Source of the DNA: Tubulanus polymorphus
Taxonomy: Eukaryota > Animalia > Nemertea
Direction: 5' to 3'
NCBI RefSeq assembly: GCF_964204645.1
Contig: NC_134026.1
Location: forward strand, 20,370,150-20,434,149
DNA length: 64,000 nucleotides
Shown here: positions 1-64,000 of the stretch, piece after piece
Layout of the letters: the number at the start of each line of letters is the position of its first letter
How positions within the stretch are numbered: the stretch's first letter is position 1
Notes under the pieces: model-generated
What the model was told of the DNA's origin: nothing
Seen by the model: the letters and a program-made list of their open reading frames with translations, nothing else
The model's database searches: none
Program-made: the position numbers and the translations under genes

Positions 1-489
1 ACGATTCATCGGAAAAAGCAAAAAGGAAGATTTGATTTATTTCATGCTGATTATAAGGAACTATTGGCTTCAACGGACATTTTTTCTGATACCATGAAGT
101 TCGTTGTAGCGAGGTTCCACAGTCGCTTGTCTTGATCCTTTTGAGAGTACATGTTTATTCAAATCACGGTCGATAAATCAGCGGCTTGCTTGGTCAATCG
201 TTTTACAAACGACTCGCTTGTAATGTTAGTTATACTAATAAAATGCGGTATTTCATCTCAAATGATGTGCGTAGTAATATTGTCTTGATAGTATTTCCGG
301 GCCTCATCGTCAAATAACTTGGTGGTTAAGTAAAACTATATAGCGCCAACGAATAAATGCAATTTCTGAGACGTATAGAAATTAAAATCTAGCTAATCGT
401 TACAATATGACGACGTCACGTTCGATTGTTTAAGAGGGATTTGATGACGATATACGATTTCGCTTCAAACAAGTAGAATCAGTAGGTCG

Positions 490-715
490 CAGTATCTGTG
501 ATGAAACAATAAATGTCTAACAATAGTCGAATGAGTAAAATGTTTACTGAAATAATAGAAATAAACTTTGCATGTATTTCTGGTGGTTCCTACCACCCTT
601 AATCAGTCTAAAATACTAATGAAGGGTGGTAAGGACCACACCCGAAATGTCTAATAAACTTTTTAGTCATTCAACAGTATTGCGGGATTTTACATTTATA
701 ATATACTGACTTCAT
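490..715. mobile_element. Penelope-like retroelement remnant: inverted repeat with degenerate hammerhead cores
   Basis: Inverted arms at about 519-550 and 653-682. Plus strand 616-651 reads ctaatga-a-gggtggt-aagg-accacaccc-gaaatgtc, a decayed CUGAUGA..stem II..GAAAC-GUC. A mirror copy lies on the minus strand at about 575-607. Confidence 0.5.
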
Positions 716-875
716 ATCGGCCTGTTAACACGAGAGTTTCAACTTTGATTCATATTTCAAAAACTCTTAAAAGTGCATTTTCACTATTCTTTCTGCATTA
801 TAAGGATGAAGATTGATCTTTCATTCGCCCTTATTTTCAAAGAATTTCGTTAATTTCCTTATTGCACAATGTTGA

Positions 876-1232
876 AGGTGACCCGCGTTGGCACGGTCAG
901 GGCGTTGTTACGACCAAATGCTGACCTTTTCCTGGAATGAACTCCTATTCAACCCTCCGAAGTTTTACGAGAAACGGTCACTGATCTAAAGCTACAAGAG
1001 TCGACGAACTGTGACCGATAATTCACAGGAAAATTCCGTGGTTACATTGTACTTCCAATTTAAAGGTCAAGCGGAAGGCAGGAATGTTACGCAGTATTGT
1101 TGAAAAGCTTGACCACGCTGGTCAGCGAAATCCCCAGATGACCGATGTTTGTTTGTTGTTTGCCCGCATAGGCGACAAAGTTCGCGACCTACAAATGACC
1201 ACCTGGTGACCGCTTTCTACCCCATAGGTCAA
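876..1232. promoter_or_regulatory. Cluster of nuclear-receptor half-sites with several DR5 spacings (candidate RARE enhancer 3' of CYP26)
   Basis: About 15 RGKTCA-like hexamers in ~360 bp. DR5 pairs: cgacca-aatgc-tgacct (911-927), tgaact-cctat-tcaacc (938-954), and the triple cgacct-acaaa-tgacca-cctgg-tgaccg (1185-1212). Most half-sites carry one mismatch. Confidence 0.5.
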
Positions 1233-1729
1233 ATATTCAGGAGTGTCGCGCATGTGTTAGGCATTTACGAACCCGAAATAATTTTTTTGGACATTAAACG
1301 GATATAAACTGATTTTTGTATATTGCGATAAGAAAAACAATATTATTAATACTGTATAAAAATACCCGTATGTTAATTAAACGATTTGCGATATAAATAA
1401 TAATATACATGAATATTCGCATAGACTCGCACACAAAAGATATTGATATAAATAGATTGAGCCGGCAAATTATCAACCAGTAAATACATTTTGTCACTCA
1501 GACTAGATGCGGTTTAAATATCACTACGATAAACGTCCTTTCTGTACCTTTTTAGAACTAAAAGTAGTGCAGAATAATAAAACAGGTTTCCGTTATCAGC
1601 GCGCGTCACAGCAGGCGTACTATTAACTCAATATTTGGTGAATGCAGTACACCAAAGAATTATTGTACATGTAAGCCATCAATCGCCTTTTTTCTTTGGT
1701 TTGTGATGATTAATTTGATGTTAAAGTCT

Positions 1730-4700
1730 CTACACGGTGTGCGACCGAGGGCGAAATATCTGTTCGGCCTCCGTAAACTCCAAAGGCAGTCCGTCGATCG
1801 GATGCGGCACCGGAATCAGTTTCATTTTCGGCTTTTCGTTCTGCATGCTCCATACGGAGTTCTGCACCAGGGCGATCGTCAACGTTTTCAACAGGACGCC
1901 GGCGTATTCGCGTCCGACGCACGCTCGCGGGCCGCCTCCGAACGGCAAGTAGTCGAAATGCGCGGAGTCTTGGTCGTTGTTCGACAGTTTCGACCAACGA
2001 TCCGGGTCGAAGTCCGAAACGTTTTCGAAAAGTTTGCTCGTACACTGAGTGTCTCTAATGCTGTATGCCACTGACCATCCTTTTGGAACTTGCATACCCT
2101 GAAAATATTCGAAACATGGAACAGTCGTTTTAACATGAACTTCAAACTAGGAAAATTACGTCGTGGTCATTGAACCATGACTACAGTGGAACCTCGTTAC
2201 AACGAAGATTAGGGACCGGATCAATGTTCGTTATAGCTATCAGTTCATTATATCCAGTATAAAACAGCTATGATTATCCTATGTGGGACGAAAATCTAGG
2301 TTTTTAATAACCGAGGTTGTTATAACGGGTTCCGCTGTAGTAATGTATAAAATGCCATAAAAAAGAATTTTAGTTTAAGTACGTACATCAATTTCAAACG
2401 TTTTAATAGCTTTTCGGAATCCCGCTCCTACAGGGGGCGCTACTCGCAGGACCTCTTTAATCACTCGGTTCAAATAGGTCAAACGATGGAGCTCGTCGTA
2501 TTTCATTCCTTCAACGTCGTCGACCGCGTGCTCCTCGAGTTCGGCTTGGATTTTCTGCACGACTTCCGGTTTCTGAGCCAGTTGCATCATCGTCGTACAG
2601 GCCGCACTGGCGGTGGTCTCGTGACCGGCGAACAACAGCTCCAAACAAGCTTCTTTCAACTCCATCATCGACAATTTAGTACCATCGTCGTCCGAGGCGT
2701 TCATCAAAAGCCACAGCGCGTCGTCGTGGTCTTCGGGCGAGTTCATTCGTTCAACAATTTGTTTCTCGATCGTTTCGAGTAGCTTTTCCCTAGCTTTCAT
2801 TCCCTGCAAAACCGACGGTAAAATATTGTCGTTTGTATCGCCAGGAAAACAATTTGAATTGAAGCTCAACGAATACGATGATTTAGGAGGTTGACCGGTT
2901 GGACAGGTATACCCCACAGTTCGAATGTGCCCTCGAAAAGTTCTTGACAATTAGTTTTACAAAGAAAATTTTAAGCCTTTTTAAGCCCCTTTTGTCCTAA
3001 ATGATCAGGCATTCAGTCTTTAAAGCATTGGCAAATCTGCCATTTTTAAAATCAAGTGCCCATTCCAGGTCGACCTCTTTTAAAAAGATCCGCCCTTGTT
3101 ACCTACCTTGTGAAATCCGCTACCTGGTATGTTGTACGGCAGCGAAAATAGATTGTCGACCAGATCGTTGAATACGGCCAGCAACTGACCGATGTCGCGT
3201 CGCGTAAAATGAAATCCCAGCAGCACTCGCGCAGCCAGAGCGAAAGTTAGATATTTCGCTTCCTGATAGCCGAGTATATAGCCGTCTTCGCACCATCTAA
3301 TCACGTGGCGTTTGATAGCCCGTTGCATCGGTCGGCAGTATCTCTCCAGCGCGTCGTGGGTGAACGCCTTCGCGATCAGTTTACGCCGTTTACGATGTAT
3401 GATGCCGACCGAGTGGGAAAGAGCCCCGGTTCCCATCAGTCGTCGCGTACTCGCCGGCCACCAGGTCGTCACCAGTTTATTTTCGCCGAGCAGTATCTTG
3501 CGGACGTTTTCGCGGCCGATCACCCGCACCGTCGGCTGCCCGAGCAAATGCGTCTTGTAAACGTTGCCCAATTCCGTTCGTCGTTTCTTGAAAAATTCAT
3601 CCGCCTATGGAAATAAGAAAATTCTGATGTTTACGATAACTGAAATATCAGGGGGTATAGAAATTCCTTTCGTTAGATTTTTTCTTGAAAATCCGATGTA
3701 ATAAACACTTTGAAAGCGGATCAGTTTACCCCGAGTATTAGATTGAGTGTTTCGCCGATAAACGGAAGACCAAAACTTCCAGGCGGCAGTGGTAAATCAG
3801 AAGAGCTGTCAGCTGTGCTCAGGTTATAGTATCGCCAGAGACGTTGTACGAAGAATACGAGAATGATCGGCGTTAGAATCGACGAGATAAACCTCACCAC
3901 AAGCGTCGGATACCTGAAAAATATAAAAGGAAAATACTTGCTATAAAATATGCTCATTAGGGCACCAAAGACGGGTTTAGGGGACTAGTCCACCCCTTCA
4001 AAATTGTGACCTCCAAAAAGTCTGGAAACTCGTTTTCAAAGAGAATTTTTAAAGGACAGAAAATAAATGCAAGTGGGTTGTGATGAGGGCTAGAAATGTC
4101 CCTTTTTGTCCCAAATTTCTCGGAGTGCCACCAGAGGCCCACACTACTTTTCGTGCTTGCAGTCCTCACATTGCCACATCTGACTTGTTCAAATAAAAGT
4201 TCCTTTCGAATTTTCAGGTCCACCTCTTCCAAGAATCCAAGATCCGCCCTTGCGGGCGCGGGTATTGGGGGCTATTGATAGTTTTCGAACATTCGTTAAA
4301 TGAACGAATGATATACGAATATGAAATATTGTAAAACCGTTCTGCTTTCCGTTTTTATCTTTTAAACAAGTTGTAGAAATCTTGCTAAATAAAATTGATT
4401 GTATTTCGCTTTGTTTACTATATGTTACCAGAACGTAAGTCATTACGCGGAAACAGGTTTAGATTTATTTTTTGCCATGGCTATAATTAGAAAGATATTT
4501 CCGTAATTCAAGTATGCGCTATTAAAGATTGCGAGCTGTTTACGTTACCGTTTTATGAATGAAAACCAGGAAATACCACGTGGTCAGTGGTCATTCAACG
4601 TCAATGGTTCGTAATTACTATTATACTATAAACCGTGTTTCTGTGGCAATGTGCCAGCTAATGCTAGCGCATGTGACCTTTTGGAAAAAGTATTATTACG

Positions 4701-6158
4701 AAGTTCCTATAACAAATAACGAGGAAATTTAATAATTCCGGGCCAGAAATAGTTCAGTTATTTGCTAGTAAACATTTTCCTTCGTTGATTTTGTTGCAGT
4801 TGTTTCAATGATTGATTCTCGATTGAATCTTGATGGCAGTAGGAACCAATTTAGTCATCATTCTAATAGTTTGAATTATTAGCAAACGCACTATCTATTC
4901 GATTCTGAACAACAAAACTGAATGCACTCGTTCATTTATTTTTTTTCCAACTATCGTATGGCAATCAGTTTACGTGGCTGCTATTTCACTCGATGTGAAC
5001 TCTCCTGGTCGGTACCGTCGAATTAACGCGCAGAGGAATGTTAAGTTGTTGGTCGGCGATCTTTGTTCGATTTCACTAATTGAAAAGTAACAGCACGTAA
5101 CTGATCTCGCTTGTCCGTTTTTTGTGAACTTCGTTTATAAAACAGAGGCCGATATAGGGCCCTAGGAAGGGGTGCACCCCCAAATAAGGCATATCATATG
5201 ATTAAAGGGGAACCACGAAAAACATCATCGGAAAACATTAACTCATTCTTTGAAAATACAGAGAACAAGATTATGAATCTAAACGGTTTTGCTATCGGTT
5301 CATTACTTTTCATTTTGCTGTAAAATTCAGGGCATCTTTTCGCGCTTAATCAGTCGAAAACGCGCGGTCTTTTTAAGAGGGGATGCGCACTCCAGCACCC
5401 TTCCCTTGGACCCGCCCATGTAAAAGATTTGTAAAAAATACGAGATTGAACATACGTTTTTGATATTCTGAGCTCGCGGCCGGATGAACCACTTTGCATT
5501 AGACGTACTCGGGCTAATCGATATTTGATAAGCCGGACACACTAGCGAAAACACTGACTAAACAACCAGCAAACGCCCGCTATTTTTCTCGAAAGAGAAG
5601 GAATACCATTTACATCAGTCGATTGTAAATCGAAAGGGAATGTGTAAGACTTTGTAACCGAGTAAAATAACGATAAAGTTTCGAAAGATAAATTTGCAGA
5701 AAAATCCAATTCTCAATTGTTAGGTCAGCTACTCACTGTCGAAAAAGTCACTCGATTAAGAAAATAATTTCTTGAATTGAAAATAAACACAATTCCTGCG
5801 ATTAAATGAATTCGATAGAAATTCGAAGAATGATAAAGTTGGTTAATCGCTTTTGACAATGTTGGCTAATCGAGCGCACAAATTATTGATGATCAGCGAA
5901 TGAAAAAAATCGCGCAGAAAATCTTTTAAAAATTGTTAAAACCAAGCAGCCACTCGCAGTAAAGATATTGATAATTTCAATGATTCATTGTATTTCATTA
6001 TCAAAATCATAAAAAAATCATTATTTCAACTCTTGTGAATAATTTAAAAGCTTTGGAAAATCGAAAAATTCCCCCAAACACAGATTCCCAATCGATTTTT
6101 TTGTCACTCACGTTGTTTGGCTGGAATAGAGGATCAATACGTTATCGTCTGATTCCAT
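1730..6158 (-). CDS. CYP26: Cytochrome P450 family 26 (retinoic acid hydroxylase-like), 5 coding exons, 504 aa
   Basis: Exons 6158-6112 (MESDDNVLILYSSQT, phase 2), 3913-3730, 3604-3107, 2803-2387 and 2098-1730; all GT-AG, phases consistent, 1515 nt in total. Motifs: TM anchor, PLPPGSFGLPFIGET, GNVYKTHLLGQPTVRVIG (CYP26-typical), I-helix ELLFAGHETTASA, EVLR (ExxR), FDPDRW and heme motif PFGGGPRACVG. Exon 1 is the least certain part. Confidence 0.92.
2182..2339. mobile_element. Tc1/mariner-pogo (Tigger-like) MITE in CYP26 intron 4
   Basis: Termini ta-cagtggaacctcgttacaac ... gttataacgggttccgctg-ta with a TA duplication. Related ends occur at about 95-121 and 30221-30389. Confidence 0.7.
5144..5421. 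mobile_element. Degenerate non-autonomous DNA element (MITE) in CYP26 intron 1
   Basis: GC-rich imperfect inverted ends (cagaggccgatatagggcc... / ...ccttggacccgcccatg) around an AT-rich core. Same general family as 17597-17830, 31008-31383 and 46049-46242. Confidence 0.4.
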
Positions 6159-7679
6159 CTTGATCTGTTGCGACGTTCGTTCAATTTCACGTGTTGCTTC
6201 GTTTTGACGGGGATTCCGATAATCATACGGCTTAATACCTATACGCGCACCTGCCTTAGCGTGGCCGAAAAGCGTATCAACTCTCAAAGCACACGTAACT
6301 TTTCAACCTTTGCACCACGCGTCGCCCGCCGGATGACATAGGCCCGATTTGGCAAAAACGCGTTTTAGCGCTTAATGAACATCGTCGAAAGGAAAGAATT
6401 TCGACACCAACTAGAAACCTGTTATCAAAATTGATGATCTGTTCTAAATTTCCTCATTCCGAAGCTATCAGGCGAATAGAAGGTCTTGCCTAAAACAGGC
6501 ACGTCATCTGTGCATTTCATCGTTTTTATTAAAAAAGGAAAATAATTGCTTTTCGATCTTTTTACATTGTTCGTTTCATTACTGGAAGGCATAGCTAGAA
6601 CGGGGGGGGGGGAGGGGAGGGACAATACATTAACAATTACGTTTATATGGGAACTGCTTGTTTATATCGTGTAGGCATCGTTACGATTGAAAAAAAATCC
6701 GTCAAACTCAGGAAAACCCATCGTGGCTCCAGTTGCTTATCGGCGAAGTGGTCATTCAGATAGACATTAATACCGGGAAATTCCGGAGCTACGTGTGACC
6801 GTGGACGTATAAACTAGATTATACGTCCATGGTGTGACGTAACGGCCTCGCATTTCTAGATAATCTTTGTTCATAAGATTTCTACATGTAATAGATATTC
6901 ATTGAATTTTGTTTATTATTGATAGGTTTGTTACGATAGGTATCCGATTATCAGATAGAAACTACATTTCCCATTCGCATGGTTCGAATAAAAAAATACG
7001 ACATTTTTGGACTTAAAAAAATAATATATGTTTCTCCTAAACGACTGGGTCATTTTTGTAAACCGCAATAAAATTCGAAATCAGCTCATTTCTATAGCTG
7101 CCAAATCTGTTGTGGTTAACCTGGCCTTGATTTAAAAACAGGCAAAGTACAGGTTAGAAAGGCGGCTGGTCGGGTCGGTTTTTAAGCTCAACAGGAAGGA
7201 GAAACGCGGTATCAATATCTTGCCTTACGTATGTGTTATACTTAAGATACAAATTAGGAGAGTTTTGTTTTCAGAAACTGAATACTCTTGATGACAAACA
7301 GCAATCGAGGGTCATCCTGGTCTAAGTGACCTGTATATGATCCCACGATTTGACCGGTACGAACGGGCAATGTACTTAAACCATAAGCAATTAACAGTTC
7401 CATACCGACGTATTAAATATGCATAGAAATCTACCCGAATACGAAGAATGCCATTCATTAATGCACAATCTACATTTAGACCATGATGATATATCCCGTG
7501 GTTTTTCGGTGTTGAAATTTCATCTTTTGAATTGGGATCCATCGAAGCTCAGGTGATTCGAAATTTTCGCCAAAATTTTAATGTCCCATAATCGATTAAT
7601 CATATGATTAACGTAACTGTACATTTCAGGTGTTTTTATGCTTTGCCAATGATTGCGTATCTATTGTGTGTTTTTTAAT

Positions 7680-7792
7680 ACCCTGACCACTCAGGTTAAA
7701 TCGCCACGCAGGGCATTATAAGCAGTTTTTCTCATCATCAGGAGAGACCTTCGACCAAGAAACACTGTCGCCACCGGGGTTCGAACCCACAT
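7680..7792 (-). mobile_element. tRNA-derived SINE fragment
   Basis: Pol III B-box GGGTTCGAACCC at about 7777-7788, followed on the minus strand by a SINE-like body. No tRNA cloverleaf. Confidence 0.45.
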
Positions 7793-8948
7793 TTTGCACG
7801 CGTCACTCACTGAAATAAGCTTCCGATAAATGCCGAGAACATTGCAATGTTATCGAAGGAATACCGATATTACGTAACGTCTGTAGATTTCTAGGAAATT
7901 TCGATCAAGCTATTCTATATCGTCGACGTGACATCGTGCTCGAATCCGGTTGTGGATAAGTAAAAAAACAACAACCAACAAATATGATTTATACGTTATT
8001 TATCAATACGTACAACGAAACTGTTTTAAGATATGAATATTGAAAACAATAATAAAAAACTTAAACTTGACATTCCTTCTTCACAATATTGCTTTACATT
8101 GCTGCCTAAAAGTCCATCTAAAAGACATTTCGTTTGGAACAAGTCTGCGCTACAAGTATTTTTCCAAGGTAAATGTTCAGTTAAAAAGAAATACATTGTA
8201 ATACATGCTAAGGCTAGAAAATTGATACCCCGTTTCTCCTTTCTGCTGAGCTTAAAAGTTGACCGAACCGGCCGTCTATCTACCCTGTGCATTACTTGTT
8301 TTTTTTTAAAGCAAGCTAACCATTACAGACCCGACAGTTATAGAAATGAACTGATTAAAAATTTTTTTGCGATTTACAAAATGGCTTGGCCGATTAAGAG
8401 AAACAAGGTATCATTTTAAAGTCTAACCTTTAAAGGTTGAGTTCGTTCATAAGCCATCAAAGTAGGCCTAATATAATGTAAATGAAAACATAGATGTCTA
8501 CCTGTTATGTAAAAGATATGCTTAAATTTCATCAATTCAATTAAGCGAATATCAGTAACTTAAATCTATGTCAATTCAATTTATCCAGAAACTGAGGGTC
8601 ATGGTACTTGGATACTCGATATATATCTATATACTTCAGTGTAATAATCAATGCATTACTTAAAATACTCAAAGCGTTAATCAATGCATTTATAACAAAA
8701 TCGAATAATTTAGAAAATAAATACGCGTTTAACTGTTATCATCTATACAGTTATACATAAAAAGATGTAAACTCAACAAAAATCATTAAATCAAAAAATC
8801 CTCATAAACTCCTTAAAACTAAAAACAAGATAGATACTGCGGTAAGATAAAAATGCAGTCGTAAATGTGATCTTTATCGTGCGTTTGCATATAAAATCGT
8901 TACAAAATGATCCCGCATCGTCGAAGATGACTGTGGGATTGAATAGAA

Positions 8949-11900
8949 TCAGCAGCGAACGTTAGAGTCTAAAATCAGTAAATGGAAAAAGATGTCCGAC
9001 ACGTATTCTGCCATATGTTCGAGAAATCGAAGATTGTAGATGTATCGATAGGTCGTTAGGTCCCAATTGTACGACGTCACGGGTGCAATCGTTAAGCCTT
9101 CGTGCGATTTGAAGCCGATATTGTTCTGTTTCATCTGCAAAAAAGAAATAAAACTATAAAACTTAAATTGTCTTGGGGATGTGCATTAGATGTTCATGGC
9201 ATCATCGATTTACGATAAAAAATTTAAATGTTTTCTTTCTAAGTTTCAGTTTTCAAGATCCTTAATGTTACATGATTCGACCGGAAAACTAAAATAATCT
9301 CGTATCATCAGAGTTACCAAGCAGAAATCCACAGTTGATAATAAAACGTTTATTGTCTGAGAGTTTCGAAGTTTTTCTAAACTCCATCATCAGAGAAACA
9401 AAAACTACGAAAGTGTCAGACAATAAAAGTTTTGATATCAGCTGTGGCTTTTTACTTAGTAACAAGATTTTGCTAACTGGGAAAAAGGTTAAAGTTAAGT
9501 TAAGTTAAGTTAAGTTAAGTTAAGTTAAGTTAAGTTAAGTTAAGTTAAGTTAAGTTAAGATATTAGTGGTTCATACCATAAGTCGTATGTGCTCGAAGGT
9601 GTCGTTTCGATATTGTCGGATCTTTCTGAGGTGTTCCCCGATTGAATATATCTTTCGAGAAGCTGTTTGCTGGATACGGCTGCAATCTTGATGCCAATTC
9701 GCGCCGGTCGCGTTCTCGCGACAAACCCTGTACCTTTCAACCGCTTCGGCGTTTGCCATCGCCGATTCGAGGGTCTTTAGTTTGTTCGCTTCTTGTTTTA
9801 GAATAGCCTGCAGTCGGAGAAAATGAAATTGTAAAACTGAGACTTATTTCACTTATTCACTGTCTCTTATGGTGGCTGATAAGGGCCATAGCGTAAAATT
9901 CCTGGTATGCAAATGAGGGCGCCAGAACGCCAGAACGCCAAAACGAAAAAAAACGTCCAATTTTCTCTAAAAGTTCGTTTTGGCGCGCCAAAACAACGAA
10001 TATTCCGTTTTGGCACCCCCGCCAAAACGAAACGAACTTTCGTTTTGGCGCCCCCGCCAAAACAACGAAAAACGTCGAAATTTCTCTAAAAGTTCGTTTT
10101 GGCGCGCCAAAACAAAGAAAATTCCGTTTTGGCGCCCCCGCCAAAACGAACTTTCATTTTGGCGCCCCCGCCAAAACGAACTTTCGTTTTGGCGCCCCGC
10201 CAAAACAACGAAAAACGTCCAATTTTCTCTAAAAGTTCGTTTTGGCTTGCCAAAACAAAGAAAATTCCGTTTTGGCGCCCCCGCCAAAACGAACTTTGGT
10301 TTTGGCACCCCCGCCAAAACAACGAAAAACGTCCAATTTTCTCTGAAAGTTCGTTTTGGCGCCCCCGCCAAAACGACGAATATTCCGTTTTGGCGCCCCC
10401 GCCAAAACGAAAGTTCGTTTTGGCGCCCCCGCCAATACGAACTTTAAACCACGTAAAATAATTCTATATATACGTAAAATATTTTCATTTATGCAAATTT
10501 ATGCAAATTACACACAAGATCAACGCGCCAATTTGAAAAATAATTTTACTGTGGTTGAATGCTTGTTTTGGCGGGGGCGCCAAAACGGAAATAACCGCGC
10601 CAAAACGAACTTTCAGAGAAATTTCGACGTTTTTCGTTGTTTTGTATGGTGGCTGATAAGGGCCATAGCGTAAAATTCCTGGTATGTAAATGAGGGCGCC
10701 AGAACGCCAGAACGCCAAAACGAAAAAAAACGTCCAATTTTCTCTAAAAGTTCGTTTTGGCGCGCCAAAACGGAGAATATTCCGTTTTGGCGCCCCCGCC
10801 AAAACGAACTTTCATTTTGGCGCCCCCGCCAAAACGAACTTTCGTTTTGGCGCCCCCGCCAAAACAACGAAAAACGTCGAAATTTCTCTGAAAGTTCGTT
10901 TTGGCGCGCCAAAACGGAGAATATTCCGTTTTGGCGCCCCCGCCAAAACGAACTTTCATTTTGGCGCCCCCGCCAAAACGAACTTTGGTTTTGGCGCCCC
11001 CGCCAAAACAACGAAAAACGTCGAAATTTCTCTGAAAGTTCGTTTTGGCGCGCCAAAACGGAGAAAATTCCGTTTTGGCGCCCCCGCCAAAACGAACTTT
11101 CATTTTGGCGCCCCCGCCAAAACGAACTTTGGTTTTGGCGCCCCCGCCAAAACAACGAAAAACGTCGAAATTTCTCTGAAAGTTCGTTTTGGCGCGCCAA
11201 AACGGAGAAAATTCCGTTTTGGCGCCCCCGCCAAAACGAACTTTCATTTTGGCGCCCCCGCCAAAACGAACTTTGGTTTTGGCGCCCCCGCCAAAACAAC
11301 GAAAAGCGTCCAATTTTCTCTGAAAGTTCGTTTTGGCGCGCCAAAACAACGAATATTCCGTTTTGGCGCCCCCGCCAAAACGAACTTTCGTTTTGGCGCC
11401 CCCGCCAATACGAACTTTAAACCACGTAAAATAATTCTATATATACGTGAAATATTTTCATTTATGCAATTTTATGCAAATTACACACAAGATCAACGCG
11501 CCAATTTGAAAAATAATTTTACTGTGGTTGAATGCTTGTTTTGGCGGGGGCGCCAAAACGGAAATAACCGCGCCAAAACGAACTTTTCTTTGTTTTGGCG
11601 CGCCAAAACGAACTTTCAGAGAAATTTCGACGTTTTTCGTTGTTTTGGCGGGGGCGCCAAAACGAAAGTTCGTTTTGGCGGGGGCGCCAAAATGAAAGTT
11701 CGTTTTGGCGGGGGCACCAAAACGGAATATTCTCCGTTTTGGCGCGCCAAAACGAACTTTTAGAGAAATTTCGACGTTTTTCGTTGTTTTGGCGGGGGCG
11801 CCAAAACGAAAGTTCGTTTTGGCGGGGGCGCCAAAATGAAAGTTCGTTTTGGCGGGGGCGCCAAAACGGAATTTTCTTTGTTTTGGCGCGCCAAAACGAA

Positions 11901-13887
11901 CTTTTAGAGAAAATTGGACGTTTTTTTTCGTTTTGGCGTTCTGGCGTTCTGGCGCCCTCATTTACATACCAGGAATTTTACGCTATGGCCCTTATCAGCC
12001 ACCATAGTCTCTTGATCACGTCAACCAGTTAACGAATAAAAAACCCACAGTATCTATAGAAACAGTTTATTTCCTTAAAGTTTCGAGGTTAAAACTAAAC
12101 CTCATCTTCAGAGGTGCAAAAATACAATAATCGTTTATTTATTCTATTCTTTTGTACCTCTGAAGATGAGGTTTAGTTTTAATCTAGAAACTGTAAGGAA
12201 ATGAACTGTTTCTACAGATACTGTGGGTTTTTATTCGTTAACTCATCATTGAGATTCATATCAGTACGCAGTCACGTCAACCAGTGGTGTAAGATGATAC
12301 CCTAGTGAACTTAACTTACCGCTGGGAAGGCGACGTTGTCTGAAATGCGTTTAACGAAAATTGGTTTCAATTCAAGATTGACGTCTTTCGATGTCGGGAA
12401 TTGATCGGACGACAAGTGATCAGGTAATGACGATCCCACCTGTAAAATATGATAGATGATGGTGTATTGAAACCGTGTTTAACTAAAACTCCATTTGAAT
12501 TTGACAGATTTCTGATATTCTCAATCTTCGGCCGATATGACATATTCTATTGGCGTTATAGATTGACGCGAAAATTATGCGAATTATAAATCAGAACATT
12601 GATCAAATAGATCAATATTCGTATCTCTGGATTTAGCACTTTTTTGCAGTCTAATCACTGCATTCCGCTAGATGGCACACTGGTACTACGACACTTGATT
12701 TTAAGAAACCGATTACGGATGCAATTTGCATACTGATATGCGTGACGTCACGGATGAATATGCCGAATTAACAACTGTGGCTGATTTAGGGCGAGAAACC
12801 CGCTGAAAAATACTTTTTAGACCGAGTATGCCATCCTTCGATTGATGCTTAGTCTGGTTTACCCATTTACTGTATTTCTTTTCTAGCACAAATACTTGTC
12901 TTGTGAATGAAGCCCTGGGACTTAATTCTGATTGACGTGAGGCTTACGTACTTTTCTCTTGTAATTCTGGTATTCTATATCAACTTTAAGTTTGAGTTGG
13001 TAGCCGCTGTTGATGAGGTGCTCCAGTGCAGCAGACCTACACACGGCTCTCGGTTTAGGTCTGTTTTTCTTGTTTTTTCCGAGGCGTCGTGGTTTGTTTT
13101 TGTTGGCGTTTTTCTTCTTGCCAGCATTTGTGACACGAGTGGAAACGCCCGCGCGCCTCATTCGAACGTTCATCGAGGATGATAGCCCGCCGTCGTTGAT
13201 ATTATTCATTGCCGCAGCGCTGGTCGTGCTCAAACCAGATGTCGCCGCGGCAGACGAAGTCACTGGTACGGCTAGGGCTGCTTGGTTGACGTAATAGATA
13301 GTCACCAGCAGCCAGATAATAGAATGTAGTATGGATGTGGCTGCAAAACAATTAATCAAAATACAGCAACGTAAAAACTACACGGTCATATCAATGCACA
13401 CGATTGACTGGGCTCTTATCTCGAAAATTGACGTTTTTATCAGTAGATACGTATAAGCTGAGCAAATAGTACAAAACATTTTTAAACATTAGTGGAAACA
13501 ACCAGAACTCCCAGTCAATAAGTATATATGAGCTGAGATGTTACTATGAAAGTCAAAATTATGATCGAAATGAAATCTAGAAATGACAAAATACAGATAA
13601 ATAGTAGCGCCCAAAATCAGTCAACATTGCCTAAAGTGATACTTAAAAGACATTTAGATGCACGTTGCTAGCTATGTTAAGTCCGAAACAATTTAATGAC
13701 ATGCATGGCGCCGATTCGTGCAGCAAAATCGAGATATTCTTTCACGACCAGGAAACGCTTCTTGGTGCCTGGATCGGTCATCTGTTTCCTGGGATATTTT
13801 GTACGATCGATATGTGTATACCATGTTTATCGTGCGCTGATACGAAAATGTATATGTATTGTAGTGCTTACCTGGTTGTTGTAACAT
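8949..13887 (-). CDS. Secreted 313-aa protein, predicted long-chain four-helix-bundle (class I, IL-6/G-CSF/GH-like) cytokine
   Basis: Exons 13887-13872 (MLQQP, phase 1), 13340-12952, 12439-12320, 9807-9577 and 9134-8949; all GT-AG, 942 nt, open throughout. Signal peptide (SILHSIIWLLVTIYYVNQAALA), Ser/Thr/Ala-rich pro-segment, furin site RMRR, K/R-rich stretch, then four predicted amphipathic helices with 4 Cys. The gene model is well supported; the cytokine call is an inference. Confidence 0.75.
9312..9463. mobile_element. Penelope-like inverted-repeat remnant with hammerhead-like core (intron 4 of cytokine-like gene)
   Basis: Inverted arms at about 9312-9360 and 9417-9463. Minus strand reads tct-CTGATGA-tggagttt-agaa-aaacttc-GAAAC-tctc-aga; the opposite arm retains gaaagtGTCaga. 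Confidence 0.55.
9495..9559. repeat. (TTAAG)n pentanucleotide microsatellite, about 13 copies
   Basis: Perfect ttaag array directly visible, ending about 17 bp from the exon 4 donor at 9576. Confidence 0.95.
9868..12006. mobile_element. Non-autonomous foldback DNA transposon, probable IS3EU superfamily, composite of two copies
   Basis: Termini TATGGTGGCTGATAAGGGCCATAGCG... / ...CGCTATGGCCCTTATCAGCCACCATA, flanked by the 6-bp direct repeat gtctct (9862-9867 and 12007-12012). A second left end starts at 10645. The arms are higher-order arrays of gttttggcgcccccgccaaaac and ttttggcgcgccaaaa units. An AT-rich spacer occurs twice (about 10440-10565 and 11410-11535). Confidence 0.85.
12027..12243. 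mobile_element. Penelope-like inverted repeat carrying two opposed minimal hammerhead ribozyme motifs
   Basis: About 95-bp near-perfect inverted arms. Minus strand (~12114-12073): cct-CTGAAGA-t-GAGGTT-tagtttt-AACCTC-GAAAC-ttta-agg. Plus strand (12157-12198): cct-CTGAAGA...GAAAC-t-GTA-agg. A 14-bp direct repeat tcacgtcaaccagt lies at 12016-12029 and 12272-12285 (probable TSD). Confidence 0.65.
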
Positions 13888-13984
13888 ATTTGCAGCAGCG
13901 TGGAAGCTCGCGGTCCAGATTTGCGATCAAGTGTGCATACCGGACGATTTTTGCCATTTTATCCATCCTGACCAAATGACGACA

Positions 13985-14075
13985 CGGAAAATTTCGACGT
14001 CAGATCTGGGATTTTCCGTCGATTTGTTTATTATTGACCATTCCCGTATCTGGGGTTTCTTGATCTTAGGCAATT
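13985..14075 (-). promoter_or_regulatory. Candidate inducible promoter module of the cytokine-like gene (NF-kB + CRE-like + C/EBP-like)
   Basis: GGGATTTTCC at 14008-14017, cgacgtca at 13995-14002 and ttaggcaat at 14066-14074, all 110-190 bp upstream of the ATG at 13887. The transcription start is unknown. Confidence 0.4.
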
Positions 14076-17000
14076 AGCGCGCGTTTGGGGCACTATCGAA
14101 TCTGAAATCGCGGACGAGGGGTTTTTAACAGGTAAAAGCTGTAAGAAAATGCATGCGGAAGTTACATGAATGGTGTTTTTGTGTATGAAATTATGACAAT
14201 CATCTATGACAATGGCGATGCGGAAGTGATACGCGTCGTATAGTTAGTACTAATTAATCTAATTTCCACGAGCAAATCCAATTAAATGCGACGACCGGAA
14301 AATCAGTTCTGTTTAAGCTATAATAATCAGAATTTCCCATTCTAAAGTGAACTTTGTATGGCGCGATGAAAGGCCCAATTCGATATGACCGAGTCGTTTA
14401 GATGGTATATCCACAAAATCGATTATTTCCGTTAATCGAAAAAAAAGAAACATCATAACTAATCGATGACAGTAAAACGTGATTCATAAAACGGAGTTCG
14501 TTCGTTCTCCAGTTTTTCTCTTTTAACGTTAAGGAACTTTGGCAATGTAGAAATACAACGACGGATGAAATAGTGTTTCTCGTACGTAAGTAGGAGGAGT
14601 AAGTAAATATCGAATGTTATTTCAATTGATACATCGTGTCATCTCACTTGTCAGTAATTTACATTTTCGAAGTAAGTAACGTATATTTTTCACCATGAAT
14701 GTGTACAAAATCAATAATAGTAAATTCAATCAGAAGCAATCGGGTACATATTCAGATGACAGCAGCCTGAGCAGAGCCACCACATGCTGTGTATCCAATA
14801 GGATATACAGACTCCCTGACAAAACACGACACGAAAAAAAAGACGAAAAGAATTGGAAAGGGATGCATTGATGAAAAATTTAGATAAAGTAGCGGAATGA
14901 GCTAACAGTTGCATCAGATGTCATTAGAGCCGATTAGCTCATATGGGCGCACACCTGGTGCCCACGACGTGTGGACGGTTTTGTTCACCATAGGTCTATT
15001 TCCTCGTTGTTCGTATCGGAAAAGATGAAAAAAAGAATATCTATCGAAGTGACTCGGTGATCAAAATTAAAAAAGAAAGAAAAACATCATCCGTGATCGC
15101 ATTCAAATCCCAATCTTTACGCCAGTTTTTTAGGACCTTATTTGCGGCATATGAAGAAATCATTCGAATATTCAATGTTAATGAGTCGTAAACAAGTTTG
15201 CCCCGAGGTGAAATGTGCCATTAGTTTTTCTGTTTACGCCTGTGAAATTCAGTACGTCGTTCACCGACAGCGCGTAACTATAATGCAATACGAAGAGTTT
15301 GATATCTTAATAGTTTAAGACGTGATAATGGCTAATGGATTTATTGAATGGGTTAAGTGTTGTCTTTTGAATATGTATGTATTATTCGTCAAAACGAAAT
15401 GCCAATTAAAGAAGACAATGTTGATAGTAAATAGACCAGAAAGAAGCTTTCGTTTTATACGAATGAAATTTCGAATCGAGTTTAAAAACGGCCGTTTCTT
15501 TTCTTAATCTACGCGTTGACCACATTGTAAGACGCACGCCATTCGATTCTAATCCTGTCAAGAATGACGGTGTTGTACTAATCGCGTCGTTAATCTCGGA
15601 GCGATTGTAGCGCCCCCCGTGGAATATATACCGGTGGGAAAAATCGTTCGAACGGAACGGTTACGGCGAAAACAATAACGACACTAAAACACGTTTCATG
15701 TCCCCGAAAAGTATTCTGCATTAACATATTATTATGTATTTAATATGTCCACTGTGTACGCTTTAAATCTATGATCAACGTTCTGTGTTTACCGGTAAAG
15801 CTTGCGTCGTCGTTATCATAGTTGGATTTATTCGGGGAGTTAGGAATTCGGCGGAGAAAACAACATGAACAAAACCCGAACTCTCCCGATTCAAACTGCG
15901 GGATGCTGCGAAAAAAGATACAACAGCGTTTTATCACGTAAACAGTAGCGTTGAATTATCTCTACGCACACACGTCTGGTGTGGTGGCTGTATCGGAATA
16001 TGGTGCTTCTACCCGAGCTGAACAAACAGCCTGGACTTGTTGCCATGGCGCAGGTGGAACAGGACGAAAGGTATGAGCTCGTCTATCATCATTCATTCGG
16101 TGAAAAATACGATTGCATTCGAGCGACTTTTTTCAGACGATGAAGCAGGCTACACGCCCGTAGCCAGAATTTTGAAAAATTTGTGCTTTTTTGAGACGAA
16201 CGCAACTTTGTTGTTTGATCTATGAATAGGGATTGAGCCTGTTGTTTATTTGTTTGGTAGATTTCTTTTGATTTTTGTTTTGATCTAGTGTACCTTACAA
16301 ACCCACCACACCTACCGGGTGCGAAGCAGGGGTTTGATTTTGAAATCGAAAATTGAAGTACAGATATAGTTGTGTGATCGGCGGTCGAGTTTACAGATTT
16401 CCTGTTTAAATCGAAGTAAATAATTTTAAATTCGGTTCTGGTTCATTCAAACAATCTTCCAACCTGTCTGTACCGGTAAGCCACTGATAGGGTTTATCTT
16501 GTTAATGAGGCACATTTTATCACACGATACGTGTTATCGATATTGAAAGGCTTCATTGAATTATATTCGAAATGATACTATCATCATCATTTACTTCTAT
16601 TGAATCCTAAATCCCAGCCCTGACAACCGCCTCGATATATGCACGGACGTATAAACCACATGTAGGATGCTAGATAATTTTTTCATTGTAGAATAGAATG
16701 AAATACGTAATATGATGTAATGTCTTGTCTGATGTGCTAAAACGGAATGACTATTCCCATTCATAGGACGATTTTTCTGTAGGGATATAAACTTTTGTTT
16801 TGATATCAATATATGACTATAAAACGTGACCGACGGGCCATTAAGCTTGTCATTTCGGTTTCACGGGGGAATTAGAATAATTATTGTAATGGTAAATTGG
16901 GTACCTATAATACAGCTCACGGGACCGCAAGCTAATCAAATACCCCATATACCCGTGTAATGGCGACGCTCTGACAAATTAAGGATATGTTTTAGAATAT

Positions 17001-17359
17001 TTTATTTTTGAACGTGTGGCCTGTCAGAATGATCTGTGTACAGTGAATACCGATGACCGTTGCTTGAAAGGAGTTCATTGTGCACCGAAGTCATAAAATG
17101 AACCAATTTTACATGATTTGTTTTAATAAAACGTAGGCTAGCTCGAATATTAATCCGCCTATAAACATTTAGAAAACGAATTAAGCTGATGAGAAAAAAT
17201 AAGACAATAAAGTGATGTTGCACGCATGTCCCCATCAATACAGAGAATTGTATATTCTGACGTGAGAACAATAATACGGGTTATGTTCACCCGGGAGAAA
17301 TAGTAAAAATGTGCTTTTTTAATTTGGGAATACACCGACATATGTACGATAGAATCTGC

Positions 17360-17593
17360 AGTTTAAAACCCACTATATACAGAATTTAAAAGAATAAAAA
17401 TGAATATTGTTTATCAAGAATGGAAAGCAAAATGCACGACGTTTCGAACTCTCAATAGAGATCATCGTCAGTAGCTGTCTCACACATAACGATGATCTCA
17501 AGTGAGAGTTTGAAACGTCGCGTATTTTGATTTTGATTCTTGTTAAATAAAATTTGTTTTTAATCTGTTAAATTCTATGGCGGGTTTTAAACT
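17360..17593. mobile_element. Penelope-like inverted-repeat remnant with hammerhead-like core
   Basis: Inverted arms (agtttaaaaccc... / ...gggttttaaact). Minus strand 17471-17436 reads CTGACGA-t-gatctct-attg-agagttc-GAAAC-gtcgt, with a decayed mirror copy at about 17488-17520. Confidence 0.55.
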
Positions 17594-18248
17594 TATCAAG
17601 CGCGGATCCAGGGTTGTTTCCAGGAGGGGGTTCACAAAAAAGTTAATGTTTAACTGCCAACTAAAATCTGTAATGATAGGGGGCCTATACGGCATATTAT
17701 TTGGCCAATGGTTAAGATGATATTGTACCGATATGCAGTACTGTCCGCATTTGTCTTGAGTACATTACTTCAAGAAAACGATTTAAAAATTTTTGGTAGC
17801 TGAGCACCCTGAAACCCCCCTCTTACATCTGTTCTCCACGTCACAGTGTGGCTATTCTACTATGATAAAAATCTTATTTCATGATAAAATGCCCAAAAAA
17901 ATTTCAGGCAAAGCTCATTTTAGATGTGGAACAATGAATTTTGATTGTGAATAACGGTATATCCGAGAAAACAGCATGCAACTTCATTATCATACATTTA
18001 CGAACATGTAACTTTTCATTCTTGCGTCACAATTGCGCGATCAATCATTGAAAAGATTTTAAACCATCGGCTCCCGCAGCGCGGATATTGTAACTATAAA
18101 TGTACATATCGTTATTACATAATTAAACTTAGGCCCAGCCGGATTTAAATCAGCCTTGGTATTACATTCGTTGTCGCTTTCAAATAAGCTCGTATAGGCC
18201 TACATTTAATTAGATCATTTGCGGTGGATCATGGATAAATGTTTAGAT

Positions 18249-21200
18249 ATGACGGCGAAGCTGGAAGGACCATTTCTACCTAAGCTAAACAATAATTTTA
18301 ATTGCGGATCCGAAAAAAGTTTATGTATAAATCTGGCAGCGTTGAAGGCAAATCTGTCAAGATCACAGTCCTCAAGACCATCACCGAAAAGTGGTCGTCC
18401 GACGCGGGCGATCGCGTCATATGAAAATATAAAAAAATACTTGGAAAATAGCCGATCTTGATGAATTTCTTCTACATTTAACAAGGTAACAAAAGTTGAA
18501 CAAGAAACGGTTTTTATTCGTAAGTTAGCGACGATCTTGATGAATTTCTTCTACCTTTAACAAGGTAACAAAAGTTGAACAAGAAACGGTTTTTATTCGT
18601 AAGTTAGCGATGATCTTGATGAATTTCTTCTACATTTAACAAGGTAACAAAAGTTGAACAAGAAACAGTTTTTATTCGTAAGTTAGCGATGATCTTGATG
18701 AATTTCTTCTACATTTAACAAGGTAACAAACGTTGAACAAGAAACGGTTTTTATTCGTAAGTTAGCGATGATCTTGATGAATTTCTTCTACATTCAACAA
18801 TGTAACAAAAGTTGAACAAGAAACTGTCTTTATTCGTAAGTTAGCGACGATCTTGATGAATTTCCTCTACATTTAACAAGGAAACAAAAGTTGAACAAGA
18901 AACGGTTTTTATTCGTAAGTTAGCGACGATCTTGATGAATTTCTTCTACCTTTAACAAGGTAACAAAAGTTGAACAAAAAACGGTTTTTATTCGTTAGTT
19001 AGCAAACACTATCATGCTTTTAAACGTATCAACCATAGTAAATGTATAAGATGGTGTAAGCAAGACGAATTTAATGAATCCTCTGATAACATTGAGCATA
19101 TGAAACAAATTAAGCCGTAACTATTCTGTTATTGAAGACATGATTATCAACTGTACACGTATTTTGTTCACGTATTGACGCCGTAAAAACCGTCACAACA
19201 TTGATACCCAAGTATGCCAAGGGGTTCTGTGTTAGTCGATGTGCGTCATCAATATTGGCGTTTCAAAATAACGATAACAATTATTGTGAATTTTGGTGCA
19301 ATTGAATGTATTTCATAACTCTTATTCTACTTTTGATGAATTTTAATGATAATCTGAGAGGATGTGCACTACGTCGTCAATAAATCGGGGTTAGACTGGT
19401 TACCGGTGATTTCAATTCAATTATCGATATACTCAATATAAATCAAATCCAAAATAACTTGAACGATCCTTAATGTAATGTAATATTATCGTTTTTCGTA
19501 AATAAAAACCTTTTAGAACTTGCCATTGAGCAATTCTTCATAAATCGTCTTTATGGAAATAGGCACAAGTAGACTGTAACATAGTAAGTATACATCATCA
19601 AAAAGAATTGAGTTTAATGATATCATACGTCTCGTTTCATTTTCCAGTCTTGAAAAAGCTACACGACAAAACGATGGCTCTTACGCTCTCCCCCCGATGA
19701 AACCGAGACACACCGATGACGACGAAGACGACGAATCTGTGACAAAAAATCAGAATGACGCCTACGATCACGACGACAGGAACGCTCGATTCGGTGGTCC
19801 GGGAAAGGGTAACCCTAATCTACGGAAGCCCGGTTCGTGGCCGAGCTCAACTCCTGAAAGATCGGGTATGTGGTAGAATTTTCAGTTTCTACGTCGCGTA
19901 CCGAACGGATGGCGTTTGTTTGAATTATGGACACTTCAGTCTCATTGAAATGGTTATTCTATGTCTAATCCCAAAGGTTTACTGAAATTCTGAACGGAAA
20001 ATTCCTTATTTGGTTTTGATTCGTTTTACAGGAAAGGCAACGTCTCATCGGCCCGGTTCGGCTCCACATCGGCGTCAAGCGGCCAGTCACCATAGGAACC
20101 GGAATAATCTCGTTAACGACGCTAACAAACGAGGTAATAATTCTACAACGACTGTCGTTTAAGATTAAGGCTTCGGGTGGCTTAGAATAGATTTGTTTAC
20201 TTCAATAATACGTCTATTAAATTTTCACAAGCAGCAATTATTTACGCTACACCTAAGAGTATATATACTCACCACGATGAACAAGTTTATGTAAAGTTGA
20301 ATATCTTTATTTACTAGCTGGTTAGGAAAATAGTCTTTTAAGTGCCTAAATGCAACCGGTTTTTCGATTTTCCTGGTTAAATAAACTGGCCCGGTACATA
20401 CGTCAAATAAACGTTTCAATTGGAGGGTTAAGTGGCATTTACAAGGTGAGGAATTGATAAGAAACATTTAGTTCGACAGCGGCCGAAATAAATTGTCGTA
20501 AATCGGGGACAAATTCCGACACATTACTTGGAATCAACAATACTAAATACATATAAAAAGGGCGTAGGATTTTTTAAATCTAAATCTAGCTTTGCAATTC
20601 AAAAAAACATGTATCATATGATTTAAGCCCTTTCTGATCTAAACGAAATAACAGAATAAGTGTTCATAAATCTTCATGGCTGTATACTGCATTTCATTTT
20701 TTACGTTTGTATTTTTCCCTCATTTTGTGTTCTGGCAGCAATTTACCATTAGATTACCTTCTTTCGGTGAAAATCTTTTGGCCTCTGTTTCGAGTTTTCG
20801 TCATTTTTTTCCCACAAAAGGCAGATCAGCTCAGCCCAGGTTATATAACACAGGGAACGAACTACGAACTGAGAAAAAAATATTCTCGTAAAAAGCGCTG
20901 TTTATCCAGTAAATCAATCCTTCGAATTTCCAGATTTTCTCATTCGGGCCGAAATTGATTGAAAATTACTTTGTTTCATACGTTTATATCGGTCTATTTA
21001 GATACGCCTGGATTTACATTCTTGCTCGTATCAACACATCTTTTTCAGCGACAAATTTTAAAGGGAAACAAACAAATAGTTATGGCAGAAAAACGAACAA
21101 TTTCTCGAACGGCAAAATACAGCAATATGAAGTCGCAAGGTAAGATAATAGATCGCATACACTGATCTTTCAAGAGGCATTATTTAGTTGGCTATCAAAA

Positions 21201-23981
21201 TGTAGAAATTGGTGTCATTATGACTAAATGTACTATATCTAATACGGAGAAGTTACCTTTCGACCCAATATTGAATAGGGCATTTACCGAAATTCATATG
21301 CACTGTTACGCAAGCGTATGTTTCAGATTACGTAAGCAAATGTAAGTGGCGGTTTATCAAAGACGCACACACGAAATTGTAGAATTTTGAGCCCACCTAC
21401 CCCATGTCCACAGATTATCCACATTGCACTAACCCCCCCTCCTTGACCATCGCACAAAATGCGAATAAGGATATCCAGTCACGCCAAATAATGTTCTTTT
21501 CGTTCACTTAACTAAACTCTGGACTACAGTTTGTTATTCCATACATAATGTGGAAAACATATATGTGAACTATTTCCCCTTCGAAGTTGAAGTAATCATG
21601 CATTATTGGTTTGTTCTGGCTTTACAGGAATTAAGGTGTGCACATCCAAATAACTCACCCTCCCACATTGTCCACAAGTCAAGTTCACAACCCCCTCAAC
21701 CTTGACAATCTTTTATGGACGGCCCCTAAAATCTGATTCAGTTTCTACAAAGATTTATCCAAAAAGTTTCCCGAAAGATTTCATCGGACATAACCTGATG
21801 ACCAATCAAGTAAATGCAATGATAATCAAAGTTAGCTAAAATGCTTTTTTTTTGTTTTTTTCTCTTGAAACAGGGACATCACCGATGACAGCATTGCTAC
21901 GCGGTTGTCATTCGAAAAAAACGACGTTCACGATAGTGGTATCAAAGCCGACCGAAAATCGAACGCCCATTTTCTAAGGAACGATAAAAACAAAACTTCC
22001 AAAAAGGTTCGCAGCAAAGTGGGACATTCGTACGTCCTAAAATCGGAAGTCGGTCCCGGTGGCCGTAATAGGCTGTTCGCTGATGATGGCGGTAACAGCG
22101 GCAACGAATTTGTGGACTTGCGTCTGAAGTTGCTAAATGACTATATTACTTTGCACGAGCCTGTGTTTAAAAAGTCGAAAAAACCGCGGACGAATTCGCG
22201 GCGCGTGTCAACCGATACTGGCGACCGAGCAAGCGACGACAAAGCCAGGGACCGATATAAGGAAAGGGTAGACGAAGAACTTACGAAATCGAAACAAAAG
22301 AAATCACCGTACAGAACGATTAGTAAGCTCGCGAAAAAGCCGTACGGCATTCAGGGGTACAATCGCTCGAAGGAGAACAAATCGAAAGTGGATCCTCAGA
22401 AATTGCGAGAGGGATTGACGACCCCCGCTACGACGTGTAAGGTATATTCGTCGAGACCGGCCGCTAAGCCGGATCCGTTGTTGTTCAAAGAACGAAGCGA
22501 AATGTGGAAGTTGCGTAACCATACCGACGAAGAGCACGTGCTTACCGAAAACGAAGCCGATATGTACATTCAAATACGCAACGTGTACAAGGACCGGTCT
22601 CTGAGCGACAAGGAACGACGGAAATTGGAGTTTCTGAAGAAGGTCGAATCGTTGCAGACGGAATGCGCCAAAGAGATGAATAATCAGTTACGTCTGAAAG
22701 AGATCAAAGAGGAAAATAAACGCCACATGCAAAACGAACAGTTGTACTTCATTCGCAAGCGTTTCTTGGAGGAGCAAGTGAAGAGGTGGCGCACGCAGTA
22801 CGTGACGGTCAAGGTTCTCCAACACGAGAAAAACGATCGATTTCTGTACGGGCTTCCGGAACTATTCGACGAGATACCGCACTATAAAACGCGCGCGAGA
22901 AAACGCCGCAAGGCCGTCGGCGCCGACTCGAAGAAAAACGCCCAACGCTACGGCCAGATGTTCGAACATAACCCTGGTCCGGTCGTATTCCGCGCGAAAA
23001 CGCCCAAAATGGAAAACTACGTGATCGTCGAAGAAAAAGACGATAAAGGTAAAAATACGTAGAACGACAAAAAATCAAGCCTTTATTAGAAATATATACA
23101 TATTTTCGAATCGTATTTTAGTAAGATATCCGCCTTTAGAAAACCTAGAAAATCTTTTAGATGCATCTTTTCTCAGGGTTCCAGATGAACATTGTTGAGG
23201 AACGATTTTTATCTCGATAAATTATTTCTAGTTAATACTCTATCCATAAAGTGTATTTCGAAAGAAGATGATTTGTGCAGTTTCACTAATGGTCGATAAA
23301 CCGGCCTACCGTATGAAGTTATGATATACTGGTCACTAGGATTCAATAGATTTTTTAAAAAGATATTTTTTATTACTGTACGTCAACGGATTAAGTATTA
23401 TTTGATGGATATTCAACGATACAAAAACGACTGTAAGACACGCGCTATATCTTTTCAGGAAATACCATAGAAAAACGTATTCGAATGAAAGATATTGTCA
23501 ACGATGCGAAAAAAGTGCTCACAATACCCACCATTAAAGGTACCATATGTATAATTAATTCGATTTGTTTTCACTAGAAGCCCGAACACGTTACCGATTT
23601 GTCTGGCGGAGAAAATTCAGCTATGGATCCATTGATATAGGCACACGCTTCTAAGCCCAACGCACCTGAGGCGGGGAAACACGGATATAGAAGACAGAAA
23701 CATGCTCCGAGCGTTTTCTTGTGTGTCGTGGTCGTTAACGTACATTTTTGTTTCCGTGTTTCCGTGCGTCTTGCGGGTTGGGCTATTGATGCATAGATTA
23801 TCAATAAATTGATTTGTTTTTTCCAGACATCGAGGAAGAGGATGCCGAGTCGACACTGTCAAAGTCAACCCGCGCGTCGCTGCGTTCGCTGGACCTTGAC
23901 GACCAAGAGGACATTTTCGAAAAAGCCAGACGTAAATATGGAATAGACGTTGAAAGCGAGTCGGACGATGATGATTATTAA
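18249..23981 (+). CDS. Uncharacterised basic, low-complexity protein with C-terminal coiled coil (multi-exon)
   Basis: Phase-consistent GT-AG exons 19648-19865, 20032-20133, 21049-21139, 21874-23048, 23459-23539 and 23827-23981 (ends DIFEKARRKYGIDVESESDDDDY*). A probable upstream exon at about 18249-18485 (MTAKLEGPFLPKL...) joins in frame only if one A is removed from the A7 run at 18431-18437, so the 5' end is uncertain. No recognisable domain. Confidence 0.7.
18454..19003. repeat. 79-bp tandem repeat, 7 copies
   Basis: Units start at 18454, 18533, 18612, 18691, 18770, 18849 and 18928 (gatcttgatgaatttcttctacatttaacaaggtaac...cgtaagttagcga), with few substitutions between them. Confidence 0.95.
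19175..19470 (+). repeat. Dispersed repeat, copy 1 (related copy at 60721-61025)
   Basis: Shared colinear blocks tgacgccgtaaaaaccgt, tcatcaatattggcgtttcaaaataac, tgcact.cgtc.tcaata.atcgg and tagactggt. Confidence 0.75.
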
Positions 23982-25824
23982 AAAGCGGCGGTTCACGCGA
24001 TTCGAGGCCCGGTTTTACTTCAAAAATCTCAACCAATGCTTGCATACAATGATGTCTATCGTAATTCTAATACTTTTCTTACTTAACCTATTAGCCCTAA
24101 GCCACCCACCCGCCCTGACTATTACTTCTCGAACCCCAGGAATCCATCCTGACACGTCTTCGTCAGCTACACTATTAAAATGATGGGATTCGAACTCATT
24201 AGTTTAGGATCACGATTTTGGTGGCCAACCTCATCGAATCCTATATCATATGAAAGCGTAGTGTGTTTACAACAAAATAACACAAAATATAGTGATACAT
24301 GAATATAAACTGGAAACAAGCTATTCTGTATCATGATAAGTGAGGAGTAATGGACGCTATACATTACAATTCCCGAATGCAAATGGTTTTACAGGGCGTA
24401 TACATACATGTATTTCATACTGGTTGAAAGACTGGGCCCAGTTGCACATGCACAGTCATAACTGAGGTGCAAAAACGGTTTTCCTGCGAGAGACACCAAT
24501 TTTCTTAAACTGTGCAACTGGAGAACTCTAGCACTGGGATCAGTGTTCGTGTATTGCGGGTAATTCTTTACTTAAGAATTGAATATAACTAGCAATTACA
24601 GGAACAATATCTTAGTCCGATCAGTTTATAGTTCGGCCAGATTTGCATTTCTTACCTCCCAACGACGACAAATTGTTCATTCGTGATCAACAACGCTTAA
24701 ATAGTGATCCTGCGAATGTGTTATTCATTGGCGTTATTTGTTACTTCATGTATCAAAATCATCGAATGAATGACGAATCTTCCGTATTGAAAAGAAAAAA
24801 CATATAAAAAAACAACATAAAAACACGTGTCGTATATTCAATCCGTTATTCTTTTGATGTAAATGTAGTTGTTAATTCAATAAATTATACTTTTATTAGT
24901 AGTTGTTGACTTATCTTTTGAACGTTTCATAGTGATTTAGAAACCGCAGTGAAAGTTTCGCTGAGAAACATAGTGTCAGTGGTATCGCTATCGCGAGCTC
25001 TTAGTACACGCAGTATACGGAGCCCCGCGAACCGGCCACTCTCAGAAGTGGGTGGAAGTCAAGTCGGTCGGTTATAACGCCATCCTGTTTAATACCACTG
25101 TTCATTTAATGCCAACACTTTTTAGAGCATATATTTGCTCAATCTTACGCAAATGTATAATGGAACATGATGGACATGCCATTCTTTAAAGCGCCAATAT
25201 GGCATTTATCTGAGTGTTATTGCGCATAAAAACACCCGCCTATGATAAGGCTTGCAAGACATCACCATTCACAGGTTACACACCAAAACTGTGACAGATT
25301 AAGCAATCTTTAATTTAGGTTTACGAATTCAGTTTGAGTAGGCGTAGTAAATGGGTTAACTTGATTTAGGATATGCGAAGTTTTATCGCGGTTGTTACAA
25401 ATCCGCAAACACTATTTGTGACACGACAATCACGCCGTATGATTTTCATTTTATTGACTTAAGATAAAAGAAAGCTAGTGCCAAGATAACATCATTCTTA
25501 TCAAAAAGGTCATTACGTAGTTCGACTTATTTGTGGCAAGTGCACAAGAAATGTTCTTCTTTTCAACTTCGTTCCATTTTGCATAACACGTATTCTTTAT
25601 TCAATTGGCAAAATTACGGCAGCGACCTTTTCTTTTTCTAAGGGGATGTACCCTCGAATCTCTTAACCATACTTTTTGGGAGCAATGTGTGCAATTTAGA
25701 GTAATTTTTTGTTCCGAATCATTGCTTAAGTGTTATACAAGCACGGTGTTCTGATGCAAAGAGCTATTTTTTTCTAGAACCGGGTATTCCTGGGCACAAT
25801 CATGGTAATGATAATGTTATTTAC

Positions 25825-25992
25825 ATAGCCTATAACTCTAATAACCATTTATCAGTCATCTCTACCTGGGGAGAGGTACCATCCTAGCAAGTACTAGACG
25901 CTGAGGAATCATCTATCAGGCCAGATACCCATTGTATCCTGGTCGGAGAGAGGCAATGAGGATAAGGGTCGTGCCTGAGGACAAGTGCGCTA
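25825..25992 (-). mobile_element. SINE fragment with conserved-core-like body
   Basis: Minus strand reads ttgtcctcaggcacgacccttatcctcattgcctctctccgaccaggatacaatgggtatctgg. This resembles the widespread invertebrate SINE core gtgtccttgggcaagacactt...ctccacccaggtgtaaatgggtacc. Confidence 0.5.
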
Positions 25993-26697
25993 ATGTAACC
26001 ATCAAATTCAATAAAAATAAAAACGGACTTATTGATTCGATTATTGTTGAAACGATTTGAAAATGTACAGAATGCACCGTTATATAAGCGGCATATTTAT
26101 CGCGACTCACATGTCGACGTATTTGACATACTATAGCAATTTGGAATACATTTTTGTTTATGCATAATTCATTCGATGAGGTCAGATTATGATATACACG
26201 TAGTACGCCTTTGTGCTTTTTTCAACTATATAGGGCCTACCTTTCGCTAAAATCGTCGATCGCGTACCAGTTAAGAAACAAAAACAGGTTTGATGAAATT
26301 AGGATATCAAATAACCATTCGAAAGGTAAAGTAAGCGCTGATAGCGTCGTAAACGGCACAAAGATGTATCAAAATCGTGTCACCACGATAAAGAATGAAT
26401 GGTAGATTTATGCAGGTGAGTTCGTGCATACTCCGATATTCCAGAGATCTCTTTCACAGAATGACTAAGCTGCGTCAGTTTAACTATTATGAAATGAAGT
26501 TTCGTCAGTATGACTATTATGAGATAAGTCGAGAAAATACGCAATATTTGTACTGGCGTATTGATATTAAGACATTCTGTGAAACAGTAGGGCCAATGAT
26601 AAAAAAGTGAAATCATCAGTTGACACGGTTGCATTCAGAAATGAACTAACATATCATATGCCATTAAACAAATGTTTTTAGAATTAAAACGGAAACA

Positions 26698-28239
26698 ATG
26701 TGGTCGCTATGGTTTTTGCTGTTCGCGGGGATTTGTGCAGGGAAGAGAATATTGGTGTTGGCACCCTGGATGAGCGGTCAACTGTCCGAAGCATCCGGCA
26801 TCTGCGACGCATTGATAGAAAACGGTCACGAAGTTTACGTCGTTACCGAAGAACACGCGAAATACCCGAAACAGCTGAAACACGTCTTCGGCCTGAAATA
26901 CCTACATTTTCGTTCACCGGATCGGAAAATCCTAGCAGCAGAAACAATGGATAACGAATTAAGCAAGTCGATATTTGGCGACGCTGACCATGATTCGCTG
27001 CTGACAAACTTGGCTGAATTGACTAGTTATTTCGGCGAAAGTCTTCTGAATGACACTGATTTAATGAAAACGGTCAAGGAGCTCAACTTCGATTTTGCTC
27101 TTTTCGACTCGTTCATCCCATTCCTAGGCATCATCCCGTACGTTGCCGATATCAAATACGCGTCCTGGTCTCCATTTTTGACGCCGTTCCGGATGAATTT
27201 GCCGCTTTTGACCGGTTTCGAGCCTTGTAATCTGCGCGGAGATCGAAATACCTTTTTCAACCGCTTAAAACACGTACATCGTACCATGCGCTTTAATTTT
27301 ATGTCATTTCAAATGACACCAGAGGGAAAATACCTAAAATGGATTCGGAATAATTACCCTTCACGCGCGCTAAAAAGGTCGATATCCGAAGTTATTTCTA
27401 ACTCCGCCTTTTTCATATTGTCCACGAGCAACCTACTCGATTGTCCGGCACCGTCGAAGCCAAACATAGTATACGCAGGCGGACTGAGTGTCCATCCATC
27501 GAAACCATTATCTGGAAAATTTGAAGAAATAGTTGATTCAGCCAATGATGGAATAATTGTCTTCACGCTCGGTTCCATGGTTTCGCAGATGCCAAATAAC
27601 GTGCTAGAAAAATTCATCGTAGCCTTCAAAGAAGTAAAGCAGATAGTTCTCTGGAGGCTGACTCTCACAGGGCTGCACAAAAATATCGCCATCCCGTCTA
27701 ATGTGCACATCGTGGACTGGTTACCGCAAAACGATTTGTTGGGCAACCCCAAAACTCGCATCTTTATAACCCACGCCGGCGCAAACAGCCAGGCAGAGGC
27801 TATATACCACGGTGTACCTGTCGTTTGTTTTCCCTTACTCGATAACGACCAAGCATACAATTCGAAGAAGTTCGCCTCGCGTGGATTTGGTTTGGAGTTG
27901 AAAATCCGAACGTTCGAACCCGACGAGCTTTTAGCAGCCGTTAACGAAATTCTAACGAACCGAAAATATAAGAACAATATTATGAAGTCGTCGAAAATAT
28001 TCAAATCGAGTGGACCGTCTTCAAAACGCGTGGCTGAAATGATCGAACACGTTTTAGAATTCGGCGAGGAGCATCTAAAAACGGCCGGGGATCAGATGGA
28101 ATGGTATCAATTTTATATGATTGATGTATTCCTTTTCGTGTTTGTGACCGGATTTACGTGTCTATACATGTCTTATCGGATCGCTAAGTCGATCTCCAGG
28201 TACTGTTTATGTAGCAAGAAAAAAACACAAACAAATTGA
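26698..28239 (+). CDS. UDP-glycosyltransferase (GT1, animal UGT), single coding exon, 513 aa
   Basis: Signal peptide, GHEV motif, UGT signature WLPQNDLLGNPKTRIFITHAGANSQAEAIYHGVPVVCFP..DQ, C-terminal TM helix and KKKTQTN tail. A splice acceptor lies just upstream of the ATG. Confidence 0.95.
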   Translation: MWSLWFLLFAGICAGKRILVLAPWMSGQLSEASGICDALIENGHEVYVVTEEHAKYPKQLKHVFGLKYLHFRSPDRKILAAETMDNELSKSIFGDADHDSLLTNLAELTSYFGESLLNDTDLMKTVKELNFDFALFDSFIPFLGIIPYVADIKYASWSPFLTPFRMNLPLLTGFEPCNLRGDRNTFFNRLKHVHRTMRFNFMSFQMTPEGKYLKWIRNNYPSRALKRSISEVISNSAFFILSTSNLLDCPAPSKPNIVYAGGLSVHPSKPLSGKFEEIVDSANDGIIVFTLGSMVSQMPNNVLEKFIVAFKEVKQIVLWRLTLTGLHKNIAIPSNVHIVDWLPQNDLLGNPKTRIFITHAGANSQAEAIYHGVPVVCFPLLDNDQAYNSKKFASRGFGLELKIRTFEPDELLAAVNEILTNRKYKNNIMKSSKIFKSSGPSSKRVAEMIEHVLEFGEEHLKTAGDQMEWYQFYMIDVFLFVFVTGFTCLYMSYRIAKSISRYCLCSKKKTQTN

Positions 28240-28612
28240 AGAAGCAGCAATGTTGGGATAATATATGAAATTGATAGGTTAATATATGAATGACGGGTGT
28301 TCATCGAAACTTTTGGATTTTTTTCTGTGGATTGGATTAAATTCTAATCAGTTTTGTTGATTAATTGCGATAGGGCGATATATGTAATAGAATATTAACT
28401 GGATACTTGCTATCCTTAAGATAAAAACACTAAGTGACTGGCTAACGCGGATGGTCGAGTATCAATTCCAGTTGAAGATTGGCACGAATTGAAAATCATG
28501 CTTAGTTCACAGAAGAATCAATTAACTAATGCCGCCGCAAGTCCGTACATCGTGTTTTTTTAAAATGTGCACTTCATAATCATAATCTATATAAGGTAAT
28601 TTCCCATCCATA

Positions 28613-28857
28613 TCGAAAATATTCAAATCCATCGGGTCGTCGTCGAAGCGCGTGGCTGAAATAGTGGATCACGTTTTAGAATTCGGCGTAGAACATCTAA
28701 AAACGGCCGGGGATCAGATGGATTGGTATCAGTTTTATATGATTGATAGATTCTTTTTTGTGTTTGTGACCGGATCTATATTGCTGTACGTGTCGTTTTT
28801 TGACTGCTTTAAAAACTTTGAGATACTGTTTCTGTAGCAGGGAAAATAAACACAAAA
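28613..28857 (+). pseudogene. UGT 3' fragment (last ~80 codons, frameshifted)
   Basis: SKIFKSIGSSSKRVAEIVDHVLEFGVEHLKTAGDQMDWYQFYMID matches the C-termini of the neighbouring UGTs. No upstream coding sequence, and the frame is lost after the TM segment. Confidence 0.85.
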
Positions 28858-29579
28858 TATGCTGATATTTGAACTATATGATGAAATGAATTAAAACAAA
28901 GGGGCTAGTTTAAATAGACTGGTATTATCTTACCGAGAGTTTACTCAATTGAAAATATCTTGCGCCAGCCCTCGGGTTAATACCAGTCTATAACCGGACC
29001 CAGATTTTCAATATTTATTTTCAATTGTTCCTTATACTTTATGGCTCAAGTAGGGTATTGCATAGTATAGTTCCTTCACGTATGCTTACTGCGTTGTTCG
29101 GTTTATGTGTATCCCAAAGAAAATTGTCATATCGACACATTCACATCGCCAGCCATTAACATTCCATGTGTCAACGTGTCGACGTATCTACCAACCAACA
29201 AATTAACTATTAACGATCTATTAATTAACCTCATACACCAAATACACCACGTGACCAAACACATGATAAACCCCATACTTAAAATATAAATTGCTTTTCT
29301 ATTTTTCTTTAGTCAATTCCAGTTCTCTGATATTGATTTCAACACGGTTAAGCCTTCAAAATCACAGGAGATTCATTATTTATTTTCAGCACTGTCAACG
29401 TGAGATGCTTCTCCAAAAAACAAACGTGGGGACGGTGAAATATGGCATTGTTCACATTGCTACAGAACGACGTCGATACGTGACGGCTTTTTTTCAAAAT
29501 CAAAAATGAAACTTTCGCAGCTGATGCTTACAGTTTACTGTTTCGGTTCAGATTTACTTCTCTTGTTTGTTTGTGTTTT

Positions 29580-29875
29580 GTGGTCAACCAGTCAACCCAC
29601 GATCCTTGTACATACATTGGCGACAACATTGCGACGTGTCGTCCGTCGACCGTCAACCAACGGATGATATAGGTCTATGCACTCTACCGTCTCTCATTTT
29701 TGTCACCACGATCCTTGTACATAGATTGGCGACAACATTGCATCGTGTCATCCGTCGACCGCCAATCAGCGGGTGAGATATGCACTCTATCGTCTCTCCA
29801 ATGGGCCAACCAACAAACAACCAACAGTAGTCAACTGTCACTAGTCGTCGGTCAACCTGTACATGAACTGTTCCT
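29580..29875. repeat. Degenerate tandem repeat, unit about 110 bp, 2-3 copies
   Basis: ccacgatccttgtacata.attggcgacaacattgc..cgtgtc.tccgtcgaccg.caa occurs at about 29597 and 29706, and tgcactcta.cgtctc recurs. Confidence 0.7.
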
Positions 29876-30220
29876 TTGCCGCGCATTTATACCCAATTAT
29901 CAATGTATTCATGCGCCAATGTATTAATGCGCTGATAAATTACCGCACAACTTATTAACTCTACGCCAAGGCACTATACTATGCTATATCCGACTTGGGC
30001 CTACTTTATTACGTTTTCTACGTATGCACCACCAGTCAGTAAAATGAACAATGTTAGTATACCAGGAATAAATTAAGATATGTCTCAAAATAATCCAATG
30101 GCATCAGCAGGTTGCCAAAGTATATTTGACAGTCGAACTTTTCCGAGACCTAGCTGTAGGTCGGTGGGGTTTATACGTGTATATATTATACGAATTCGTT
30201 TGACTATGCTCGATAATAAC

Positions 30221-30389
30221 GTGGAACCTCGTTATAACGACGTCGCATATAACGATTTATCGGTCATTACAAACCTAGATTTCATACCAAATACGACAAA
30301 TTTATATCGGATGAAACGAACCGTTCGTTAAAAGTTATAACGAATTCATTTCCGGGTGCTTTGACGTTCGTTGTTAACGAGGTCCACTG
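30221..30389. mobile_element. Tc1/mariner-pogo MITE (same family as 2182-2339)
   Basis: Inverted ends gtggaacctcgttataacga ... cgttgttaacgaggtccactg. Confidence 0.65.
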
Positions 30390-30649
30390 AAATAGTTCTT
30401 TTCATCTTGCAAAAATAGAATATTGCCTGCGCGTCCACCTGAAATATAAAATGACATTAGAATGACGAAGCCAGGTTACTTCTTGAGACCAAATTCCCAC
30501 GGTTCAATGTCGTGATGAGCAATAGGTATTACGCTGTCAAAATGAGTTTCTGAATTTCTTGACTCCCAATATTATCACAGCTCCCACCAAATATACAATA
30601 CTTTCATTCGTCTATTAGGATAACTACGGATGATAACTGCTTAGTTTAC

Positions 30650-30791
30650 ATTGATAATTGATTCATTTAAAAAAAAGTTCACTCAGATTAAGTTGAAATG
30701 TTCAAGGAAATCGCACGCAGAAGACCAACTCTCTACTAATGAACCTGGTGGTTCCTCGCCTGCCATACGTGGAATCCTCGATTGCCACAGT
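30650..30791 (+). repeat. Dispersed repeat fragment (related copy at 51801-51942)
   Basis: gaacctgg.gg.tcctcgcctgccata.gtggaatcctcgattgccacag is shared almost exactly with 51893-51942, and the upstream taattgattcatt block is also shared. Confidence 0.75.
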
Positions 30792-31007
30792 AGCGGCGCG
30801 GGTACCCCTTTGTTTTAGCATTTAATTCGTTCATATTGAATCAGAATACCAGTATATCAATTATTATTGGAATACCATATGATTCATTCGATCCAAATTC
30901 GAACCGCAAAAATTGATCAAGTAATTATTTGAAATCCTATAGATAGCAAACGACCAAAATAGTAGACTTCACCTTTACGTGAATGCACGTTATCTTTGTT
31001 CAAATTT

Positions 31008-31383
31008 CAGGGGCAGGTCTAGGGTTTAATTAAGGAGGGGAGCAGGTAAAGTTAGGGCACATTTTGACGAATAAGGGCACTCAAAGAGCGTAACATTCGC
31101 ACCGCATTTCTAAATTTGATGCAATTTTAAAGCTATCTGGGCTTTTCTGGGAGCCTTTGCGAATCCTGTATAAAGTAGCCAAAGATAAGAGTCGAAAAGG
31201 AAGAGTGGTCTAGGCCCCCCTCCCGAAAGTCACCAGAAAACATCAACTATATTTTTGAAACACCCAATTACGGATGGTTTAGTTTTATGTAAAATTTTAC
31301 TGAAATAAAAAAAATAAAAAATTTTTTAGGGCACCTTGAAATTTTGAGAGAACGCTCCCCCTGCTCCCTTAAATCCGCCCCTG
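31008..31383. mobile_element. Non-autonomous DNA transposon (MITE)
   Basis: Inverted termini caggggcaggtctaggg ... ccttaaatccgcccctg with subterminal gggca/tgccc-type motifs. Confidence 0.6.
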
Positions 31384-32410
31384 AATTTTGTTCAGAATAG
31401 ATTACACATGATATAGAATTGACGATACATATAACCTGCTTTTTGGTTTGCCTTTGAACTCCTGTTGCGATATGACCGACCTAAGCGAGCTCAAAATAGA
31501 GACACTGATCATAGACGACGTTATTAAACGCGCTTGCGAGCCTCAGCAAAACAGATAAAATAGCGCGCACGTCAAAAACAAGTACCGGATTAAAGGTGAA
31601 AGGTCGGTAAGCGTGTCGGTGCCTGGTTAAGCGCGTTCGATTTTACGCGAACATCACAAACACACACCGATACGACTAGAGGGTAAGAATATTCTTTCTA
31701 TAATACAGTTAGTAGAAACAGTTATTTTTAGTCGTAGTACCCACTGACGTATATATGTATTATGCATATTTTACTTATATCACCGTCCTCGCAAACGGCA
31801 ATTTCCTTAAAAACTAAGTAGGTTCGCCTTGTGTTATTAGGTTTGAACATTTTCTTTTCCGAACTGGGCTTAATTGAACTATTGAACTTTCCCGTGGTAT
31901 TTTGATAAAAGGCCCTCAGCGTAGTGCGATATCGGAATGTTAGCAATACACCCGATAGACTATAATACATTATGTAAAAATATAATCACCCTAACCTTGA
32001 TCGGGCTTTCACATTAACGGAACTGTCAGTTGATTACATCCATTGATGACAATCTAGGGTTTCGCGATGATCCGCTATAGGGTCACAGTTAGTAAGTCGT
32101 TTTCTTCTACAGTTCAATTGAAATCGAACCAACCGTTCTCCTAAGTGAATCGACTATCAACTCGAAGTAAAAAGTCTGAAACCTACATCTAGTATTTGGT
32201 GCCTAATTATCGAATCCACAAGTCGCTGGAAATGAAATCAATTTTACTACAAACACACTTCGTTAAGCGGTCAGCTGATCGTGTTTACTGACTAAATAGT
32301 GGCCTTCTATATCATAGGGATATGGATATTATATATGAATATATCGCAAAACCGTATAGGATAATAGAAGTTTGTTCTATGTATTTCAGGTTAACATTAA
32401 GTAATTGACG

Positions 32411-33955
32411 ATGAAGTTTTGGGCGTTTGGATTACTTCTGTGGGCCAGCATTTCCACAGGGAAGAGAATAATCGTGTTTTCGCCCTTGATGAGCGGCCAA
32501 CTCGGAGAAGCTTCCGGTATATGCGACGCTTTGATTAAGAGCGGCCACGAAGTTTACATCGTTACCGAAGAACACGTTAAGTACCCGAGACAACTGAAGC
32601 ACGTCACCGGCCTGAAATATCTACACTTTCGTTCGCCGGTTAAAGAAACGCTGGCCCCGAAAACACTCGAAAATAAATTGGCCGAGTTCATATTCGAAGA
32701 AATCGATTTGATAACGTTTATGAAAAAAATGGACATTCAATCGTTCACGAATTACTTCGGAGAATGCCTACTCAACGACACCCATCTGCTGAAAAACATA
32801 AGGCAACTCAATTTTGATTTCGCTATATTTGATTCGTTCATGCCATTTCTAGGAATCATCCCGTATATAGCCGATATTCCGTACGCTTCGTGGTCTCCGC
32901 TTACGACACCGTTTAGGATGAATTTACCGCCGCTGACCGGTTTCGAGCCGTGCGATCTGTACGGAGATAGAAACACGTTTTTCAACCGTATCAAGCACCT
33001 TTTTCAGGCCTTGTTCTTTCAGAATATTCCGTACTTCATGACGAATGAAGCTAGATTCGTCAAATGGATTCAGGATAATCACCCTTCACACGCGCTGAAA
33101 AGATCGCTTACCGAAATCGTGTCCAATTCGAAGTTTTTCATATTGGCCACAAACAATTTACTCGATTGTCCTGCGCCATTAAACCCGGATATAGTATACG
33201 CAGGCGGATTGTCCGTCCATCCACCGAAACCATTATCAAAAGAAGTTGAAAAAATAGTTCAAGCGGCCAATGATGGAATTATTGTATTCACACTCGGGTC
33301 GACTGTTTCAAAGATGCCGAACAACGTCCTTGTCAAATTTATTGACGCCTTCAAAAAAGTGAAGCAGACAGTTCTTTGGAGGTTGACTCTTAGTGAAGAT
33401 CAGAAAGACATAGTTTTTCCATCAAACGTGAAGATCATGGAGTGGTTACCGCAAAACGATTTATTGGGTAACCCAAAAACGCGCTTATTCATAACTCATA
33501 GCGGTGCAAACGGTCAGGCAGAAGCTTTATATCACGGAGTTCCTGTCATCGGGTTTCCCATACACGCGGACCAGATTTACAACGCAAAAAAGTTCGCCAT
33601 GCGCGGATACGGATTGGAGTTGAACATTCGCAAGTTCGAATCCGACGAGCTTCTACGAGCTATACACGAGATATTATCCAATCCGAAATACAAGAACAAA
33701 ATTGAATGGTCTTCGAAGATTTTCAAATCGGGCGGATTGGCCTCGAAAAATGTGGCTGAAATGGTCGATCACGTTTTAGAATTCGGCGTAGAACATCTAA
33801 AAACGGCCGGGGATCAGATGGAGTGGTATCAGTTTTATATGATTGATATGTTCCTTTTTGTCGTTGTAACCGGATTGCTTTGTCTCTACGCGTCGTATCG
33901 CATCGCTAGGAGGTGTTTAGGATACTGCTTTAGTAGCAAAAAGAAAACAGAATAA
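32411..33955 (+). CDS. UDP-glycosyltransferase (GT1, animal UGT), single coding exon, 514 aa
   Basis: ATG at 32411 follows the acceptor tttcag at 32389. Signal peptide, signature WLPQNDLLGNPKTRLFITHSGANGQAEALYHGVPVIGFPIHADQ, TM helix and dilysine KKKTE. Confidence 0.95.
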   Translation: MKFWAFGLLLWASISTGKRIIVFSPLMSGQLGEASGICDALIKSGHEVYIVTEEHVKYPRQLKHVTGLKYLHFRSPVKETLAPKTLENKLAEFIFEEIDLITFMKKMDIQSFTNYFGECLLNDTHLLKNIRQLNFDFAIFDSFMPFLGIIPYIADIPYASWSPLTTPFRMNLPPLTGFEPCDLYGDRNTFFNRIKHLFQALFFQNIPYFMTNEARFVKWIQDNHPSHALKRSLTEIVSNSKFFILATNNLLDCPAPLNPDIVYAGGLSVHPPKPLSKEVEKIVQAANDGIIVFTLGSTVSKMPNNVLVKFIDAFKKVKQTVLWRLTLSEDQKDIVFPSNVKIMEWLPQNDLLGNPKTRLFITHSGANGQAEALYHGVPVIGFPIHADQIYNAKKFAMRGYGLELNIRKFESDELLRAIHEILSNPKYKNKIEWSSKIFKSGGLASKNVAEMVDHVLEFGVEHLKTAGDQMEWYQFYMIDMFLFVVVTGLLCLYASYRIARRCLGYCFSSKKKTE

Positions 33956-35248
33956 TCTGATATTCATTTGTATATCGCGTATTTCGTATTTAGTTTTGAA
34001 ATTAGAAATTTATTTTCGTTAAAATGTTACATTGTTGGACGTATGGTTTCAAATATAATGTAAGAAGAAAAATGTATTACTTAGAAATGGGGCTACAAGG
34101 AGAGACTGAAACGGTCTAATCTAGGCCGTATCAATCAGAAGCACCCACACCACAATCATTATATTCGCACACCACGCACACACGTATCAAATAGACATCG
34201 AATGGAAATAGAAAATGTTTACATTTTAGACATGATTACATTATACATAGTCCTTTAAAGAATAGAATTTACAAAGTTTATATGATGATTTTATGTAAAT
34301 ACGTTTGAATGCACTTAGGATAGATAAATGTAAAGTGAAGATGTCAATATGACTTAGGATCGATAACAATCTCTTAATAATTATCTAATTAATTATCGGC
34401 AAAGTATCGATGTAATCAAAATATTATTTGCTGACGTCCGTTGCTCGTCGGTGACCTCGAATAAAATCGTGTAGTGCGCCGATGATTGATAAAATCAGGG
34501 CTTTCTTTCAACTTCCAAGTAGATAAAAGTATAGGAAGCGCTCAGTAATTATTGTTAATTATTGTTAAATGAATGGCCCGGAAAATTGCTGGTGCACTGC
34601 TGCTGCTGTTAAATCTCCTCAACTTGCCACTTGCAATGCTGATATTGACATCGTGCACTAACCATTGAAACTGTTTTTGTCAATGCAAATATTTCTTTGT
34701 TGACAATAAAATTATCTATCTATCTAACTATCTATCTATCTATCTTATTGGGACTTCTTTATAATTCTAATATGATTTAAATTGAAAAACCTATAGGCTA
34801 TCGACCAATAGTTCATTCTATTTATGTACACCGTTTGGATCTGGTGAGGTACGTGCCCATTCATGGTCTTTGCATACGAACAACTGGAATCCAATGCCCA
34901 AAATAGAAACGCTTTATTCGATCAAATCTCGTTTATAAAAACACGAACCAACAGTAATATGAAAATAACGCACGGGACGATGAAAAAATAGTTGAATTCC
35001 ATTGGTGTCTTTAAACTTGTTTTTGTTCAGGCATATTCGTTTTTCTTCGCAAATCGCATACACCGTGTATACCTGCGTAACGAATAAAAGGTAGGTTTTT
35101 TGCTTTTCATTCAGTTGCGTGTAAATGCAAACTAATGATCTTGAAAATTCGCAAAAACTCTCATAACACCGTCGAAAGTAAAATCAATCAGTTAAGCCCT
35201 AAATCGTATATATATTTCCCATTTTTCAGATAAAGTAACGGAAATAGG

Positions 35249-36796
35249 ATGAAGTTTTTACCGTTTCTATTTTTCCTGTTGGACGGCGTCGCAATGGGGA
35301 AGAAAATCATCGTGCTTTCACCATTGCTGAGCGGCCAACTCGGGGAAGCTGCCGGTATCTGCGACGCTTTGATAAAAAACGGCCACGAAGTTTACATCGT
35401 TACCGAAGAACACGTCAAGTACCCGAGACAGCTGAAGCACGTCACTGGCCTCAAATATCTACACTTTCGTTCGCCGGATAAAGAAATCCTTGCGCCGACG
35501 AATCTTGAAAACAAACTGGCCGAGTTCGTATTCGATGAAGTCGATATTATCACAGTGATGAAAAAAATGGGTGTTCAAACTATAGGAAATTATTTCGGCG
35601 AATGTTTACTCAACGACACTGATCTAATGAAAACTGTCAAGGAACTCAATTTCGATTTTGCCATATTCGATTCGATGATGCCGTTCCTAGGCGTCATTCC
35701 GCACGTAGCAGATATCCCATATGCCTCGTGGTCTCCGCTGTTGATGCCGTTAAGGATGAATTTAGCACCGCTGACAGGCTTTGAGCCTTGTGATCTGTAC
35801 GGAGATCGAAATACGTTTCTCAACCGCGTAAAACACGTGTTTCGAGCCATCGTCATTCAAAACATTCCGTATTTCATTTCGCCCGATGCCAAATTCGTTG
35901 AACTGATTCGCGATAACTATCCTTCACGCGCGTTAAAAAGATCGCTCTCCGAGATTGTATCCAATTCGAAGTTTTTTATATTGAATACAAATAATCTGAT
36001 CGATTGTCCGGCACCGCGGAAGCCTGATGTAATATACGCAGGCGGATTGTCTGTCCGTCCACCAAAACCACTATCAAAAGAAGTTGAAGAAATAGTTCAA
36101 GCGGCTAATGACGGTATTATCGTATTCACACTCGGTTCTGTGATTTCAAAGATGCCAAATAACGTTCTTGCAAAATTTATCGACGCCTTCAAAAAAGTAA
36201 AGCAAACAGTTTTCTGGAGGCTGACTCTCCGAGATGATCAAAAACACACAGTTTTCCCTTCTAACGTGAGGATCATGGAGTGGCTTCCGCAAAACGATTT
36301 ATTGAGTCATCCTAAAACTCGTTTATTTATTAGCCACAGCGGTGCAAACGGCCAGGCAGAGGCTTTGTATCACGGAGTTCCCGTCATTTGTTTTCCTTTA
36401 CTTAATAACGATCAAGTATATAATGCTAAGAGGTTCGTCTCGCGGGGATATGGATTAGAGTTAAACATCCGAACGTTCAAATCCGATGACCTTTTTTCAG
36501 CTATCAATGAAATATTAATAAATCCACAATACAAAAACAAAATTCAACGGTCTTCGAAAATGTTCAAAGCAAGTGGGCTGTCTTCGAAAGTTGTCGCTGA
36601 AATGGTGGATCACGTTTTAGAATTCGGCGTAGAACATCTAAAAACGGCTGGGGATCAGATGGAATGGTATCAATTTTATATGATTGATCTATTAATTATT
36701 TTCTTTCTAACCGGGTTGATAAGTATTTACATTTCTTATCGGATAGCTGTGAAAGCGTTTAGATGCTGTTTCAACAAGAAAAAGAAAACAGAATGA
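35249..36796 (+). CDS. UDP-glycosyltransferase (GT1, animal UGT), single coding exon, 515 aa
   Basis: Signal peptide, signature WLPQNDLLSHPKTRLFISHSGANGQAEALYHGVPVICFPLLNNDQ, TM helix and KKKKTE tail. Acceptor ttttcag at 35229. Confidence 0.95.
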   Translation: MKFLPFLFFLLDGVAMGKKIIVLSPLLSGQLGEAAGICDALIKNGHEVYIVTEEHVKYPRQLKHVTGLKYLHFRSPDKEILAPTNLENKLAEFVFDEVDIITVMKKMGVQTIGNYFGECLLNDTDLMKTVKELNFDFAIFDSMMPFLGVIPHVADIPYASWSPLLMPLRMNLAPLTGFEPCDLYGDRNTFLNRVKHVFRAIVIQNIPYFISPDAKFVELIRDNYPSRALKRSLSEIVSNSKFFILNTNNLIDCPAPRKPDVIYAGGLSVRPPKPLSKEVEEIVQAANDGIIVFTLGSVISKMPNNVLAKFIDAFKKVKQTVFWRLTLRDDQKHTVFPSNVRIMEWLPQNDLLSHPKTRLFISHSGANGQAEALYHGVPVICFPLLNNDQVYNAKRFVSRGYGLELNIRTFKSDDLFSAINEILINPQYKNKIQRSSKMFKASGLSSKVVAEMVDHVLEFGVEHLKTAGDQMEWYQFYMIDLLIIFFLTGLISIYISYRIAVKAFRCCFNKKKKTE

Positions 36797-37210
36797 TCGA
36801 TAACTTACCTGTTTAATTTTGTCTGCATCCATATCAAAATCTTTATTCGGTACAAGTTCACGTCATATTCTAAGTAACAACGTGGGGTAGGTGATAAATT
36901 ATAAATTGGGGTAGGTTATAAATTGGAGTAGTTTGTTAATTAATCTGTAGCGTGCTATGTATTTTCATCATAGAATTTTATAGCTTTATTCTTAAAACAT
37001 GTTAGATAATTACGAAGTAAAATATATCAACATTTTCAAGCTATGCAACTTACCATACATAATATAGATATAGCAAATAATGCAACTCTCTCTGTTCTCT
37101 GCAACTCTCTGTCTAAACTTTCAACGCATGTATATCTTGTAGATGGTATTTAGTAGACATATAAAAGTCATTAATAAACTAATCATTTCTATGTATATAT
37201 TTTTTTCTTT

Positions 37211-38702
37211 CTATGTTTTCTCGTAGTAGCAATAAAATAGTTTGTAGCCGGTTCCGAAACGGTTAGCATGCGGCACAGCACCTTTCGACTCGTCGGCATT
37301 GTCAGTGTCCTCCGTATCGTAGTAAAACCATTCTTGAAATGCGTGCATACCGTCGACGGACTGACAGCCTCGGGGGTCCTTCTGAAACAAATAGAACGGC
37401 ACGTCGGTAGGCAGTACTATAGGTTGATTGATGTCCCCGTCGTTTCTGCAACAGTACCAGAGCCTCGTGTTTAGTTTCGGTGCTAAGATACCATCGGGAA
37501 CGGCGCCGGCGAAAGGCAATGGACTGTTAGTGTCACTGTCGTCGAATTTGATCGTCCCCTCTTGGAGGCCATCTGTAAGACAATCGAGATGATTTCATCA
37601 ATCAAAGTGTTTACCGATTTGCATTTCATACGGTTAACCGATTGAAGATCTTTTTAAAATTTTCATATCAAATATACGTATACCGTGTCTACAATATCAA
37701 TTAAGGATCAATATTGATATCGAAATACCTGGACATATGCCGTCCTTTCTAAAAATGCAGTAACTTCCGATTGGCCAACGACAAAATTTTGTCCGCGAGG
37801 ATTCAGCTTTCATACAGAATGTTTGGTTAGCATATTTCGCCGCGTAGTTGCCCGTCTTCCAGTGGATGGACGTAGACCACGTCATGTCTTCTTCGCTTCT
37901 GTATTGGATTTCCCAACCGGTTTCCCAATGATAGTCCGCCGAGTTCAATGGACAATTTGCGAGTGCCATCGGAAGTCCGTATGTGCCCGTCGGCCAAAGT
38001 GGCCCGTCCTTATCTACGAAATAGCAATTTTCATATGGAAAAAGTGCACTTGACTTCCCTTAGAACGTCGATATTTCCAAGAGATCGGACATTTCAAAAG
38101 ATTATCGTAAAATTTACGGACTTGGGACAATCTTTTGTTGACAGGGTAATGAAAATTACAATGTGCATGCACACGTTAGTCAGTAAACTGATGATGAAAA
38201 ACGGAAGATTAAAATGGTAATGAAATGATCAACAGCAAAGTAAGGCGAGGAAACAAAGAAAGTGTGGAAAGAACTGGCATAACGATACAAATGATTATCA
38301 AAGGAAAAACAACCGGGGGTTTCTTCCCAATGGTCAGCAAACCCTTATAGCTCAACCCTTACTTAAATAACCTTTTTGAATAAAGATAGACATTGAATAT
38401 CGCGTCAATTAAAACTTACCGAAACTGGCGAGGCTATATACCCAGTCGTCCTTGTCAAACTGGAAATAAGAGCCGCTCGAGGGACATTCGTCGCACAGTT
38501 GGCAGGCATGGTCTTTCTTGTGGTAAACGAACCCGTTGCAGCCGTTCGTCGACGAACACGCGGTGCCACAGGAAAGCTTGCTTTTCATCGAAGTATAGAT
38601 GTAGCCGAGTTGATTGCACTGGAATGTGTTGTTCAGAACTCGAACGTAATTCTCCGAATGCGCAAACGTCGACGGTATGAGTAACAAAAAAATTAAAGCC
38701 AT
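37211..38702 (-). CDS. Secreted PAN/Apple + apextrin C-terminal (ApeC) domain protein, 3 exons, 309 aa
   Basis: Exons 38702-38420, 38013-37729 and 37572-37211 (both introns phase 1). Signal peptide; PAN pattern SKLSCGTACSSTNGCNGFVY...CQL; ApeC motifs WPTGTYGLP..NCP, FCMK, WPIGSYCIFRK..CP, YCCRNDG, LPTDVPFYL, YDTED and terminal YCYY. Confidence 0.88.
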
Positions 38703-39729
38703 CGTCCCTTTAAGTTCGTCAAACAGTTTCAATCCGACTTACAGTACTAGAAACAAAACGTATGTTCGTCTGTTTCGACAACGGAGTCATTTTCGAAGAA
38801 CTGGACACTAATCAATCTTCTTCAGCTGAATTCCAGTTTCTCGATATTTCGAATAGTTAATCCCTTTCACGGCTGTCGTCGGGAAATGATTAATTCATTT
38901 CCGCCAGATACAGACATATTTTGCATGTAAGGCTTATTATTGCGTGTCGATTGTTTACGAAAAAAACCGAATCTTATATTTACCCTTTTTTGGACCGATA
39001 TCTCGACGTTGATGCATTTAAAAAGGGATTCGAAACTTAGACAGTCGCGTGTAACGAATAATTCATATTCGTTTTGTAATCTCAATTAAAAATTCATCGC
39101 AGATAGAGGGTTTACGTGATCGAGCCGAAAAATGCATTTTCAATAATAGTGATAAATATATACAAAGGCTTAATCAAATTGACGACCATTTTCTCTCGTC
39201 ATTAGACGGATGTAATTTTTCCTAAATTCATCGAATGGATTTTTTTTGAATATCTACGGTTAAGTATCACTGATTATGACTAATATTTCATGTTTTCAAA
39301 TAGTATACACAAAAACATTGTCAGAACGTTTAGTTATACAGTTTAGTGATGAAATCAAAATGGCAGCCATGCTACTTAAAAGTCCTCTGCTAATTTCAAA
39401 ATTAATATGAAAGACCGCACCCGTGTCACGCGGTAATTTTCTCTTCATATTTCAACATCTTTGTGCAACTTCTCTTTCGGACCGCATTCTTAGCAGTTTT
39501 CTAATATCGAAGGTCGTTAATTAATTTCAACCGACGTTGAAAAAAGTAATAATTGCGTGCGGTTCGAAAAGGAAACGATCGACGGAAACAACCTGCTGGA
39601 AATCTATGATTCGAAAAATTACAAACAAATTAATTGAAAAAGATTCTAGCTGAAATAATTTCACGTAGGTACGCAATGGAATTGAACGAATTAAGTCACG
39701 ACCACAAAAACATTTTCTGGCACGGAACG

Positions 39730-39945
39730 AGTTCACACGGGTGCCAAATGGGCCCGGACCAGGCCCGAGCTAAATTCCATCACGGGTGAAATCATTTCCA
39801 ATTAATTGTTACAGGTTCCGGATGTGACTCGTCTTGTTTTGTTTAAGCATTATTCATCGAGTGAGTGGTTTGCGTGTGAACGCGCTCTCTAATCAGGCAA
39901 GGGCCAAATTTGACTCGGGCCAAATCGTCACCGTGTGATCGCAGC
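39730..39945. mobile_element. MITE with ttcacacgg...ccgtgtga termini (PIF/Harbinger-like)
   Basis: gttcacacggg at about 39731, ccgtgtgatcgc at about 39931, internal gtgtgaacgc and inverted ggcccg motifs. Confidence 0.5.
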
Positions 39946-41932
39946 TTTTGACGGAACCGCACCCAGCTAGCTATTCACGAAGTTACAAAACTTGCGGCGT
40001 GCAAATAAATGAAAACTTAAATCACGTAAACGAACTAATTCATTTTGACTGATTTTCAGTATTTGCAGACCGTTGTCTACGCCGCGATTCCGGCGAAACA
40101 CGATACACGATTTCCTCTCTCCAACACGAACGTGACCGTCGTGTATGAACATTGTCGATGAATATTGACTGCGAAAACCTTCACAACGGAAGATCCATTA
40201 AACACCAGACATGACACCACGTTGAGCACGGCGAGCACGTCTTTTGAACAAATTGTAAAAACATCTCATATTTTACTACAGGTATCTGCGTCGACGTTCT
40301 CGCATCACCTGAGGGCACCTAGGGCTTCCGGTCCGTAGAACAGAGTCAGATTCAAATTCAGATACAAATTCAGATTCAGTTTTCAATTTCAATATCAGAT
40401 TAAAATTCAAATTTAGATTCGGATTTGGATTGTGAACTGAAATTTTAGGTTCCCTATTTGCTTGATATCACCATGTTAGCGTACCAACTTTGTATGTATG
40501 AACTTATTCTGGTGTTTCGATTTTCAACGAATTCTCCTGATATTTACGATTTGAGAAATTCGGACGATTCCAAATTTCACCGTGTCCGCAACCATCACGC
40601 ACCAAGTTCAACGGGTACGCGCTCACCGCGAATTAAATACCTTGATACGTATTATGAATGAAGACGATGTTATTGCTACGTTTTATTTGCTTGTTAATCT
40701 CCCATCATCGCTGTTATTCAAGATTCCTCGGGTCACCGGGTGATGTGTAATTACGAACGGGTGCGTTCATGTTTTTGATCTGCGCGCAGCCCTCAAATTT
40801 TCTTACCGACTTATCCCTAAGCAACGAAGCGCGTGGCATCTGGATGTTACCAGCGCCGGTGTGGAACGGTGTGTTTATTATCTTAATTACGAATAGGGAG
40901 GAGGGATTCGGCGTATTTTCAAGAAAGAACATGTTCTTTCGCGGCAATCTAGACGGAAATTACGACAATAAGGTCTTTCATCATTGGTACACAATCTCGC
41001 GTGACTGTTAAAGGCATTTTAGATTTCATACTTAATTTAACAAATTGAAATGTGTCATGGCGATTATAGTGACGTGTATACGGACGTCACGGCGTTTCTA
41101 CCGGCGGATCGATGCCAAATGAAGCATACGGCCCCGTGCTTTCTACGCAGAAGCTATAATTATAGCGTCATATCGGTGCAAAATGTTACGATAACATCGC
41201 GCGAAGCGACGCTCGCTTCTCATCCAAAAAGCGGCGTAGACAAGACGTAGAAATAACGAAGGAATTCTTCAAACGTATTTATTAATCCCCATCGATCGGT
41301 AGAAATATCGTGAGCGATATAAAACGGTGAAATCGACACGGAAATCCATTTTCAAAAGGTGCCGGTCTGCGCCGTAATTGCCATGTGTGATATTCGAAAT
41401 TGATTCCATTTTTATTTCTTTCAACCTAATCGAGGCGTTACCGGTTTCTTCGGCTGGAGCATCGATTAATAAGTAAAGGTAAACATTTCTCTCAAGTCGT
41501 AGCCGAGCCGAGTAGAGCAGAAACAGCGCATGTCGACTCCGCCGAAACCTGCACCGTCGTTCGAGCACCGCTGCCAACACAAGACATCGAATCATAATGC
41601 CATTATGAAATTCTGGCGTGATTGATGGTTGTCATTTGTGGCGGTCGTTACCTATGCCGATCATAGCTCCGTGGACAAAATACCGCACCAGCGAATACCG
41701 CGCAGTTGCGCACGCGGTTATACACGGCAACGAAGTGTAAAATTTTTAAGTAATTTCATCATGGGGAATAAAATCCCGTCGAGTTTGCCTTTCCGAAAGA
41801 AAATTCAGCGCGCCGCAGGGCTACATCGGCAAAATCGGCTGCGGCAAAATCGTATTTAATATACCGGCAAAACGCATGCGAAATCAGTCCAAACGTAATC
41901 TCGGGTTCTTGATTTATTTTATGTCGCGGATA

Positions 41933-43972
41933 ATGGCTTGTTGTCTTTGTCACAAGGCGGTAGCGATAGTTTTGTGCCTTTGTATTTTTATGATTTGTCG
42001 AAATTCTAGTCAAGATGTGTCCTTTCGATTTTACGTCAAATACGGGAACGCGATTAACTGCACGGACATCGGGTCGTACGCCGAATTGACCAGACTCGAC
42101 TGCGCGAGAAAATGTACGGCGGAGTGCGAAGGATTTCTTTTCGACGGAACTACATTCAATTGCAGAACTTGCACATTCACCGCCTCGCCGAATCCAGTTG
42201 GAAAAGGCGCGGATATCAATAAGTATGTCTTACATCCACTGTCGGGTAGGTTGAAACTCGAATACAACAAATATGCATATAATTGATGTCCAAAGATTGC
42301 AGATACAATGTACACTGATATAATATAAACAGTAGGCTACATTTTCTAAGTCTCTTAGACAATAAAGATTCAATATGAGGCTTCTGATCAACCTATTAGC
42401 AAGAAAAGAATATATAGAAATATTGTTAATCTTCTTGATAGCTGTGATAAGGATGCTGGTCAGGTGTCCCAACGAGCAGTCAGATATTTATGTTTGAACG
42501 GTTTGAGTACTGATTTGAACCAGAGAGCAAAAAAAAAATGTTTACACCACTTTATCATGGGAGCAGCGCGAAGGAGCGCTGAGCAAGTTTTGTTGGTTTT
42601 TACATCATCTATTTATCGCGAACAGAAAATGAGCGGGTCTTGGTAACATCGTAGTTCAGAAGATTTTTAATTGGTATGATATCAATTTTAACCAATTGAA
42701 AGGTCAATGTATCATTTGTTGAATCATGTATCATGATGCTATCAGGTTCGTTCGAATCCCTGCGGAAATGACGTTGGTGTTTGAATTTATGGAAATTTTA
42801 CCCTTGTTGTATGAAACAGGCGGACTACGGAACTGTTTGCCCTTAGAAACTAATTTGTACGAAACTATAGGCTCTTGGTCTTCTAGAATAAAGAGATTGA
42901 GCTATCACGATAATTAGTAAGGTCTGATAAATCGGATTCGAAGACTCGAATGATTTAGATCAAAAATTTTCATTTCTTGTAGCGCTGTGGCCGATGGGAT
43001 TCTACGGCCTGCCGCAGACGACTGTCGGATGCCCGTCGGAGAACTTCTGGGCGAAGGGATTTTCCGACCAAGAAATGGACACCAGCGGCGCACAGTCGAA
43101 TACTTGGAGTGCCGGGTTGCACTGGCCGACCGGCTCATACAACGCAATGAACGTAACGCAAACATTTTGCATGAAAAATGTAAGCCAGAGCACTTACACG
43201 GCTGGCGATTGGCCAAAAGGACAATACTGCATATTCAAAAAGGGTACTTGCCCGACCGGTACGTACAACAACCTTTCCGTTAAAACGTATATCTTATACA
43301 TATTATCAAGTCGATAGTAGAATTCTTAAAATCTGATCATAATTCAAAATTTCATCTTTTTATTAATTTTTAACCCCGTTTGTGATATCAACATGAAACG
43401 CAGCAAACCCCGTCTTCCTTGTAAGAGGGGGAGGTGGAGGGGAGAGTACAATGGGAGGGGGAGGGAAAGGGGAGAGAGAAGAGGGGTAGGAGAGGGGGAG
43501 GGATTGGAAAAGCCAGACCGCTTTAACTTGCTCGCTCTTCTGATTTTAAATTCAAATTGAATATTGAATCGCTGAATTTTCGACACTTTCTCATCTAGGC
43601 ATGTCATCCGGTTTGATATATTTCGACGACGAAGACACGGCATTGGACGAAAAATTTGGAGGCGCCTTCCCCGATGGAATCGATAAGTTTATTCCAAAAA
43701 GAAACACAGAAATCGGATACTGTTGTCGCGACGACGTAGGATCAGTCCTTCTGCCCATAAACCTACCCGCCGACGAGCCATTCTATTTGTTCCCGAAAAA
43801 CGACACGCATTGCCAAAGGGTCGCCGGTATGCGAGTAAGAAGGGAATGGTTCTTTTTCAACACGGAAAACACTAACGGCGCAAATCACTACACTGCACCC
43901 CATCCCTATTGCGAAATCGTCGGCTCCGGCATGCGAATGCACTATTGCTACTACTATCCTTATCACGCGTAA
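41933..43972 (+). CDS. Secreted PAN/Apple + apextrin C-terminal (ApeC) domain protein, 3 exons, about 320 aa
   Basis: Exons 41933-42245, 42983-43258 and 43599-43972 (both introns phase 1, same positions as the paralog). PAN pattern RLDCARKCTAECEGFLF...CRT; ApeC motifs WPMGFYGLP..GCP, FCMK, WPKGQYCIFKKGTCP, FDDED, YCCRDD, LPADEPFYL and HYCYY. Alternative in-frame ATGs at 41876 and 41921. Confidence 0.88.
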
Positions 43973-46048
43973 AAAGTACATGTCTTTCAGTCGTTTCGAA
44001 AGAAATTACATTAACGTAGATTGCGCGAATAGCTCGACACCGCGCCTATCGTCTCACACATCGTACGCTTACTTAACCATGGCCCGGGGTAAATAATTTT
44101 TGTGACAGTCTCAGACGAAAAATGCTTTTTAGTGATACGACTCAAATGACATACTTATCCATACAAAATCGGTTGGCATAAAAAGTGGGTATAACCATAC
44201 CACATTAACCTAAAACCACGGAATCAAATTGTATAGACTTCGGACACCTCAACCCGATAAGCAAGCATCGACAATCGTTGAAAATCGCGACAGTGGTGCT
44301 GTACATGTCAGGTTGCAAACGTCTTTGTCGAGTTAATCACAAAATCATCGCTTTCAGCGTTTCATATATTCGCTTCATGTCAGTAGTCGACATTAAACGG
44401 TTTATTTGCGCCGTCGAAAAAATTTGCATATTCAACAGACGTCGAATGCTATGACGTCAAACATCGAAGACCTACCTACGTAGATTTCGTTATTCTAATC
44501 GAAACACGCTACGTCATTTGCATTCTTCAATGGAAATTATAAAAACGCGTCGCCGAAGAGGCATGTTGAACGCTCGCTCGAGAGATGACAGGCATTCCTC
44601 GTTTTTACATCATCGTCGAGATAAACTTTCTCTGCGGTCTGGCGTATGATTAATCTCCGTGTACTGCCGGAGCGGACAAGCCGGCAGGCGTTTGGTTAAT
44701 GACGCTTAGGGAACAACATATATTGCCCAATACGGCCCATGTCGACGGAGATGTTCTCGACAACGATATTCGTTATAATATATTTATGTACATATGCAAT
44801 ATATCACTCGTGCGTCTTGTCGTAGCGATTAGGGACTCAATATTTGCCACCACGCCATCGTTACATTATTACCCTTTGTCGATAAAATGGACATAATTTC
44901 GAATCATGGTCTCCGACCAGGAATAATGACATCTACGGGCAAATGACGTTAACGAGTTCGACAATCCAATCAACAGGGTCTGACGTGTCGGAGCATCTCG
45001 AGCCGGTCGCCGACGATGATGAATTCCCCTCGACGAAATAATCACCCGCAACGCACGTGAATTGTGTCTAGAATTGCTTCGTTCGCATTGGAGACCTAAT
45101 CGACTGAATTACGAACGCGAATGGAAAAGCCGTTTAATTCCTCGGTAAGAGGAATAAAACAACTTATTGACGGTGATTCAAATAATGCGTGGCGCGGTCA
45201 GGTGAAACGATAGTTCGCGTTTCTCACGCTAGTGGCGCCGTACGTAAATCGTTTACTGCATCAGGTGACGCGAAGGACAAGCGACATTCAGTATGATTCA
45301 ATAGATAAAATTGAATTATGCGCCCACGAAATGTTCATTAGTCGAGGTCGTAATTCCGATTCCGAACTTGGTCGAGGGTAGCGCAGGCGTAAAGATCTAA
45401 ATATGAAAAAGATAGAACTCGGAACGCGTATGGATACGCGTACGATGATGAAACTGACAAACTGACAGCAAACGACGATAGGAACCTCATGAATAAACAA
45501 CAATGCACCGAAGCACTGGAATTCCGTGCAGAATTTTTGAAATATTACGAAACGTTTCAAGCGTTATAATCTCTTGTCAGGATTCCATACGACTTAAAAG
45601 AAAGGCATTTCTGTTCGCTATACATCCCGTAATACGAAAAGATCTTTTTTCTGCTCGGTACGACGAGCACGACTGTTGACTCGTTTATGAAGGTATCGAT
45701 GCTGCCGTTTGAGTTTCAGAAACGTGTTTTTCTTTTCGGGAAAGATAACAACAACTCGTGGATAAGAACAAGAATACTCAAAGAAATTAAAGAAAAAAAC
45801 ATTATGTTTCAAACAAAATCGATGCACAGAGAAATAAACATTGATTCAATGCTGTAACATTGGGTTTTTCATAATTATTTGAACATACATAATCCAAAAT
45901 TGTCAATAATATTCCATAAGGGATTTCGTTTAATCAAAAAGCTTAATCAAAATAAATAGCATTTCTGTTTTAAAATATCATTGAAGATGGCAAATAAAGG
46001 CATAGTGCATCCTTTTTCACCAAAACTTTGTCAATTCGCACATGTAAA

Positions 46049-46242
46049 CATGGGAGTCACCAGCGGGGGGTCGAGGGTACGGACGACCCCCTTTTTACAC
46101 CCGATCCAAGTTCCGCATTTTGTTCTTTCACATTTCGGAGATTATATAAATAGTTTGCCTGAAATGTAAAAAAAAACAAGGCATATAGTTCAGCACTTTA
46201 TTTATTCTGACCCCCTTAAAGAAATCCCAGTGACGCCCCTGA
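46049..46242. mobile_element. MITE
   Basis: Imperfect inverted ends catgggagtcaccagcggggggtcg ... gacccccttaaagaaatcccagtgacgcccctg. Confidence 0.5.
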
Positions 46243-47564
46243 TGAATATACACGTTTTCATCTAATGTGCACAAACTGTAATGTATAAACGAAATAAGAC
46301 TGTGGAGCGTGCGATCAAAATGATGATATGGCCGCTTAATTGTAATTCACAACGCGTTACGGTAGGACTGGCCATACCAGTCAGATAAGAAAATTTGTCT
46401 CCATCTTGCGGATGTCAGTGAGTTGCTTAACTTTGAGGTTGCTATCTCGTGTAGCGGAGTCGCTCATCAATCTTTGTACGACGCAGAGGCAGGCAAGCCA
46501 TCTATGTTTACCGAGGGACACTGCGCCTGAAAGTAAACTAATGAATTTTCAGAGAATTTCATTAATCAGACTTTTAACAGAAGATCTGTCAGCATATTTG
46601 AGACTAACCAAACACAAATTAATGTCGACGTCGTACTGACGGCTTTGCGTGTCGCGCGCGGGGAATCGGGTTATGCATTATGAAATGAAATCTTCGAAAA
46701 GGATTGAACAGTAATCCCTTAAAGCCGGGCAGGCGAGTCATTCAAAAACACAAAATCGTATAGCTGATTTAGTTCGATCATTGTTTGCACGATGCGTTAA
46801 AAATAGATGAATTTTTCTCGAGACTGGTAGAGAATTCTGCTTAAGTAAGACGTTTGTGACAGGCGTACCAAGCGATACATACTCGTGATTCTGTTCGAGC
46901 ATCTATCTCAAAATCCCAATTTCAACAAAATCAAAAATCAAAGATAAAACAAATTTCAATAAAGATATAAGAAGTTTTAGGTTTCTAGGTTGCGGTAATT
47001 CTCACTCTTTTTAGAAACATAACTTTAGATTGAAAGTTGATTAGTCCCTTGCTAGATAGATTAACTTAATATAAAGGGAATGAAATGCTGATATTTGCCG
47101 GTGATTCTTGGGTTTTGCGAACTGAACAATTGCGAGCGGTGACGTTGCGAAACCTAGGACCGCATATTTCAACCGTGCGTAAAAGACTGCGATGATTCAT
47201 TTCGAAATATCTTTATATTTAGCTGTATTTCCCATTTTTCAGAGGTTAAAGACAACTGTTATTCGTTATTCTGGCCTTCACTTTCCTGACGTCTTTGCTG
47301 TAACTGCTTGAGTTTGGGATTACGCACCAGAGGGGTCACTCTGTGCACCGCCATTTCACTGAACATTGTGATTTTCCAGAAGAAATCTTAAATATGCCAT
47401 CCAATTTCTTCAAATTTTCCATGGGGAGATTTTGAGATTATAATCACAATCTGGCTTGTACGGTATTTGGCGGGAGCATTCGTTTAGCTTGGTTTCGGGA
47501 TCCGGTCTGGCCCGCTATTGAAGTTTGAACGGCGGCTGTGTTTAGAATAATAACAAAATAATAA

Positions 47565-50500
47565 CAAATGTCAATACTTTGATGTAAACTCTACTGTAGA
47601 GTTTGAAAAGCAACATTTTTCAATCTGTGCTTTAAACATTCGTAGTTGTAACAGAAATTTTGATACATTTTCATATTTTTTGAGCAATTTAAAAACTGAC
47701 TTTTCTATTTTCGGGTTAACCGAAACCTGGACTTGCGAACTTCATGATAATGGCAGGCTGTATAATCTCCCAGGTATGAAAAGTGTTTTTAAGTGTAGAA
47801 AAAATTGTCAGGGAGGAGGTTTGGCCCTATTTTTCAAAAAAAGTTTTAATGTGAAACTTAGACCAGATCTATCCGAGGATAGAAATACTTTTGAATGTCT
47901 ATTTATTGAATTGATTCTTGAAAAAGAAAAAAATAAATTAATTGGTCTGATCTATCGACCACCAGGACAAAGCATAAATGGCTTTAATAATGAATTAATT
48001 CCACTTTTAGTGAAACTTAATAGAGAAGACAAAGTATGCTATCTTATGGGCGATTTCAATATCGATTTACTACAAGTTAACGCCCACAGACCAACTGATA
48101 ACTATTTAGAAAATATGACTTCATTTGGGTTCATTCCATTAGTTGATAAACCCACAAGAATCACTCCCACATCCTCGACGCTTATAGATAATAATTTTTG
48201 TAACGATATTCGCCATGTGTTTAGTACGGGTATTATTTGTACCGATATTTCGGATCATTTTCCTATTTTTACTGTCTGTAATCACGTTGAGCCCAAAATT
48301 GACCAAGAGGTGACTTCGAACAGAAACTATTGTGAACGTAACATTTCAAAATTCAATAGAGCTCTTCTGGCCACTGATTGGTCGGATATCTATAGTAATG
48401 CAGACCCGCAACTCTCATACAGCGCATTTAACACTAAATTCATGGAATTATATAATGAATGTTTTCCTTTTCAACTCCCCGTAAAATAAACGAAAATAAA
48501 TTACATAAACCGTGGTTATCATCTGGATTATTGAAATGTATTAAACACAAAAATCGCTTGTACAGAAAATCTTTGCGTAATAGATCACATTTGAAAAATT
48601 ATTTGAATTACAAACGTACCTTGTCTCGTACACTCAAATATGCCGAGAAAAAGAATTATGAGACTAAATTACTTGCAGCCAAATCCGACATGAAAAAATC
48701 ATGGAATATCTTAAACAGTCTAATTGGAAAATCTTCCAATGATCGGTGTAGATTACCTTGCTCTTTCAAAAGGAACGGTATCGTTGTAAACGGCTATGAA
48801 AATATCGCTAATGAATTTAATTCTTTCTTTGTAAATATTGGTAGCAACCTAGCCAATCAAATACCAGATACAGGTGTCCACTTCAGTGAATATCTGACAG
48901 ATCCAGTAAATGAAAACTTTTTCTTTTTCCCGACCCACCCTGATGAAATCAGTCAGATTGTAAATGATTTCTCACCCAGCAAAGGCGCTGGTGCTGATGG
49001 TTTCTCTGTAAAAGTAGTTAAGAAAATAATTGATTCTGTAAAATACCCGCTAACTCATATATTTAACTGTAGCTTAAATTCCGGTATAGTGCCGGCTGAA
49101 CTGAAGGTAGCGCGAATACGTCCACTCTATAAAGCTGGCAATAATGACTCTTTTGATAATTACAGACCGATATCCGTACTGCCTTGCTTTTCTAAAATTC
49201 TCGAAAAGATAGTGTATAATCGATTAACCGAATATTGTAACAAGTTTCATATCATTCAACCAAACCAGTTCGGCTTTCGAAAGAACCATTCAACTGCCAT
49301 GGCCTTAACATTGATAACTGATGAAATTTCACAAAATTTAGAAGAAAACAAATCAACTATTGGGGTATTCTTAGATTTATCAAAAGCCTTTGACACCGTT
49401 GATCACGAAATCTTATTAAGAAAATTATGTTTTTATGGAATAAGAGGCATCTCTAACAACTGGTTTGAAAACTATTTGAAGAATAGAAAACAATTTGTTC
49501 AAATTCAAAATTATAAATCCTCGTTATGTACCGTTAAAACTGGAGTACCCCAAGGCTCAATTTTAGGTCCCTTGCTTTTTTTATTATATGTAAACGACTG
49601 TATTAAATTTTCTAATGTGTTAAAACTTATATTGTTTGCCGATGACACAAATGCCTTTTATAGTGACCTTAATTTAGACAGATTAGTACGTACAGTAAAC
49701 ATTGAATTATAAAAATTGTATACCTGGTTTCAAACAAACAAGCTGTCATTAAATGTAAAGAAGACGTCATTTATGGTGTTCGGTTAACTATTGAAACATA
49801 ACTTGAGAATATCAATTAACAATATAGAGATCAAACAAGTCAATGTCACAAATTTTTCTTGGAGTTTTTATTGACAGAAATTTAACCTGGGACGATCAAA
49901 TAAAATCAGTTGAAAAAAAAGTTTCTCGAAGCATTGGTATAATAAATAGAGTAAGACATAAGCTGCCAGTGAGTTCTCTTCGTACCTTTATTTGTCGCTT
50001 ATTGATCCTTACCTCCAGTATTGTAACTTAGTTTGGGGACGAAATTTTGAAAATAAACTTCAGCCATTAATTGTATTGCAAAAAAGAGCTATCAGGCTAA
50101 TTTCTAATTCCTATTATTTGGCGCACACTGACCCTATATTCAAAGCTTTTAATATCCTCAAGCTCAAAGATATTAATAAACTTCAGCTAGGTACTTTTAT
50201 CTACAGATCTGTCCACTCCGAATTACCGAAATCATTCGAAAATTATTGGAACCAAAATTTTCAAATCCACAGTCACAATACTCGGCGACGTCAAGATTTA
50301 CAAACACTCTCTTTCAATAGTCTAAGAAGAAAATTTTCAGTAAAAGTATCCGGCCCTTTACTTTGGAATAACATCAGTGAAAATCTAAAAAACATGGAAA
50401 ATTCTAAACTGTTCCTAAGAAATTATAGAAAGCAACTTTGTGCTTGATTTTATCATACAGTTATTCGAACTAAAATTATTGTTTTTGGAATATTTCAGAA

Positions 50501-50794
50501 AATAACTGGCTTATTAAATGATTATATCTTAATCAAGCTGTTATCATAGTTTACTTTGATTGCATTTTGTGTGTTAAGGGTTGACTGTGAGCATATTATT
50601 TTCTTTATTGCATTTCTCTTTTTTTCTTTTCTCTTTTGAGGGACCTGTTTTATACAAACTATTCCTTAGTTTCTACAGGCCCCTCCAGGTCTAATTTACT
50701 GTATTTTGTATTATGCTTTGTACACTATGCTGTAAATTATATTTGGAAAATAAAGTATTCAAAGACGTGTTCAAAGTGTTCAAAGTGTTCAAAG
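47565..50794 (+). mobile_element. Non-LTR retrotransposon, CR1 group (CR1/L2/Crack-like), 5'-truncated, ORF2 disrupted
   Basis: APE endonuclease motifs LNIRS, GLTETW, YRPP, MGDFN and SDH. RT motifs YRPISVLP, QFGFR, FLDLSKAFDTVDH, GVPQGSILGPLLF and FADDT. Frameshift near 48470, stops at 49710 and about 49785, further frameshifts to 50447. The 3' UTR has AATAAA (about 50748) and a (gtgttcaaa)n tail. Confidence 0.95.
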
Positions 50795-51800
50795 AATGGT
50801 CATATGTTTCTTCCAGACTAGAACCATTTTGTTTTCGCACCAAACACGGCAATGTGCGTCGAGGTACATCATTCCTTACTCCCTTCTTAACTCTGATAGC
50901 GGTCCGTAGAACATTTGAACAGATGAAATGGTAAAAAGACAACTAGCAAGATGGACAGTGTGAATCATTTAGTCAAGATACGAACTATTAACGCTTTTAA
51001 CACGATAAAGATGGCCGCCTCCGTAAGTCCCCAATGACATCATCAAATGGTCTTGTGATTCGATTCAGCAGCAGCAGCTAACTAGTTTGGAATACAAACG
51101 CTTAATGCTAATTAATTAGAATGTCGCCTATGGTAATCAGCAATGGCATCGGGTGAAATTGCTCTGGGAAGCAGCCGTCGTATCTGGAAGGGTCAACAAA
51201 TGCATACTCACAATAAAAGCTTCTGGGTATTCAAGAACTCAATAACGGTGTTAACCGGAGGGCTGATATTTTTCCAATCTCGTCTGCGTGGTCCATCCTC
51301 ATCATGCCGATAGCCGAGAACAGAGAAATTAGCTACAGTCGTCTGAGCAATTAGCATTTATATAGTATTAGTTAGCTATTCGATTGGTTATTAACAAAGC
51401 AATTTGGCCGGCATTTAGGGTCATTCTCCTCTACTGGGATTACTTCGCCTTTTACAAGTCTCGAGCGATTCCGTTAATTATGTCTACCCCAGCGAATGGC
51501 CACTGTTAATCTTCGTAGTGTCTTCTTCTCCGTATGATGCGTGGCTGATTGGAAATCACTTTAATATATAGTCTGCCACTAGTACGTACAGCGAAACGTA
51601 CATGTGGAGGCCTTGCGATGGAGGGACTTACGAATGGGGAACCCGCAGATCCAGTTATCCCACCAGATGGCGTGACAAGCAGTAGGTCGTCCGTTGTCAA
51701 AATAAGTTCATTTTCGATGAACTTTGAACTGGATTATTACCACAGCACCTACCAAATATACAATACTTTCAATCTTCATCTCGGATATTGGTATAGTTTT

Positions 51801-51942
51801 CATTAATAATTGATTCATTAGAGAGAAGAGTTAGTTCAGATTTAATTGAAATGCTGTAGAAAATGAACGTGGGCGACCAATTATCTACTAGCGAACCTGG
51901 CGGATCCTCGCCTGCCATATGTGGAATCCTCGATTGCCACAG
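51801..51942 (+). repeat. Dispersed repeat fragment (related copy at 30650-30791)
   Basis: Direct sequence match to 30650-30791. Confidence 0.75.
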
Positions 51943-54900
51943 ACGCACCTATTGAATCCATTTTAAGAGCGTGGAACAATGTGTATGTTTTCAGAACATG
52001 TAATTAGTAACATCGAAATCATAAAATCCATCAACAATGCGTTCTTTTAAGCATGAATGATACAGAAAATGAAAAAAGACTATGCTTCAAAGGGTCATAT
52101 AGGATTTACGCACTACTGGCTTTGACCAATGCAGATGCGAAATTCATGAAGATTTGATAGCACTGATTTATCATTTCGAAAATTTATGCCGTTTCGATAC
52201 CACACGACTGAGTAAACTCAAGGGATATATCACCTCGTAGAAAATTGTGTTCTCACCGATCGAATTCACCGACTGCAGCCTTTACTATCGCCTGACAGTG
52301 TTTTGTTTATTAAATTAACTCGGCCATTCGGGGCACCGTGTTACGTCTCCGTTCGTGCGAAATTGGACATGTCAACGCATTCGCCGGCTTCTTATCTCGA
52401 CATTGTTTTCCACAGTGCACTGAATTGATAAGAAACACCACTAAAATCGACTGGATTTCTCTATATACCATTGAGACGAGTTAACGCGATTGTACGGAGC
52501 TTCGGTAACACGAAAGGCTGACCAACACTGCTCGTTAATACGGACTATCAGATTTTAGTGTCGGTTTTTTATTGGTGCCACATCCCGAGTGTGACCTCTA
52601 CAGGGTTACTGACCTGGTTTTGCTATCTCCTCGTCAGGCTCGTTTTTTAGGAGCAGTTCTATTTCCAGAAGAAGGAAACCTTTTCATCGTAAAAAGGGGC
52701 ACTTACATATTGATGCTTCTGACGGACGAGGCGAATTTCTTCGGAGAATCAATTGTTATTCGGTATTTCCAGCGTCCCTTGTCACACTATACAAGTTCGG
52801 CGAGAATCAATTCGCTTACTTGAAGTCTGACCCGGGCTTCGGGAACGTTCTTCTTTATTTTTGAGCACTGATTTTACCGGTCCATTTTTTCAGCGACCTT
52901 TACACTGAACATATCATCGTCAATATATGTTGGCTGATTCGTATGGCTGAATACGGTCAAGGATAAAAATGACATGACATGACCCGAGTATCCATCGTGG
53001 GGTAGTACTAATTTTCGCCTATAAACGACGTTTCAGGCATCTGTATCGATACTGTTTAATTGATTTGGTAGATTTACGTTTAAAGGCAATGCATCTAGAT
53101 ATTAAGCATATTTCATCAAAGCAGGTTTTAATTCTTTTAAACGCTAATCTGCCTATTCAATGCAATCTTTTTTATTGATACATACATTTCATTGATGCTG
53201 AAGTTTGAAACGCTGGTAGGTGAAAACTAGTTCGAAGAAATGGACACTTAACGTCATTCCGTGCCAAAAATTGCCCAGTTGCGAAAAGAGAGTTCATGAA
53301 CGAAAAATCACCGCGCAAAAACATAAGTTACTTTCCACGAGCGTTCTCTGCGTATTAATTTTCATTTTTTTGCCATAAGATGCGATTTGATAATTTTTTT
53401 GCATGGTATATTGCATGGATTTTTGTAACCTGGCCAGAACCAGCCTTCACTTCGTCAGATTTGGCGAGTTTTTTTTTTGGGGGGGGGGGGGGTGACTTAA
53501 AGGCATTTATTGTGAAGCCTAGCCTTCCAGGTGAGGATTATCATATACAACGCATTGTGAGGATATCGTATCTACGTCGTGACGACGTAAAGCAAGTAGA
53601 ACAACGCTTACCAAAAGCTTGAAGCGAGAGATCTTTTTTATTGTAAATGAACTAACAGTGGATTTCAGAACTTGAATATGTCGATATCCCGTATGGGCCT
53701 TCACTGTATTTGGGTATGTAAACCGCAACTGGTACAACGGCCTCTCAAGGATTGTTATGATATGGTATGATATTCTTTATTTCTGGATGCATTGAAATTA
53801 CATATAGATGCAGAAACATCATAATATAAAGAAAAAAATAATTTACATATATGTAAATATTTATAGATAATTTCAATACAACAACAAGGATGCCAAAAGA
53901 GTTTTTAGTGTATTCCGTTCGTAAGTTTAGTTTCGTCACTATGAGTATTAACCGTTGTTAATCACGTTCCGTTTCATTATTATAATAATACATCTACAGA
54001 AGATAGAGAAGTATCGACGCAGAAAGCGTGATGAATATTCTATCTACTTAATAAATGTAGTTTTATTTTTTGTAGAGAATAAAATGTTTTGTGAAATCAC
54101 GTGATGCTTATCAGTTGTCAGTTGCTCTTTGCCTACGCCCCCTCCTGACATTGTGGCTAAGCATTCCCTCGCGATCCTACAGAGCGTGGAAGCACGAGTA
54201 GGACACTTCGTATCACCGACTTCAATTCGTTATCTCAGCCTTATTCCCTCCCATTACGTAAAAATTTGTATACATTCGAATTGGATGGCGATGCAATTCA
54301 ACGTCCTTCACCTAAGAGATCGAAGTGGGGCAATGAATATGCACAGTAAGTCACTCGCCACTCAAAACCAACTATTATAAGTCAGTTTGTTTAGCTCAAA
54401 ATAAGGAATCTAATGACGCTCCCGCTAGTTTTCGAAGCTTCTGCTTACGTTGCAATTTTCGCTATGAATTCCATTACTTCAAACGAAGCGGTAAATTGCT
54501 GAAGATTTCTCGGGGAAAATTACGCACAATCACGATCGACGCAAGTATGGATAATAACAACGATTTCGACTAGCTAAACTAAACGTCCTGACCCGAGTAC
54601 GCGATGGAAGATCAGACATAATTTCTAAACGGATGTTTTGTAAAGTAGTTTGCGTTGGCTACATCGACGAATTCACTTTTTGTGACAGCTTAACTTTTCG
54701 TGACTCTCATTTTGTACTGTATTAACATTCATGTATCAAAATTATTTATAAATTGCTTCTATAATAAATTGCTTCTATAAATATTACTATTAGAGCGCCC
54801 AAATGGCGTTGGAGTATTTCTAAGTCACCCGAGAGCCCGGTGCAGGAAAACCCTGTTTAGCACAGCCGTGGTTAATGGCATATCTATAGTTAGACTAACC

Positions 54901-57900
54901 ATCTCCAAATCCACAAAATCGCAGGCCTGCTCAACGTCATAATTGACGGCCGATATGACGCCATACGGCCATTGTGAATAAAAGCGGAAATAAACGCACA
55001 TAACATCTACAAACACCTCGATAGACAAATATGATTTTTAAGTTAAAAAACAATGTCAATTTAGATCACAAACTACACTTTTATCTCTTCTCTATAGGTG
55101 TGGGGTTATTGTACGAAAAAAAATTCGTGACATATTTACACTTGACATCTAAAAATCTCTTCGCCGTCTTCGCCAGCTTTTGCCAACAAGTCCGATACTC
55201 GCTTTGTCGTCATAAGCGATTTTCGAAACATTCGATTATATTGTCACCTGCTGGGCAACTTCACACCGCGGCGCGTGAGCTCTGCGTCGCTCCACGTCGA
55301 CGGGGAACTAAATTCAATCTTGTCTTGTGGTGGAATATGATTACATCGCGCGGTGTATAACAAGGGAACCGCGTATGCGCTACCGAAAAACATTTACATC
55401 GAAATTCTAGCGGACCCGTCGGCGCCGTATAGTCGGTACAGCGTGAAATCCAATTAATTGAAACGACGAGTGTTTTTCATATTCGCCAGAATTAGAGCAA
55501 TAGTTTCTTCTTTAAGGCGGTATCAGTACATGTGATGCGGTAATAAAATTAAACCCGCGGTCGAAATTGAAATGCGAACATCATTTTTCGAACGGATATT
55601 TACCGTTCGCTCTAGTTTCGCCTGTCGCTATTAATAAAATTGAGCGCGTGTTGCGCTAATGAAACTTCTACACGACGACGAGCTGACGACGAAATAAGAT
55701 TTTCGGAGAATCGAAATCGACTTAAGAGAGAGAGCGATAATGCGATTTGCGCTTCATAATAACCCACTTCGGTGATTACGAAACACTGGTTCGTAATTAA
55801 TAATTCATAATGTAGTACATGCGATGAACGAATGCTTTTCTAGTAAATTCTGACTCCATTAGAATTTGCGGAACAGAGAAGATCTCTCTTTGTCTGATAT
55901 TTGAGTTCACCTCATAACACTCAAGACTTCGGGCAATTTTTCATTTTTCTCAAAAATGGTCGACTATTTATTTCTATCAAAAATTGAGAATATATCCATG
56001 CGAAGTCTCTCAATCTAAACCCATCGTTAGTTGGCCAATCCTACTGACCCTTTTTTGTTCTAGATCACTTTCATTTCTATATCGAAGCATAACACAAAAT
56101 GTTTTACCGAATAACCAGACGTTTTCAAAAATCTATTCATTATTTAGAATACCATACGGAATGTACACAACCAATGGGAAAAATCCGAAAAAAATTAGCA
56201 ACGGTTTCAAAAGCCACACATTCAATGCAGCCCTTAGCAAGTAAAAACAAAAACACTTCATATCAAAACGTTTATTTTCTATCGTCTATTCTATCCGAGG
56301 GTTTTTACTTGTTAACTCGAAATACTGGGACTAAAGCCGCGATCACGCGCTCTCAAAATTGGCCCCTGCCTTATCAGAGAGCGCATTCACACGCAAACCA
56401 CTCACTCGATGTTCAACCAAAGCGAATTGAAACATTTCCGAAACCAGATGCAATTTAAACGCAATCATTTGCCCCATGCCGAAATCTGGTCCGGGCCAAA
56501 CAGGCACGGGCCCATTTGACAGCAGTGTTATATCAGTTGCTTAATATCAGTCTTCCAGTCAATGCACCTCTCCTTGTTACCCGTTCGCAAAATCTACTTA
56601 TTTACTTACTAACACTCATACTCAAAGCTAAGCATTTGCACCGTAACTGGCACACAGATTTCTCATTGCAGAAAAATATATATGATCTTAGACGATCATC
56701 AATTTTTACTTATTCAAACGTGTTTACGTTATGCGACTTGACGGATTCTTAACGGAGATCCATAAAAGAACCACGCCGCGTCAAGATTCTCCTCGGAACA
56801 CCAACTCCTCACTCCTCGCTGAAATATTACAGATTCAATTAATTTCGAATCGTCAATGCATTTCGCTGTGCTCTTTTTGCACGCGTGATGCGTTCGTCTC
56901 GTTGGAAACTTGTCTTGTTGTTTTGACGCGTTTGTCGTTTCGAAAACTTTTCGTAATGGAAAACGATGCTCGCATTCATCGTTAATAAAGCGGAAATTAA
57001 GAGTTGAATTCGAAATCAGTCGAAGCGTCGAAGCGAGTGGAAGGAAAATTACGCGAAGATGTTCAAGGTGGAAAAAACACGTTGTGAAACCTTTTCGATC
57101 TACGCGCAGCCAACGATGTTTTTCGGGATTCTAGAGGTACACGCAATAACGCGAAGAGGAGACGCGACTTTCGTCGAAAAGAGACGCTTTTCGTGCTCGA
57201 TTTCATCTGGAACGGGATTCGTCCCTATTTCGCATCTAACGTCTTGATAGCGATTCATTAGTATTCATTAAAAAAGCGCGATTGTATCGGATCTATATCA
57301 ATGTACGTACTTACAAAAACTCCCGCGAAATTATTTTTGGTTTTTTGGCCGTCTTCTGGCCACCTTGTTATATGCAGTAACATGTATTTCAAGACGGAAT
57401 TATCCGGACAAAATTTTTTCTTTTCTTTGGTAAAATATGGAGCGAAATGAAATTTGAAACGACAGGTGTGCCCTTTATCAGAACATTATTTACACTGTTA
57501 ATAACGATGTTATCATTCTTTATGGCCCATGAAATTTTACTTGGGTGTGCCCATTAAATCATCAAAAAATTATGTTTTGTTAAAATCACATATCATACTT
57601 AATAGCCTGTGAATGTAAATATGAATAAGCAAATAAAACAATCGTATATTCAGATTGGCGTATTTACACGAAACGTTATGATCATCTGGGACAAGATTAA
57701 ATGTTCGCATACGAAGGATGACGTCATTTTCCAGAGTTGATCATTAAATTCCTGACATTTTGCGGAACATACGTTCTAGATTCGATTCGAGATGCATTCT
57801 TAGAGATACCTATTAACAAGAATTGTCGCATCACTCTCCCAGATGACTGGGATTGCGCTAATTCAATCAACTTGAATAGTTAATCAGCGATGCTCGTTTA

Positions 57901-60720
57901 GTGATTAATAACCGAAACTTCTTAAAAGCAAAGTTGTGAAGACATTGATACACACATAGGTTTAAGCACGAGTACCAGTTGAAACTACGATATTTCGTTG
58001 TTAAATGACGACATCGCATTAAAAGTACGAATAACGTATGATTACACACAATTTGCATTTCCTCGTTCTGTTGCATTCCTCATAGTTTACACTCCAGAAA
58101 GTATGCATTCCATCTTCATATCCGACGAAACTAATACGGCTTTGAAATTATTGCCAATCGTAGGACATTTCGGCAAATAGAAACTAGTCTTACATCACCC
58201 TTGTCTTTCCATTTCTTTATTATTTTGGCCAAACAAGAGCGTACCCGCAACCTCTTAATAACCGCGACATTAATAATTGAACGATGAAAATTATATCTGT
58301 CAGTCGTCTGATGGAAAATGCTCTATACGTAGACGTCGTTGTAATTCGAAAGTTCAGCAGCGATTCTCCTACTACTTATGTATCGTATATATTTGAGGGG
58401 GAAAACATATAAAGAAGCAGCGTGGTTTGTTGAATTTAGCAAATCCCGTGAAAACATGAGGGGTGTGCTATTGATACTGCTAACGGAGGATGAAGAACCT
58501 ACAAGAACATTGATCTCGAGCTATTTGATTTTTTTTTCCAATTGATTTCTAGCAAAAAGGCCAACCTAAACAACGAAGGTCAAACGTGAAGAAAATTATA
58601 GGTTCATCTTATTACGGTATTATTATTATAATCTCGTCGTTTCTTGTAAGCTTGCAAGACATTAAAGAGATGATTCTTTAGGCCCTTGCCCACTATATGA
58701 GGAATAAGTGGGCAGCGCCGGAGTATTGTGGCATTTCGTACACCGCCAGTTCCCTCGTCTACACCCAGCTTGGAATTCTAAGTAGAGATCCATTTACGTT
58801 TGGAGTGGAATCGGGCTCATCCATCAAATGACAAGGCATTCATTCACCCATTGACTAACATTTCGTCGCCTAGGATGTGGCCTCTGGTGGATTTTAATGG
58901 GAATTGAATTGAACATTTTTTTTTGTTCGGATCGGATGATTTTAATTGAATCGATAAATCAGTATGAAATGCGCACCTGCGATGTGAATATTGTGCACAC
59001 GCGCAGCAATCATCACTTGTATGAGGACAACGCCGTTTAACGGATCATCAATTAAATCTTTTGAATTTTACAAAGGACCGCGATCGTTTCCGGGTTTATC
59101 GCCGTGTTGCAGAGGCGTATTTTCTTCATACACACCCCTTTGATCCCTCGACGTCACCGTAAGCTCCGTATGATTAGGAATAGTTTGATTGTTAATTGCC
59201 AATCAATCCGAATATCTATATCGCAGTACACTATCGATAATCAAACATCTTCATCAACACGCCGTATAGAAAATGAACAGAACTCTCTCTCTCGTGCAAC
59301 GATTTTCAGTTTTGTGAAATATGGGCTAATCGTTCTCGTGATAAAACATCCTGACAATGTCACTTAATTCCGAATACCAATTACATGGGACTTTCGACGT
59401 CTCAAAGTGTAATTACTTCGCAGTCCCCGGCGATATTCTCTCAGCTCATCAATGGTATCGCATTTTCCGTTAGAAAGACGACTAATTCCGCGCCACGATG
59501 CGCTCGTATAGTCTAGAATTGAAAATCATGAAGACGACAGGAGACGTTAATGTTTGTTTGAGAGGCGCGATCCTATTTGATACGGACCCGAATTTATTCG
59601 ATACTCAAAAAACAATAGCACGGGGTAGCGATAGACGGGGACGGAGCGAAACAAATCGATAAAAACTTCTATTTACGAGATGAGTAACGATGAACTTGTT
59701 GTGTGGCGTATATTCATCGATACTGTCGAGTATGGCGACGATGCGGACCATTGGTATACTGTACTACGTCGACCAGACGTAACATGCCTCGAGGATTAAA
59801 GGATCCCGTATGTCGAAATTAATTTTTTCGCAACGATATTATCTCCTTCATAACGCAGATTTTATGTTTTATCAACCAAGGGTAGGATTCATTACTCTCA
59901 GAACCACATTGTGTAGAGCAATCCCGTTCGTATTAGCTACATTATGTAAACGAATATCGTGTTTCATTAATTATCATTCATTATTAAGAGTCGTCTTTTA
60001 TTAAAATTCCTTACATATTCCCTGACATAACGATATCGCTAGATTATTTTCTGAATTAGAATCGGATGAACAAGACGATGAATGCACTACCGTTCAATCA
60101 GAAGTCCGTTCCGTTATATTTTAAATCTCGGTCGTCAAAATTTCATTCACCTACCACCCACATGTGTATTCAACGGATTGAGATAAGAATATTATAAAGC
60201 TAATGGATCCTAATGACATCATCAACGATATGGAAAGGGGATCTTCGATATTCTTTTCTTTGCATTATTTCCCACGAGTTCGATATCCTTAATTCAATTT
60301 GATAGATCTTCCGCGCCACGAACGTCACGTGTGATGGTGGTAAACGAAAATGTACGAGCGGTTGAAGCCACACCGTTCGCAACGATCCGACGAAAGTTTC
60401 GGATTCGACGTCGTTCCAGAGGGAATTTTCGGCAAATGCTAATTTGAAATCATGCTGATGGATATGGAAAGCCGTATTCCCGAGTAACTTGCATATACAC
60501 ATTTCCCCATACACAATCGATGTTACGAGTTCGCGTGTCTCGAGGAAAGATTACGTCATAGCAACCGTAAGGGACTTGCACGCGGCAATCTAAGACGCAC
60601 ATCCATTAAATGAAAATATGTATTTGTCGACCTTATTTACCCTACATTAAACACTAAAAGCCACTACGAACTTTACTTAGATACCGGTAGGGCTGGGGAG
60701 GATTTAGAACGCCCCAACAT

Positions 60721-61025
60721 TTTGACGCCGTAAAAACCGTTATGATAATGTCTATACATTTTGATCTAAGGGATTCTGCGTAAGTATAGATGTGCATCAT
60801 GTCATCAATATTGGCGTTTCAAAATAACAATTACTGGTAAAATATGAGTTTTGGCGTCTTAATTTTGTAATTAGATATATTTCACGTCACTTTTTGGTAG
60901 ATTTTAGTAATCATTTTAGGATATGCACTGCGTCATCAATACATCGGAAATAGACTGGTCGCCGGTCAATTAAATTCAATTCAATTATCTATCTTCAAAT
61001 CCAATAAAAATTCATTGATGCTTAA
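60721..61025 (+). repeat. Dispersed repeat, copy 2 (related copy at 19175-19470)
   Basis: Colinear match to 19175-19470 over about 300 bp. Confidence 0.75.
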
Positions 61026-64000
61026 TATATATCATATAATTCATATCGTGTTACGTATTGTTGACAATATTAAGTAATGTACAGGTTTTGCATGAATAAA
61101 CTTTCAAATTAGTTTTCTCGTTTGATTCAGGAGCATATTCCGTAGACGACCCAATGTCGAAGTTTTGGGTTAGATTTGACTTAGTCCATTTTTTTTAAAG
61201 TAGCTCGCCGCACTGTGCAACTGAATGCAGCTGTAACGATTAAGCAACCGAAAGTCTAGATTGGAGTTGAATGGCTTGAAAGTGTCGAGAGATTCTTCTG
61301 AATTCCTCAAATAGACAAGATGACAATCGATTTTCTATGATGAATAGTAACAATAGTTTATTCAGCCATCTTTGCATACCTCATTGTTAATGCTAAAGCA
61401 CGCACAACATGGATAGGTGGTAGCACCACCTTACAATCATAAGGGTAAAAACAATACTTAATATTAGATCCCAATACTTTATGTTAGATCCTTCAGACTA
61501 CATAGATTTCCCAATCCCCACGATTATTCATCTCAACTGAAAGTAGATGTAAACCGCATCGTACCGGCGCTAGTACGCATATACGTAGCAAATCGGCGTT
61601 ACGGGAAATGGGTTGTAAGGCTTCTATTTCATGGTCGTTGGTCCCGTCCAATCGTTTTGTGTCATTGGCAGGTTATACACACCGATAGCGGCCGTCCACG
61701 TCAAGATGTAGCTGAACTGTTGGTGCATTAATGAAAATAAAAGCTGCCTTCCATAAACGATTTTACGGCGTGGAGCCGAAATCATTTCCGGTAGTCGCGC
61801 AAAATATATTGTCTCCGAGAATAGAATTTATCTGCCGCCGTGAAGTTTTGATGGCCCGTTAGTGATATAGATGAACGCAGATGGAAAATGATACATCTAC
61901 CGCGTCGTAATTTTTCATTTATTGCCACTCCGATGTCAGAAAGTCAAACGGCAGAAAATGACTATTACATGAGAATGTCCGACACTAACCGTGGAATTGA
62001 CATTAGTTTGTCGGGTATAAATTGCGATTGTATCGTTCGCCGTGTGTATTAAGATATTTCATTTGTTCGTCGGTATACACCGCGGCGCTGCGCTGCTACT
62101 GCTGCTGCTCCGAGGGGTACGCGCCGACACGAATCCGTGAGCGAATTATTACGTAAATTACGCGCGCGGCCACAACGACCCACGTGGCGGGAAATGCCGT
62201 TTTTTATTTGCTGCTAAACAATATACGAACACGAGTGTCCCATAAAACGGATAAACGAACGACCGGTGCGTTGGGTAACGACCGTCGTCGGTATAGAAAA
62301 ATTATCGTAGTACTTACGATATTCATTCTGCTCATTCAACTATTACCAACGAGTAGGTTTTTTCCGATGTTTCATTCATAAACGAACAAGGACTTAAGTA
62401 ACCGTTACAAAGATACAGCCACAGATATCATCTTGAAATAAAGCAGAAGCCAAAATTGATAGATAGAATTTTGTAGAAGAACTAAAATGCAAATATAATG
62501 ATTTGCCGATTTTTTTTTTCAAATGCACTTTTTTATAATGATAATTATTTGATTTGAATAGGCCCCCTTTTCCCTGTATAACAATATTCAACGGCGCTGT
62601 TGATAGCAAAACTTCCTAGCATCTTTGAAAAGGATAGTTTGCAGTTTGCATCTGAATGACAGAACTGATGACTCTGAACGAAGCGATGGTGGTAGAGGGT
62701 TCCATTATAACTAAGAATGAACGGCGATCGACTTGATATTTTTGCTTAATAATGCATACTTATTTGGTCGTTCGTGCATGCATCGAGACATAGATACTCG
62801 GTCAGTAGGCACACTTTTTTCCACTGTCATCCCTGCCCTTAACAATTGCAGTTATTGAACGATTCGACGTCAATGTTCTCGGCGAAACCGTATCCCTCAA
62901 TGGAACAACGCCCTGAGAAAGAAAAACGTATTACATACAGCCAATGTCGCGGAATCTTATTTACAGAATGTCGGAATGAAAAGATACTTCGCGCACGCGA
63001 TTATGCTTTTCATGAAATCACCAACGGCGATGGCCAAATAATGTCAACTAGATCTTTATTGGATTGATCCGTTAGCTCGTCGCTCAAGAGAGAAATAAAC
63101 CCGATCGAACGGCCAAACACGATTTGATATCAAGGTCGCACTTTATTCCCTCTGAGAATATTCGCTTACGTGGGTTCTCGCTGGCGTTTGAATATTGCAA
63201 GAAAATCATTTTAGATATATAATTTCATTTCGACGTAATCCTTTTTCGTCTAAAATCTCATTATAAATCAATTCGTAAAAGTATGGCCTTCATATTTACG
63301 CAATAAAATGTATCGTAGATATTCTACAGTATATCCTAAAATATTCATGAAATAAGCGCAAATCATACGGTGAAGGAGTAAAAACTTAATCTAGAAATGT
63401 TTCGCATGTAACGTGCATTAGTCGATCTGTATTTGTCATCTGCACATTTCACATCATGTGAACCTTTTCCTCGAAACGATAAAGATTTACTGATTCCAAA
63501 TTATGAATTTTGTTGTATCTTTGTGGACGTGAGTGTGAATGGATCCCTTTTTTCTGTTCCCTTAGGGATATGTATGCCTTGAATACGTTAGCGTCCTGGG
63601 GACATCCTTTGCGAAAAATTGAAATCCTATCTTTTTGAGATATATTAATATTTGCGGAGAAAATAAATAAAATCATAATATATCATATTTACTTATAAAT
63701 GTCTAATCTTACTGTTTTGATAATTTTTTTTAAAAGTTTATCTGCGAAATAATGTAAATAAAATCCAATGTAATACAATATGTACGACTGAAAAAGTCGA
63801 AACATATCGAACGATTTGTCTACATAGTTCATCGATAGTTCACTAGACACGTACCGTACTGATTAGAATACCTGGTCCTAACCATCGAGCCCGAGGGACC
63901 CGTGCTTCGCAAGTAGACCATTTTCCTGGAAAAAAGAAGCTGTGCATACTTAGAACCACTGCTTGAGTTTAGATCTTACGGATGCCCGATATCAATTATA

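Follow-up and report, generated by a model that had tools for sequence, protein, structure and literature searches.

A candidate five-exon gene for a secreted, possibly cytokine-like helical protein in the nemertean Tubulanus polymorphus

Structure and coding potential of the locus

The window, i.e. the whole 64-kb stretch of DNA that was analysed, contains on its minus strand a candidate cytokine gene made of five exons (942 nt, corresponding to 313 codons followed by TGA).

13872..13887, minus strand: exon 1, 16 coding nt including the ATG, followed by a phase-1 intron; donor at the 99.9 percentile
12952..13340, minus strand: exon 2, 389 nt, residues 6-135, signal h-region, pro-segment, furin motif, basic tract, Cys106, and proposed helix A
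12320..12439, minus strand: exon 3, 120 nt, residues 136-175, Pro-containing long A-B loop
9577..9807, minus strand: exon 4, 231 nt, residues 176-252, predicted helices B and C, Cys204, Cys217, and sequons N207 and N243
8949..9134, minus strand: exon 5, 186 nt, residues 253-313 and TGA, C-D loop, Trp276, predicted helix D, and terminal Cys313
9868..12006, no strand assigned: high-copy palindromic repeat occupying most of intron 3, with no part in coding function

The spliced frame contains a single stop codon, the terminal TGA, and no frameshift across the 313 codons. The four introns have GT and AG ends and are in phases 1, 0, 0, and 0. The preliminary description had proposed an uninterrupted frame of 313 codons assembled at canonical sites, with a 16-nt first coding exon and 1-0-0-0 phases, and both proposals were confirmed on the minus strand. 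Splice sites were scored with a generic weight matrix and ranked against the 7162 GT and 5818 AG sites of the window. All eight sites exceeded the 95th percentile (99.9, 96.2, 99.9, and 95.6 for donors 1 to 4; 95.4, 95.8, 99.8, and 99.8 for the acceptors). An alternative exon-2 donor at position 12947 was rejected since it has a lower score and would put the downstream exons out of frame. A codon-usage score trained on nine other open reading frames (ORFs) of the window identified the proposed frame as the best in the four internal or terminal exons tested. These exons ranked at the 100, 97.8, 96.2, and 97.1 percentiles of stop-free non-coding stretches of equal length (n = 27, 8791, 965, and 2626), which overlap and are hence not independent. 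Reading frame, splice signals, and motifs are read directly in the DNA, from which we infer that the five exons are spliced together. Contigs of run X1, possibly the source of the window itself, matched all five exons with no difference, making an assembly error unlikely. Run X4, whose RNA nature is a guess, gave no match on the gene and a single 34-nt piece over 19.9 kb including the P450 gene and the high-copy repeat, which makes this run uninformative.

Homologues were sought with one exon per query, a design that makes these searches weak. In word-index protein searches, exon 4 (lengths 136-2000) gave 31 candidates, none at E ≤ 10, exon 5 (lengths 108-2000) gave one candidate and no homologue, and residues 88-129 of exon 2 (lengths 227-2000) gave no homologue. 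HMMER found no match to exon 4 at E ≤ 0.001 among 1.84 billion representatives. Comparison of exon 5, exon 4, the end of exon 2, and exon 3 with PDB sequences returned 0, 3, 1, and 0 matches, respectively, all unrelated and with E ≥ 0.45. None of the pattern matches of exon 4 in viral (11) and metagenome (152) contigs was confirmed, and exact look-up of five single-exon ORFs found none. Pfam scans of exons 2 to 5, taken singly, detected no IL6, IL11, LIF_OSM, CNTF, EPO_TPO, Hormone_1, Leptin, or Unpaired domain at E ≤ 1. The best non-self match by tblastn in the 64-kb window had an E value of 0.15, and no paralogue was found. Two of the three neighbouring UGT ORFs are deposited, yet the candidate gene has no self-match among deposited proteins and is for this reason probably unannotated. 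The host is an ApeC-bearing aquatic invertebrate.

Transcription factor motifs were located upstream from the gene.

13986..14338, no strand assigned: upstream motif cluster (motif matches only, as are the six sites below)
13986: kB-like
13996-14002: CRE-like
14008-14017: strict kB
14156: ETS
14221: ETS
14329-14338: kB-like

The strict NF-kB motif, located 121 nt upstream from the ATG, is one of four strict sites in the 64 kb (shuffle P = 0.0225), and its 10-mer is identical to the human IL-6 kB core, a site described as working together with a CRE (PMC3783445). The ETS motifs account for two of the seven sites of the window (P = 0.0025), and the P value for the CRE-like motif was 0.0485. The count of loose kB sites was not accepted as support since the first tally doubled one site and included a post hoc term. 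Two distinct sites are present without the latter term, a number that 13 of the 1246 other sliding windows also reach; inclusion of the term, which was written after the sequence had been viewed, leads to three sites, matched by none of the 1246. Two other features were dropped as support, namely 3' AU-rich elements (P = 0.21) and GAS-like sites in intron 3, which are part of the repeat element.

Predicted secretion and helical architecture of the protein

The N-terminus displays a hydrophobic stretch (residues 9-23) and an A-x-A motif, assigned by hydropathy and inspection, as found in signal peptides.

13270..13340, minus strand: remainder of the likely signal peptide, with cleavage after Ala29 (A-x-A, then Val-Pro) by inspection
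13153..13164, minus strand: RMRR furin motif, residues 65-68, the sole R-X-[KR]-R consensus in the protein
13048..13119, minus strand: polybasic tract, residues 80-103, 13 Lys or Arg in 24 and no acidic residue, read from the translation

The pro-segment encoded by exon 2 is rich in Ser, Thr, and Ala, and the net charge over residues 68-104 is +15. The polybasic tract is a candidate heparan-sulfate or matrix anchor. Four Cys (106, 204, 217, and 313) and further R-X-X-R sites at residues 202, 236, and 239 complete the translation, in which the signal-like N-terminus, RMRR, basic tract, and four Cys were present as previously claimed. The product is predicted to be secreted and partly helical.

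12952..13038, minus strand: proposed helix A, residues 107-135, mean helix propensity like that of helices B to D
9804-9712, minus strand: predicted helix B, residues 177-207, AlphaFold (AF2) on exon 4
9696-9580, minus strand: predicted helix C, residues 213-251, AF2 on exon 4
9065-9063, minus strand: Trp276, two residues ahead of the predicted start of helix D
9059-8955, minus strand: predicted helix D, residues 278-312, AF2 on exon 5

AF2 models were made per exon, for exons 4 and 5 separately, and predicted three helices of 31 to 39 residues each. The helices B and C joined by a short link that had been proposed were recovered in exon 4 as a helical hairpin with a 5-residue link (mean pLDDT of 82.9). 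The long loop preceding a helix D opened by Trp was likewise recovered in exon 5, as a 25-residue loop followed by one long helix starting right after Trp276 (pLDDT of 89-96 over most of the helix). The suggested AlphaFold check, performed on single exons, supported helices B, C, and D. The hairpin predicted for exon 4 is of a generic kind. Connections A-B, B-C, and C-D comprise 40, 5, and 25-26 residues, respectively, with helix propensity and Pro content as the sole basis of the first length. Exon 3 has the lowest helix propensity of all segments, and the limits of the exons match those of the structural units (a loop for exon 3, a helix-turn-helix for exon 4, a loop and a helix for exon 5). 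Since long A-B and C-D loops are demanded by the up-up-down-down topology (PMC7378365), the long-short-long spacing of the predicted loops fits cytokines of this type. The hydrophobic moment was significant for helix C (P = 0.016) and not significant for helices A, B, and D (P = 0.79, 0.66, and 0.17, respectively).

Trp276 places an aromatic residue at the N-terminus of helix D, a correspondence with site III of gp130-family ligands that is one of position only. Site III of IL-6 is made by a Trp hot spot (PMC7378365), and that of LIF, OSM, and CT-1 by an FXXK motif where helix D begins (PMC9601804). The latter motif, found in the LIFR ligands LIF, OSM, CT-1, and CNTF, is absent from the start of helix D, which reads Trp-Asp-Leu-Thr. 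The core lies between the first and the last Cys, an arrangement that would suit a bundle in which the start of helix A is close to the end of helix D. EPO and TPO have a first-to-last Cys bond. Proposed helix A is closed by Tyr-x4-Gly followed by hydrophobic-Pro, which we take to be reminiscent of LIF/CNTF-type cytokines.

Proposed identity, alternatives, and significance

The cytokine reading put forward in the preliminary description is supported in part, namely for the gene model, the secretory architecture, predicted helices B and C with their short link, and the long loop ahead of predicted helix D; the upstream motif cluster is a further point in its favor. On balance, we regard it as somewhat probable that the product is a class I long-chain cytokine that is secreted, trimmed by a furin-type convertase, and bound to matrix, and that acts through a Domeless/gp130-like receptor. 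More tentatively, it may be a class I long-chain cytokine from a line of aquatic invertebrates other than insects and cephalopods. Its IL-6-type exon organisation and its NF-kB/CRE promoter module would then go back to the bilaterian ancestor, and the protein, released by furin and anchored on heparan sulfate, would act as the missing ligand of the Domeless/gp130-like receptor in that lineage.

The main competing explanation, which we consider unlikely, is a genuine protein of unrelated fold, secreted, helical, and matrix-binding (a coiled-coil hairpin oligomer, a structural or mucus protein, or a ligand of another receptor class), with a cytokine-like exon layout by chance. The generic exon-4 hairpin, the weak amphipathicity of helices A, B, and D, and the lack of a family match with single exons are in its favor. 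Another point in its favor is that introns of phase 0, and those of phase 1 when they follow a signal exon, are the most frequent types; intron phase by itself is a weak filter. However, exon-aligned long-short-long loops, the Trp ahead of helix D, the terminal Cys pair, and the kB cluster all agree with a cytokine. Chance assembly of the exons or a silent pseudogene is improbable: the missing self-match beside deposited UGT neighbours and the lack of homologues from other species in single-exon searches are offset by the eight high-ranking splice sites, the in-frame codon bias of four exons out of four, the 313 codons free of stops and frameshifts, and the coherent order of signal, pro-segment, and core.

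Two further explanations concern the type of secreted product. A helical cytokine that is not class I long-chain but class II (IFN/IL-10-like) or short-chain, and that has a receptor tyrosine kinase or a class II receptor as its partner, would equally account for the five exons, the signal peptide, the helical content, and the upstream kB sites, and an IFN-like protein has been reported in oyster (PMC9756803). Nonetheless, IFN genes are given as having five exons with phases 0-0-0-0 and encoding five helices, whereas the first intron of the candidate is in phase 1, and three long helices are predicted from exons 4 and 5; we judge this explanation very improbable. Least probable of all is a precursor of short peptides, such as a cationic antimicrobial peptide derived from the basic tract, or helical peptides excised at basic sites. 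The furin motif, the +15 segment, the additional R-X-X-R sites, and kB sites suited to an immune effector are compatible with it, but the protein lacks repeated peptide units, the additional sites sit within predicted helices, and a further 209 residues, complex in sequence and containing four Cys, come after.

If the product is a class I long-chain cytokine, the gene would be switched on by NF-kB/CREB/ETS-type factors following infection or injury. Removal of the signal peptide (about residues 1-29) and cleavage after Arg68 by a furin-type convertase would generate a mature chain of about 245 residues, tethered to heparan sulfate or matrix by residues 80-103, which would keep the signal local. 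The core (about residues 105-313) would fold as an up-up-down-down bundle, with a Cys106-Cys313 bond tying the start of helix A to the end of helix D and a Cys204-Cys217 bond across the B-C turn. At the tip of helix D, Trp276 may engage a receptor Ig domain as does site III of IL-6, leading to JAK/STAT signalling through a Domeless/gp130-like receptor. A receptor of this type has been inferred for the protostome-deuterostome ancestor (PMC1963337).

According to a 2026 survey of 18 phyla and subphyla (PMC13203501), IL-6-family ligands are found in vertebrates only, the invertebrate ligands listed are insect Upd and a shrimp lectin, and molluscs have the receptor, JAK, and STAT together. The gene is an as yet unproven candidate for the JAK/STAT signal reported missing in most invertebrates. 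Its coordinates make JAK/STAT activation in marine invertebrates an experimental question, and it exemplifies a type of gene overlooked by both annotation and sequence search. If the proposal is correct, such ligands were missed because they are unannotated and diverged beyond sequence search; lamprey IL-6 was found by a structure-guided search (PMC13081863). Should the proposed fold be confirmed, the common exon layout would imply that the IL-6/G-CSF/GH gene architecture predates the divergence of this lineage from vertebrates.

Comparison with known cytokine systems

The candidate shares with the vertebrate IL-6/gp130 family and G-CSF a five-exon layout in which one intron interrupts the signal region, as given in PMC13081863. 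Genes of the IL-6/G-CSF/GH/EPO type have 1-0-0-0 intron phases, as does the candidate. Additional likenesses are the predicted succession of long loop, helix pair, long loop, and helix, the aromatic residue next to the start of helix D, and, for human IL-6, the kB and CRE-like motifs upstream (PMC3783445). The candidate differs by its length of 313 residues, compared with a range of 150-280 in the search that identified lamprey IL-6 (PMC13081863). It also differs by about 75 extra residues before helix A (pro-segment and polybasic tract), longer predicted helices, the absence of FXXK, and the lack of detectable similarity of single exons to IL-6, IL-11, LIF, OSM, CNTF, CT-1, and G-CSF.

EPO/TPO, GH/prolactin, and leptin resemble the candidate in their tiny first coding exon, 1-0-0-0 phases, and X-Pro following the signal peptide. 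BLAST in 54 genomes is reported not to have found an invertebrate leptin homologue (PMC5385356). Single exons of the candidate gave no sequence match to this group, for which its furin motif and basic tract are atypical.

Drosophila Upd1, a ligand of Domeless, has a long N-terminal extension and binds matrix, features similar to the N-terminal segment and the proposed matrix binding of the candidate. In contrast, single exons of the candidate gave no Pfam Unpaired match, and Upd2 homologues are described as annotated in Drosophila species only (PMC5385356). Upd1-3 are JAK/STAT ligands secreted by an invertebrate and have been modelled as four-helix bundles (PMC5385356), the type of product proposed for the candidate.

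Five-exon gene model

The candidate gene is read on the minus strand as five exons, each placed by reading frame and splice signals.

Exons of the candidate gene
13887-13872, minus strand: exon 1
13340-12952, minus strand: exon 2
12439-12320, minus strand: exon 3
9807-9577, minus strand: exon 4
9134-8949, minus strand: exon 5

The spliced frame comprises 942 nt, corresponding to 313 codons and a single stop, and the introns, in phases 1-0-0-0, are GT-AG throughout. Scored with a generic weight matrix, the donors fell in the 95.6-99.9 percentile range among the 7162 GT sites of the window, and the acceptors in the 95.4-99.8 range among its 5818 AG sites. Codon usage, trained on nine other ORFs of the window, ranked the proposed frame best in four of four exons, and the exons reached the 96-100 percentile relative to stop-free non-coding stretches, which form an overlapping, non-independent null. 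No difference to the exons was detected in DNA contigs of sequencing run X1, which is possibly the window's own source. Splice percentiles and codon bias agree with the uninterrupted frame and canonical junctions put forward in the preliminary description.

Several repeats were observed in and near the gene. A MITE-like palindromic element fills 9868-12006 in intron 3 (164-nt terminal inverted arms, 98%; inner 144-nt and 30-nt tandem units, the units carrying GAS-like TTCN3GAA words; nested duplicate arm from 10645), with a summed contig depth in the thousands versus approximately 30 for unique DNA. A short hairpin element with 83-nt arms occupies 12039-12232, intron 4 contains a perfect pentanucleotide microsatellite (9492-9559, 13.6 copies), and another high-copy short repeat lies downstream of the gene (~8218-8417).

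Database status and neighboring genes

The window is animal DNA (~39% GC) and harbors, besides the candidate, a cytochrome P450 gene, intronless UDP-glucuronosyltransferase (UGT) ORFs, and ApeC/PAN-domain exons. The multi-exon P450 gene (~1733-3604, minus strand; Pfam p450; best PDB match CYP120) presumably resembles the CYP26 retinoic-acid hydroxylase clan. Three UGT ORFs are in tandem (26668-28239, which matched Pfam UDPGT when scanned; 32405-33955; and 35234-36796). At least two genes on opposite strands (~37211-43972) encode ApeC domains, which are said to be largely restricted to aquatic invertebrates (PMC9585378), with PAN/apple-like N-terminal exons; an aquatic invertebrate is accordingly very likely as the host. 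By eye, 47554-50447 contains broken LINE-type endonuclease and reverse-transcriptase ORFs. A charged 397-codon ORF (21869-23062, plus strand), whose best Pfam match (E = 0.1) was not significant, is probably a single exon of a larger gene.

Two of the three UGT ORFs had an exact deposited protein (NCBI/UniRef), indicating that gene models of the present assembly are in the databases. Since no self-match was found among longer proteins with exon 4, exon 5, or the end of exon 2 as queries, and HMMER matched exon 4 to none of 1.84 billion representatives, the candidate gene is probably unannotated. A partial deposited model may exist below the length limits of these searches, or a record of the gene may have been withheld.

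Protein anatomy and upstream motifs

By inspection, a hydrophobic stretch (residues 9-23) precedes A-x-A and Val-Pro, making likely the proposed signal peptide, which would end at Ala29. The furin-type site, basic stretch, and four cysteines reported earlier are all present in the translated product: RMRR (65-68), the sole R-X-[KR]-R site, closes a Ser/Thr/Ala-rich segment; net charge is +15 across residues 68-104; and the 24.4-kDa core (105-313) contains Cys106, 204, 217, and 313 as well as two sequons for N-glycosylation.

Motifs of the kB, CRE, and ETS classes were found upstream, with P values that are post hoc (motifs seen first), concern four of nine motif classes, and are uncorrected: a strict kB site at 14008-14017, 121 nt 5' of the start codon (the 64 kb contain four such sites in all; shuffle P = 0.0225), with a CRE-like (P = 0.0485) and a kB-like site beside it, and ETS matches at 14156 and 14221 (two of seven in the window; P = 0.0025). 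The strict kB 10-mer is identical to the human IL-6 kB core, but reversed relative to the gene; the human site works together with a CRE (PMC3783445). In a fair recount, two distinct kB-like sites in the 500 nt upstream were equalled in 13 of 1246 other sliding windows. TATA, GAS, AP-1, and C/EBP patterns were absent from the upstream region, and the 3' ATTTA count was not significant. The motif set lends modest support to an inducible immune gene and says nothing for a fold. Another of the strict kB sites, at 43056, falls within an ApeC exon region.

Interpretation and comparison with IL-6-type genes

With moderate confidence, we read the product as a long-chain cytokine whose expression would be inducible, which would be secreted and then trimmed by furin, which its basic tract (residues 80-103) would keep close to its source, and which would activate a Domeless/gp130-like receptor. 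Such a receptor has been inferred for the protostome-deuterostome ancestor (PMC1963337). The main competitor, an unrelated secreted helical protein, is unlikely but deserves consideration. We regard a chance gene model or pseudogene as improbable, a cytokine of another class as marginally more so, and a peptide precursor as the least probable reading.

A 2026 survey detected IL-6-family ligands in vertebrates alone, the invertebrate ligands being Upd and a shrimp lectin (PMC13203501); a later report adds shrimp Vago4 to the Domeless ligands (bioRxiv 2026.10.26.761873). Among the matches listed for invertebrate helical cytokines, in literature mostly outside subscription journals, no title concerned IL-6-type ligands beyond chordates and insects.

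Phases 1-0-0-0 are typical of IL-6, G-CSF, GH, and EPO genes. Intron phase on its own is a poor discriminator, since in a lamprey screen 132 genes passed the phase filter and 14 remained after signal and length, only one being the target (bioRxiv 2026.05.30.728932). The candidate protein may resemble, and possibly belong to, class I long-chain cytokines; its pro-segment and basic anchor are unusual. From hagfish to mammals, most IL-6 genes are described as having five exons, one of the introns falling in the signal region and the other three in the domain (PMC13081863), and every intron of the candidate gene sits at the corresponding predicted structural border.
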